A stretch of DNA of 64,000 bases, from NCBI GenBank assembly GCA_030704615.1, contig CM060731.1:32116001-32180000 (forward strand), read 5' to 3'. Under the pieces are notes generated by a model that was given only the letters and a program-made list of their open reading frames with translations, did no database searches and was not told the DNA's origin. Each line of letters starts with the position of its first letter. Position 1 is the first letter of the stretch. Position numbers and translations under genes: made by a program. This document shows, piece after piece, positions 1 through 64,000 of this stretch. The DNA is from Takakia lepidozioides. Lineage: Eukaryota > Plantae > Bryophyta.

Positions 1-349
1 GGGGCATTTCAGACGGCGGACAGAAGTCTCCGGAGTTGTAGTAAAAATTCGGGCTATTTAATTAATTACATAAATACATAAAATTTGAAAAAGCAGAAAT
101 TACAAGTGGTTCTAATTACTGCACATGGGACTAGAAATTTTCATTCCTAATTCGATTAATGGAATAAAAATATTTATTCATTAAATTGAATATGTAGTCG
201 ACTCAACGACTCCATGAACCACTGCGCATTGATTGCACCCATGTTTCGGGGGCACATTTGCTGACGTGTGTTTCACAAGAACAGGCAAGCAAAATCTGGC
301 CTTGGGGGAATAGATATTTTAATATGTACTGCCTCCACCTGGAAGTGAC

Positions 350-1960
350 ATAGAAGGTCCATGGTGACATCGTGAAAGCTGGAGTTGTAGGGTTTGTCAT
401 TCTGAACACCGCCCTGGTGGACATGTATGCCGAATGCGGGAGCATTGAAGATGCAAAAGTAGTGTTTGACTGTGGCGAGATGTGGTGTGGTGGAGTGCGA
501 TGATCGCATTGGCAGCAAGGCAAGGATGGTTATCATTACCACCATAAACATAAAACTGAAAGACTGTGTTTCTCATGAGGCCCTGGTTGGGAACCTGTTG
601 CCTGGTAAAAGGGGGCAGCACGGGGGCATGATGCGTGCAGAGGCAGTGATAGCTGAAGGAGCAGGATAGAGTGTGGGTCCATATTCATCCAAGAGGTAAG
701 CTCCAGATTACCTATGCAGGTTCCCTGTGAAGGATAGCTACAAGAAACCTCCATGGGTAGATGGTCAGCTGGAAGCGGCAGCTGTAGCGGCACAGTTGAT
801 AAAATCAGGCATCTCAACCATGACCACAGCTTCTGGAAGAGGATCAAGAGAGGGAGTCCACAATGCCTCTTCTGGCACTTATGGGCATGTGAAGATGCTT
901 TATGAGGCAGGCAGACTGAAAGAGGCTCTACAGACTTTAAACCAAGGAGGCATACTAGCAGATGTAGATACGTATGTGTGTCTCTTGCATAAGTGCATCA
1001 AGATGAAAGGCCTGGAAGCTGGAAAGCAGGTGCACAATCACATTGTCCAAAGTGGATTCACGCCGAATGTTTTTCTACTCAACAACCTTGTCAACATGTA
1101 TGTTAAGGGGAGCATCATGGATGATTTCACGTTTGTATGTGTTTGCAATGCGTGTGCAAGCTTAGAAAAGGGGAATTTAAGAGGTCCATGGTGACATCGG
1201 TCAAAGCTGGAATTGCACCAGATACACTGCCCTGACCTGGACATGTATGCCAAATATGGATGCATTGAGGATGCAAAGGGAGTTTTCGACACTATGGCTG
1301 AACGAGATGTGGTGTCGTGGAGTGTGATGCTTGCAGGGTATGCACAACAGGGACGTGGGATGGAGGCTTTGGAGACCTATGATCAAATGATGGGGGAAGG
1401 GGTGAAGCCCGGCCACATCATGTTTGTGTGCATTTGTAATGCTTGTGCAAGCCTGGCATGCCCTGGACAAGGGCAAAGAGGTGCATGTCATCAAAGCTGG
1501 AATTGTACCAAATGTCATTCTGAACACTGCCTTGGCAGCTCTGGAAAGGGGGAAAGATGTCCATGGTGACATCTTCAGAACTGGAATTGTACCAAATGTC
1601 ATCTGAACCATACCCTGGTGGACATGTATGCAAAATGTGGGTGCATCAAGCCCTGGACAAGGGCAAAGAGGTGCATGGGGTATCATCAAAGCTGGAGTTG
1701 TACCAAATATTATTATGAACACTGCCCTGGTAGATCTGGAAAATGGGAAAGAGGTCCATGGCAACATCTTCAAAGCTGGAATTGTACCAAGGTGAATGCC
1801 TGTCAGATTACCAGATGCAAAGAGGTGCATGGTTGCATCGCCAAAGGTAACAGCTGCAGTGGCACAGTTGATAAAATCAGGCACCTCAACCATGACCACA
1901 GCTTCTGCTGGAAGAGGATCAAGAGAGGGAGTCCACAATGCCTCTTCTGGCAGAAACCTC
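350..1960 (+). pseudogene. Scrambled PLS-class pentatricopeptide-repeat (PPR) gene fragments
   Basis: Typical PLS PPR motifs in broken frames: LCEAGRLKEAL-like start (MLYEAGRLKEALQ), YVCLLHKC..LEAGKQVHNHIVQSGFTPNVFLLNNLVNMY, DMYAKYGCIEDAKGVFDTMAERDVVSWSVMLAGYAQQGRGMEAL, and repeated short ALDKGKEVH..IKAGIVPNVI units; many frameshifts. Confidence 0.85.
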
Positions 1961-3055
1961 TGGTGTTTTTGAATGCCTAGGGCAATTGTCTTCTTCTTTG
2001 AAACACATCACGGGAGGTTTTAGATGGAGGGTCCCTCTGTCCCGGGGATGGGAGCGAGCTCTGCTGTTCTCCGAGCTCGCCGGAGAGGCTATGCCCTGTC
2101 TTCTTTCTGCGGGGAGGGGGCGGGAAACTTCACATCCTTCAGCAGATTAACACGCTTGTCTGTGGAGCTGAAATGGGTACCCGGCTTGGCCATGTGGGGC
2201 CCCAGATCATTTTGACTGATGGCTATGATGTTGGCCTCGAGGGATACCGAAGCAAGGTAATGTCCATCTCTATTTGTGATCTTCCGGTTTGTTTGAATTG
2301 GAGCATTTCAGGCTTGAGATTGTCCTTGACCCATCCCAGCATAAATCGTGGTCCAAGAAGTTCCCTGTATGTTCATGCAAAATTTTAATCGACACCCTTC
2401 TCCTCCTTCCATCAGCTTGCTTGTCTGCTTAAATTTCTGACACACCTGGTGTGTCTATTTTCTTTCAGTTTATTGCGTTGTCTGAGTGACGTTTTAACAG
2501 AGATCTTGCATGTGCAAACATTTAGAATATACTCCTCAATGTGGAAGGGTGCTTATCAAGCACGCAGTCCCGTCTGGAAGAGTGAAGAGCAATAATTGTC
2601 AGTCACACTGAGGGGATCATAAGGGCAGAGAGAGCCGTACTCTTGTCCAAACGTTGTGTTTTGGGTGTGAGGTACTTAATGACAGTCCAAGAGCCATTTG
2701 GTGGGTTTCTAGTTTCTACCAACCACGGTATTGATATAATGGTAGAAGATACTATGCTGATCTAAACCCCAATCCGAAACAGATGTAACATGTAGGAATT
2801 GGGATTACACTTCCAGTCACACATCGCAGGAGAAATGACAGGGGACGAAGGTAGCCAGAAGCTGCTAAGATCTATGTTCAAATCGTAGGACTCAAGCAGG
2901 CTAAACAATAAAGATCTGTGGTGGCAGGAGTATTCTTCAGATCATTTATACAGTGGTGGGACAACAGCTTTGATAAGGTACTTTCTCTCTTTGTCATGAA
3001 AAACAGTGAAAGTGCAGTTGTTACTTTTGGGTTGGTGTTCCTTCTTAGCGGGTAT

Positions 3056-3907
3056 CACTACAACAGATCGTGGTATTTATGACTGTATATATGACTATTT
3101 TGTAGTCATAAACGGTACATATGACTTCTATGACTGTAAGTCGTGCAAACCAAGTCAATACAATGAGTACAGGATGGTACGGTCCGGATGACTACAGTCA
3201 TATGAACCAAGTGATATCTCTCACTGCAGTCATATATACCATACTGCAGCCGCCGCTGCCGCGCCACGTGGCGAGGCGCAATTGATTTAAAAAATTAAAT
3301 TAAAATTAATTAAAATTAAAAAAAAATAAAAACATATGTCAAACGCCGCGTCGCGCCGCATTGTGCCACGTGGCATAATGTATTTTATAATAATGAAAAA
3401 ACCACGTGGCAGTCCATCTAGAATACCACGTGCTATCCCTAGCTCGCCTACTAACCCTAAGGCCATCTTATCCATTTGATTGTACTTAGAGGAGTTTGAA
3501 CCTGCAACCTCTTTACTATAAGAGTTATAATTCACTACTTGTTAACCAATACACCCATTAGTCATTCATATGATCATATGGTGTTTTAATTGTATTATAC
3601 ACACCAAATTACAAAATCCCCAGTAGTCATCAGGACTATGTAACCTCATCCATGTACACACTAGTCATGGAAATGACTATGAATGGTGAGCTAAATCTGG
3701 TCAATTGCCGTTGACCAGCCTTCCGCCCATTCCGGAGCCATGTAGTCATACAGACGACTATTTAGATAGTCGTTCATATGACTATAGTCGTATGAACGAC
3801 TGCGAGAGGTCAATTTCATATAAAAACATGGTGCAGTCATGGTCAAAGTCATGAAAACCATGACTACCACGGTTTGACAGTCACAACTACCGCGATCTGT
3901 TGTAGTG
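3056..3907. mobile_element. Non-autonomous CACTA (En/Spm) element
   Basis: TIRs CACTACAACAGATCG...CGATCTGTTGTAGTG; 3-bp TSD TAT (3053-3055, 3908-3910); subterminal ATGACT/AGTCAT repeats. Confidence 0.9.
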
Positions 3908-3944
3908 TATGAAAGTATGTAGCTCAAGTGTTACTTGAGACATA

Positions 3945-5750
3945 AGCACAGTTATGTGCGGGAGCATCATGGATGCTCACCGAGTGTTCAACAGAATGCC
4001 TCAACGATATTTCATCACGTGGAACACGATGCTTGCAGGGTGTGCACAGCAGGAGCGTGGTATGGAGGATTTGGAGAATGTGGTGAGGGTACCTTCTTCT
4101 TTTACCTATTTCAGCCTGTTTTTCCCTCTCATCATACTTTGCCCTTGTCAAGGACAATGTGGTGAGGGCACCTTCTTCTTCGACCTATTTTCAGCTTGTT
4201 TTACCCTCTCATCAGACTCTGAGATGCATATTGAATTCTGTAAGTTAGCTCGTTGGGTGGATCTGTGGTGGTTTGGAATGACTATGACAAGTAACTACCG
4301 ATGTGGCAGCAGGAAAGTATCCAAAACAGATAACAGACATGAGGAGAAGGTGTGGAATGAATACTTTGTTGACCCCAGTGAATGGTGGGACAACCGAGGC
4401 AAAAAGTTGAATGCCTATTAGATGACAGAGAGTAGCAGACGCAATTCAGCATAGGAACTAGTATGATTGGGTGTTTCCTAGGTTGTCATTGTCAGCTGCT
4501 AGTAACAAAGGCAAAGATGAATGCATGATTTGTGCAGAGGCATGGATAGATGAAGGAGAAGGGATAGAGTGTGGGTCCAGATTCATCCAAGAGGGCCAGA
4601 CTTCAAGCTCCAGATTACCTGTGATTCCATGTGGATCAATAGATACAAGAAACCTAAAAGGCAGCAGCTGCGGCACAGTTGATAAAATCAGGCACCTCAA
4701 CCATGACCGCAGCTTCTGAAAGAAGATCAAGAGAGGGAGTCCACAATGCCTCTTCTGCGGGGTGTGAAGATGCTTTGTGAGGCATGCAGCCTGACAAAGG
4801 CTCTAGGTCTGGAAGCTGAAATCAGGTGCACACTCACATTATCCAAAGTGGATTCATGCCAAATGTTTTTCTACTCAACACCCTGTCAACATGTATGTTA
4901 AGTGCGGGAGCATCATGGATGTTTGCCAAGATTTAGACTACAAAATGCCTCAGCGATCTTTGATCACGTGGAATATAATGTTGGTAGGATTTACCAAGCA
5001 TGGGTGTGGTAGGAATGCTTTGGCGATCTATGAGCAAATGTTGCGCAAAGGGGTGAAGCCCAACCACATCACGATTGCACATGTTTGCAATGCGTGTGCA
5101 AGCCTGGGACCTCTGGAAAAAGGGAAAGAGGTCCATGGTGACATCGTCAAAGCTGGAATTGTACCAGATGTCATGTTGAACACTGCCCTGGTGGACGTCT
5201 ATGCCAAATGTGGGTGCATTAAGGATGCGAAGGGAGTTTTCAACCTTATGGCTGAACCAAATGTGGTGTCATGGAACGCGATGCTTGTAGGATATGCACA
5301 GCAGGGACATGGTATGGAGGCTTTGGAGACCTATGATCAAATGATGGGGAATGGGGGAACCTTCTTCAATAGCACAGCTGCTACAAGTGGGTAGATGGTC
5401 AACTGGAAACAGCAACGGCAGCAGCACAATTGATAGAACAAGGCCCACTACTAATGAAGGTACCTTCTTCTTGACATATTTCACCCTGTTTTCCCCTGCT
5501 ATCAGAGTCGTTCCTAAATTTTCATGTTGAATTCTGCAAGTTAGCTCGTTGGTGGATCTATGGTGGTGTTGGAGTGATTTTGACATGTTACTGCCAATGT
5601 GGTCAACAGGAAAGTATCGAAAAACAGATAATAGAGATGTGGAGAAGCTCTGGAATGAATACGTTTCCGACCCAGTCAATGGTGGAACAATCCAGGCAAA
5701 ATACAAAGGTATTAAAAAACATGTCTTGATCGCACATGTTTTGAGATTTA
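3945..5750 (+). pseudogene. PLS PPR fragments interleaved with OSB-type PDF-motif-like (WWDNR) modules
   Basis: ORF 4891-5394 reads as about three PLS motifs (MYVKCGSIMD...VDVYAKCGCIKDAKGVFNLMAEPNVVSWNAMLVGYAQQGHGMEAL). EEKVWNEYFVDPSEWWDNRGKK (~4340-4405) and VEKLWNEYVSDP (~5640-5675) resemble the PDF motif of organellar ssDNA-binding (OSB) proteins. Confidence 0.75.
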
Positions 5751-5752
5751 TA

Positions 5753-5771
5753 TGAATAGTGAATCCCCCGA
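5753..5771. mobile_element. TIR-like transposon end (Mutator-like candidate) abutting an 11-bp target duplication
   Basis: ATGAATAGTGAATCCCCC immediately precedes GACTTCGCCCT; a near-identical end (ATGAAGAGTGATCCCCCCC) precedes the inverted copy of the same 11-mer at 20870. Confidence 0.55.
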
Positions 5772-8669
5772 GACTTCGCCCTCAAAACCAAACAAGCAAT
5801 CGCTCTCTTGCTCCTTGACTTCGAGAAAGCCTTCAATAGGGTTGGTCATTCCTCCTGGGAGCTCTTGCTAGGATAGGTATCCCACAGTCTTTCAGGAAAT
5901 GGGTTATTATCCTCCTTCAAAACTCCTCGAGCAGAGTCATTGTCAATGGGCAACTTTCGACATCATTCACAGGTCTGTTAGGCAAGGCTGCCCACTAGCT
6001 CCCTTCCTCTTCCTTTTTGTGGTTGACTCTCTAGGCTACATGCTTAAATCCAACCGCCTCAATTGAGGTCTCCTCATAACTAATTTCCACACCTCTCAGC
6101 AAGCAGAACTCAAAGACTCAATGTTCGTCGATAACACCTTCCTCATCCTCCAGGCCACCCCTCAAAACCTCCAAGAAGCTACATCTACATTGAACATTTT
6201 CTGCCAGGCTTCAGGTTTCAAAATCAACTGGGCAAAAACATGTGCTATCCTAACTGGAGACATCCATCAATCCGATTTAGGAACTGATCCTTCATGGGGC
6301 TCTAGCTCGGGTCTATCGTGGCTACGACTTGGACAAACAACAACACTCCTCGGTTATACCTTCGGTGTTGGCCTCTTGGATGACCAAAAGTTTGCACCCA
6401 CCCTGGCCAAATTTAGACGCAAACTCTAAACACCTCTCCATCACTGGGAGAGCCTTGGCGGCCATTTAGGTCCTCTCGGCAAGTATCTGGTACTTTGCTG
6501 CTTCGTGGAGACCGAACACCAATCAGATTAAAAAAATCTTTGGTCTTCTCCGCAATTTTATATGGGGATCTGATTCCCAGACTAAGAAGAGACCACAAGT
6601 TTCGTGGAAGCAGATCTGTCTGCCCAAAAAACAGGGGGGGGCTTGGAATTATTGATCCAGAAACCCAGATAACAGCTCTCCTCGGTAAATGGATTCATCG
6701 CTTCTTTGGCCCAGAAGGGGGTTGGTGGAAATATCTAGTGGTTTAGAACATCCAAGATGCCTCTCTCCTCAAAACAGCCCACTGGACCCCATCTCTGCGT
6801 TGGGTAGCTCAAGGGTTCAAACATAAAGCCTTTGGTTCATCCCTATGGACCACCATCTGGCACGCATGGGGAAGGCTCCGGCCCTTTCTACGGAAAATGG
6901 AACCTCAAACTTATGAAGAGACCCTCCGACAACACCTAGTCTTCAATACCAACAAGCCAACCCAACCACAAAAGGCCCAAGCTAAAAGATGGTCTTACTA
7001 GGACAAATCTGGCATTAACCAAGTTAGATACATATGGAACAACCAAGATTTTATGGACTCCACATCTATTGCTAGCATTGCAGGATCAGCCAGGACTTCC
7101 TCTGGCTTTCAGACCATCAAAGATTCAATTTTCTCTTGGCTACCAACTTTGCAAGCAGGTCCTTCTGCCCCCACCATGAACTACTAGTCCCTGGCTATTA
7201 CCATCCTCTTCGTCATGGACAAGCTAAACAACAGTCTATGGGCTTTTCCGTTCAGTATCCATCCTATGACCATGTCTCCATCCCTACAAAGTACAGTCCC
7301 TCTCTCCCTTCCTAATCTCCCCCATACTCCCATCAAAATCTGATGTTGGTCCTCTCCCACAAGAGACATGAACCCAACTCCAGACCCTATGATCCCCATC
7401 ACAACCTGGCTAGCAGCAAATTCATTCTTTTGGATTTCAGGAAGGCCCCTCGCAGAGCTTCCCTTCGATCCAGGAGAGTGGTCCTGGGCTTTCTCTAGAT
7501 CTCCGACTCCCTTCTTCGCATACACCACCAGAACAGCATACAAGGCTCTGACATCTCCCAGCCCCCTCTTTGCCAAATGGAACTCGAAATGGCAATCTTA
7601 CGGGTTTGTGGAGGAGAACTGGAAATCAATCTGGACATGTATCTGGGAAAAAACAAGGCCAGCCAAGATGTCCGCCTTACTATGGCAAATAGCCAACAGA
7701 GTCCTTAAGGTGGGAGAATGGTTACAATTCCAGGAGGCCTTGCTTTGCTCTTGTTGCTATGGGCAGTTGGAAACCCTGGAACATTGCCTTATCTGTTGCT
7801 TTACCCCCAGGAAAGTCTGGCCTATCGTTAAAGATTTTTATAGACATTGGGATACCCAAGACTTCTCAATTATACATCTGCTACTCAACTATGACTCAAA
7901 TTCAAAAACCAATGCTTCAAACTGCCCAGTCTACGATTGCCTTCGCAGCTCTACACTATGGAACATATGGAAAGTTAGATGTGCCTGGACTCTCTCGGGT
8001 ACCACCTGCACTTTATCTACCTTGCTTTCTAGAGTATTCTGGGACTTGCAGATTGAAGGGAGGAAAGCTTGGGCAAACCTCTGTGCAGATGTCGCAAGAA
8101 GACCCCAACAAGCGGCAGTAATCTACGGTCAGTTCGCCAGCACTTGGGCAAGAAACACTCTTCTCTGCACTAGCTCGTCACCATCCCACTGTGCCTGGGC
8201 AGCTCAACCGCCAGATCGATGGCGAGAACTCAACACACCTCTCCATGGCAGCGTCCCCCGAGTTTGACTAGGATATCAATTGGCGCCACATCAAATCATC
8301 TGCTAGACTGAAATTTCGCTGAGATCCATTCGTGCACAGATCGTGCACACAAATAAGCTTAGGACAGGCTCCAAGCGGCCGCTAAGCCATTCACGTTTTA
8401 GATTCCTTGTAGATCTCACGAGTCCAGAAGCGACTGCCTACATTCAAAGCAACCCCCTACGAGTGTGACTTCTACATAGGGCTTGTAACCCTAGGTCATC
8501 TTCTCCCTTCGGGAGGTTAGTTCGTCCATCACTGACTACGGTGTGTGTACCTCATGGTGTAATCTGGGGTTTTAATTTTTTTCCCCACAATAAACTCAAT
8601 AAAATTAATTCAGAGCCTTCCCCTGTTCAAAAAAAAACAAAAACAAAAACAAAACAAACAAACAAACTT
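5772..8669 (+). mobile_element. L1-clade LINE, 3' half (RT C-terminal part, zf-RVT region, 3' UTR, A-rich tail), degraded
   Basis: LLLDFEKAFNRV, VRQGCPLAP, MFVDN (degenerate FADD), SGFKINWAK, GGLGIID, LLWQIANRVL..CSCC..ETLEHC...LWNIWKVRC; AATAAA at ~8588 and ~8598; (AAAC)n tail 8628-8663. Confidence 0.9.
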
Positions 8670-9842
8670 GACACGGATTCAGACTTGTACGAAAATTTGA
8701 AACGAGGAAAATAACACGATAAGAACGATCAACGAGGCGTTTATAACAAGAAATGATTCTTCCAAAAAAGAACTGAATTCGATTATAAAAACCCTTGTAG
8801 AGCAATACTGTGAGTTTTTTCCCTACAAGCTCTCCATTGTTTTTCTTTTTTCTTTTTTCTTTTTTCTTCTTAAGAACAGAGGCTGTGGCCCTGGAATTTA
8901 TTAAAAGAAAATAATGAGATAAAATTGTAGTTGAAAAACACTTTTGAAATCGCTATAAAAAAAAAGACTTGAAATATTCGAGCTAAAACCACAGGAAGAG
9001 GCTTATATTAATTTAGTTAACCAGCTCATATGGCATTACTTTTGCGTTAAAATAATAAATGCTTCTCTTAAAAAAGAAAAAAATGTTTATTACATCCTCC
9101 TATAAATTTACGAGGAAGCTACCACAATGAAGCCTTGTTAGAGCTAAAATACGAGCATCTTCCCAAATTGAAGATCATCATAGAAAACATTTGGGAATTT
9201 CTTGAGGCAGATTTCAAAAAGTCTAAAGAGCTTGATTTGTATAACAGTTACTCCGTGTTTACTAAACTAGCTGTGTATTATTTTCTTTATTGTGCCGAGA
9301 AGGACGATGAGAAAATTATTAAGGGATTCGCGCACCAAATAGGAATAACGGAAAGCGACTATACACGGAAAAAATTTAAGACTACAAAACACTATAAAAA
9401 AACTTCAGGAAGTCTGTAAACGCATAACCCAGATCTTGTTGAAATCCAAGTTACTACAAAACTTTAGAACGTTAAGCGCGGAACTGCTGAGTCAAGGCAT
9501 CCGTCATGAACATACTGATTATATATGGGCTACTTGTAGCAAGTTTTACATGTATCCAACAAGGGTACTCGAGGATATTGAATTTTGCAACGACAAGAAT
9601 ATCTCATTGTTATCGCACTTAAAACAAGCTTTTCCCGAAGTTGAATTGTTGGGCTATTTCGTTTATGGGTACACAAATCTACCGGTTTTTGTAATTCCAG
9701 AATCCCAGGAGAAGTTATTTATTGAAAAAATAATAATAAATTATTCCAGTGACGACAAAGTCGGAACTGGTCTTAGCAGAGGGGAGAATAAGCTCTCTTT
9801 TGTCGTTTGTTTCGTTACAACGCCAATTTCCGAGCTATATAT
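8670..9842 (+). pseudogene. AT-rich degraded coding sequence of unknown family (LINE insertion target; continues from 24495-24234 on the minus strand)
   Basis: Lys/Ile/Glu-rich ORF pieces (9135-9419, 9436-~9840) and a GTGAG...AACAG intron-like segment (~8810-8878). The reading frame joins across the LINE TSD with the 24.2-24.5 kb segment. Confidence 0.4.
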
Positions 9843-10340
9843 AGTTCACTACGATGCCGGTGCTAGGGGCGCTTGGTATTTGGAGGAAGGTCACACAAGT
9901 GAATTTCACGGGGAGTTATTGGATTCCAACATCAACCATTTGTTGACGTCTTCAACACCGAGGGAGCTGCTTGCGTTGCAATCTTTTCTAGAAATGGCCG
10001 GTAAGAGTTTGGCTTATTCAAGGATGGTGGTTATAGGGGACTCGCAATGAGCTCACATAGTGTTGTCAAGAGGTGGATCTCGACATTATCACATCCAAGA
10101 ACTACATACTGCACGGATTCGACAGCTTTGTGAAGATTATTCTTTCATCCTAGATCATTCTCTGTGGGTGCCTAGAAACCAGAACAAACTTGCTGATAAC
10201 TTGTCTAAAGCATGGAAATCCAATTCCAAGATTCAGTGCAGAAGCTCCCCCTCTCATGTGGGTGTACATCTTTTGCCAACAAGCAAGATTTTGCCTGCTT
10301 GTTGAAAGTGGTCAATATTATATTATAGGATGTTATATGC
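9843..10340 (+). pseudogene. DIRS-type RNase H domain, third copy with a premature stop
   Basis: VHYDAGARGAW...SSTPRELLALQSFL...VVIGDSQ*AHIVLSRGGSR...WVPRNQNKLADNLSK. Highly similar to 29746-30177 including its 3' flank, but has TGA at 10048-10050 and a small deletion. Confidence 0.8.
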
Positions 10341-10623
10341 ACGGTGTCTCCGAACATCGTTGAGATATTTGTTTGGTATATCAAACTGAGATTGAACCTC
10401 ACCCTGACAGCTGCTCAATCAGCTCGTCTCAATGACGTGTTGGTGGAAAGCCTTCGAAGAGTGGCAATCAAAGTTTCTCAATGGCAAGATCGAGAATTTC
10501 TCCATTTTAAGTCGCCCTCCCAAATTTGATGGGAGGACAATTGACCTCGATGAGGTCGTATTATTGGTCTACACTCGCGAAGGCCTGACTTTGCTAGATC
10601 GATTGGATACGAAATCTTGAAGC

Positions 10624-11307
10624 TTGTATAAAGCTATTGACGGAGGAGGAAAGAAAGGGGAAGGGAAGGGGATATTGGCTTCAAAATCAGGTGTCCATGC
10701 TGATGACAAGGTTGTAAGGCTGGAGGCGAGAATTGTGGAGCTCGAGGCAGAAGTTGTGTGCCTCAAGGCGGAGGTTGTGGGGCTCAAGGCACATATTATG
10801 CGGCTGGAAGCTAGCCATGAGGCTCAAGCTACGAGATTAGAGATTGGAAGTTGCCCTCAATATCCCATAAAGTCCATCCCAACCAACCAGAAATCGAATG
10901 AGGTTTCGTACATCCAGTACTTTGAGCGTCATTGCTTCACACACATCCTTGCGTGTATCCAAGCGGACAATGATGGGCTTTTGCCACCCCATCGGGCACT
11001 AAAGGAGCTCCATGTGTACCTTCGGCCACTAAGAGACTTTCACCGGCTTCCAATCAGAAATACCTTGGAGTATGAGGGGTGGCATGGTAATTGTGCTATC
11101 ATAACACACTTGCAAGACATGGCTAGGCAGTTGTCAAAACTTTTGTCTATTGTGGGTTCTTGTGAATGTCGTTTGCTCGCATGCAGGAGGTTAATTTCAA
11201 GAAGAATCAATGGATGGTATAAACTTAATGTCTTTCATCACCATTATTCTTTTCTCAATGGCAAGGTTCATGAAGCACCACCAAATTCCAATTACCTCTT
11301 CCAATGA
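10624..11307 (+). CDS. Hypothetical ORF with heptad coiled coil (probably TE-derived or a remnant)
   Basis: 227-aa ORF; LEARIVELEAEVVCLKAEVVGLKAHIMRLEA heptad repeats; non-ATG start; no family recognised. Confidence 0.3.
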   Translation: MYKAIDGGGKKGEGKGILASKSGVHADDKVVRLEARIVELEAEVVCLKAEVVGLKAHIMRLEASHEAQATRLEIGSCPQYPIKSIPTNQKSNEVSYIQYFERHCFTHILACIQADNDGLLPPHRALKELHVYLRPLRDFHRLPIRNTLEYEGWHGNCAIITHLQDMARQLSKLLSIVGSCECRLLACRRLISRRINGWYKLNVFHHHYSFLNGKVHEAPPNSNYLFQ

Positions 11308-13871
11308 AACCATTCGACTGCAACCACAGTATTTCATTCAATTGTATATATGGGGGACAATACCTCATCTCTTCAAAATATTTTTCAGTCGTGCAAATAA
11401 GTCCAATCTGATATAGCATTAGTACATTTTGAACTTGTGAAGGTTCTCAATTGCTCACAAACCTCTTAAGCATGAAGTCATGACAACACATAGCTTTAAG
11501 TGAACCACTGTCTATTTCACTTATAACTATACATTTTCCTAATTGAGCCATCAATAGTAAGAAGCCACACAATTGTATCGAGTAGCATCATATGCAAACA
11601 AGGAGTTTCATTAGCCAGTCCTAAGTCAAAGAATAAAGCTCCAACCAATGATTATATATGCTGCTAAAAGATTTCAAAAGTGGTGACATGAAGATGGCGT
11701 TGCACAACAAAGCTCAAAACGTGAGTATGACAAGATTTTTGGAATCCATGTGTACAGTGGAATCTCATATTAGCTTGCCCAAATGACTCTATTTGTAGCA
11801 AATAATAATTTAGAGTTTTTATGTATTCTCTTTAATCAAGCATCATGGAGCTAAGATGTTGAATGTCTTAATTTGGATAAGCCTTCTTTTTTCTCTTTGT
11901 ATGTCCACCTAGCATTTTAGGGATTTGCTTGTTGTTAATACAATTGGTGTCATTTGCTCCATCCTCTCCTACTAGTTATTACTAGTTGGAGTTTCATATC
12001 ATCATTTATTTCACATTGTCAATTTTGTTGGACTTCGTTATTGGAAGTGGGTGATTATATTGCAGTAGCACAAGTGGATTTTTTCACTGTGAATTGGTAC
12101 TCTGTGACTAAATGTACAATTAAAGATGTTTCATGGGTATGGTCCTATTAGGAAGCCCTGATATTTCAACACTAGTGAAAAGGGTACAAATTTTTTGTAT
12201 ATGGTGATCCTGCAAGAAATTATATTGCATTGATGGCTCATTGCAGGGATGCGGTCAAAGCTGCAAAGACAACTATAATTAATGATAGTGGGACCATTGA
12301 AATTGTGGCTATGAATGTTAAGAAGTTTTCTTCTTTGGGACCTAGTCCCATTTTATTTATTCCTTGAAGTTGCAAGAATCTTGTCCAAAAAAAAATGGTT
12401 GAGTTTTTTTTTTTTTTTTTAATTTTTAGCCTTGTATCGGAGATTAACTCAAAGACACTTTCATAGATGGATTTACACTTGAGTATGGATATTCATCAAC
12501 TTTGCTTTCTCAACAACATTTCATAGTATATTTCAGGTGTTACAATCCGATATTACTCTTTCCCTAGTATTACGATATGTACTATGATATCATTCAATTC
12601 AATTCAATTCAATTTATGAAGTTTATTTATTTTTGCTTAATCTGTATTTATATTTACTTCAGCAATTGTTTTCATTGGAATAAGATATAAAGGACTCATC
12701 TTATGCTTTTCATTGTACATCACCCTACCCAATGTAAAGTTGGTGGATTGAAAGGTTAAAGGTTATTTGCTTGTAGAAGAGATCATATGGCTGATAAGGT
12801 GAACAATATCGCTACAAGGGATATTAAATACATACAAAATTGAAAACAAACAAGGTATCTCCGGCCACCTATATAGACTGCAATTGAGAATATACAACAT
12901 TCAACAAACATCCAATGCATCTGCAAGATAGATTGCATCCACGAAATGAGAATTCCCTAAACCTTCTATTTTATGGTGTCAGTATGATTTATATAGGTTT
13001 AATATTTCTACGGATTTGGTGTTTGATGCAATGCATACCTTAGCACTTTATGTACCTTTAAAACAACATTTGTTGGTACTATTGCACAATCTGAGAAGGC
13101 ATAACTAGAAAGTGCACCGGGGATAGGTATAGTAACTAGCCATTCAAATTTGTGCACCATGTAGCCTGAATCTCCAACAACATGTTTAGGATTTTGGAAG
13201 ACTGATGAGTATTAAAATTTTGTTATCTTTCATATAGGTATAATTACGAAATATTCATTGCTTAGTGATTTAGGATTGATCTTCATTAAAGTATATCGAC
13301 TCTTTTATACACTCATAAAGAAAGAAGGTTGGAATTACAAGAAAAGTTTGAAAATAGTAGTTTTGGCCTCATCTATATCCCACACCTTTTTGTCTTCTCT
13401 GTACTAATAATCCCCCATCTCAGGACACTTGGCCTCACCTCCTCAGTCACTAGTCACTAGTGCACACATCCCACGATACATGTAGGTCTTCGCATCACTC
13501 GCATAATCAAACAGTTTGTCAATTGCATAAACTACTCGTGACCTATTCCGAAACCCGCTGGTGAATCTCCCTTATAAACCCAAGAACATATCAAGGCCCC
13601 GCCGGACCCCCGGACCATACCACCCGGCCCCACTGGCTTCTTCACTGTAATTGTCAAATTTCACCATGCCATTGTCTATCATGTCTATGCCCAAAATTGT
13701 ACTTGTCACAGGAATATTCTCTCTCTCTTGGGTTTGCCCTCGCTACTCGCAGTGTGTATGCTTCATGGCCCTCTCCGGGTTTTATCTTTTCCCCTATTTA
13801 ATAAAATTTTGAGGGCCTCTGTCTCCTCTTAAGCCAAAAAAAGTAAAACTCCCCATGTTCTTATATATATA

Positions 13872-14241
13872 CTAGGGCAGCCTGTGCCGTTGGCCCAAGT
13901 GTCCAGTGTTATCTAAGTCCAAGTGCAATCCCCTATGTATCCTAGTGCGTCTCCTATGTCGAGGCCCAAATGCGATCTCTAGGGTAGCCTATACCATTGG
14001 CCCAAGTGTTATCTAAGCCCAAGTGTAGGATCTCCTATGTATCCCAGCGTCAGCTCTTATGTAGAGGCCCAAGTGCGACCTCCAGTCCACACATTTCTTT
14101 GTAACAAAACAAACATCCAACTTCATTTTAGTATATCGATTTCAATTCTTCACACATGGGCATCGACATAGGGGATACACTTGGATACATAAGGCATTGG
14201 ATGACATTGTACACTTGGGCCAATGGCACAGGCTACCCTAG
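13872..14241. mobile_element. Tc1/Mariner (Stowaway-like) MITE
   Basis: ~30-bp TIR CTAGGG(C/T)AGCCTGTGCC(G/A)TTGGCCCAAGTGT flanked by TA on both sides; internal CCCAAGTG repeats. Confidence 0.75.
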
Positions 14242-14607
14242 TAGATGGATATTCTACCTCGTTTCATATATTGATGGGTTTCTGTCTTTGCTATTTTTCA
14301 CGAATTTCCAGCAACCAAAAGTACTTGAAATTCCATATCTCCTCATAGGGTAGCTTCAATTTATTGTTTTCCATGAATTTATTGAGTAATCCAATTTATA
14401 CCTTTGACACACCAGACCGTGGTTTGAACCCACAACCACATCCAACGTGGTATGTGCCCATTACCAAAACAAACAAAACAAACGTCTCGATTCATATATT
14501 GATATATATATAAACACAAACACAATCGTTGAAAATATACATGTAAATATACATGATGGTCACGATATTGTGTATGAAATACAGATGTCTGAAGTTAGAC
14601 AAAAAAA

Positions 14608-14730
14608 AATGATAATGAAACCGTGTAAGACTTTATTTACAACATGTACAACGGTGAACATACATAGGATGAGAAGTTCCCAAAAAGGGGGGGAGAAGAA
14701 CAAGAAACAAGAGAAGAAAACAAAAGCTAT
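14608..14730 (-). mobile_element. 3' fragment of a retroelement with a (CAT)n-like tail (second copy at ~61923-62045)
   Basis: ATGA(T)AATGAAACC.TGTAAGACTTTATTTACAACATG...GGATGAGAAGTTCCCAAAA(G)n is shared with 61.9 kb; the minus strand has AATAAA before the tail. Confidence 0.5.
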
Positions 14731-14964
14731 AGTAAGCTACTCAACCAGAACGACCCTCCCCAGCCAACAGCCTCTGGTGCGGTGCTAAGCCACTCGTGTA
14801 TTGGCCTATGGTCTGGGGTTCAAACCCCGGAATCTGTCTCTCTGCCTTGGGGTTGGGCTCTGCCCCTGTAATGCCTCCATGGCTCAGAAAGGGGGTTCAT
14901 CTACCCCCTTTATTCTCATGGGGCTCTTGAAGGGAGTTGACCAATAGTCTGCGGGCATGTTTGG

Positions 14965-16414
14965 GAAGTACGTACTCGGAGCAAAATTTGTCACAGCATC
15001 AAAGCCGTCAGCCTCGCATGCTACTTTTACTTTGCTGCCTCTTCAGTATTATCTGCGAAGAAATTCCATAGATCAAAGAGTCAATGTTGGTACTACAAAT
15101 TGTCTGCAAATGCTCGCACGAATCATGCAAGGAAGTCGCATCAGTCTTTAACTGATCCTCACTACTTCTGGAGCTCATATCATGGCAGCATGAATATTTG
15201 ATGCGAAGAGGACTTGATATCATGACTTTGTTTTAAACCCATCATTACCCCATGTATGTATAATGCTTACCGAATGTTACACTTTTCCCAGTTCTGATTT
15301 TTTTTCCATCTTTGTCAATGGAAGTGACTTCGGTTCCCCATCTTGTCCCCATATGGCGGCACGCCTGCATTGTAATAGACTTCAAGATCAGCAGATCAGT
15401 AATAGTTTGTAATTTAACTAGAGACACTGTTTCGAATGGAACAGCCAACTCCACCTTGCAGCAGGAGGCAGGTACAGAGATTGAGAATAGCTCTGGCTGG
15501 TGTCCGCCTTCATCCAGGATAGTTGTGCAATGACCTTTAATTTCATAAACATATCATTGTGCATTCATTATTTCCTAGACATTAACAGCAGATCTGCAGC
15601 AATCATGTTTAAAGACATGCAAGTTTTGCTAACATGACAAGAAATCCCAATGTGGGATGTGTCACCAGATATTGACTTACGCTTGTACATGCGCATCTTC
15701 CCATCAGGCGAGCACCTGATCCTGTTAATTGTGCAAAAACAAACTCGACTAGTTCTTAAACGCATGTTTTGCATCATTTGAGTATCAGTTTATGAACTTG
15801 ACACTCAATTACTCATGCCTCACTCATGCAAGATTTGACATTTAACCCTCATCACCTTGCAGAAGAATAGTGAGTTTTTGTTCATTTGTATGTGTAATTC
15901 AGCAAGCCGCTACTTGGAAAGGAAGACTTCAAGAACATCTTTTCAGCTGGAAGGCAGTAGCCCTTGTGGTGAAGAGACACCATAAGTTACACTCCCTTGG
16001 GGAGGCGTCGTACCTTTTTTTTCTCTTTTTTGTTTTGTTTTGTTTGTTTTGTAGAGTTGAGATGTCCCAAACTGCGGGGCCCCACCCTGAGTGCCTAGTA
16101 CCGTTGGAAAGCCCTCGATGTGGAGGGGTGCACGGACTTGGTCTCATGATTTTTGGACTTGTGGTGTGGGAGATGTGGAATTTCAAGTACTTTGGCTCGT
16201 GGAAATTCGGGAAAAATAGCAAAGTGGGCTCTCCTGGGACAATGGTTGGAGCCTCGACGGGAGATATCATTAATGATTTGATGTATTACTACTAAAAAAA
16301 AATAGCAAATTGGGCTTTCATAATAACTAATTTGTACCTATTCCTCAAATGACAGATGAGGTCCATGATGTGTCGCCCACTCCATTTTTCCACATCCTGT
16401 TCATACTTTGTGAC
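14965..16414 (-). pseudogene. Divergent AP2-subfamily (double-AP2) gene remnant: linker plus second AP2 repeat
   Basis: Spliced exons 16414-16338 (VTKYEQDVEKWSGRHIMDLICHLRNR), ~15721-15681, ~15533-15454, ~15365-15271 (GTRWGTEV...VTF) and 15052-~14965 (DNTEEAAK*..GFDAVTNFAPSTY, cf. TEEEAARAYD..GLNAVTNFDMSRY). Contains an in-frame stop and a deletion. Confidence 0.7.
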
Positions 16415-18829
16415 CTACGAAAGTTAGAAACCAAGAAGTTACCATTAGCAAGAAACAGTACCAAGACTTAAATTCAGTATACAATTCGTTGATTAACTTC
16501 AATGCAACCATTGGTTCCATACATTAACTTATGTTAGCACTGAAGTTCCTTGTTGATAATTTCACAATTATTACATATGAATTCATGGACAAAGAGCCCC
16601 ACTCTTTTTTTCCTACGCTTTGCAGAGTGTTGAATGATCATGCTAGCTTTAAAGACATTTCACATAGATCACCGATTGCATGGGTGTAGCTGTAGGCCGT
16701 AGTAATTACTTAGGGGTAGTTGGCAGTTATTCATTCCGATTAGTATGGCTCTTCTAGCTAATGAGCCATGTTACATTTATTAGACTCGGCGGTGCTCGAG
16801 GCGGTGCCACCACTGTATATGGCTTGCTCTCCAGAGGCCTTGTATTCCAGTCTCATTGATCCTCAATACCGTAGTACCTTGGCAAGTTCAACACCAATTA
16901 AATTATTTTTATAATTATCGAAATTTTCATTAAATCGTTGGAAGCAACGTCGAAATTTGTGAAAACCCTAGCTGCCAACTGTCAAAATTTCTGGAAACCC
17001 TAAGATTGCCGTCGAAACTTCTGGAAGGCCAAGTGTCGAAGTCTCTAGAACTAAGGGTCATCTAAAAGCCATCGACGCTTCATCATGTCACTAGGTAGTT
17101 ATATGGCTTTCCTTTCTGGTCTCGCAGTTCTAAGACTCGGCCTTATCAGCGGTGAATCACAACAGGGTAGATATGTATGGTAGCCTACAGGTTGAATCAC
17201 AAGTTGACAGATCCACGTTGAGTGGCTATAATGGCACAACAGCATGCATGGTTTAGATATCAACGCTTTGGAGCAACAGATATCACAAACTTGAATTGAT
17301 AAGTGACTGTCTAGGAACTGAAAGTAAAGTGTTTTATGATATCATGCTTCTGAATTTCTTACATGCTTAGTTACATATGAAGCAGAAGGGCTGCCTGGAA
17401 TCATTATGAAGGGTTGCAAGGTCGGTTGTATCCCGTGGCAACTTCTTCGACATTCTTTCAACCAATCCTAGCCTTATCAGCGGTGAGTCACAACAGAGTA
17501 GGTACATATGCAGAGTGTGTTCCAGTATATGTATGGCAGCCTGCAGCAGGTGTTCTCAATTGTAATAAATTACAGTCACAGTTCCACCTTATGCTCATAG
17601 GAAAAGAATGCAAGCACAAGAGCTTACATAGCACCTGGATACCAGAGCACTCTCAGGCTCACCATAAAATCGCTTGAGCTTTTGACTGGAAATGACCCTT
17701 CTTGTGGTAGATGTGACTTGGTAACTTGGGTTAAAGGTCGGATGAAGGAGCAGGCTTTTGAACTGAACATTTGACTTGCAGTTAAGAGAATCGACAGATA
17801 GAGACTCGATGATGATGAAAGTGCTCACTCTGGCATTGTAATGCACTAAGACTGCCCTTGAACTTTGGCATTTTATGAATGAAGTTGTTGACCAGCCTAT
17901 ACAAACATGCTTGGGCAGAGAGCATCAGTTATGATATCCAATCAGCTTCGAGTAATCATCAGGCCACTAGAAGCATTCGTGTCATTTACCACTGGGATAA
18001 CGACTCATTTTGAGTCATAAAAGTCAAAAAACCGGGATCGACTGGAAGTTACAAACGACTAGTTACAATAGACGTGGAAGTTGGGTCGGACATCCAATGA
18101 TTGGAGTGGTAAAGGACGCAGACGCATGAATAACTGCTCAGCGATTATTGCGATTAATGCTGAAGAACCACGTGGCGTAACCAGGCGGGCTGCCCGTGTG
18201 TCTGACCTTTTGGGTTGACTTTGACTTTTCCCTCCGGATGAGTGGACTGACTCACCGGAGCACGGTGACACATGGACGCGGATGTAGACGTCGACGTGGC
18301 GGCGCCGCGACAACCACCACTGCTGCCACATGGCCACGGGCCTGGCGTCATGTGGTAGTCGACCACATAACTTGTAGTGCTACATGCCCAGTGGCAACTG
18401 CGACTACGGAAGTCGGCGCAACCACTGTTTTACTACTTTAAATGAAGTGCTCGAAATTACTTGAACAATCACTTATAGTGGTTCATGCTTTGAAAGTTTG
18501 GTGTTTGTAGTGAGCACGCATGTAATGCCATACAAGAGAACTAATCATGTCATTAGAAACGCGAAAACAATGAAAGACATGTCATGAAACAAAACGAAAT
18601 GAAAATGAAATGAAATAAAACAAAATGGTACTTTATTACATCTGCAGAAAGCTCAAAGAGCTTATGGTACAAAATGAAAAACCAAAGTCAAAAAACAGCC
18701 CAAAGCTACTACTGCTCTGGGGATTGCCTAAGGGTCAAGGCCTCGTGCAGGTAAGCTGCCAAGCAATTGTGATCCTCATAATGCAAGACTCAGTAGATTG
18801 AGTCCCACGGAATAGACCTACCCATGCAG

Positions 18830-20460
18830 GTTTCTTGTAGCTATTGATCCACAGGGAATCATAGGTAATCTTGTGCTTGAGATCTGGTCCTCTTGGATGA
18901 ATCTGGACCCACACTCTCTTTGCTCCTTCAGCTACCCATGCCTCTGCACAAATTATGCATTCATCCTTGCCTTGCTGCTAGTAGCTGACAATTCTAGGAA
19001 ACACCCAACTGAGCTTCTCACACTAGTTCATATGCTGAATGCGTCTGCTACTCTATGGAATGTAACATACATTCACCTTTTTGCCTCGGTTGTCCCATCA
19101 TTGACTGGGGCAGAAAAGTATTCATTCCACAGCTTCTCCTCATCTCTGTTACTTGGTTTTTGATACTTTCCTGTTGTCACATTGGCAGTATCATGTCAAA
19201 GTCACTCCAAACTAGATTCACTCAACCAGCTAACTTGCAGAATTCAACATGGAAATTGAGGGCCAATTCTGATAAGAGGGAAATACAAGGTGAAATGTGT
19301 TGAAGAAGATGCCTTCATTAGCAATGTCTGATTTTATAAATTGTACCGCTGCTGCCAGTTGACCATCTACCCATGTAGGTTTCTTGTAGCTACAGAGTCA
19401 ATCTGGAGCTTGAAGCCCGACCCTCTTGGGTGAATCTGCACCCACACTCTATCCCTGCTCCTTCAACTATCCATGCCTCTGCACAAATCATGCATATATC
19501 ATTGCCTTGCTGCTAGCAGCTGACGGACAGCCTAGATTTGTTCTAGCAAACACTCCAACCCTACTTGGAAAAACAGGCTGAAATGTGTTGAGGAAGGTGC
19601 CTTCATCAGCAGCACCTCATTCTATCAGCAGTTGCCCTGCCGCTACTGTTTCCACTTGCAACAATTGACCATCTACTCAAGCTGATTTCTTGTAACTATT
19701 GATCCCTCAGCCTGAACCTGAACATGAATCTGGACCTCTTTCCCTGGTCCCTCAGCTATCCCTGCCCGTGCACGGATCATGAATACATCCCTCAGCCTTG
19801 CTGCTAGCAGCTGACACTGACGGCGTGAAGTTCTTCCAAAAAACACCCCAACCCTGTACTTAACAGTAGTTCCAACTCTGAATTGCAATTGCTTCTCTCT
19901 GTAGTCCAACAAGCACTCACCTTTTTGTCTCCATTGTCCCCCCACTGACTGGGGTCGGAAAAGTGTTCATTCCAAAGCTTCTCTTCATCTTGTTATCTGT
20001 TTTTGGGTACTTTCCTGCTGCCACATCAGCAATAACTTGTCAAAGTCACTCCAAACCACCCCACATCCACCCAACAAGCTAACTTGCAACATTCAATATG
20101 TAGATTCAGGGTTGAGTCTGATGAGAAGGCAAAATAGGCTAGGTCAAAGAAGAAGGTGCCCTCACCACATTGTCATCGACCTTGTGTCATGATCCATGGA
20201 GGATTTGACTGACCATGCACCCAAGATGACCTCTTGTGTGTGTGAGGTGTGTGCTGCTTCCACAGGGAATTGTAGGCGATCTGTAGCTTGAAATCCGGCC
20301 CTCTTGGATGAATATGGACCCACACTGCTCCCTGCTCCTTCAGCTATACATACATCCTTGCCTTGATGCTAGCAGTTGACAATAACACCCTAGAATTGTT
20401 CCAGCAAACACCCCAACCCTACTTATCGCACTAGTTCCTATGCTGACTTTGCTTCCAACA
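18830..20460 (-). pseudogene. Tandem copies of the PPR N-terminal/OSB-motif module, inverted relative to 0.5-5.7 kb
   Basis: The reverse complement matches the 4200-4760 module (GCAGAGGCATGGATAG...GGGTCCAGATTCATCCAAGAGG; GAGAAGCTGTGGAATGAATAC...TGGGACAACCGAGGCAAAAAG); about four partial copies. Confidence 0.75.
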
Positions 20461-20633
20461 TGCATTGATCATTGTACACTGATATTGACCCCTTGTATGT
20501 ACTTTAATTGCCAATTTACCCATCCCTTGTGTATAAAAACTTGTACAAATTTTTATTTTTTAAAAAGCCCCTCCCCGTACAAAAAAAAGACAAAAATTTA
20601 GGTCTTAGGATCATTCCCATCAACAAATGCAGG

Positions 20634-20671
<38 letters not shown>

Positions 20672-20850
20672 CTTGTACTCTTATATGTATTTATAGATCT
20701 TTGTAAAGTTTATGTAGATGCATTATCCCCTACGTATACTTCAATATTTTAACCAATCATACCCTTTCCCATACATATATTTCGTACAATTGTTTTTCTT
20801 CAAAACCCCCTCTCCGGTAAAGTATTGATCGCAGATGGTGTTCTGGCCTA

Positions 20851-20869
20851 ATGAAGAGTGATCCCCCCC
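20851..20869. mobile_element. Second TIR-like transposon end abutting the inverted 11-bp duplication
   Basis: ATGAAGAGTGATCCCCCCC directly followed by AGGGCGAAGTC (20870-20880), the reverse complement of GACTTCGCCCT at 5772-5782. Confidence 0.55.
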
Positions 20870-23800
20870 AGGGCGAAGTCAGGTATTTCTTGGGCAAGAA
20901 GGAGGTTGTCCATGATGTATCTGCCTTTAATGAAGCCGGTTTGGTTAGGTCTGATGAGAGCTGGAAGGTGTGGTTGTAGTCTGAGACCTAGGGCTTTGGC
21001 TATAATTTTATAGGCTACATTTAAGAGGGTGATGGGGCGGTAGTTGGAGATATTAGTGCGGTCTCCTTTTTTGAAGAGAAGAGTAATGACTCATTGGGAC
21101 AAATTTTCTGGCATGTTGCCACAGCGGAAGATCTGGTTGGCCATGGAGAGAAAGTCGCTAGAGATTTCAGGCCAGAGGCATTTGTAGAACTCCATTGGGA
21201 TTCCATCGATGCCCGGGGATTTCCCATTGTGCATCGTGCGCAACGTTGTTTCAAGTTCTATCGGAGTGAACTCCCCTTCGAGGGAACCAAATAGGTTTGG
21301 TTGTAACATGGATGGGGTGGATTGCAAGCATGTTTGTTGGTGAGGAGAGAGGGTTAGATCTCCTTTAGAGTCACTTTGGAAGAGATTTGTAAAGTGGATC
21401 TTTGCTAGGGTGGATAGCTGTTTTGGGGATGAGGCAGAAAGACCAGTGGATTGGTCAGTTAGTTCCGTAATGTTTTGAGAGGCTCTGCGTAGCCTAGTCT
21501 TGTCAAAGAAGTATTTTGACATTTTTTCCCCCTTGGTTGACCAATTGACTCCGGCTTGGAGCTTGAGTTTCTGTTCTTGGAGGGATTGGAGGGATTCTAA
21601 ATTCTGCTTGGCTTCAAGGTATGTGAGGTAAGTGTGATTATCACATCGAGGGGATTCGATTCGAGTCTGACACGCAACAAGACATTTGGTTAAAGCTTGG
21701 TTTTCCTAGAGCGTTCCAGAGCCAAATCTCTGCTCATGATTTGAGCACTCACACTTACTGCCTTGAGCCTAGCTTGAAACCGTTCAATAGGGTCTTGAAG
21801 GTGGACGGCGGATTGGGACCAACACGTTTTGAGCCTTTGTTTAAAGGAGGGGATTTTGAGGAGAGAGGTATTAAGTTTGTAGATACCTTTACCTCTGGAT
21901 TGGGTGTTTAGGATTTTTAGAGAAGCAGAAATGAATGCATGGTCGAAACCTTGCAAGATTGGGGTTTGAGGGTTCCTAGTTATCCATTGGACAATATTTA
22001 AAGAGCAGTAAAATCGGTCTAGCCTAGCCATTTGAAGGTCTGGTAAGGTTCTGTTGTTTGACCAGGTGAAGGTCGGAATTTGGGGTGTTGGTGGTGCGTT
22101 ATGGGAAATTGAAATAGCTTCCACTAGATTGTGTGAATGAGAGAGGTTGTTCCTAGTTATCCATTTCTGGCGTAGTTGGGTTAAAGGCGGAAGGGCATCT
22201 CCGGTCCTCTGGGGCCTCAACCATGTTGAAGTCTCACATGACCACCCAACCGTCTATGTAGTCAACATCTTTCATCTTGTTGTCAAGGGCAGTCCAGAAG
22301 TCTGCCCTTTCAGCGGTCGAGTTGGGTGCATAGACGTTGACTATGCCTAGTGTTCCTGCGTTGTTGGGAAGGTCCAGGGCACAATATTGGGCCCTTCTCG
22401 GAACCCATGAAGCCTCACAATGGAGGCAGGGGTGGAGAGAAGGGGAGAGGAGGATTACGGTATCCCCTCTTGAACCGGTGGATGTTGGCTTTCAGAGAGA
22501 GTTGTTGATTGGCCAAAGATGGTCAGTGAGGTGGGAAATTTTCTGGGTATCTAGTTTGTGTTCTTGAAAGGAAATGATGGCATCCTGGCGAAGCATTGGC
22601 TGCAGCCAGTTCCTAAGCCTGACGCTTTTTAGGGAGTCTGGGCCTTGCCCCAACCCCCCGATGTTCCATGAGGATAAACTAATCAACATGTGGGTGGAAT
22701 AGAAGGCCGAGGGTGGTAATCTCATTCGATGGCCCAGGGTTGTCAAAGAAAAAGTGGACCCTACGATCTGCTGGGAGTAGAGAGTTGACCCATCGAAAGG
22801 TGGGGGGTGGTTTGGGCAGGAGCTTCCTAACTTTGATCATAACACATTGGTTTGGGTAGATGGGTCAGACAGGGCAGGTGGAGGTGGAGATGGGACGAAC
22901 TGGCTGGGGTTTGAGTTGATTGTGTTGATAGATATCAAATGGGTGTAGGTAAGGAAGAAGTTGGAAGGGAGAGGAAGATGAAGAGGGGGAATGTGGATGT
23001 TGTGGGGGAGATGGTTCGAGTAGGGTATTGAGAGAGAAGCAGGAAGAGAGATGGATGGAATATGCCTGCAGACAGATTTTGAGGAGGATTCATTGCGACA
23101 GAGGAGCCAACAACGTTTAGAGTTTTTTTTGTCAGCATAAAAAATGAAGCAAGGGGTGGGGTTTTGTGGAACCTGGTCCATTTTGGTGATGACATCTTCC
23201 ATGTTGGGCTCCGAAGCTGGAACTGCAGGCTGAAGTGGAGGTAGATCTTGATGGGCGATAGCTGGAGAGGCAGAAGAATATGGGGTGTCTTGCTGCGAAG
23301 GGCCTGATGCTGCTGGTTGACTTGGCATTGAGGGGGCAGGCGCCACGGAGCGGGCAGAAACACTTGATGAGGAGGATGGCGAGGGCGGGGGCCTAGCTCC
23401 GTAGAGGTGGTCCCACGTTCGCTCGAGGTCCCCTTTGTGGTTTTCCTCATCTATTTCTGCTTCCACAATTGCTTATAGCAAAGCAAAGGCATTGGTGAGA
23501 GTTTCTCTGAACCTTGGCTTGAGTTTGGCAGCCCTTCTTGGTTCCGAGAGAATGTTTTTCCGTACCCAAGATGAACCTGTATGTGGCTGCGTCCCATAGA
23601 TATCCGCTTCTTCCATAAGAGCCAGGATATGTGCCACAGGGTTACAACTGAGCCCTGGGAATTTGACCAAGAAAGAATCCCAGGAGACTTTGGTGGTGCC
23701 TGACAAGTGGTAGTGCGGTTGAAAAGCCAGAAAGAATTCTTGAATTTATTTTTTAAGCATATTTTCGGGGCAGTTGGTGGGCGAGTTGTTTGCAATGAAC

Positions 23801-24233
23801 TGTCGGACATCCTGCACGGTGATCCATAGCGATGCAAAGTGCCCCCAAGCCGCTTCAATGAGAAGGAAGGACATTGGCGGTCCTTTCTTGAAAATTAGTG
23901 GAGAAATGCAGGAAGTCTTTGGGATGTCCGGAAAGTCGATCTCTGAGGAGCAGCTGAGGGACAAGCCTGGGAATGTTTTGATTCCTGCAAGTGTCTTGGC
24001 AATGGCAGAGTGGGCATGCAATACCCGTGATGACCACAGTGTTCGAAGGCTGCGGAGACTTGTTGGGAAGAATGGCCGAATCCGCTGAAGGTGGGGTGGG
24101 TGTATGCAGAACCCCCCCTGCGGGTATCCATTTGCCTTTGCTGGCCCAGGTTGCCTTTACATGTGCTGATTCCAGTCTCATTGGGTTTGTAGAGTCCCGG
24201 ACTTTCTTAGGGGCTGGAAGAGTGGGGCTGATG
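20870..24233 (-). mobile_element. L1-clade LINE, 5' half (ORF1 remnant, APE endonuclease, RT N-terminal part)
   Basis: SWNIGGLG..IISFQEHKL, FTWSN..ARLDRFY, GKGIYKLNTSLL, SKYFF, KSPGIDGIPMEFYK, NYRPITLLN, LIRPNQTGFIKGRYIMDNLLLAQEIPDFAL. Stops exactly where the 5772 half begins. Confidence 0.9.
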
Positions 24234-24558
24234 AAGTTTTATTTCAGGAAGTAGTTCTTCTATTTGACCAGGTACTTTTTCTGTATTTATTTTTATAATT
24301 TATCATGTCATTTTCTATCTCAGCATCCAAATCTTGAGCAACTGTATTAGTATCTGTGCCGCTAAATTTTTCAAAGATAGTGAAACAAAGGTCCAAAAAG
24401 GTTCCCGGAATAGATTGAATTTTCTTGTCAGGAAATCTTGTTTGGATTTTGGTTCGTAAGCTAATACTTAAGCTGCGCTTCAAAATGTTGAGCACGATTG
24501 TTCAATACTAATAACGCGTCGCTATCTAGTACCTTGTTTAACGAGAGTTATACTGAAC

Positions 24559-25198
24559 CACTGTTGGACTGGTATACCTGGTTGAACCTAGGTATGGGAT
24601 ACAGGTATGAATATATATATTGAAGAACATACCAGTCGGGTATGAAAGAACCAGTATACCCATGTGATAGGGGTACTGGGGGAGTATGGCTTTAGGATTT
24701 CCCCCACACACACCATACCAGTCTGGGTATATGGAGGAATAGCATGGTCCCGATACCAGTATTGCTGTGAGTTCATGGTGAATGGAGGTAGGTATGAGTA
24801 TATGTTAGTGCAGCTAGTTATACCCTGTACTACAATTTGGTTAATTCAAGGCTCCATGTTGCAATTTAGACTTCATTTGCTGTTTCGTGCTACTTTGGGT
24901 TACCTTTGCCTAGTGTTTCACGACTTGGATTAAAATTAACTATGTGCTAAATGACATTTATTTCTATGTATGGTGAGCGTAGAAATACCATACCAGTGCT
25001 CATACCCCCCCAATATCACTACAGAGAAAGGGCAATACCAGTACCATACTCATATACAGCCTAAAGTACAACTACTCACATACCCAAGTTGCTCATACCT
25101 GTATAGATACCTATACCAGCCTGGTATGAAAAAGGGGTGGGACCCTTCATACCAGGACCAGTCTGGTATTAAAAAATGGACATACCAGTCCAACACTG
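24559..25198. mobile_element. hAT-family MITE
   Basis: TIR CA(C/G)TGTTGGACTGGTAT; 8-bp TSD TACTGAAC (24551-24558, 25199-25206); internal GGTAT/ATACC subrepeats. Confidence 0.88.
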
Positions 25199-25626
25199 TA
25201 CTGAACACAGGAAATTCCAGTGCGCAACTAACTTGCCAACTTCTACACCTTGTCTGGGTTCACGAAATCGCAAATGATTCAAAACTGGTGACTTTGCAAT
25301 GGCCACATTCCTGCAACTGCAAATGTGATCACTCCAGTTGTGGATGGTTTATGTAACGGAAATTATAGACACTACAACTTATTCAAAGGTTCCACCTCAG
25401 CTATTGATATACAGGTGGACTTTAAGAAGCAAAACGAGATAGCAGCGAAATGATCAGTACGTAGGAATCAATTTCGAATCAGTCGACTTGAAGTTTTAAG
25501 CCCACAGGTTTAAGATTGACTTTTGCGATGATGTTTCACAAAATGAATTGCAATTTGAGTTTGCTTGAAATCGTCTTTAGAATATACAATCTGTTGTTCT
25601 ACGGTTCTCTATGATCTTTGATGCAG

Positions 25627-27118
25627 GCGATTTAACGGAAAGGAACATGTCTTCGTCGCGAACTATTTCCATCCAGAAGGGGACGAATCTTCCTAGGTAA
25701 GATGTGCACTAAGTGACCGGCGTGAGCATCTTATATCATTAACGCTCGTTAATATGTAATGAACTCGAAAGCAACTTTGATGCCCCACTGCATGAGTGTC
25801 AAGCTGTCCAGAACCTTTTAATTCCTCAGAAAACTCAGACAAACACAACATTAAGCTTCTGCTAGCTCCTGTAACTTCTGCTAACTCTACAAGCCAGCTC
25901 GCTGGCTGATCCCCCGGCATCGTTTCCTTGTCCTCGTCCTTGTCATTCAGCTGCTTGTTCACTGCAACCCACCCCACATGTCAGGTAAGTGTTCTTACCT
26001 GTACATTTATGTTGTACAGGGGCGTTTCCAACGGAAGAAAAAGCAGCTGATTGCTTACAACATTATGTCTCTGCGGCATAAGGGGAGGCTAGACATGGAT
26101 GTTGACACGGGACTCTACCCTGTATGTCCTCTGGATCACAGTATTTAGCTACCGTGTAGCACTATTCCAGTTGCGACTTTATAAGGCAATCTTATTGTTC
26201 TGAAAAGCAAGCAAATGTGAAGTACTCATCCGGTGGGAAATGTAAAGCCTTGATACTGGGTATTTCAATGTTGTAGGTCACAAAGTATGCGCGGGCCTTG
26301 GCAAAGTGGAATGGGCGACACATCATGGACCTCATCTGTCATTTGCGGAAAAGGTTATGCCAAGCATGCACCGCTAGCTACTGCGATTTCACATCATCCT
26401 TTTCCAGTAAATTCGTAGCATCTATCTACAAATTACTTATTCTTCAAGGTGATTATGTTCGAGTGTACATAGAAAGATTAATTAATTGATCCCGAATTAC
26501 AAACCGTGGGGTTTAAACTTGTCACATGTCTGTGCTCAACAACTGCAGGGCGCGCTTGGCCGACGGGACGCGGGTCTACAGGCATGTGAAAGCGTAAGTG
26601 ATGGAATTCCTGCGTAAGTGACGGTGTTCAAAACATCAAGCACTCGAATGTCTCCACGTTCGCAAAACTTGTTGTGCAGATAATTCACGAAATGTAACTT
26701 GGGATTATATGAACCCTCAGTGGATTTCTCTATACATACTCAGCCTTCCTCGACCTTGAAAAGCTAAGACTATTCATGCATCTGTTGATTGGTGTGGTGT
26801 GTCTGCTGTGTGCATTAATGCAGACGGGAAAGCAAAACGTTGGGAAAACGATGGGTCGCTCAAGTTCCTTACAAAGAGGGAGGATTGCGACGGTGCAAAA
26901 GTAAGACTTTCGGTGAGTTATAAACTGTGCTACAGTATAGCTCGTAATCTTACATTCACATCACATCAACTCATGAATGATGCTAAATTAGTTTGAAACG
27001 AACTGCGAGGACGCAGGGAAATATGTTTGATGCATCCATCGACGTGATTTGCAAGAGTATACGACATCTTGATCTCATACCATCGTCAACAATTTTGGTT
27101 CACAATGATAATTTTCAG
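25627..27118 (+). pseudogene. Divergent double-AP2 transcription-factor-like gene, copy A (frameshifted)
   Basis: Same exons as copy B, but the first exon has a 4-nt deletion (in-frame TAG at 25694-25696) and the next exon has a +1 insertion. Confidence 0.75.
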
Positions 27119-29419
27119 GTACAGCAAAAGAGGCAGCCCAGTATGTTGAGCAGTGTCTCATCGAGATGGAAGGCTTTAACGCATGGACAAAATCAAGCCG
27201 ACCTAGTCGGTATTCGCCAGACATGCCCAGAAACTATTGGCCAGCTCCCTTCAAGAACTGGAGGACTGGCTTGTCTGTCAAGTGGCCCGGAAAACGGGCT
27301 AAAAAAATAGTCGTCACTTAGGGCATTTCTTGATCAACTGTTCAATATCCTTGCAAGTTTACCATGCACGCAAGGATTGAGTAGTGGTTCGCAAATGTAA
27401 ATTTCAGCCAGATCATGAAACTCCTCAAGATGCTATGTATCCTCCAAGCCTCAAGGCTCATTTCGGCATGGCTAATGTTTAGAATTCTGACTTCGAAACT
27501 CAGTCTTCGGAACCTGCGGATAGTGTTCGTTGCAAGTAATGATCTGCTATTTTGCCAAACAACGCATACATTCCTTTCTTTAGAGCAAACCGATTCATGC
27601 GGCCTCCTGTATAGACCCTTAAGTGGAGCACGAAACAGTGGAGTGCTAGTTTCTAGGCATGAAGGCCCATGATGCCAGAATGTAGTTACAAATGCAAGAA
27701 TGCACTGTTCATGGAGTTCACAACGAATCATTGAACTGTAATCTTCCGGAAGATTTTATTAGGATGTTTTGAAATAACCTGATCATCAATCCTTGCATCA
27801 TAAGCACAATCCTCTAGGGATCATCAACTTGGGAAGAGCTTGGGAAGGCACTTGATGACATTCAGGCAAGTTCTGGATGGTCATTGCTAATTACTCCTAG
27901 CTGCTGACCAGGAGAGTGCCATAACTTCCCCTAGCCATTGAATAAGGGCACGTTAGTGAGGGAAGTAAGGGGACGTATATATGGGAGAGAGGTGCAGACG
28001 TTGCTGCGAAAGTACACGTGTGACCCTTTGCAGATTGCACCTGTAGAACAGAAAGCACAGAACAATCTTGAAGTACAGGGTTGAATGCTGCCAGCGTACA
28101 GATTCCTGCTCGCACCAGTTTCTCAAGGGCCCTTCACTCACTCCATAGTTCTGCACACACATCCTCCACCACAAAAAAGTTGGCATTGTTCTTCCATTTA
28201 TCTATTTTATTTGGTCCCTTTGGCTTACAGATTTCAGATTCACAATAGATACCATTCACACTTTGTTAACTAAGGAATTGCCTTAAAAAAGGCTTATCAC
28301 TAGACAAGAAAGCTTGTTAATATTATGTTTTGGTGCCTACCTTCTTAAAATGAGCCACCCCTACGATCACGCAGTGGAGACACTTCCATCTCTAACAATT
28401 TGCAAATGATTGACCAGTCTCGCTGTTCGCACCATGTTACAAATTACAATGAAGAAAGTAAGTAGCCAAGCCGATATACGGCACAGATTACACAAAAACT
28501 AGAGTCGAAACTTGAAACAGTGATTATTACGTGAAATCTTGGGGAAAAGGCAAGAACAACGTACACAGGCCCAGCAGTCTGAACAAAGAGGAGATGGAAC
28601 CTGCCAAAGTTTAGGGTACCATCTGCACTCCACAGCCATGATGACCTACCACTTCAGAAGAGGATTCTACAAAAAGTAAGCACCTTATGTGAAAGGACAG
28701 TAACAAAGAGGGCTCCGAGTTGTTTCCCAGCGAGTTGATATTATAGTACACAACCAGAAACTAGAACTGAGGAAGCGCCGAAACACAAAACTGACAGCAT
28801 TAATTTGACGGACATCGGAAAGAGAGGCAGGGCACTATGAGAGAGAGCTGAAAGAAAGCTGTTGGATGCCACAATTTTCTATTTGGAATTGCCTCCCGCT
28901 CAGAAGCCACAACATCTACGAGATCGTCTCCCCCTCAATTTTGCAGGAATCCGATGCTGAATGCAGCAGGAAGGGGATCGCTACTGCTCCTACCAGCTGC
29001 GAATTAGTTCTTGGAAGTGAAAAGGATCGCCTCCAGGAAGCATCAGGTCGTATATATGGATATCGATGTGGGGTGTAGCTGGAAGATGGAGATATCACAT
29101 TATAGTGGTCAGAAAGCTCTGACAAGGGAGGAGAAGGAATTACATCAGCTAGGTACCCAGTGATGTGCCGTCTATGCTGGAGTATCTCAGGAATGGTACT
29201 GTTTTTTCCATGGGACTTCACTCAGCGGTATCGATCCCTGGGCTATTTTTAGTAAAAGCAAACTTCACCCTTCACCCATACTTCACCCTGGGCTATATTT
29301 AGTAAAATCAAACTTTTCAAATGGGCTCAGGACATTCGGGTCAGGACATTCAGCAGTCGATAAATGTAGTACTCCTGCAAATTCTTTGGGTTTCAACATT
29401 TCTTTGTGTGCTTGAGCAA

Positions 29420-29745
29420 GAGAATATCAGTTGGTGGCTGCGACCAGCTTGAAGCCGCCTAGCTCAGCTGTGACCTTGAAGCCGCTTCTTCAGGAAGAGA
29501 TTATCATCTGGTGGCTGCAACCTTGAAGCCGCCTAGCTCAGCAGTGCCTGTGACCTGTGACTGAAGAGATTATCAGTTGGTGGCTCTGATCTTGAAGCCG
29601 CCTAGCTTAGCAGCGCCTGTGACCTTGAAGCCGCTTCAGGAAGAGATTATCAGTTGGTGACCTTGCCTAGCTCAGTAGAGGTGACCTTGAAGCCGCTGGA
29701 GAGATTAGCAGTTGGTGGCTGTGACCTTGAAGCTGCCTAGCTAAC
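29420..29745 (+). repeat. Variable-copy minisatellite upstream of the RNase H ORF (about 5 units)
   Basis: Modules GAAGAGATTATCAGTTGGTGGCT and GACCTTGAAGCCGCCTAGCTCAG recur every ~60-80 bp; only about 3 units at 34670-34878. Confidence 0.8.
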
Positions 29746-30177
29746 ATGACTACTCCACTTCAAGTAGAAGTTCATTACGATGCCAGTGCTAGGGGATGGG
29801 GCGCTTGGTGCTTAGAGGCAGGTCACACAAGTGAATTTCACGGGGAATTCTTGGATTCCAACATTAACCATTTGTCGACATCTTCAACACGGAGGGAGCT
29901 GCTTGCGTTGCAATCTTTTCTGGAAAAGGCCGGTCAGAGTTTGGCTTATTCAAGGATGGTGGTTATAGGGGACTCGCAAGGAGCTCACATAGTGCTTTCA
30001 AGAGGTGGATCTCGACATTCTCACCTCCAAGAAGTGCATACACGGATTCTACAGCTTTGTGAAGATTATTCTATCGTCCTAGATCATTCTATATGGGTGC
30101 CTAGAAACCAGAACAAGCTTGCTGATAGCTTGTCTAAAGCATGGAAATCCAATTCCAGGATTCAACGTATTCAGTGA
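29746..30177 (+). CDS. Stand-alone RNase H (DIRS1-type RNase HI-like domain), 143 aa
   Basis: HYDASARGWGA, SSTRRELLAL, VIGDSQ, SRGGSR, WVPRNQNKLADSLSK match the DIRS RNase H pattern; all four acidic catalytic positions (D,E,D,D) are present; ATG to stop is intact. Confidence 0.8.
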   Translation: MTTPLQVEVHYDASARGWGAWCLEAGHTSEFHGEFLDSNINHLSTSSTRRELLALQSFLEKAGQSLAYSRMVVIGDSQGAHIVLSRGGSRHSHLQEVHTRILQLCEDYSIVLDHSIWVPRNQNKLADSLSKAWKSNSRIQRIQ

Positions 30178-31289
30178 AGAAGCTCCCCCTCTCGTATGGG
30201 TGTACCTCTTTTGCCAACAAGCAAGGCTTTGCCTGCTTGTTGAAAGTGGTCAACATTAGATTACAGTATGTTATGCCTAGACGTACTTCAAGATCGGTAT
30301 GAGGTCTTCCAGATTTTTATCTTACTACTGGATCGATCCTAGTGGATCACTGATTTCAACAGCTGGTCATTAAATTACATTAGATTATAGTATGTTATGC
30401 CTAGACGTAAAGCCATCAAGATCAGTATGAGGTACTTCCAGATTTATTATCTATCTACTGGATCAATCCTAGTAACATTGTGGATCACCGATTTCAACAG
30501 CTGGTCATTAAATTACATTGTAAAATGTTTATTTAGAAGATAATGCTAAATTACATTGGTAAAGTTCTGTGGGCAAGATGTGGTACCTTCACACACGCGC
30601 GCGCTCGCACTCTGCGCTTTTGTGTTGGCACCGCACATTCCTGCCCCCGAGGACTTGAGCCACCCGCAGGAGATCGACGGCCCCCGCACCAGTTTACGCT
30701 ATCCGACGCTCCATAGTTTCTGGCCCTTTGCATTATTAATGAAATTCCTAAAACTACCACCACAGAGGTAATGTTAGTGCTTCATCACAAGCTATATTCA
30801 AATATCTAAAATATATCTTGGAGGTTTCTACCCGAGTTGTCGGGCGGGTGGGCCCACCCTCGACCAGCGCCCGGGTATCAAGGTCTACAGACCGGGAAAA
30901 AGAGACACGTGGAACATGGGTGAGTTCGACCCGGCGTGGGCTACTTACGTGCGTGTGCTGCCGACTGTGCGTGCACATCGTCTGTGGCAGGGCTGCACCT
31001 GCAGTCTGGGACCGTCCTCCGCGTTTCTCCACAAACAATCCTACAAGGCGTGATGCGGATCCGGTGGCCACCCTCGAGGAATTGGGGGCTCTTCTCTGCA
31101 GTGCTGCTGCATGGGCCACCTCTCTCCAAGGGGGTGGAAAGGTGGTTCACCTATTAACCGAGTCATAGTTGGTGATCCAATTAAGATTGACTTTTGCGAT
31201 GATGTTTCACAATATGCGTTGCTGAGTTTGCTTTCGACTTTAGAATATACAATCTATTGTTCTACTGTTATCTATGGTCTTTGATGCAG

Positions 31290-32750
31290 GCGATTCAACG
31301 GAAAGGAACATGTCTGTGTCGCGAACTACTTCCATCCAGAACGAAGGGGACGAATCTTCCTAGGTAAGATGTGCACTAAGTGACCGGCATGCTTATATCA
31401 TTAACGCTCGTTTATACGTAATGAACTCGAAAGCAACTTTGATGCCCCACTGCATGAGTATCAAGCTGTCCAGAACCTTTTAATTCCTCAGAAAACTCAG
31501 ACAAACACAACATTAAGCTTCTGCTAGCTCCTGTAACTTCTGCTTACTCTACAGGCCAGCTCGCTGACTGATCCCGCGGCACCCTTTGCTTGTCATTCAG
31601 CTGCTTGATCACTGCAACCCACCCCACATGTTAGGTAAGTGTTCTTACCTGTACATTTATGTTGTACAGGGGAGTTTCCAACGGAAAAACAAGCAGCTGA
31701 TGCTTACAACATCATGTCTCTGCGGCATAAGGGGAGGCTAGACATGGATGTTGACACGGGACTCTACCCTGTATGTCCTCTGGATCACAGTATTTAACTA
31801 ACGTGTAGCACTATTCCAGTTGCGACTTAAGGCAATCTTATTGTTCTGAAAAGCAAGCAAATGTGAAGTACTCATCCGGTGGGAAATGTAAAGCCTTGAT
31901 ACTGGGTATTTCAATGTTGTAGGTCACAAAGTATGCGCGGGCCTTGGCAAAGTGGAATGGGCGACACATCATGGACCTCATCTGTCATTTGCGGAAAAGG
32001 TTATGCCAAGCCTGCACCGCTAGCTACTGCGATTTCACATCATCCTTTTCCAGTAAATTCGTAGCATCTATCTACAAATTACTTATTCTTCAAGGTGATT
32101 ATGTTCGAGTGTACATAGAAAGATTAATTAATTGATCCCGAATTACAAACCGTGGGTTTTAAACTTGTCACATGTCTGTGCTCAACAACTGCAGGGCGCG
32201 CTTGGCCGACGGGACGCGGGTCTACAGGCATGTGAAAGCGTAAGTGACGGTGTTCAAAACATCAAGCACTCGAATGTCTCCTCGTTCGCAAAACTTCTTG
32301 TGCAGATAATTTTGTGTTCACGAAATGTAACTTGGGATTATATGAACCCTCAGTGGATATACATACTCAGCCTTCTGTCCCTCGACCTTGAAAAGCTAAG
32401 ACTATGCATGCATCTGTTGATTGGTGTGGTGTGTGTGTTGTGTGCATTAATGCAGACGGGAAAGCAAAACGTTGGGAAAACGATGGGTCGCTCAAGTTCC
32501 TTACAAAGAGGGAGGATTGCGACGGTGCAAAAGTAAAATTTTTGGTGAGTTATAAAGTGTGTTACAGCATAGCTCGCAATCTTACATTCACATCACATCA
32601 ACTCATGAATGATGCTAAATTAGTTTGAAACGAACTGCGAGGACGCAGGGAAATATGTTTGATGCATCCATCGACGTGATTTGCCAGAGTATACGACATC
32701 TTCTTATACCATCGTCAACAATATTTGTTCACAATGATAATTTTCAGGTA
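31290..32750 (+). pseudogene. Divergent double-AP2 gene, copy B (first AP2 repeat and linker in frame; second repeat decayed; 5' end missing)
   Basis: GT-AG exons 31290-31363, 31670-31770, 31923-31999, 32195-32239 and 32456-32532 splice to RFNGKEHVCVANYFHPERRGRIFLGEFPTEKQAADAYNIMSLRHKGRLDMDVDTGLYPVTKYARALAKWNGRHIMDLICHLRKRARLADGTRVYRHVKARESKTLGKRWVAQV..., followed by a frameshifted ARVYDI segment. Confidence 0.75.
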
Positions 32751-34878
32751 CAGCAAAAGAGGCAGCCCAGTATGTTGACCAGTGTCTCATCGAGATGGAA
32801 GGCTTCAACGCATGGACAAATTCAAGTCGACCTAGTCGGTATTCGCCAGACATGCCCAGAAACTATTGGCCAGCTCCCTTCAAGAACTGGAGGACTGGCT
32901 TGTCTGTTAAGTGGCCCGGAAAACGGGCTAAAAAAATAGTCGTCACTTAGGGCATTTCTTGATCAAATGCAAGAATGCACTGTTCTTGGAGTTCATCAAC
33001 GAATCATTCAACTATAATCTTCCGGAAGATTTTATTAGGATGTTTTTGAAGCTGTGGAAAATAACCTGATCATCAATCCTTGCATCATAAGCACAATCCT
33101 CTAGGGATCATCAACTTGGGAAGGCACTTGATGACATTCAGGCAAGTTCTGGATGGTCATTGCTAATTACTCCTAGCTGCTGACCAGGAGAGTGCCATAA
33201 CTTCCCCTGGCCATTGAATAAGGGCACGTTGGTGAGGGAAGTAAGGGAACGTATATATGGGAGAGAGGTGCAGACGTTGCTGCGAAAGTACACGTGTGAC
33301 CCTTTGCAGAGGATGTGTCAGCAGATTGCACCTGTAGAACAGAAAGCACAGAACAATCTTGAAGTACAGGGTTGAATGCTGCCAGAGTCCAGAGTCCCTG
33401 CTCGCACCAGTTTTTCAAGGGCCCTTCACTCACTCCATAGTCCTGCACACACATCCTCCACCACAAAAAAGCTGGCATTGTTCTTCCATTTATCTATTTT
33501 ATTTGGTCCCTTTGGCTTACAGATTTCAGATTCACAATAGAAAAAAGGCTTATCACTAGACAAGAAAGCTTGTTAATATTATGTTTTGGTGCCTACCTTC
33601 TTAAAATGAGCCACCCCTACGATCACGCAGTGGAGACACTTCCATCTTTAACGATTTGAAAATGATTGACCAGTCTCGCTGTTCGCACCATGTTACAAAT
33701 TACAATGAAGAAAGTAAGTAGCCGATATACGGCACAGATTACACAACAACTAGAGTCGAAACTTGAAACAGTGATTATTACGTGAAATCTTGGGGAAAAG
33801 GCAAGAACAACGTACACAGGCCCAGCAGTCTGAACAAAGAAGAGATGGAACCTGCCAAAGTTTAGGGTACCATCTGCACTCCACAGCCATGGTGACCTAC
33901 CACTTCAGAAGAGGATTCTACAAAAAGTAAGCACCTTATGTGAAAGGACAGTAACAAAGAGGGCTCCGAGTTGTTTCCCAGCGAGTTGATATTATAGTAC
34001 ACACCCAGAAACTAGAACTGAGGAAGCGCCGAAACACAAAACTGACAGCATTAATTTGACGGACATCGGAAAGAGAGGCAGGGCACTATGAGAGAGAGCT
34101 GAAAGAAAGCTGTTGGATGCCACAATTTTCTATTTGGAATTGCCTCCCGCTCAGAAGCCACAACATCTACGAGATCGTCTCCCCCTCAATTTTGCAGGAA
34201 TCCGATGCTGAATGCAGCAGGAAGGGGATCGCTACTGCTCCTACCAGCTGCGAATTAGTTCTTGGAAGTGAAAAGGATCGCCTCCAGGAAGCATCAGGTC
34301 GTATATATGGATATCGATGTGGGGTGTAGCTGGAAGATGGAGATATCACATTATAGTGGTCAGAAAGCTCTGACAAGGGAGGAGAAGGAATTACATCAGC
34401 TAGGTACCCAGTGATGTGCCGTCTATGCTGGAGTATCTCAGGAATGGTACTGTTTTTTCCATGGGACTTCACTCAGCGGTATCGATCCCTGGGCTATTTT
34501 TAGTAAAAGCAAACTTCACCCTTCACCCATACTTCACCCTGGGCTATATTTAGTAAAATCAAACTTTTCAAATGGGCTCAGGACATTCGGGTCAGGACAT
34601 TCAGCAGTCGATAAATGTAGTACTCCTGCAAATTCTTTGGGTTTCAACATTTCTTTGTGTGCTTGAGCAAGAGAATATCAGTTGGTGGCTGCGATCAGCT
34701 TGAAGCCGCCTAGCTTAGCAGTGCCTGTGACCTGTGACTGAAGAGATTATCAGTTGGTGGCTCTGATCTTGCAGCCGCGTACCTCAGCAGCTGTGAGCTT
34801 GAAGCCACTGAAGAGATAATCAGTTGGTGGTGACCTTGCCTAGCTCAGTAGAGGTGACCTTGAAGCTGCCTAGCTAAC

Positions 34879-35310
34879 ATGACTACTCCACTTCAAGTGG
34901 AAGTTCATTACGATGCCAGTGCTAGGGGATGGGGCGCTTGGTGCTTAGAGGCAGGTCACACAAGTGAATTTCACGGGGAATTCTTGGATTCCAACATTAA
35001 CCATTTGTCGACATCTTCAACACGGAGGGAGCTGCTTGCGTTGCAATCTTTTCTGGAAAAGGCCGGTCAGAGTTTGGCTTATTCAAGGATGGTGGTTATA
35101 GGGGACTCGCAAGGAGCTCACATAGTGCTTTCAAGAGGTGGATCTCGACATTCTCACCTCCAAGAAGTGCATACACGGATTCTACAGCTTTGTGAAGATT
35201 ATTCTATCGTCCTAGATCATTCTATATGGGTGCCTAGAAACCAGAACAAGCTTGCTGATAGCTTGTCTAAAGCATGGAAATCCAATTCCAGGATTCAACG
35301 TATTCAGTGA
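34879..35310 (+). CDS. Stand-alone RNase H (DIRS1-type), duplicate copy, 143 aa
   Basis: Protein identical to 29746-30177; one synonymous difference seen (GTA/GTG, Val7). Confidence 0.8.
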   Translation: MTTPLQVEVHYDASARGWGAWCLEAGHTSEFHGEFLDSNINHLSTSSTRRELLALQSFLEKAGQSLAYSRMVVIGDSQGAHIVLSRGGSRHSHLQEVHTRILQLCEDYSIVLDHSIWVPRNQNKLADSLSKAWKSNSRIQRIQ

Positions 35311-35862
35311 AGAAGCTCCCCCTCTCTCGTATGGGTGTACCTCTTTTGCCAACAAGCAAGGCTTTGCCTGCTTTTTGAAAGTGGTCAACATTAGATTATA
35401 GTATGTTATGCCTAGACGTACTTCAAGATCAGTATGAGGTCTTCCAGATTTATTATCTAACTACTGGATCGATCCTAGTGGATCACTGATTTCAACAGCT
35501 GGTCATTAAATTACATTAGATTATAGTATGTTATGCCTAGACGTAAAGACATCAAGATCAGTATGAGGTACTTCCAGATTTATTATCTATCTATAGGATC
35601 GTTCCTAGTAACATTGTGGATCACCGATTTCAACAGCTGGTCATTAAATTACATTGTGAATTGTTATTTAGAATATAATGCTAAATTATATTGTTAAAGT
35701 TCTGTGGGCAAGATGTGGTAGTCGATTTAAAATCGCTTATCTGTGAGCATTCAAAAATATTTTTCAAAGTACATGAGGTCATTGCAAGGCATTGCAAGGC
35801 CTAGCTTCAATTATGTGAACCGCCGTCTACACACTAACTATACATTTCCCTGATTCACACTA

Positions 35863-38800
35863 CTAGCTGCCTTGCTTTGAGAATCCCTGCACAACAGGCA
35901 ACAGTTATGTGTAAGCCTTTGACAATTCAAGGATCTGAATCTTCCTATGGGGCTACACAGGCATGGACACAGCCTCACAGCACTACCCCACACTCCACAA
36001 CAAATATACCCCACAGAGCACAAAGGCAGAGATTCAATTATGTATCATGTGTGCATACACAGCTGATGCAAATGGTTGGTATCCACCTTAAATAGGAGGT
36101 CATAGGCAAGACAGTCCCAGGGCAGCGAGAGTGACATCAGACAGCAGCGCAAGGGCAGTGGAGCATCTGCAACAGCTTTTCCCCCAGCAGACACTGCTCC
36201 TATAGCCTGCTTTGCAGCTGTGGCTGCCTTGCGCACAATGTTTCCCAAACCCGACTTAGCTCCAGTGTTCATAGGAGGTGGTGGCGGGTGCAACCGGTCA
36301 GAGGCATCACTCTGAACTGCCAAAAAAACAACAGGATATGGATATTGTGGGCCATCCAAGCTCTACTTTTACAACGAGCAAAACAAGGGAATAAAATTAG
36401 TAAAGAAACATTGTTAAAGGAAAAAATAGAATTGAACGTGTACAGATCCTGGTTGCAATCGTGCATGCTAAGATTGTTGTTGGCTAGCTAGTGTGAGTAC
36501 CTGCCGAGACCGCTACATCCACAGCACCACGTCCACCAGGGCCTCGCATGACCAAGCGCTCTGATCTGGACGCCGCTGAAAATTGCAGCAACCCCTTGAC
36601 CCTGCCCCCTGTCATGTACCCAACTGCTATTTATCATGACCATGTCTCAGTGAAGTCTGCTGTCAATGCACGGTGTACAACTTGCACAAGGATGAAGCTT
36701 CCAGACCATGGATGCCAAAATGATAAAAAAAATCTGTCTTTTTCAATCAGACACAGTTACAATTCCTTTCTCAACCCTTCCTAATATTCTCACGAGTCCT
36801 CAGTTGCAAGCTTTTTCCTTCTACACTCCATTACAAAGCAGACAACATATAATAATCCCACAAGGTCATGAAAAGGGGAATGATGACAAAGCTCCACACA
36901 CAACCATGGAAGCTGACCTTCAAATGCAGTTCGTACCATGTCGTAACTCACAAATCCTGAAAACAATGTTACCTGAGACCCCATCTCACCCCCTAAGTAA
37001 GCTTCTCTGGCACTTTTTTTGTAGCAAAAACACTCCTGAACAAGAGTTCATGCTTGTCAGGTATCAAGACTCAGCAAACTCTCACTTGTGACAAAAGCCT
37101 CAAGGCTACTGTGAGAGAGTTTCCAGATATGGGGGCTTTCCTGCAGGTCAGCCAAGGCAGCCCATGCCACACCACCCTTTCATACAGGCCAGCCATCGTT
37201 AACCCCCAAAGTAAACAAACATTTAGCCTCGCAAGTGACACACTACACATCAAATTAACAGGGTGCAACAGCTTCATGCTCACCTTTCTGCAACATGCTT
37301 AATTCAAGCCAGATGCTGCTTTTACCAGACCAGTCATATGTGTCTACCCACCTTGGAAGAGCTGGAGCCGTGAGCCTCATCCAGCAAGTGCATCTCCGCA
37401 CTAGTTTCTCCACCCTCTATTTTCTCTACACCATCAGGCGGGAACGCCGCACCTCCACGTGCATTCAATAACACACAATAACAGTGGTCTGCCTCTGTTA
37501 GGACCTGCACACCATTTATTGACTGTGAATTCTTTCTGAGCAGTTTCCTGATGTAGCATACTTGGTTTCTATGACATTGCTACCGGCCCAATGAGCACAA
37601 AAGCCTGACTATGATATCCCAATAAAGATCCACACAACAGTGGTCCCAGTGACATGCCTCAGTAAACCACCATCACTCTCACCTCCACATAAATATGTTA
37701 ATTTAAAGACTAGATTCATAGCCTCACCCATTACTGCAGGACAGTATAGGAGGACTCAAAAATGATGAGGGTGGTTTTCAGAACCACTTACCACATCCTC
37801 AAATGTGTTGTCATAGTCATCAACAACAAAGCAAATATCAGGGTATGCTGGTACTGTCTCCACAGCCTGTCATCCACAATTTCACTTCTCCCAATTAGAG
37901 TGGGTTACTGCAACCATGCTTTGCATCCAGATAGTTGACCTCCTGTCAAGTGCAGAGAGACTCCAGTGGGCCAGAAGTCCACACAGTGCATTCTGCAGCC
38001 AATCGGAAAGATCCACAATCCTGGCATGGTCACAAACATATCCAAGTTTATTGGCTGTGAGGACCTTCTACTCCATGGACTGTGCTAGGCGCAATGTAGG
38101 CAAAAGAGTTCACACTTAGTCCAGAAACATGACATACTCCGACAGGACATCCTGAAAGAGGACTAGTGACTTGGTTTCAGCGCGAATTGGGGCACGGAAG
38201 GGAACAGAGAAGTGGGGAGAGAAGCATTTAAGGGACCTGAGGAGTACCTTGGACCTGAAGTCCTCTTGAAAATTTGCACGGCTCGGTGAAGCATACACCC
38301 TATTTGTCACCTGCCATCACCCTCCTTCCTGTGTTGCTTAGGGTCTTTTAAATCACAACAATTCAACCTCAGACCCAACCTGGCAGTCCTGTCTCTTTGG
38401 AATCTTGGAGAGATGTAGTCACCTTGTATATGGGAGTCAAGGATGCATTGGAAGCCTTAGGATGGCTTTGCAGGCCTTCCCGACTGCAAACACAGAACCA
38501 CAAGCATGCATGAGATTGCATGCATATAAGCTGTTCTTGATCCATCTACATAGTCAATTTTACCACACACTATGGCTATCCTATTAAAGCTCCCTCACAG
38601 GCGCCTAGTGATGTCGGAGGCATGTCTACTAGTCCTTGAGCTGGCATCTACCTCCAGAAGGAACCTACTGACACAAAAAAGTACCATGTTACAGAATATA
38701 GGGAACAGGCATACCTACAGATGGCCACAGTGAGTGAGAAGGTTGTGTGGCAAATGAGATTAAGGTAGAAGGAGCGCCACCAATCCACTTGCCCTGAACT

Positions 38801-41800
38801 GTGCCCTATAACCTTGCCAAGCTGCACCAAAGACACATTTTCATGTCATGCGCGGCTCCATTCTTCGCTCTGAATTGGAAATTCTGAAGTCGGCAACCCA
38901 TTCCCTCCTTCCTGTCTCCCCAACATATCCAGAGCATTCTGTATGGGTCCTAAGCAACCTACATGTACAATCTGTTCAGTAGTAAAACCCCTATTGACTT
39001 CCTGCGAACAAGATGAGTGCAGCAACACCACAACAAATGTAGTGAAACCCACCTCCGGCGCCCACCTGCGTACGAAGAAAGGCTCTCCTGTAGGATCCTG
39101 TGACTGAGATGACCCGCTCTCCCCATACTGCTGGTTCTGCAACATCCACAAACCCCAAGCCACCGGTCTATAATTTGTCCTCTTCGAGCAATTTACAAGA
39201 CCATCCCTTAAGCGTCACCACCGGCTCCTTTAAGTGGCACAACCACGAGTGTAGACTAAATTATGCCACCCAGCAGTCGGGTAAGACACTACAAGGATCA
39301 GAACTTTAATACTGGTGATTCCACTTTATTAGTGAGAGAGAGTCCAAATGGTACCATTGCATGTACAGAGCAGTTTATCATGTAGTGCCAATTCAGGGGC
39401 CTCATCCTGAATTCATTTCCTGGGATTGGCACTAAATCTGGGTTAGTTGGTGTACCTTGATCTCAGTTTCACATGTCTCAGAAGTGATTTAGATATTCCA
39501 ATATGGGCGCTCACAGTATTGTCAAGGGGAGGAATGTGCCCCAGACTATTGCAGGTCTCTTTCATGTTGCATATTTTGTCAGCACCATGTGAAAAATGGC
39601 TTGCTTGGGTAACATGTCAGGGGTACATGGCCAAACAGACGGGTCTTTGCCAGTCCTCTGACTAGGAATTTAGTAGAACAGCTGTGATAAGCAAGCACCC
39701 ACCGGGAGGCGCACAAAGAAGACAAGGTCATCATCCTCCTGAGGCGACTTCCGATCAGCTAGTCCCCGCATAAAAAAGAGGTCCAGCAATTCGCACCAGA
39801 AACGTGGGTCCAGCTCTCCCTCCTCGCCTGGTTGCCCGAGTGTCCCAGAATGCTTTCGCACAATGTTCAGCAGCTCTCCCCTGCCCCCCACCCTCCCCAC
39901 CTGTCTCTCTTATCTCCTCTGAACCACAAGGCTCCGGCAAACAACGTCCTATGAGTACATTCTCTTATCTCCTCTGAACTTGTTTCCAGTCTGTGACATG
40001 GGAGAGGACATCCTGGATGACCTCAAGGGTCTACCCACTCTCGGCACTAGACTGATATTTAAACTCATGGTGGGAAGCCTACCTATGAACAGCAAACAGA
40101 AGCAGAGAGGAAAGGGAGAGTGCAATTGCCCATTACGCCCAGGCCCTTTCGGGGCCTAGTTATTGGGCAAACCACACATAGCAGATTGATGCTTGTGTGA
40201 AGGGATTTCTAGAGGATATCTGGAAAACCCGGATCAATTGTTTATTCCAAGGTAAGTCTTACTACAGGCGTCAGCCCCTGACAAAGGTTAGGTTCTGTCC
40301 TTTTGTGTTCCACTCAAACTGGGCGCGGGGTCAATGGCCACAAGGCTAGGGCAAACAACGTCTTATGAGTACATTCTCTTATCTCCTCGCTCTTCTGTAA
40401 GCTTTTTCCATTTTCTAACTGATATGAGACAAAGTCACTGAGCAACCGGACACATACACATAAATGCTTCCACCTCTTTTCAGGTTACCCCTAGAAATGT
40501 CCTGTACAATTTGTTAGGATCCAGGAGTGAACAAAACAGACTTAACCAAGGATTCTTTCCCTTCCCTAACATCTCACAAAAACTTACAGACTATTCCCCC
40601 CTCCTCACTGTCCTGTTTTCTGTTTCTTTTCAAGTGCCCTACAGCCACTTTGGCTGAGTTTTTACACTCTGGGGGTAAAACACACCGAACTGGGCAGATA
40701 CCACATGGAGCCTATGCCCAAGTGTTCACAGAAAATGGTCAATGGAAAGATCTCTTTATTCACCCTTCTTGCACAACAGTGTGATTGACACAGCCAAATG
40801 TGCATGTAGAGGGCTACAGGCACAATATCAATGTCAACTTTTATGATTGTGTCAAATGAAAGATCATTGGGCATGGGTCATCCAAAACTTCTATATCCTG
40901 GTGCTGTAAAAGCCTACCATTTGCTCCTGGAGGATAAAGAGACTATGGACTTGGAATATATCACAACCTGAATTGACAGGAAAAGGTCTATTTTCTGTCT
41001 CATCTCCACCCCCCCAAGTTCCATGCAGCTTTAATTTAGTGAGGTGTCAAAAGATGCCATAGACAGTACCGAGAGGGTATGATGTTGGGCGACGAAATCA
41101 ACTCCAGATGCTCCTTGCCGCGAGGCTTCAGCTGTTTGTGTTGCCGGGATCCCCTGTACAGCAATTCACCAGAGCATTTTCATTGTCAATGCCCCTTGCA
41201 TCAAACCAAAGCAACCCGCTATCATGCAACAGACTCTACCTGCCCACTAGCCTACTAAATGGGTAAACTTGACATGGGAGTAGATAAACGTATCTGTGAC
41301 CAAATGCCAGCCTTGTGACCCCTCGCCTATGTTTGTTTGACCCGAAGCAGATTGCTTCAGGTAAGGATAGTGCATTGGATTCAGTTGGACAGAAGGGGTC
41401 TCTCCTTCTTAAGAATACGCCTAAAACAGGCCATTCCCTGCAGCTCCCATGGAGTGATGATCTCTGAATGGTAACAAGGAGATCCCTACTGGTGGATGCA
41501 GCCTCTCCACTCAAGTTCGGCAGTTGCTCTGGCTTGCATGCTCAACACTTGGGCTTGTGTTGAAACCTCTTATCTGCTATAAATACATCTCATTCTCCAG
41601 GTAATGCTTGTATTTCCCAGGGTGATTCCTGGGAGCTGGTTACTTATCCCAAAACTAGAGCTTCTTATGTAGTTTTTGGGGGTGAATCCCAGGATGGACA
41701 TCGTGACCTTCAACACTACTTGCTCAAGCTTAAGCTTGAATTATCTGGCTGAGGGCACCATCTCAAGCCTCCGTAACGGAGGTGCATTGATGTGACTATG

Positions 41801-44800
41801 TATAAGAATGTTATACTGGCAGGTTGAGTTCCACGGCAAATTACCCTTGGCTGGTTGGAGAGCTACCGTAGACATTGGTGATTCAATAAGGGGCTCAGGA
41901 AAGACAGACGAGGATGGGGACTTTTAAGCTGAAAGTTCCCAACTCGTTTGAGACCCTGGAAAAGGTTGACCTAGAATGGACTACTAGGGATGGCGAACCT
42001 AGTGGTAAGCCAAGCCCAAAGGTCTGTCAAGAAGACCATGTCAGACAGACCTGCCTTTGCGTGCAGTGACCAATCAAGCTGTGAATGAAGGATATGACAT
42101 GCTCAACAGCATGCCAATCCTCAAAAAATACACAAGGCGATCAAAGCCTGCACGCAAAGAACAGACCCATTAATGCAGAATTGCAGGATGTCTAGGAGAA
42201 AACCTAGAAGACAGACAATTCGTATGCCAAAGGCTGGCTTGCAGCTGGGGACCTTAAACTTTTGTGAGCTGACCAACCAAAGAAAACAATTTGAAGTGGA
42301 CAAGTTCTTCAAGCTAGTGACATTCACATTTGTGCTGGGCTTATCCATTGCCAGCATGAGCTTCGAATTTTGACCTTGCACCTAGGTCAAAAGAAAACCC
42401 TTTGCAGTGGACTCCTGAATGGTCAATTGTGAATTATATCACAGTGGATAAGGAGTTGTTTCCTTAGTGTGCCAAAGTGTTGGTTCGGTATTTCTGTACA
42501 CTTTCTTGTCTGAATTAAGATCAAACAGATATTCTTCACACCAAGAGATCTGTGAAAGGTTCAATTCAAAGTGGCACACAGAAAAATTTCGGAGGGAAGA
42601 AGTCAAGATAGAATATGTCCAGGCCTTGAAAGAGGCTCTCCCACCTTTCATCCAATCGCTCCAAGATCTCCCCTCTTGCTTGGGTGATGCAAGAAGTGAG
42701 GTCGAAAGAGCTGTGGAATCTTGGGAGAGTTTCATCACTTCTGTGGCTGAGAAGATCATTGAATGGAAACTAATCGTATGCAGAAGAGCAGTGAATTGGT
42801 GGACCAATAAGACCAAGCTTAAGATTGCCGAGAGACGGCTGTGGTTTAGATGTTACCAGATGTGAAAAGATGTAATTAGCTAGTAAAGGCTGAGAAGAAA
42901 ATAAGTTGGGTGTACTGTAACTTTAATTGGACTACCACGGCGGTAATGATTAAACAAAAACCTGGTTGACCTTACAGTGTTTGTACAGGCTGGAAAATGG
43001 TCAGCAAGTACACACTTTATGGAATAACAAGAGAGCAGTGGTGATTCTATTATTGAGATTGTGGAAAACACATACAGCCTTCTTGGCACTTAATGTAACT
43101 CTAATAGTGAGCGGTTTTCTTATAGTCAATGGCCAGAAGTCTAACTTCTTTGACAAACGTGTAGCTCAAGGTTGTACCCTCTCCACACTGCTCTTCAATG
43201 TTTTCATTCATCAGCTCCTTGAAGATGTGGATGGCGAGGAATTTGGGTTAAAGGTGAGTGATGCCACCATATCAGCTCTTATGTTTGTGGATGACTTCGC
43301 AGGCCTAGGGGGGTACCCAACGGTACTTTGACCAGTGAGGCTAGAAGCCAATGTAAGTAAATGAGTGGTGGTTCAAAGATTGTGGGGAGGGAGGAGGGGA
43401 GCTCAAATTGACATTGGGACACGATACAAAATGTGGTTCAAACAACAAAATGCAAAGCCTCGAGTCTCCCGCAATTTTTCCACTGCAGAATGACTTTTTC
43501 TGACATCAAAAGGACCATGCTTTGCAACATTATTAGGCCTACCTTGTATGCATCCTGTGTGGAATGTCAACTGCAGCCATGCTAAAACTTTAGAATCCAA
43601 CCAGTTTTTGGTGCTCAAAGAGAGCATGTCAGCATGCTCTAGAACAGCTAGAGTGGCTGCTCAAAGCAAGTTTGGAGTACCACCCTTGAGCTCTCGACAT
43701 GATAAGTTCAAGGTCATGGTGGGTTCAGTTGAATTGCACGCCCAATACTAGATGATTGGCTATATCTCTTGGAAGCAAGACTATCAGGCTAACTGAACTG
43801 TCTAAGGCCATGTCAGAGGCACAAAGAATGTCCAAGCAGAACGAAGTTAGGACAAAACCTTCCCTGAACACAGGTGAGGACCTTGAGAATCATATGCAGG
43901 GCCTACCTACCCTCGACACTCGGCTGAAATTTAAACTCGGGGCAGGGAGTCTTCCGATGAATGGGCGGTCTGAAGACAATATCCATTTTCTGATACAATG
44001 TCTGAGGTCAGAGAGCGACCTTCTTCAAGACCATCAAGAACGTAGTCCCTGCACTTCTGTTCACCAACTTTCAAAATCTCAAGGCTGAGCCTAGAGCCCT
44101 GGTCCTGTTGGGGTCTAATTGCTGGCAGCTCGCACACAGCAGATTGATGCTTGTGAAATCTAGAGGAGATCTGGAAAGCCTGAACTAATTGTTTATACCA
44201 AGGTAAGCCCCACTACTGGAGTGAGCCCCTCACAAAGGTAGCATCTGTTGCCTCTTGTTCTGCCCAAACTAGGCGCGGGGTCTATGGCCACAAGGCTACG
44301 GAAAGCGTCTTATGAGTACATTTTATCATGCAACAGATCCCTTCATGGGGTGTACCCAGACAAATGAACCAAAAATCCCAGCAGATTCAGGAAATTCAAA
44401 TACCTGACCCTGGGATGCAACCATAGCCACTGCTAAATGGTAGAAACAACATGCTGATTCAGGAGCAGCTGGCCTTGAAGTTTCTGGCAAACGGCCCATA
44501 TTTCTATTGCATTGAACTACAATGCAGGTCAGTGGTTTAAATGTCAGGAACAACCAAGCTAAAAAACTGCAGAAGAAGCTCAAGGCATGCATTATGCGGT
44601 CCTTTTCATTTCCACCATTTGGGCAGTGGGAGATGTTGTCTTGGTGACTAGCCAACCTAGTCTAGCATTAACAACCACCCACAAGCACACTTCCAATCAC
44701 AGACAACTGAAAGCTCACCCAAGAGAGGTGGCATTCACGTGCTGCCACTCTCCTTCTTCATCGTCCTCTTCTGCTGCCTTCATATCTTCCCTGTGCATGC

Positions 44801-44958
44801 ACCCACCTATCTACCCTGTGACTCCCAGCACCATCCCTAACAAAGAGTGCACAAGAATGTCCATCTGCAGGGCTTGTCATACCACTTGTTTACATGACCA
44901 TCTTAACATTTCACCTGGTACACCATTAGACTCTCTCTGTGTCGACGCATGGAGCAGG

Positions 44959-44995
<37 letters not shown>

Positions 44996-47900
44996 AAATC
45001 TTGGAAACAGGACCGCCCTGTCAAACAGGCTAAGTCCTGGTAGAAGAGAGTAGAATAGATTCTCAAGGACCTGGACCTGGATCCGCAAGTCTTGACCCTG
45101 CTGGATAAATCTGACTTAGAGGCTGTAGTGTCCAAAGCCATGTCTGTTGCCATGAGATTGTCTGATGAAAATGAAGTTAGGCAGAAAACTTCCCTGAACT
45201 TGTTTCCAGTCAGTGACCTGGGGGAGGACATCTTGGATGACCTCAAGGGTCTACCCACTCTCGGCACTAGACTGAAATTTAAACTCAGGGCAGGAAGCCT
45301 ACCTTTGAACAGCAAACAGAAGCAGAGAGGAAAGGGAGAGTGCAATTGCCCGTTGTGTGGGCAATCTGAAGACAGTATTCATTTTCTGATACACTGTCCG
45401 GGGTTCTCTCACCAAAGAGATGCTCTCTTCAACTCTATCAAGGGAATTGTGCCTGTACCCCTGTTTACCAACTTTGAAAGTCTCGAGGCTGAGCCAAAAG
45501 CCCAGGCCCTCCTGAGGCCTAGTTTTTGGGCAAATCACACACAGCAGATTGATGCTTGTGTGAAGGGATTTCTAGAGGATATCTGGAAAACCCGGATTAA
45601 TTCTTTATATGAAGGTAAGTCTTACTACCAACGTCAGCCCCTGACAGAGGTAGGTTCTGTTCCTTTTGTTCTGTTCAAACTGGGCGCGGGGTCAAAGGCC
45701 ACAAGGCTACGGCAAACAACGTCTTATGAGTACAATCTCTCTCTCTCTCTCTCAATGGCCAGAAGGCTACGGCAACAACATCTTATGAGTACAATCTCTC
45801 TCTCTCTCTTTGTCCGTGATTTCTTGTTTGACAATTGATTTCTTGTTTGGCTAAAACTGAAACTGAAGGGCGGCGTGAGTACGAAGGACCTCTTTGTGGG
45901 TTGTGTTTACATGCCCACAGAGGGGACCCTTAGTGCTGACGCAGACAAAGCCTTCAAAGATGTAAAGCTGGACTGTGCTTCATTCCTTGCCAAACGTCAG
46001 GTGGTTTTATTGGGTGACTTCAATGCCCGGGTGGGCAAAGGTCTCCATCAGGATGATATCATTGGGCCTTTTGGTGAGGACAAGCTGAACTCTAATGGCA
46101 GACGGTTAATTAACTGTCTGGAAGAGCTTCAGCTTTTGACCTTGAATATATCATAATGGACAAAAATTTGTTTCCCCAGAGTGCCAATGTGTTGATCGAC
46201 AGAACTGATATTGGTACCTCTGACCACTTCCTGGTTTGGACTGAGATCAAAAGGTGTTTTCCCAACTCCAAGAGATCTGTGAAACGTTCGATTCGGAAGT
46301 GGCGCATAGAAAAATTCCGTAATGAATAGGTCAAGGCTGAGTATGTCCAGGCCTTGCAAGAGGCTCCCCCTCATTTTGTCCACTCGCTCCAAGACCAGTC
46401 TCGCTCTGACAATGCAAGAAATGAAGTCGAAAGAGCAGTGGATTCTTGGGAGAGTTTCGTCTCCTCTGTGGCTGACAAGATCATTGGGAGGTGCGGTAGA
46501 GCTGTTAATTGGTGGACCAATGAGATTAAACTCAAGATAGCTGAGAGACGAGTCCTCTATAAAGAGTGCTGCAATTTGAAAACCAACAAAGAATTGTGGG
46601 CGAGGTACTACCAGATCCGTAAAGATATCAATCAGCTTGTAAGGTCTCAGAAGAAATTATACTGGGACAAGTTATACAGTGAAATAAACTCAAACCCACA
46701 TGGTGGTAATGACAAGAGATTCTGGTTGGCCCTTCAACGTTTGTACAAGCCGAAAGACTGTCAGCAAGTACAAGCGCTGAAGACTACTAAGGGTGCAGTG
46801 GTGACTTCAACGGTTGACATTGTCAAAACCTTTGAAACCCACTACAGTATCCTTGGCAAAACTTCTAGGTCTAACAGTGAGGGGTCCTCTGATGAATGGA
46901 AGGACACAGTTGGAAAAACTGTTCCTATGATTCAAAACAGCCCTGATGAACTGGAGTATATTTCAAAGGCTTACAACGCTCCTATTAGTTCTTCTGAGAT
47001 TGTGGAAGCAATTGAGCATTTAAACGGACATAAAGCTAGTGGACCTGATGGCATAGTCAACGAGCTTATCAAGCACGGTGGCAATCCCATGATAGAGGCC
47101 CTAGTTCTCCTCTTTAACCTTATCTGGAAGACTGAAATGATCCCCTTCCGCTGGCGACAGGGGGTCATTGTCAATCTATACAAGAAGGGTGACAGAGAAG
47201 AACCGGGGAACTATCGTGGCATCATGCTCCTCAATGCTGTTGGCAAGATATTTTGCAGAGTTATAAGTACTCGTCTCGAGGTTGATCTGGAATCTAGAGG
47301 TTGTTTCCACGAAGGCCAAGCTGGCTTTCAGCGAAACAGGGGCTGTGTGGATCATATCTTCACTCTAAGCCAGATTATTCAGGGAAGGAAAAAAGAGGGG
47401 AAACCCACTTATGTTTTTTTCTTGGATGTCAAAAAGGCTTATGACACAGTGTGGAGAGATGGTCTATGGCTCCGCCTCTGGTCTTGTGGGATCAAGGGAA
47501 AGATGTGGAGAGTTGTCCATAACTTGTATGCTCACACCAAAAGCTGTGTCACTGTTAATGGACAGAAGTCCAACTTCTTTGACATAGACCAAGGTGTAGC
47601 TCAAGGATGTACCCTCTCCCCTCTGCTCTTCAATGTTTTCATCAATCAACTCCTCGAGGATGTGGAAAGTGAGGGATTTGGGTTAAGGGTGGGTGATGCC
47701 ACCATACCAGCCCTTATGTTTGCGGATGACATCGCAGGCATAGGAGACTCCTTCCAACCTCCAGGAGTTGATTGATTGCGCGAAGAGATACTTGACCTCT
47801 GGGGGCTAGAGGCTAATTGGTGGCATTCAACGACAGAGGAGAGGGAGGAAGTGATCTCAAGTGGCAGTGGGGTAGCAAAAGCCCAGGCCCTTCTGGGGAG

Positions 47901-48114
47901 TAGTTACTGGGCAAACCGCACACAGCAGATTGACGCTTGTGTGAAGGGATTTCTAGAGGATATCTGGAAAACCCGGATCAATGCTTTATACCAAGGTAAG
48001 TCTTACTACCAACGTCAGCCCCTGACAGAGGTAGGTTCTGTCCCTTTGTGTTCCGCTCAAACTGAGCACGGGGTCAATGGCCACAAGGCTACGGCAAACA
48101 ACGTCTTATGAGTA

Positions 48115-48153
<39 letters not shown>

Positions 48154-50708
48154 GTCAGTAAATGTGCAGTGGTGGCATTCAACGAACGAGGAGAGGGAGG
48201 AAGTGATCTCAAGTGGCAGTGGGTAGCCAAGAGATTCCGATCCTCCCTTCCTACACATACCTGGGCGTTGAGTTTTCCTCCAACTGCAATTGGGATGCAC
48301 ATATTCAGAAAGTTGTTCATACTGGCAAGCGCAAAGTGCTGGGTCTCACTAAATTTTTCCACTGCAGAGGGATCAACTCTGAGGTCAAGAAAACCATGCT
48401 TTGTCGCGTTATTGGACCTGCCTTGGAGCACGCATCTGCAATATGGGTTGATAACTCCAACCAGGCTAAGTCTCTAGAATCCATTCAAGTGGGGTGCTTA
48501 AGGAGTGCATCTCAGCATGCTCCAAAACAGCCAATGTGGCTGTTCGGGGTGAGGTTGGCATCCCTTCCATAAGCTCCCGACGAGATGAGTTCAAGGTCAG
48601 ATGGTGGGGTCAGCTGCATCACATGTCCAACATCAGATATCCTAAGTTAATCGACTCTATATCTGGAAACAGGATCGCCCTGTCAAACAGGCTAAGTCCT
48701 GGCGGAGAGTAGAAGAGATTCTCAAGGATCTGAATCTTAACCCGCAACTCTTGACCCTGCTGGATAAATCTGACTTAGAGGCTGTAGTGTCCAAAGCCAT
48801 GTCTGTTGCCAGGAAATTGTCTGATGAAAATGAAGTTAGGCAGAAAACATCCCTGAACTTGTTTCCAGTCTGTGACATGGGGGAGGACATCATGGATGAC
48901 CTCAAGGGTCTACCCACTTTCGGCACTAGACTGAAATTTAAACTCGGGGCGGGAAGGCTACCTTTGAAGCAAACAGAAGCAGAGAGGAAAGGGAGAGTGC
49001 AATTGCCCGTTGTGTGGGCAACCTGAAGACAATGTTCATTTTCTGACTCATTGTCCGGGCCTAGTTATTGGGCAAACCACACACACTAGGTTGATGCTTG
49101 TGTAAAGGGATTTCTAGAGGATATCTGGAAAACCGGATCAGTTGATTATTCCAAGGTAAGTCTTACTACCGGCGTCAGCCCCGGACAAAGGTAAGTTCGG
49201 TCCCTTTGTGTTCCGCTCAAACTGGGCACAGGGTCAATGGCCACAAGGCTACGGCAAACAAAGTCTTATGAGTACATTCTCTCTCTAGAAGCTAACGTTA
49301 GTAAATGCGCAGTGGTGGCATTCAATGACCGTGGGGAGGGAGGAGGGGATCTCAAATGGAAATGGGGTGATGAAGAGATCCCTGTACTCCCATCTACCCA
49401 CATCTTCCTGCACATATCTTGGGGTTAAATTTTCCTCCAACTGTAACTGGAATGCGCATATACAAAAAGTGACTCAATCAGCAGAGGGATAAATACTGAA
49501 GTTAAAAGGACCATGCACTACAACATTATTAGGCCGGCCTTGGAGCACGCATCTAACATTGGTCAACAATTCCACCCATGCTAAGTCTCTAGAAACCATT
49601 CAGGTTGCGGTGCTCAAAGAAAGCATGTCGACTTGTTCTAGAACAGGTAATGTGGCTATTCGGGATGAGTTTGGCATACCTTCCTTAAAGCTCCCAACAA
49701 GATGAATTCAAGGTCAGATGGTGGGGTCAGTTGCATCGCATGCCTAATACCAGATACCCGGAGTTAATCGACGCTATTTCTTGGAAGTAAGACCGTCCTG
49801 TTAAACAGGCTAGGTCTCCGCTGAAAAGGGTAGAAGAGATTTTCAAGTATCCGAATATTAGTCTAGAAGAAATCACCCTTACTGGATGACGCTGACCTGG
49901 AGGAGTTGTGTCCAAATCCATGTCTCATGCCCAAAGACTGTCCTGAAAGTGAAGTTAGGCATACAACTCCCCTGAACTTGTTTCCAGTCATGGGCAAGGA
50001 CCTTAAGGATGATCTCAAGGGCCTACATACCCTCGGCACTAGACTGAAATTTAAACTCAGGGTGGGAAGCCGACCTTGAACAACAGACAGATGCGGAGAG
50101 GAAGAGGAGATTGTCATTGCCCAAAGTGCAGGCAGCCTGAAGACAATATCCACTTTCTGATACATTGTCCAGGATATTCTCACCAGAGAGTGACCCTCTT
50201 CAGGACCATCAAGAACATTGTCCCTGCACCTCTGTTCAACTTTCAAAATCTTGAGGCTGAACCGAAAGCACTGCCCCGGTTGGGTTCTAAATGCTGGGTA
50301 GCTCACACACAGCAAGTTGATGCTTGTGTGAAGGGCTTTCTAGAGGATATCTGGAAAACCCGTCCTAATTGTCTCCATCAAGGTAAGTACCACTACCGGA
50401 GTGAGCCCCTCACAAAGGTAGTATCCCAAACTGGGCGCGGGGTCTATGGCCATAAGGCTACGGCAACAACGTCGTCATTCTCTAGAAATTCAGAAGAATT
50501 CCGAGGTATTTCGGGTTTTAAAGGATCTCGAGTAGCTTCACACCACGGAGGGGTGATTCCAAAGAGAAAAGAAACAAGGGCGTAACGAGAGAGAAAATAG
50601 AGACCCCGAACCCATTGCTCCAAGGGTCCAACCCCATCGAAGGCTTAGCAAGAAAACACATAAAAAATCGAGAGTGAACCTCTTGGTAAAAGCGAAGTCA
50701 GACGCCAT
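35863..50708 (-). CDS. KIAA0930: KIAA0930 / DUF2045 family protein (intact multi-exon gene)
   Basis: Exons 50708-50680 (tentative first exon), 39880-39703, 39136-39053, 38821-38715, 38483-38423, 38310-38248, 37866-37792, 37504-37352, 36972-36918, 36608-36501, 36316-36087 and 35886-35863 splice in phase. Motifs: FWCELLDLFF, DDDLVFFVR, FVRRWAP, VDWWRSFYLNLICHT, VYASPSR, AYPDICFVVDDYD, TLFSGFVSY, MRGPGGRG, LRCCLMSLSLPW. Confidence 0.88.
39925..40374 (+). mobile_element. Two short 3' fragments of the RTEX-like LINE inserted at one site
   Basis: Both end in ATGAGTACAT; TCTCTTATCTCCTC occurs three times (39906, 39961, 40375) as a shared TSD. Confidence 0.75.
42200..44322 (+). mobile_element. Old, internally deleted RTEX-like LINE copy
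   Basis: LGTLNF endonuclease start, AVNWWT, VAQGCTLSTLLFNVFI..LMFVDDF, GLPTLDTRLKFKL; ends TTATGAGTACAT. Confidence 0.75.
44991..50480 (+). mobile_element. Head-to-tail array of RTEX/RTE-like LINE copies; best RT ORF 46354-47775, endonuclease remnant 45875-46156
   Basis: VGCVYMP..LLGDFNARVG; KASGPDGI, NYRGIMLL, QAGFQRNRGCVDHIF, FLDVKKAYDTVWR, GVAQGCTLSPLLFNVFI, MFADD; C-terminal CPLC..ED..HFLIHCP. Copies end in ATGAGTACA(T/A)+(TC)n at ~45735, 48118 and 49277. Confidence 0.88.
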
Positions 50709-51279
50709 CTGTGTGTCCGCTCTAGCTAAGCGTTTGTCCAGAGCGGTCAGTCTGGAGTGTATGCCTGGAATCACCCTGAAGCCGACCGTCCACAATTAAG
50801 CACAAATGCGGGCTTCTTGCACGTAGACCGTCTATCCCCTTCAGCCTCCTGTGCTGCACAACCCATACTACCATGACACGAAGCTGGTGCTGTTCGCATG
50901 CATCGCCACAACACTCGGGTATGATCCGGCTCTAACTTAGTTTGTGTGTACGTATGCATTGCATTTTCACAGAACATTTCCTTACGAAACAAGTACGCCA
51001 AGTACGATACTTGGGAACGTCATAACTCAACTTCTGTTCAACTTTCTTCAATATGAATCAAAATAGTATGTCTGTGGTCTGTGGGCATCATGGATTAAGA
51101 TACAACGCCAAAAGGAGTTGCTGGGTGACACTTGACACCATGAAATGTGTAAATGGGAGGAGTGGTTACATTTTACCGGGACCCACTTCAAATTGTAGGC
51201 ATGTTCAAAGTTTGCCTTCCAAATTGTCACAAAACAGACATGGCATGAATGGTGCCTTACTAAGTGTAATACCTCCCCT

Positions 51280-53060
51280 GTGAAGCCAGACTCGCTCCTT
51301 CTACCTCCTCTACGGTGCTGAGCTTTAAAAGGGCATGCAGCTCGGTAAAGCTAGCTAGGTAGGCAAGTGGGATCTTCTGCAGAGGACTTTGGATCTTGCT
51401 TGCAAGATTCTCACTCATCCACAATCAACATACATCATTCATCTGCTTGCACACCAAATTAGCACGGAGGTACATTGGTCACCAAAAGGTGTCCAGTGTC
51501 CATCTTCTTGCTGGAAGGGAGTAGCCCTTCGGGGTCAAGAGACACCATAAGTTACGCTTCCTTGGGGAAGTATCATATTGCTACTGCTACATTGGTCACC
51601 GCTTGTCCATCACCCATATTTATATAATCCTTCAACCCTAAGCACGCTGGCGAGCTTGGCCTTTCCAGATTGGCTCCACAAATTCTCCCATGTTTATATA
51701 ATCCTTCACCCCTAAGCACAGTCGCGAGCTTGGCCTTCCCTAATTGGCTCCACAACTTCTTATCCAAGTGCCTAACCTGATCAGATGCCATGCTGACAGG
51801 ATGAGGATAAGCTAGCTGTTTAAGTAAGGACATACTTAATACATAGGTGTTGCCAGTTCAACTATTACAATCCCATTCTATGATTTGCCATGATTCCTCA
51901 GGAGTTCCTTTTTGCTTTTCAACTTTCTGTGTATGCAAAGCTGATTGTGGGAAAGCTTTCCACTATGTCTTCACCTCCTCGGCCATATTTTCCCCGAGCT
52001 CGTAAACAAACACTAGTTAGGGCTGGATACTATGTGGACGATAATTCGTCCGATAATTGTGATTCTAGTTTGGATGGTTCGTCCCTCTGAACTTTTTATG
52101 TCATACAGCTCTAGTTATTGTGCTAGACTCTGATTGTGTGGTCATTCAACCCCTTCTGAATTTAGCACTAGGGGTACTGAATTTGATTGTTGTTCTTACA
52201 TTTTCCAATCATTTCCAGCTTTCAAAATTTGCACGGTATATGCAAGCAATGTATGTGACTTGGTCCACGACTATAGGGCCTTCTAGGAACATGGTATCCA
52301 CGGAAATATGGTCGTAGGATACACGACCACCAAACCTTGCTTCCTACCTTAAACCATGACAGCGTGAGCAGGCTCATGTAAGCATGCTCATAGGCTCATG
52401 TAGTGAGCCTGCTCATGTACACCGTAGCATTTCTGGTGGATAATCCACTTTAATCACCAAACTCGGGTCCACGGTCGGATGACTTCAAAACACCAACGAA
52501 CACCGACTCAAAATTAAACTACTAGGGTGTATGTTCATACGTCTCCTACGTCTCCGTAGCTACTGAAGACGATGAAGAAGATGCCATCACCACCAACCGC
52601 AAAAGCTCGATATGCTGGTAATATTACAACTCGACACTTGTTAGCACGGACTTCTTTTCTCACACTTTTGTGCTCCGCCATTGTACCTTGTCCTTCCCCC
52701 TATATCCTTTCCCAGGGCAAGAAAAGGGCATGCAGTTCAATAAAGTTAGCTAGCGAGGCAAGTGGGATATTTTGCATAGGATTTCGGATTCTCACTCATC
52801 CACAATCAACATACATCATTTATATGCTTGTACACCAAATTAGCACTAAGATAGTACACCAGTCGCCAGAGCTTCCCAACATCCATGTTTATATAATCCT
52901 TCAACCCTAAGTACACTCGCCAGCTTGGCCTTTCCTGATTGGCTCCACAAATTCTAAACCAACTGTCTAACCAGATCGGGTGTCACGTTGGCAGAATGAG
53001 GATAAGCTAATTGTTTAAGTAAGGACAAATATTTAATTAACATAGGAGTCGTGAACTCAA
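51280..53060 (+). repeat. Diverged direct repeat pair (~51320-51860 and ~52720-53060)
   Basis: Shared blocks AAAAGGGCATGCAG..., CTCACTCATCCACAATCAACATACATCATT, TATATAATCCTTCAACCCTAAG, GAGGATAAGCTA..TGTTTAAGTAAGGACA. Confidence 0.6.
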
Positions 53061-53177
53061 CTGTTAGGTCTTTATCATAATGGTCATCCATCATGTCCAG
53101 GGTAGATGGAATCAACATCCCCCCCTCCCCCCCCCCCCAGCTTTTAATATGATTGTCCACATATGGTAAGAGGTTAA

Positions 53178-54327
53178 CACTATAGCAAAATGGGGGGGGG
53201 GGTTTGCGACGCCAGCCGCGCCCCCATGCCCCCCGCGGCGCTGAGCCTGCGACGCCAACCCCGCGGCGTTTTTTTGCAACGCCCAGCAGTCGCAAGGTGA
53301 CATAAAGGGGAAAGGGGCCCCCGCTGCGACCCCCGCGTCGCAACACTATTTTATTTTATTTTTGGTTTTTTTTTTGGGTGTTGCGACGCCTTGGCATCGC
53401 AAAAGCGTCACTGAGGGCGAACCAACGCCTCTGCAACGTCGGGGTGTCGCAACGGCATCCCCAAAATGGCGGTTTGTTTTTTTTTTTTTTTTTTGGGCTT
53501 TGCGGCCCTCAACGTCACAAAAGCGTCGCGGGGGGCGCCCAACATTGCGACGCCAGGGGGTCACAACGACGTCGCCATAGGGGGTCACTACGGTGTTGTA
53601 GTCGGCTTAGGTCATCACAAGGATGTCGCTTGGGGCGCTTGGCGGTGGGGCTACAACAACGGCGATGACGCTGAGACTGGGGCTGGGGCTAGACACTAAG
53701 GCTGTGGAGGTTGCAACTCCCCGACGTCACAAGATGGACCTTCTTTAAAAGGAACTTGAAAGAAATCTTGATATGTATATATATATTTAGATTGCTTTTG
53801 TGATACATAGATGTATCGTAGGTGTGTTGGTTAGTCTGTAGTGTCTTAGAAATGTTATAACGTGGAGGTCCTAGGTGCAAGTATGCATTGCCTAACATAT
53901 GTAGAAACAATGGATATATCGTCATTGGACAGAATTGTAGTCAATGGTCAACGCCGGAGTCAATGATCAACAAGTTTTTGAAATTCAAATTTCAAATTCA
54001 AATTTTCCTACCTAAATTCAAATGTACCCCTTTAAACGCGACGTCCGAGCGTCACACTTTGCGACCCCCGGACGTTGCTTATTCGGTATTGCAGAGTAGG
54101 ATTTTTTATTTTATTTTATTTTTTGCGACCCCTAGGCGTCGCAAGTCGCGCCGGCGTCGTAAATCGCTGGTGGCGCAAATTTGCGACCCCCATTGGACGC
54201 CCGGGCGTCGCAAGTTTGGCCCCTCCCCCCTACCCGAAAAAAATTGTTTTGCGACGTCGCGGCGTGGCTGCGGCGTCGCCCCCCCCCCCCCCCCCCCCTT
54301 TTTTTTTTTTTTTCCTATATTGTAATG
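53178..54327. mobile_element. Probable non-autonomous CACTA-like element (degenerate ends)
   Basis: Starts CACTATAG and ends TTGTAATG; dense inverted TTGCGAC/GTCGCAA subterminal repeats with G and C runs at opposite ends; TSD not matched. Confidence 0.55.
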
Positions 54328-54703
54328 TGGATTCATGCTTGCCTTTGCTTGCAATACAAGCAAAAAATCTGTAGTGCTCTTTGGCATGCATCAACTGATA
54401 GAATCCAAGTAATGGCTACTGTAAGCATCCAAACCAATAAGTTTTGTGGGCTCCAATTGCAAAATGTTGTTGCTATGAAGACTATCATATTCAATACATG
54501 AGTACAACTACAACCTCCAGGTGAAGAGACAATATGCATTGTTTTGTTTATGCCAAAGGTCGGGTCACAATCCAAATGACATTTCACTCTTAACTCTTCA
54601 CAACATGTGACCAGCCCTTGGTCACATCTTATTGACCACATTATTGTGATCACATAAACAATGGTGGATTGTAGCTCACAAACTTGCCATCACACTCAGT
54701 ATA

Positions 54704-54879
54704 TATATATATATATGACGCCTCCCGAAGGGAGCGTAACTTATGGTGTCTCTTCACCACAAGGGCTACTGCCTTCCAACTAGGTGGACACCTTCATGAT
54801 ACACCAGACCGTGGTTTGAAGTCACAACCACATCCAACATGATATATGCCCATTACCACTGGGCTACGCGCTGGTTGTC
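54704..54879 (-). mobile_element. tRNA-derived SINE with (AT)n tail
   Basis: Minus strand has A-box-like TAGCCCAGTGG and B-box-like CTTCAAACC (GTTCAAACC in the 14407-14466 partial copy); 13-bp TSD CACACTCAGTATA (54691, 54880); 3' parts recur at ~15945-16010 and ~51510-51570. Confidence 0.8.
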
Positions 54880-54884
54880 CACAC

Positions 54885-56195
54885 TCAGTATAGAATATCG
54901 TCGTCTGTCACAAACCGGCCAGTGCCTAGATTGACAGCTGTAATGTAAGAGAATACAACAAAGAAGAGGACAAAGGGCTCAACCTCACTGATGGGTTCAA
55001 TCTTGAGCTGTCGTGACAATCTCACCCGTTATTGACAATATTGCAACACCAAGCTGAGCAATGCGCCCCACTAAGAGCTCATTTGCTTTGGTGAAGGCAC
55101 TCTGTCCAAAGGTTATTTTTTCCTCTTTGTATCCAAGGACATTTTATGTCCATTACCTATAAAGTTCTGGAGGCCACTGTCCCCCACTGTCCCTCTTTGT
55201 TAACAAAAATAAAAAAAATAAAAAAAGACAACAATGGCTTATTGGATGTTGTCCAACATGGGAGGGGGGTTGAGGGGAGAATGTGGGGTGAATGAGAGAC
55301 AGGTAAAGATGAAAAGAGACATCTGTGCTCATAAGATGTGATTTTGTGACGTCACATCTGGGTGACAAGTACAGTGTGAGAAAATGTATTCAAGAGATAT
55401 TTGCTGCAGCGGTGTGGTCATAGAGCCCATTGACAGAACACAAGGGAATGGGCACTATCTTTGTGAGGGGCTCACTCTAGTAGTGGGACTTACCTTGGTA
55501 TAAGCAATTGGTTTGGGCTTTCCAGATTGACTATAGAAAGCCCTTCACACAAACATCAATTGATGTTTGTCGAGCTGCCTAGCTGCCTAGGCTCAGCCTC
55601 AAGATTTTGAAAGTTGGTGAACAGAGGTGCAATGACTATATTCTTGATGGTCCTAAACTAGAGGGACGTTGCTCACTGATAAAATACCCCGGACATTGTA
55701 TCAGAAAATGGGCCACCCCACACATCGGGCATTGAGCATCTCCCTTTCCTCTTTGCAACTGTTTACTTTCCAAAGGTACACTCCCCACCCAGTCTAGTGC
55801 AGAGGGTACGTAGGCCATTCCATACAGTGTGAGAGAGAACATGAAAGAGAGATGAGATGAAACCATGTCCATACAGTAGTCCAAGAGCTTCTGCCCTGGA
55901 CTCCAGTGGTAATACTGTAAGATGGTAATGTAAATCTCACCTCCTGTATTCAAGCCCAGTGCACTGCGTACACCCCAGCCAAAGGGATTGATAGCTCTGT
56001 CTAACCCAGTTGTGATCTTATCCACAAACCAGCCCCGGTCACCAAGACCTCCAATTGCACCCGCCACTATTAAGAGGATGAAGACAAGTAACAACGGCTC
56101 TGTTTCAAACAGAGGGATGTGAGTTTCCACTCCAAATTTGAGCCAGAACACCGTCACCGTTCCATGTCAGAGCTTCCCATTGCAACGATGTGTGT
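54885..56195 (-). pseudogene. PsbS: Photosystem II subunit S pseudogene (last two exons only)
   Basis: ~56195-55941: ..VLAQ/FGVETHIPLFETEPLLLVFILLIVAGAIGGLGDRGWFVD..GLDRAINPFGWGVRSALGLNTGG|gtgag. ~55101-54885: FTKANELLVGRIAQLG..GEIVT../PISEVEPFVLF..AVNLGTGRFVTDD. Frameshifts and deletions; no N-terminal exons found. Confidence 0.88.
55440..55800 (-). mobile_element. 3' fragment of the RTEX-like LINE in the PsbS intron
   Basis: The reverse complement matches the LINE 3' region (QRGKGDAQCPMC..HFLIQCPG; GAGTGAGCCCCTCACAAAG). Confidence 0.7.
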
Positions 56196-57157
56196 GCTCT
56201 ATGAAACAGAGACTGCTGCACCAATCAGGAGCTTGGAGAGACAGAACACAAACACAATATTAGTAATGTTCTATATCATCATGCAACCACCTCCAAGATG
56301 TGGTCCATCTTGTTTATAGGTACCCTTGTCACTTCTTTGCTACCTAGATACACATATTTATATAATTTGTTCGTTGGATAACTCTCAACTAATTGCCAAT
56401 ATGCAAAAAAAGTGCCAATCATCCTAGTTCAAAGAACTGAAGAAAATCTTTAAAATAATTCTATATTGGAAAACGAGTTATGACCTGAATTTATTTTAAG
56501 GGTCAAGTGATTTGGGTACCCAAGGGTATGAAACCATTCTTTGTGGGTGTGAGTCCAAGGATACGACAAATGTTATTGCATTGATGGGCTTCCACACATC
56601 TCTTCATCCCGGGCTCACTCCAATTTGTTCTTGTTTTGTCATAATGCAATGCGTCCTTACAATGCGCAGCAGGGTCGCGTAACCAAAATTCTTTGAACCC
56701 GTTGGCATCCCTGTTTGCACACCTTGCAAATCGGTGACCATGAGCAAGCCTTTGGAACGATGGTATGTCCAGTGTGAAAATGCATGGAGGGTTGCGGCAT
56801 ACTCCTTTGTATTCACATAATTCAAATTGTTGGAATGTCTGATCCAATTGCCCTCCAAATACTTCTCCATGTTATAATATTTTGATCCAACCCTCAATAT
56901 AGACACCAATGTGAATTGCACAGTCTTGTATTCGCACATATGTCGCCTCTGATCACTGTTGGATAAAAACACAACAATTGAAAATGTCGTGTCAGCAAGT
57001 GATAGCACATTAGATATGTAGAGAGCCCTATGCAACTTTTGCGTCACATGTGATCTTTTAAACCGCATTACCACCAACACATTATATGGAATAATATGGA
57101 GAAATCCTAAAAGTACTTACTACAACTTCACGTTTATACACTCTATTATGTTAGTAC

Positions 57158-57440
57158 CAATGTTGGGCGGATCTAAACCTTTTTGTAATATCCGCGGGTT
57201 CCAAATATTACCAATATGACAAAGAGCAGATCCGGGTATGCGTCCACTTACTAAGTTTAGGGCTGAGATCTGCCAGGTATTGACGGGTATTGGCTGGATA
57301 TCCGTCGGGTATTACACTGGGTATAGGATTTTTTCTTTCGTATTTTCATATTGGCCGCTTATGCATCTAACCCGGATACTGAAAAATGCCGGTTCCATTC
57401 GGGGTCGATATCCTGATGACTCTATATACGCCCAACACTG
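57158..57440. mobile_element. hAT MITE (intronic)
   Basis: TIR CA(A/G)TGTTGGGCG; 8-bp TSD GTTAGTAC (57150, 57441). Confidence 0.88.
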
Positions 57441-57456
57441 GTTAGTACGTTAGTAC

Positions 57457-58392
57457 CAGTGTTGGGCGGTTACCTGCCTGGCCCCGGGTAACCGCCGGTT
57501 CCGGTTATGTGGAACCGGACCGGAACCGGACCCGCCTGTGCAGAACCGGAACCGGAACCGGAACCACTCATTGGGGATTGTGTGGGAACCGGAACCGGCG
57601 GTTCCAGCTACGACCACATGTGTGGGAACTGGCGGTTCCAGCTCCAAAGCGGTTCCGGTTCCGGTTCCGGTCCACCCGTGGGCTGTAGCCCTAAATGGGG
57701 CTGTAGCCCTGAATGTCTCTAGTACCTACCAAAGCGCTTCTAAGTCCGGTTCTTGGTTCTTGACCCCAAGGTGGGGCTGGTGGGCCCAGGGAAAAACTTA
57801 TTTAATGCTCTTAAGCTCCTGAGATCCTGGGTTCAATGCTTGAAGGCCATGAGATTCTATGTTCAATGCTTCAGCGCCATGAGATCTTGGGTTCAATCTC
57901 CAGCTCCATGATATCCAGCTCCATGATATCCTGGCTAAGTTCATTAATAAAATGTTTGAAGATGCCAATACTTGCCAGGTAGCTGAATAGTACTTTCGAC
58001 CCATAAAATTTTACCCATTTTCTTCTACCAGTTTATTTAGAGTATTTTTGTTTGTTTTTTTGTGTTAGTGAAAACTAACAAAATCGTTGGATTTTAGTTC
58101 AAATATGTGAATACACTGCTATTTAATCTACCGGACTGATAAAATATTTTAAATCTAATTAAATTAAACAAATATATTTTTAAAATAGAACCGGAACCTA
58201 ACCGGAACCGATGGTTTTTATCAGCAACTAACCGGTAACCGGAACCGCCCCCATGTTTAAAAGTTGGATCCGGAACCGGACAGGAACCGGCTCAATAAAA
58301 AAAACCGGAACCGGATCCGGAACCGTCTCTTGAAATAATTTTGGAACCGGAACCGAAGGTTCCTTCACAAATGCAAGAACCGCCCAACACTG
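57457..58392. mobile_element. hAT MITE with (GAACCG)n subterminal repeats (intronic)
   Basis: TIR CAGTGTTGGGCGGTT; TSD GTTAGTAC (57449, 58393). Confidence 0.9.
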
Positions 58393-58928
58393 GTTAGTAC
58401 CCTCTTATAAGCATAATATGAATTAGCCTCCACCAACCCATCATGTATGGTGAACTTCTTGACAAATTCGGATGAAAACTTGCTTACAACCACTTCTCAT
58501 TGAATCCCTTGACTTTCAATCAGTAGACGAATCGTTGAATACAGTATACAACCTTCCAATTTCGCGGTTGAACTCCCTTGCCATTAGAGCTGCCACTGTT
58601 TGCACCTCCATTTGCTCACAGTAGGCCTCCAATGAGTGCAGTCGGCTCACATCTTGCCCAAGAGGTGTTTTGAATCTCTTCACCACCATGTGTCTGCATG
58701 CATGTGGTTGGGCACTATATGATGGTAGAAGAGTACTCGACAAACATGTATTGCCAAAATGTATCATCCCGCAAAGCTCTGAAACGAATTGCATCCCAGA
58801 TTTTATGTCAAGCTCCGAAATTTTGTCTCAGTATGTTCGTCAATAGAGCATTTGCCAACCCATTGTGCTGCTCAAATTGTTCTTCTCATGATACTCACTT
58901 GGTGGTTGGTGCACAATGGCATGGTAGG

Positions 58929-59243
58929 CCCAGTCACCGCGAACGGAAAACGAGTTCACAAAATCAATGCTTGAAAACGTAAAAAAACGGGCGTTCTCAT
59001 AGAAGAGGAAATTAGAAAACGTAACAGAAAACGGCATGAGCAACGAACGTAGTTGCCTGATTTCGACAGAATCTGTTCTAGCAGGGCTCTAGGGTTTGTT
59101 GCCCGATTTTTCATCCAGTCAAATTGTGGATGAAACAATTATCATCCAAACCTAAACGTTTTCCCTACGTTTCTTTTTTCTTACAGCAGGAACGTCAGAA
59201 ACGACGTTCTCCTAAGTCTCTCAGGACGTTCACGGTGACTGGG
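58929..59243. mobile_element. TIR MITE (hAT-like by TSD length) inserted in the alpha-kinase N-lobe exon
   Basis: TIR CCCAGTCACCG(C/T)GAACG; 8-bp TSD ATGGTAGG (58921, 59244); removing it restores ...IRWPYH-AIVHQPP. Confidence 0.88.
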
Positions 59244-61480
59244 ATGGTAGGGCCACCTTATCGTTCCATCAGCAGAGAAAGGATTCTGTGCGATCTGCAC
59301 TGTTGAAGCCGCCATCTCCTCCAGCTCTAGCTTCCCATTAGTGGCCAATATGTTGAAAAGATCGTCCAAAGTAGTGGGCAACCTGCGCTCACATGCAAGT
59401 TGCAGATAGAAGTGACCAGTACAGTGGAGGTTTTGCAAAAGACAGTTCAACAAACGTGTACCACCGACGAGAGGTTATGATCTTTTTCCTTTGTTCTTGA
59501 TGAGGAGCAAAACTGTATTAAATTTTATGTGGGACACTTCGAATACCCTCTATGTGCAAAGTGCACATCAAGTGGACTCAAAAAGTAGCGATCTGGCGCA
59601 CTGTACAGGATTTAAGGTCGACCACGGCAGAGTTCAAGCTACTTACTTGTACTTGATCTGAGTTGCTGGTTCGTGTGAAATCGTATGCCACAGAGGCCTC
59701 TCAGGGGTTACACGCAGGTTCACGAACTTACTCAATGTCTGGCCTACACCCACCTGCATGGATTGCGAGATACTGTTGCAGGGCACAGTGACCACGATGT
59801 CAACTAGTTTTTCGATGTTGTTCAACTCGTCTTGCTGGATCCAGTTTCCTTGAAAACACTGATCATTTTTTTAGTGCTATCATTAATATGACAAAAGAGA
59901 TAGCAAATTGTTTGACGGTCGTCTTGAAGGACTTTGAGCAGAGTATCAATGTTGCGGCCTTTTAAGTCGCCAGTTGGATGATTGTCCCATACTCCGTCAT
60001 GAAATTGCTTGCCATGGCATGGACGTCACCAATGTGCACAAGCACACGAGTCTTCGAACTCCAGCTAAGAGTTACAACGCGCTCGAGGCCAGAGAAGACG
60101 TCCTCAGCTTCATCGCCACCCTAGTCTGTACGTCAATTGATATAATCATCAGATTCTAACTGTCCATTGAATCAATTTCAGATGGGGAGCTGTGAAAGAG
60201 ACCAAAAAATATATCGTTTGTCATGTTTCATTATCGACTCCGCTACAGATTCCCACCCTCGTAAAGAGAAATGTCTAGAACAGTCTAGCAAGGACATTCT
60301 TCAAATAAGGCCAAACGGGGGCGTAAGATATAATGCTGATAAGTATTATTGGGGAGAAGTAGATCATGGTACAACACCTGCTCTTACTCTTGATAAAGCT
60401 CTGACAAAGACGCTCTCCCGACCCGAAAAATCGTTCGTAAAGTCGCACATCTCAACCTCATCTTTGTCAATCCCTGCATAATCTCTATACGGTACAAAGG
60501 CAACCCGCAACTTCAGATCGGACCATGCCTTCTTGACCTCAGCTGCAATCTCCGTAACTTTCTCCTTTACCGAGTCATTCTTTCGGGAGCGTCTTATCGA
60601 TACTATAATTCAAGATAGGTTACTATACTGCATATAGAGAGGAAAAGCTCTAGAAAATTGTTTTCAGAGATCTTTCATGCAAATTAGTCGAGTTAGAATT
60701 GCCTCGTTATGTGAGGAACATAGATTGTAAGAGAGTTACCTGCATGCTGCCTGTTGCGTCCACCAGGAAGGCGAGATCCGCTCCTGTGACTTGCTTATCA
60801 ATTTCTTCAACTCAATTACTTGTTCGTTCACTTTTTTTTTCCTCTCCTGGCCTGGTGTGGTCGACGTGGGTGCACCAATGCTGCCTTTCAACTTTAATAA
60901 TTCTGCAACCTGCCGCTCTAGGTCTTGGTTTCGCTGGTGAACTGCTACAGATGCTGAGCTGAGGCCTGGAGCTGAGACCTTGAGCTGAGGCCGGGAATGC
61001 GTGGCCGGCATGGGTGCACCGATGCTGCATTTTAACTTTAACTCTGCAAGCTGCCGCTCTAGGTCTTGATTTCTCTGGTGAACTGCTACAGATGCTGCTA
61101 CAGTCGGGTCGTGCATCTTATGAGCATGCATATCCTCAGACTTGTGAGTGCTGTATACAACGATTATTACTGCTCCGGCTCACGTCGACAAACCTTATTA
61201 GGCGACCTTCTTCTGTAGGAACTGTTTAATGTTGTGATTCTCATTGAAATGCTTAGGTATCACACCGCTACAGCATCCAAGAGGCAGCCAAGCTTCAGAG
61301 CTTCCGATCACAAGCCCTAAATGTGCCTATCGTCTTTCTCTTCAATAAATCAGTGTCTTGAATACGTAAACTAGACCAAGGTGGATAGTTAGGACATGAA
61401 GGCCGATACGTACAAGATTTCTTGAGCCGATTGTCTTGGAGTAGTCTAGCCCGCGTGCCTTGAGGTTGAAACAGTGAAGT

Positions 61481-62730
61481 ATGGAGACTATTAGAGAAGG
61501 AACAATTGAAGGGCCTTCACCTAGCACGAGCGCTGACAACAGTACGTCACTGGCCGCCACACGAGTAAATTATCAAGATCGTTCGATTCTTGCAAGCCGG
61601 AGCACTGCTTATTCAGATGCTGAAGTGCAGAAGCGAAATAAGGAGCTTGAGCGGCTAATATTGAGTCTGACTACTGCTGGAGACATTCCAGGCGCCGTGA
61701 CACCAGTTTCTTCCTTTCCACAGCAAGCTGAAGGTTACGAGCCATTGGATGCGAAAGCGAGAGAGAAACCATCAGGAGTCGCAGCTAAATCAACCTCTCC
61801 TCAATCTCAAAATAACCCGCGGAAGAATGACGATCTGAAGCGGCAGAGTGCCAGGATTAACCAACAGCGAAATGAGGTGGGAATTAACTACCCTGATCAA
61901 ATTTGCCTGCAGTAGATTATCAGATGATGATGAAACCCTGTAAGACTTTATTTACAACATGCACAATGGGTGAAAGTGCATAGGATGAGAAGTTCCCAAA
62001 AAGGGGGGGGGGAGGAACAAGAAACAAGAGAAGAAAACAAAAAGCAAAGTAAACAAAGTAGATTATCAGAAGCCCGACTGCCAGAAAGTGGACACTGAAG
62101 GTAAGAGCCAACCCAGGGGCGCCTGTTTCCCTCCGTTCTCCTGCAATTCAACAACGAAATGATGAAATAGAGCGAAAACTTGCGCAGTTAGAAGCAAAGA
62201 AGAATTCCAATAACACGGTCCTTAGTACGCCACTCAAGCAATTCAGCAGCGAAATGTAGAGCTAGAATGGAAACATGCGGGGACAATTGGGACTAGAAGT
62301 GGACAAATCTTCAAGTCCCGTCCACAGTCAATCACAAAACAAAATCTGAAGAGGCCACTTGCGGAGATAAGGGAGAAGGGAAGTAATGAACATTCGCTTA
62401 CAGCACGTCTTCATTATCGATTTCACATGATCCCTTCTTGTAAGTACTGTGTACAAGTAACAGGGCATCAACGGTCTTGACAGTAGAAATACTGAAGAGA
62501 CTCTGTCGCCGGCTTGCAGGTCTACATCGACATGGTAAAGGAGAAAGTGGCGGATATCGCCAATGGCATCAAGAAGGATTACTCGCAGTTAGCGCTGCGT
62601 GTTGCATTTGCACTTTATCGAGACTATGGAGACCGTGCCCAAGATGACGCTGATACCTGCAACTTCACAAGCAGCTTCGAGGATCGAGAAAGTGTCTTCG
62701 TCAGAGCTGTTACAAGAGTGCAGACAGGTG
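61481..62730 (+). pseudogene. Second coiled-coil/vWA paralog, divergently oriented and truncated or disrupted
   Basis: EVQKRNKELERLI resembles VHQRNQDLERQL of the minus copy. Exon ~62520-62728 (VYIDMVKEKVADIANGIKKDYSQLALRVAFALYRDY...RESVFVRAVTRVQ) aligns with the minus-strand vWA exon at 60380-60580. A retro-fragment is inserted at ~61923; no kinase domain is seen in the window. Confidence 0.75.
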
Positions 62731-64000
62731 GTCGATTCGTCCATCGCATACCGTTTCCGTTTTCCCTCATTTTGCAACTAACTTTTCTATGGTCTCGTCA
62801 GAAGGTCCTACATTTCAAGTGAAGGCATAGCTCGTGATCTCGATCTGCTACAATTTGATCCATGTGCATTACTTCGCAGTACTTGCAAATATTTGGCTAA
62901 TGTCTTGATTCCGTGCCACCAGATTTGTGTTATGATTATGGCCTGTTTGCTTTAGTTCTGGTTGAAAATGAAGAGTTGAAGGGCGACTGCAGGTGGGGTC
63001 ATCAGCAACAAAGGTTAAGACTATTTGGTTGGTTCTCTTCTGTAGAAGAGAGACTATGTATCATGTTGAAGTTAATGGAGAAAATGTGGTCAAAAAATCT
63101 TACACAGTGTCAAGGCTCATATGGGTGTGTTGTACTGAGTCATGCCCCTTGGAGTCACCACCCCTTATGTTTTGCCAAAGCAAGGGAGCCCATTGCATTT
63201 GAGGCTAGTTTTATCTGAATACTTTGGGCTTTGCCATCTTTAGGTGGCATCTACTTCCACTGGTGAAATGGGTTAGACTTGGTTTCAAGCCCATTGGTAG
63301 TTTATGGCGCAAGGTCCTAGGCCTCAAAATGAATGAAGTCAAATTGTTCTTAACAAGGGTGACATGTCCTAAACTAGTGAGGACCATGATAACATTGCTA
63401 TGTGGGATGTGTAAATAGTGTAAACCTTTTCTATCAAACCTTTGCTGTGATGTCCTCTCCCATTCTTCATAACTGGACCTTGATCGATGCTCTCTGTGCT
63501 GGCTTCAGTGGCACTGGCTGTGAATTTTTGAGCCCTCCTTCCTCCCCTTCTACCTCTGTCACATCACCTTCCTGTACCTCTCCAACCCTGTCCGCTGTCA
63601 TCTCTTCATTTCTCACTGTCAATTCCGTCGCCCCTCCCCAGAGTCACTTCTGCTAGCCAGCTTGCTGTTCTCAAAATCCCTATCTACAGCTATGTCGCCC
63701 TACTAACGATCCTGAGAGAACAAAAAGAGGTCCAATTCTTTTTTCTTTGCAGGAGCCAGAGCGCCCCCAAGAACCATGGGTCACATGAAGTGTAAATTGT
63801 GCCAACATATGTATTTGGTACTTATGACTACCAAGGGATAATCATACAGCCTCTGTCTGTCTGTCTCTGTCCAGAAAGAGCGCAAGATCCATTGTCTAGA
63901 AGGCTATGGCAAGGGAAGTCATGAGTAGCATCATCCTCCTCCAGTCCTTTTACCTGTTGGAGATGGAACTTTGGACAGTCATAACCTCTCTTGTCCTTCT

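Follow-up and report, generated by a model that had tools for sequence, protein, structure and literature searches.

Two inverted halves of one LINE in the moss Takakia lepidozioides: a nested small TIR element and a probable 14.75-kb inversion

Described systems and how the locus compares

A single LINE that lies as two oppositely oriented halves with a short overlap at the break is the product known from L1 twin priming, in which the inverted 5' part sits directly upstream of the 3' part. The locus described here, found in a window of 64,000 nucleotides (the whole stretch of DNA that was analysed), shares the two opposed halves and the short overlap, but its halves are about 12 kb apart, stand in the other order and carry foreign terminal inverted repeat (TIR) ends at the break; the different order and spacing led us to reject twin priming. 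The foreign ends resemble those of plant non-autonomous Mutator-like elements (MULE-type MITEs), with which the element in our window shares TIRs, a small AT-rich non-coding body, a low copy number and an 11-bp target-site duplication (TSD). Unlike those elements, it comes without a transposase or a recognisable MULE TIR consensus, and its two TIRs share only about 75% identity. The textbook range for Mutator TSDs is 9-11 bp (Wicker et al. 2007 TE classification), and the duplication at our locus lies within it.

The reversed-ends inversions of maize Ac/fAc (Zhang and Peterson; Sharma et al.) likewise show a transposon terminus with a matching TSD at each breakpoint. In the maize inversion both elements, Ac and fAc, are still present, and each keeps an untransposed end as its anchor (bioRxiv 10.1101/2021.03.08.434479), whereas the fragments in our window together make up a single element of 489 bp, and the sequences next to their inner borders are contiguous parts of one repeat unit; a plain break within an element that had inserted normally fits this contrast. 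With inversions made by two breaks and end joining the locus shares reciprocal novel joints, a 36-37 bp deletion at a joint, breakpoints that both lie in transposable elements and the lack of any new duplication at the true breakpoints. With respect to such inversions its sole special feature is the site of one break, a TSD-flanked element within a LINE, and thanks to this the inversion is readily recognised.

The LINE halves and the small TIR element

The features around the two breaks are as follows.

5702 to 5771, minus strand: small TIR element, end A, 70 bp; TIR core 5722-5769; last two bases GA
5772 to 5782, plus strand: target-site duplication, copy 1, GACTTCGCCCT
5772 to 8664, plus strand: LINE 3' half; RVT_1 from profile position 60 on, a weak zf-RVT match and an A-rich (CAAA)n tail
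20451 to 20869, plus strand: small TIR element, end B, 419 bp; TIR core 20821-20867
20498 to 20669, plus strand: nested insert in the element, 172 bp, ending in 36 A's (read directly from the sequence)
20870 to 20880, minus strand: target-site duplication, copy 2, the reverse complement of GACTTCGCCCT
20870 to 24240, minus strand: LINE 5' half, decayed; 5' region through RVT_1 profile positions 3-55 plus 7 residues

The minus-strand half of the LINE terminates in ...LAQEIPDFAL and the plus-strand half opens with DFALKTKQAIALLLLDFEKAF. On the Pfam RVT_1 profile the 5' piece spans positions 3-55 and then adds 7 residues (37.7 bits against a cutoff of 29.6, at 20870-21090 on the minus strand), and the F of the 3' piece is where it enters the profile, at position 60, so that the halves adjoin and share only the duplicated residues. 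Additional RVT_1 pieces in the plus-strand half cover positions 60-194. The 11-mer GACTTCGCCCT occurs exactly twice in the window, in opposite orientation, and the duplication is perfect. The preliminary description had reported an 11-mer at both breaks and a reverse transcriptase frame that joins across them, and both observations held. The 5' piece also matches residues 516-571 of human LINE-1 ORF2p (E 6e-7), and from these similarities the divided retroelement appears to be an L1-type LINE with a LINE-type reverse transcriptase domain.

The LINE copy is decayed: the 3' half carries numerous stops and frameshifts, and upstream of the reverse transcriptase, where the copy is heavily decayed, no Pfam match to an apurinic-type endonuclease was obtained at E<=1 in 21693-22836 (minus strand). 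A protein word search within the length range allowed returned no relatives of the 307-aa C-terminal LINE piece, and exact-protein look-ups gave no record of the two junction-spanning ORFs or of the 299-aa LINE ORF. At the outer borders, the (CAAA)n tail ends at 8664, and past about 24220-24240, the outer edge of the 5' half, the summed contig depth drops to the unique level. Judged by contig depth, the LINE has about 6-10 close paralogous copies at 85% identity or more. It had been proposed that the outer flanks also join through AAACTT; this motif is indeed present at both borders, but as a match it is weak, being only 6 bp long, with a 3' copy that runs into the A-rich tail.

Each copy of the 11-mer adjoins a similar terminus, as had been noticed earlier. 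The terminus GGGGGAT(T)CACT(A/C)TTCAT is found twice, at 5752-5769 and 20851-20868 and both times on the minus strand, where 0.05 occurrences would be expected by chance, and the similarity of the ends reaches 48 bp (5722-5769 against 20821-20867) with a score of 30, compared with a maximum of 21 in 300 shuffles. The TIRs are imperfect (about 75% identity over the 48 bp). Besides these two ends there is no third terminus in the window, which makes a single element and not a pair; a third terminus-like copy at 20456-20493 was considered and rejected as not significant (p about 0.2-0.6). The element is 489 bp long today, non-coding and 33% G+C. No transposase gene lies near it, and tRNA and Rfam scans of the element, including its 172-bp insert, gave no match. 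Having TIRs and a TSD in the 9-11 bp range, the element is probably a non-autonomous, Mutator-like, cut-and-paste element, an assignment made solely from the length of the 11-bp duplication. The contig depth of 20451-20869 is about 6-10 times the unique level, and the end-B region therefore belongs to a low-copy repeated family. A scan of metagenome contigs for TTGATCGCASATG, a gap of 10-16 nt and ATGAAKAGTGA returned one match, L001, which proved unrelated on inspection.

The repeat arrays and the position of the inversion

The remaining features define the inverted segment and its surroundings.

355 to 5701, plus strand: left array, an abundant mosaic repeat with PPR-bearing modules (self-BLAST blocks)
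5702 to 20450, no strand: predicted inverted segment, 14,749 bp, whose re-inversion in silico restores canonical structures
8665 to 18817, no strand: mostly low-copy DNA within the inversion, the presumptive original 3' flank of the LINE, with no homology to the arrays or the LINE
18818 to 20450, minus strand: right array of the same abundant repeat, about 2.3 units of non-PPR modules (self-BLAST, contig depth)

The two arrays are mutually inverted, with 75-90% identity. They had been described as two PPR-module arrays, of which only the left one fits the name: it has Pfam matches to PPR, PPR_2 and PPR_3 at 727-1191, 1213-1566 and 4891-5391, and the right array (18818-20450) has no PPR Pfam match. 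The summed contig depth of the right array is 2e5-9e5, compared with about 70 in the unique flank, and the depth of the arrays exceeds that of the element or the LINE about 1000-fold, so the arrays are a family separate from the element. By contig depth, 18450-18817 is again high-copy. The homology of the left array to other repeat units ends abruptly at 5701, and the last module of the right array continues the unit that is severed there.

The preliminary description took 5772-20880 as the inverted block. We instead place the block at 5702-20450, so that one of its breakpoints falls within the element; re-inverting it restores two normal structures at once, a canonical TIR element in a minus-strand LINE and a continuous repeat unit. 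The re-inverted sequence, which had been proposed as a check, reads TSD - TCGGGGGATTCAC... 489 bp ...GTGATCCCCCCC - TSD, with the 11-mer now direct and the whole element within one LINE. Alignments of the re-inverted sequence to three reference repeat units cross the re-made joint (5455 to 5844 or 5893), each with a single gap of 36-37 nt exactly at the joint, and in the present arrangement all three end at 5701. A second pair of candidate breakpoints, 18818 and about 5381, was rejected because its sides, with an overlap of at least 24 bp, are not complementary.

Helitron2/Helentron-type elements carry short terminal inverted repeats and a 3' stem-loop and insert at a T-T site (PMC11417382). 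These features were not found at the a|b module boundary or at 5701, and we rejected a head-to-tail Helitron2 junction as the explanation of the 5701 / 20450 border, where neither terminal repeats nor a stem-loop were found.

That the inversion is an assembly artefact, absent from the genome, we regard as very improbable. One breakpoint does lie within a very high-copy repeat, and the available reads were Logan contigs from one sample (four runs, 85% likeness, the matches listed being dominated by the abundant repeat), among which no listed piece bridges 20450|20451 or 20869|20870 and none was shown to span 5701|5702 or 5771|5772. Numerous letters of the window in 20500-23400 are missing from all four runs, so the sample may differ from the assembled individual. 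Against an artefact, the novel joints 5701|5702 and 20450|20451 are both present and reciprocal, with no common repeat across them that could mislead an assembler; the arrays are just 75-90% alike, and a loss of 36-37 bp is what genuine end joining typically leaves at a joint.

Proposed history and competing mechanisms

What is observed, namely two element ends, a duplication, LINE halves that fit together and a repeat unit that is collinear over the re-made joint, is consistent with a history of three steps, which we consider probable: insertion of the LINE, insertion of the small Mutator-like element and an ordinary two-break inversion. An L1-type LINE would first have inserted on the present-day minus strand. 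A small non-autonomous cut-and-paste element would then have entered its reverse transcriptase region and duplicated an 11-bp target. Finally, two double-strand breaks, one inside the small element, 70 bp from one of its ends, and the other 14.75 kb away within a unit of the very abundant repeat, would have been rejoined the wrong way round, inverting 5702-20450 and dropping 36-37 bp of the repeat unit. The two element fragments, now at 5702 and 20451, would thus have been contiguous before, and the inversion would have separated one element end and the LINE 3' half from the other end and the LINE 5' half. Moving one end together with the LINE 3' half would explain why the element ends are now co-directed and the copies of the duplication are reverse complements.

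Read in this manner the structure is an ordinary finding, a nest of a LINE, a small TIR element and a short A-tailed insert that was cut by a fixed 14.75-kb inversion. Its exact breakpoints can be used in the annotation of this moss genome, and two over-readings, a Pack-MULE and a transposase-made inversion, are corrected. An inverted pair of TSDs with co-oriented TIRs is not in itself evidence for alternative transposition; the telling test is whether an alternative pair of breakpoints restores canonical structures.

The main competitor of the three-step history is reversed-ends (alternative) transposition, one of the two origins suggested earlier, which is topologically possible but in our judgement unlikely. 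Here a transposase would have cut head-to-head Mutator-like ends lying in the repeat unit and inserted them into an intact LINE about 15 kb away, so that a single step makes both an inversion of 5772-20869 and the 11-bp duplication. The topology is that of the published product, with a terminus and matching TSD at each breakpoint (bioRxiv 10.1101/2021.03.08.434479), both termini are joined to the TSD precisely and without loss, and the collinearity of the repeat unit would also be explained if the paired ends had inserted in that unit. The ancestor that this mechanism needs is nevertheless an odd one, since fragments of 70 bp and 419 bp, which together make one small element, would have abutted at their outer ends as in a circularly permuted element and would have had to replace 36-37 bp of a repeat unit whose parts on either side are contiguous. 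The model also expects an untransposed end to be kept at each breakpoint, and there is no other terminus in the 64 kb; the ends are only about 75% alike with different terminal dinucleotides, and no transposase gene lies nearby. If reversed-ends transposition were nonetheless the true origin, the locus would be a case of natural alternative transposition outside maize Ac/Ds, in a bryophyte.

Matching TSDs placed precisely at both termini are equally expected if an inversion divided a normal insertion afterwards. Against the three-step history, reversed-ends transposition from a permuted element yields the identical present-day sequence, and the two terminal bases of the element ends differ (TC and GG). 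Replicative-type intramolecular transposition was rejected, as it requires two full inverted copies of the element.

The topology of reversed-ends transposition could also arise with no transposase, if the arms of a palindrome broke at its centre, an 11-nt staggered break in the LINE was filled in and end joining inverted the segment. Re-inverting 5772-20869 does put the ends head to head as 48-bp arms with a spacer of at most 2 bp. We hold this extremely improbable: an 11-bp duplication with TIR-like ends placed exactly against it is what marks a transposon insertion, depth shows the end-B region to be a repeated family with about 6-10 copies, and the same odd ancestor is required as for reversed-ends transposition.

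The other origin suggested earlier was a Pack-MULE with PPR fragments, inserted into the LINE first and broken up by an inversion afterwards. Its order of events, insertion and then inversion, is the best supported one, but the element itself is no Pack-MULE, because the re-inverted element of 489 bp holds neither PPR nor any other gene fragment and the arrays lie outside it. A large Pack-MULE, in which the arrays are the internal cargo of a multi-kb element in the LINE and a later inversion broke within them, is quite improbable. Array sequence does lie as close as 70 bp to one end and 419 bp to the other, and the left array does hold PPR fragments. The start and end of such a cargo would, however, have to fall 36-37 bp apart in repeat-unit coordinates, for which we estimate a chance of about 5%, whereas a breakpoint at exactly those positions of the repeat unit explains the spacing directly. 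The array family is about 1000 times more abundant than the element ends, and the arrays, at most 80-90% identical over short stretches, are a poor substrate for recombination; the candidate second breakpoint, 18818 against about 5381, has the overlapping and non-complementary sides noted above. Rather than cargo, the arrays are a separate and extremely abundant repeat family that holds the other breakpoint of the inversion. What the small element does contain is the 172-bp A-tailed insert, which is flanked by an 8-bp direct repeat, CCCTTGTA, at 20490-20497 and 20670-20677, and is probably a short retroposed sequence.

Two complementary halves of one LINE

The preliminary description of this locus proposed that a single LINE had been split into two inverted halves, with an 11-bp duplication preceded by similar ends at both breaks, and both proposals were borne out by our analysis. 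The features involved are the following:

355-5701, plus strand: left array, an abundant mosaic repeat
5702-5771, minus strand: end A (70 bp) of a small TIR element; its terminus, ...ATGAATAGTGAATCCCCCGA at 5752-5771, adjoins the 11-mer copy at 5772
5772-8664, plus strand: 3' half of the LINE
18818-20450, minus strand: right array
20451-20869, plus strand: end B (419 bp) of the small TIR element; its terminus, ...ATGAAGAGTGATCCCCCCC at 20851-20869, adjoins the 11-mer copy at 20870
20498-20669: A36-tailed insert of 172 bp inside the small TIR element, with the 8-bp direct repeat CCCTTGTA on both sides
20870-24240, minus strand: 5' half of the LINE

The minus-strand sequence at 20870-21090 matches positions 3-55 of Pfam RVT_1 (37.7 bits) and continues for seven residues beyond the match, ending ...QEIPDFA(L), and the plus-strand piece at 5763-5873 enters the profile at position 60, with the F of DFAL. 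The two halves are therefore complementary parts of one LINE, and their sole overlap is the duplicated 11 bp. Later plus-strand pieces correspond to RVT_1 positions 113-194 and are followed by a weak zf-RVT match at 7344-8264; the 5' piece is similar to residues 516-571 of human LINE-1 ORF2p (E 6e-7). The copy is old, with numerous stops and frameshifts. It terminates at 8664 in an A-rich (CAAA)n tail, and its 5' border lies at about 24240, where contig depth drops to the unique level. The outer flanks were also said to join via AAACTT; the hexamer is present at both, but at 6 bp it lends the joining little weight.

The 11-mer GACTTCGCCCT occurs at 5772-5782 (plus strand) and 20870-20880 (minus strand) and nowhere else in the window; each copy has one of the similar ends directly on its left in plus-strand coordinates, and the two ends are oriented alike on the plus strand. 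An 18-nt terminal motif has two matches in the 64 kb against 0.05 expected. In a local alignment the ends remain similar over 48 bp (5722-5769 and 20821-20867, about 75% identity), and the score of 30 exceeds those of all 300 shuffles, which averaged 13 and peaked at 21. The TSD length and the presence of TIRs suggest a Mutator-type element, and the family is new, uncharacterised and of a known kind. Scans of the nested 172-bp insert for tRNAs and Rfam families found nothing; it is probably a small SINE-like retroposed sequence.

Re-inversion of the block and origin of the inversion

Because the homology of the left array to other units ends at 5701 and that of the right array begins at about 20450, we re-inverted 5702-20450 in silico, in place of the 5772-20880 proposed earlier. 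The sequence 5771->5702 followed by 20451->20869 then forms a 489-bp element (33% G+C) that starts TCGGGGGATTCAC..., ends ...GTGATCCCCCCC and carries AGGGCGAAGTC on each side in direct orientation within one minus-strand LINE. The array sequence also becomes continuous: local alignments with three reference units (4150-4700 and the reverse complements of 18800-19320 and 19700-20180) run from 5455 to 5844-5893 across the re-made joint and are each interrupted once, precisely there, by a gap of 36-37 nt; all three end at 5701 in the present arrangement. Re-inversion between these limits, with one break inside the element, thus restores two canonical structures.

The history that we consider quite probable has three steps. 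The LINE would have inserted first; a small non-autonomous TIR element would then have inserted normally, duplicating 11 bp; and 14,749 bp would then have been inverted between two breaks, with one break within the TIR element, 70 bp from one end, and the other within a repeat unit, the rejoining losing 36-37 bp. Neither true breakpoint shows any duplication or microhomology, and the arrays, at most 80-90% alike over 140 bp or less, are too diverged to favour homologous recombination; from these two observations we infer end joining as the mechanism. An element inserted into the LINE and later split was one of the two histories offered earlier and fits best, but the arrays were very probably not its cargo. 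This specific fixed inversion is of a known kind.

The other history, reversed-ends transposition into the LINE, appears improbable. In the published maize-type product, each breakpoint holds a transposon whose untransposed end keeps it anchored, and the two transposed termini carry a matching TSD (bioRxiv 10.1101/2021.03.08.434479). The Takakia locus shares the matching TSD, which a split normal insertion would show equally. A search of the 64 kb for further termini found none. Reversed-ends transposition would here require a peculiar ancestor in which the outer ends of the 70-bp and 419-bp fragments were linked, so that one small element, circularly permuted, took the place of 36-37 bp of a repeat unit. 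A break at the centre of a palindrome would need the same odd ancestor and seems less probable still. Misassembly, too, is less likely than reversed-ends transposition, since the two reciprocal joints are both present with no repeat common to their two sides; among the contig matches listed, which come from one sample and are dominated by the abundant repeat, none bridges any junction.

Repeat arrays and their abundance

Modules of the mosaic repeat in the two arrays are 75-90% identical in self-comparison. Both had been described as arrays of PPR modules, which holds for the left array, where the modules are true PPR modules, but not for the right array, which contains none. A Pack-MULE carrying PPR fragments, with the arrays as its cargo, has even less in its favour than reversed-ends transposition: the re-made element is 489 bp long with the arrays outside it, and, in coordinates of the repeat unit, only 36-37 bp would separate the start of the cargo from its end. 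Neither terminal repeats nor a stem-loop of the Helitron2 type (features as in PMC11417382) were seen at the relevant array borders. The translation of one module (18801-18977, minus strand) somewhat recalls the E/E+ terminus found in PPR-DYW proteins, with no Pfam match.

Summed depth of contigs from four runs of one sample placed on 18450-24400
Right array (18649-20439): 2e5-9e5
Element end B and LINE: about 400-700
Unique flank: about 70

Run X1 alone placed 20,795 contigs on this region. Relative to the unique flank, these depths correspond to thousands of copy equivalents for the array modules, a dispersed family to which 355-5701 also belongs by homology, and to roughly 6-10 copies each for the families of the LINE and of the element end. 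Many alternative module junctions appear as loose contig ends at 18818, 19070, 19392 and 20140. Since at many positions in 20500-23400 the letter of the window is absent from all four public runs, the sample behind the runs may be another individual or strain than the one assembled, although one flank contig, at 24157-24400, is identical to the window.

Other features of the window

Two further inverted-repeat pairs are candidates for additional small TIR elements. The pair at 13862-14251 has arms of 55 nt (84% complementary) separated by 280 nt, and that at 14286-16224 has arms of 34-48 nt (75-88%) with about 1.85 kb between them. The inverted segment also contains a 227-aa ORF (10624-11304, plus strand) with a heptad-like repeated stretch (LEA.IVELEAEVV.LKAEVVGLKA...), whose sole Pfam match, DUF7518, is sub-threshold. 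Positions 25510-30585 and 31181-35720 form a tandem duplication (about 5.65 kb, 92-93% identity), and a 0.5-kb piece of it recurs within the inverted segment at 9843-10336 (88%). Tandem and inverted modules of 0.2-1.2 kb (67-94% identity), unrelated to the arrays at 355-5701 and 18818-20450, are found at 39969-50473 and 55377-55819.
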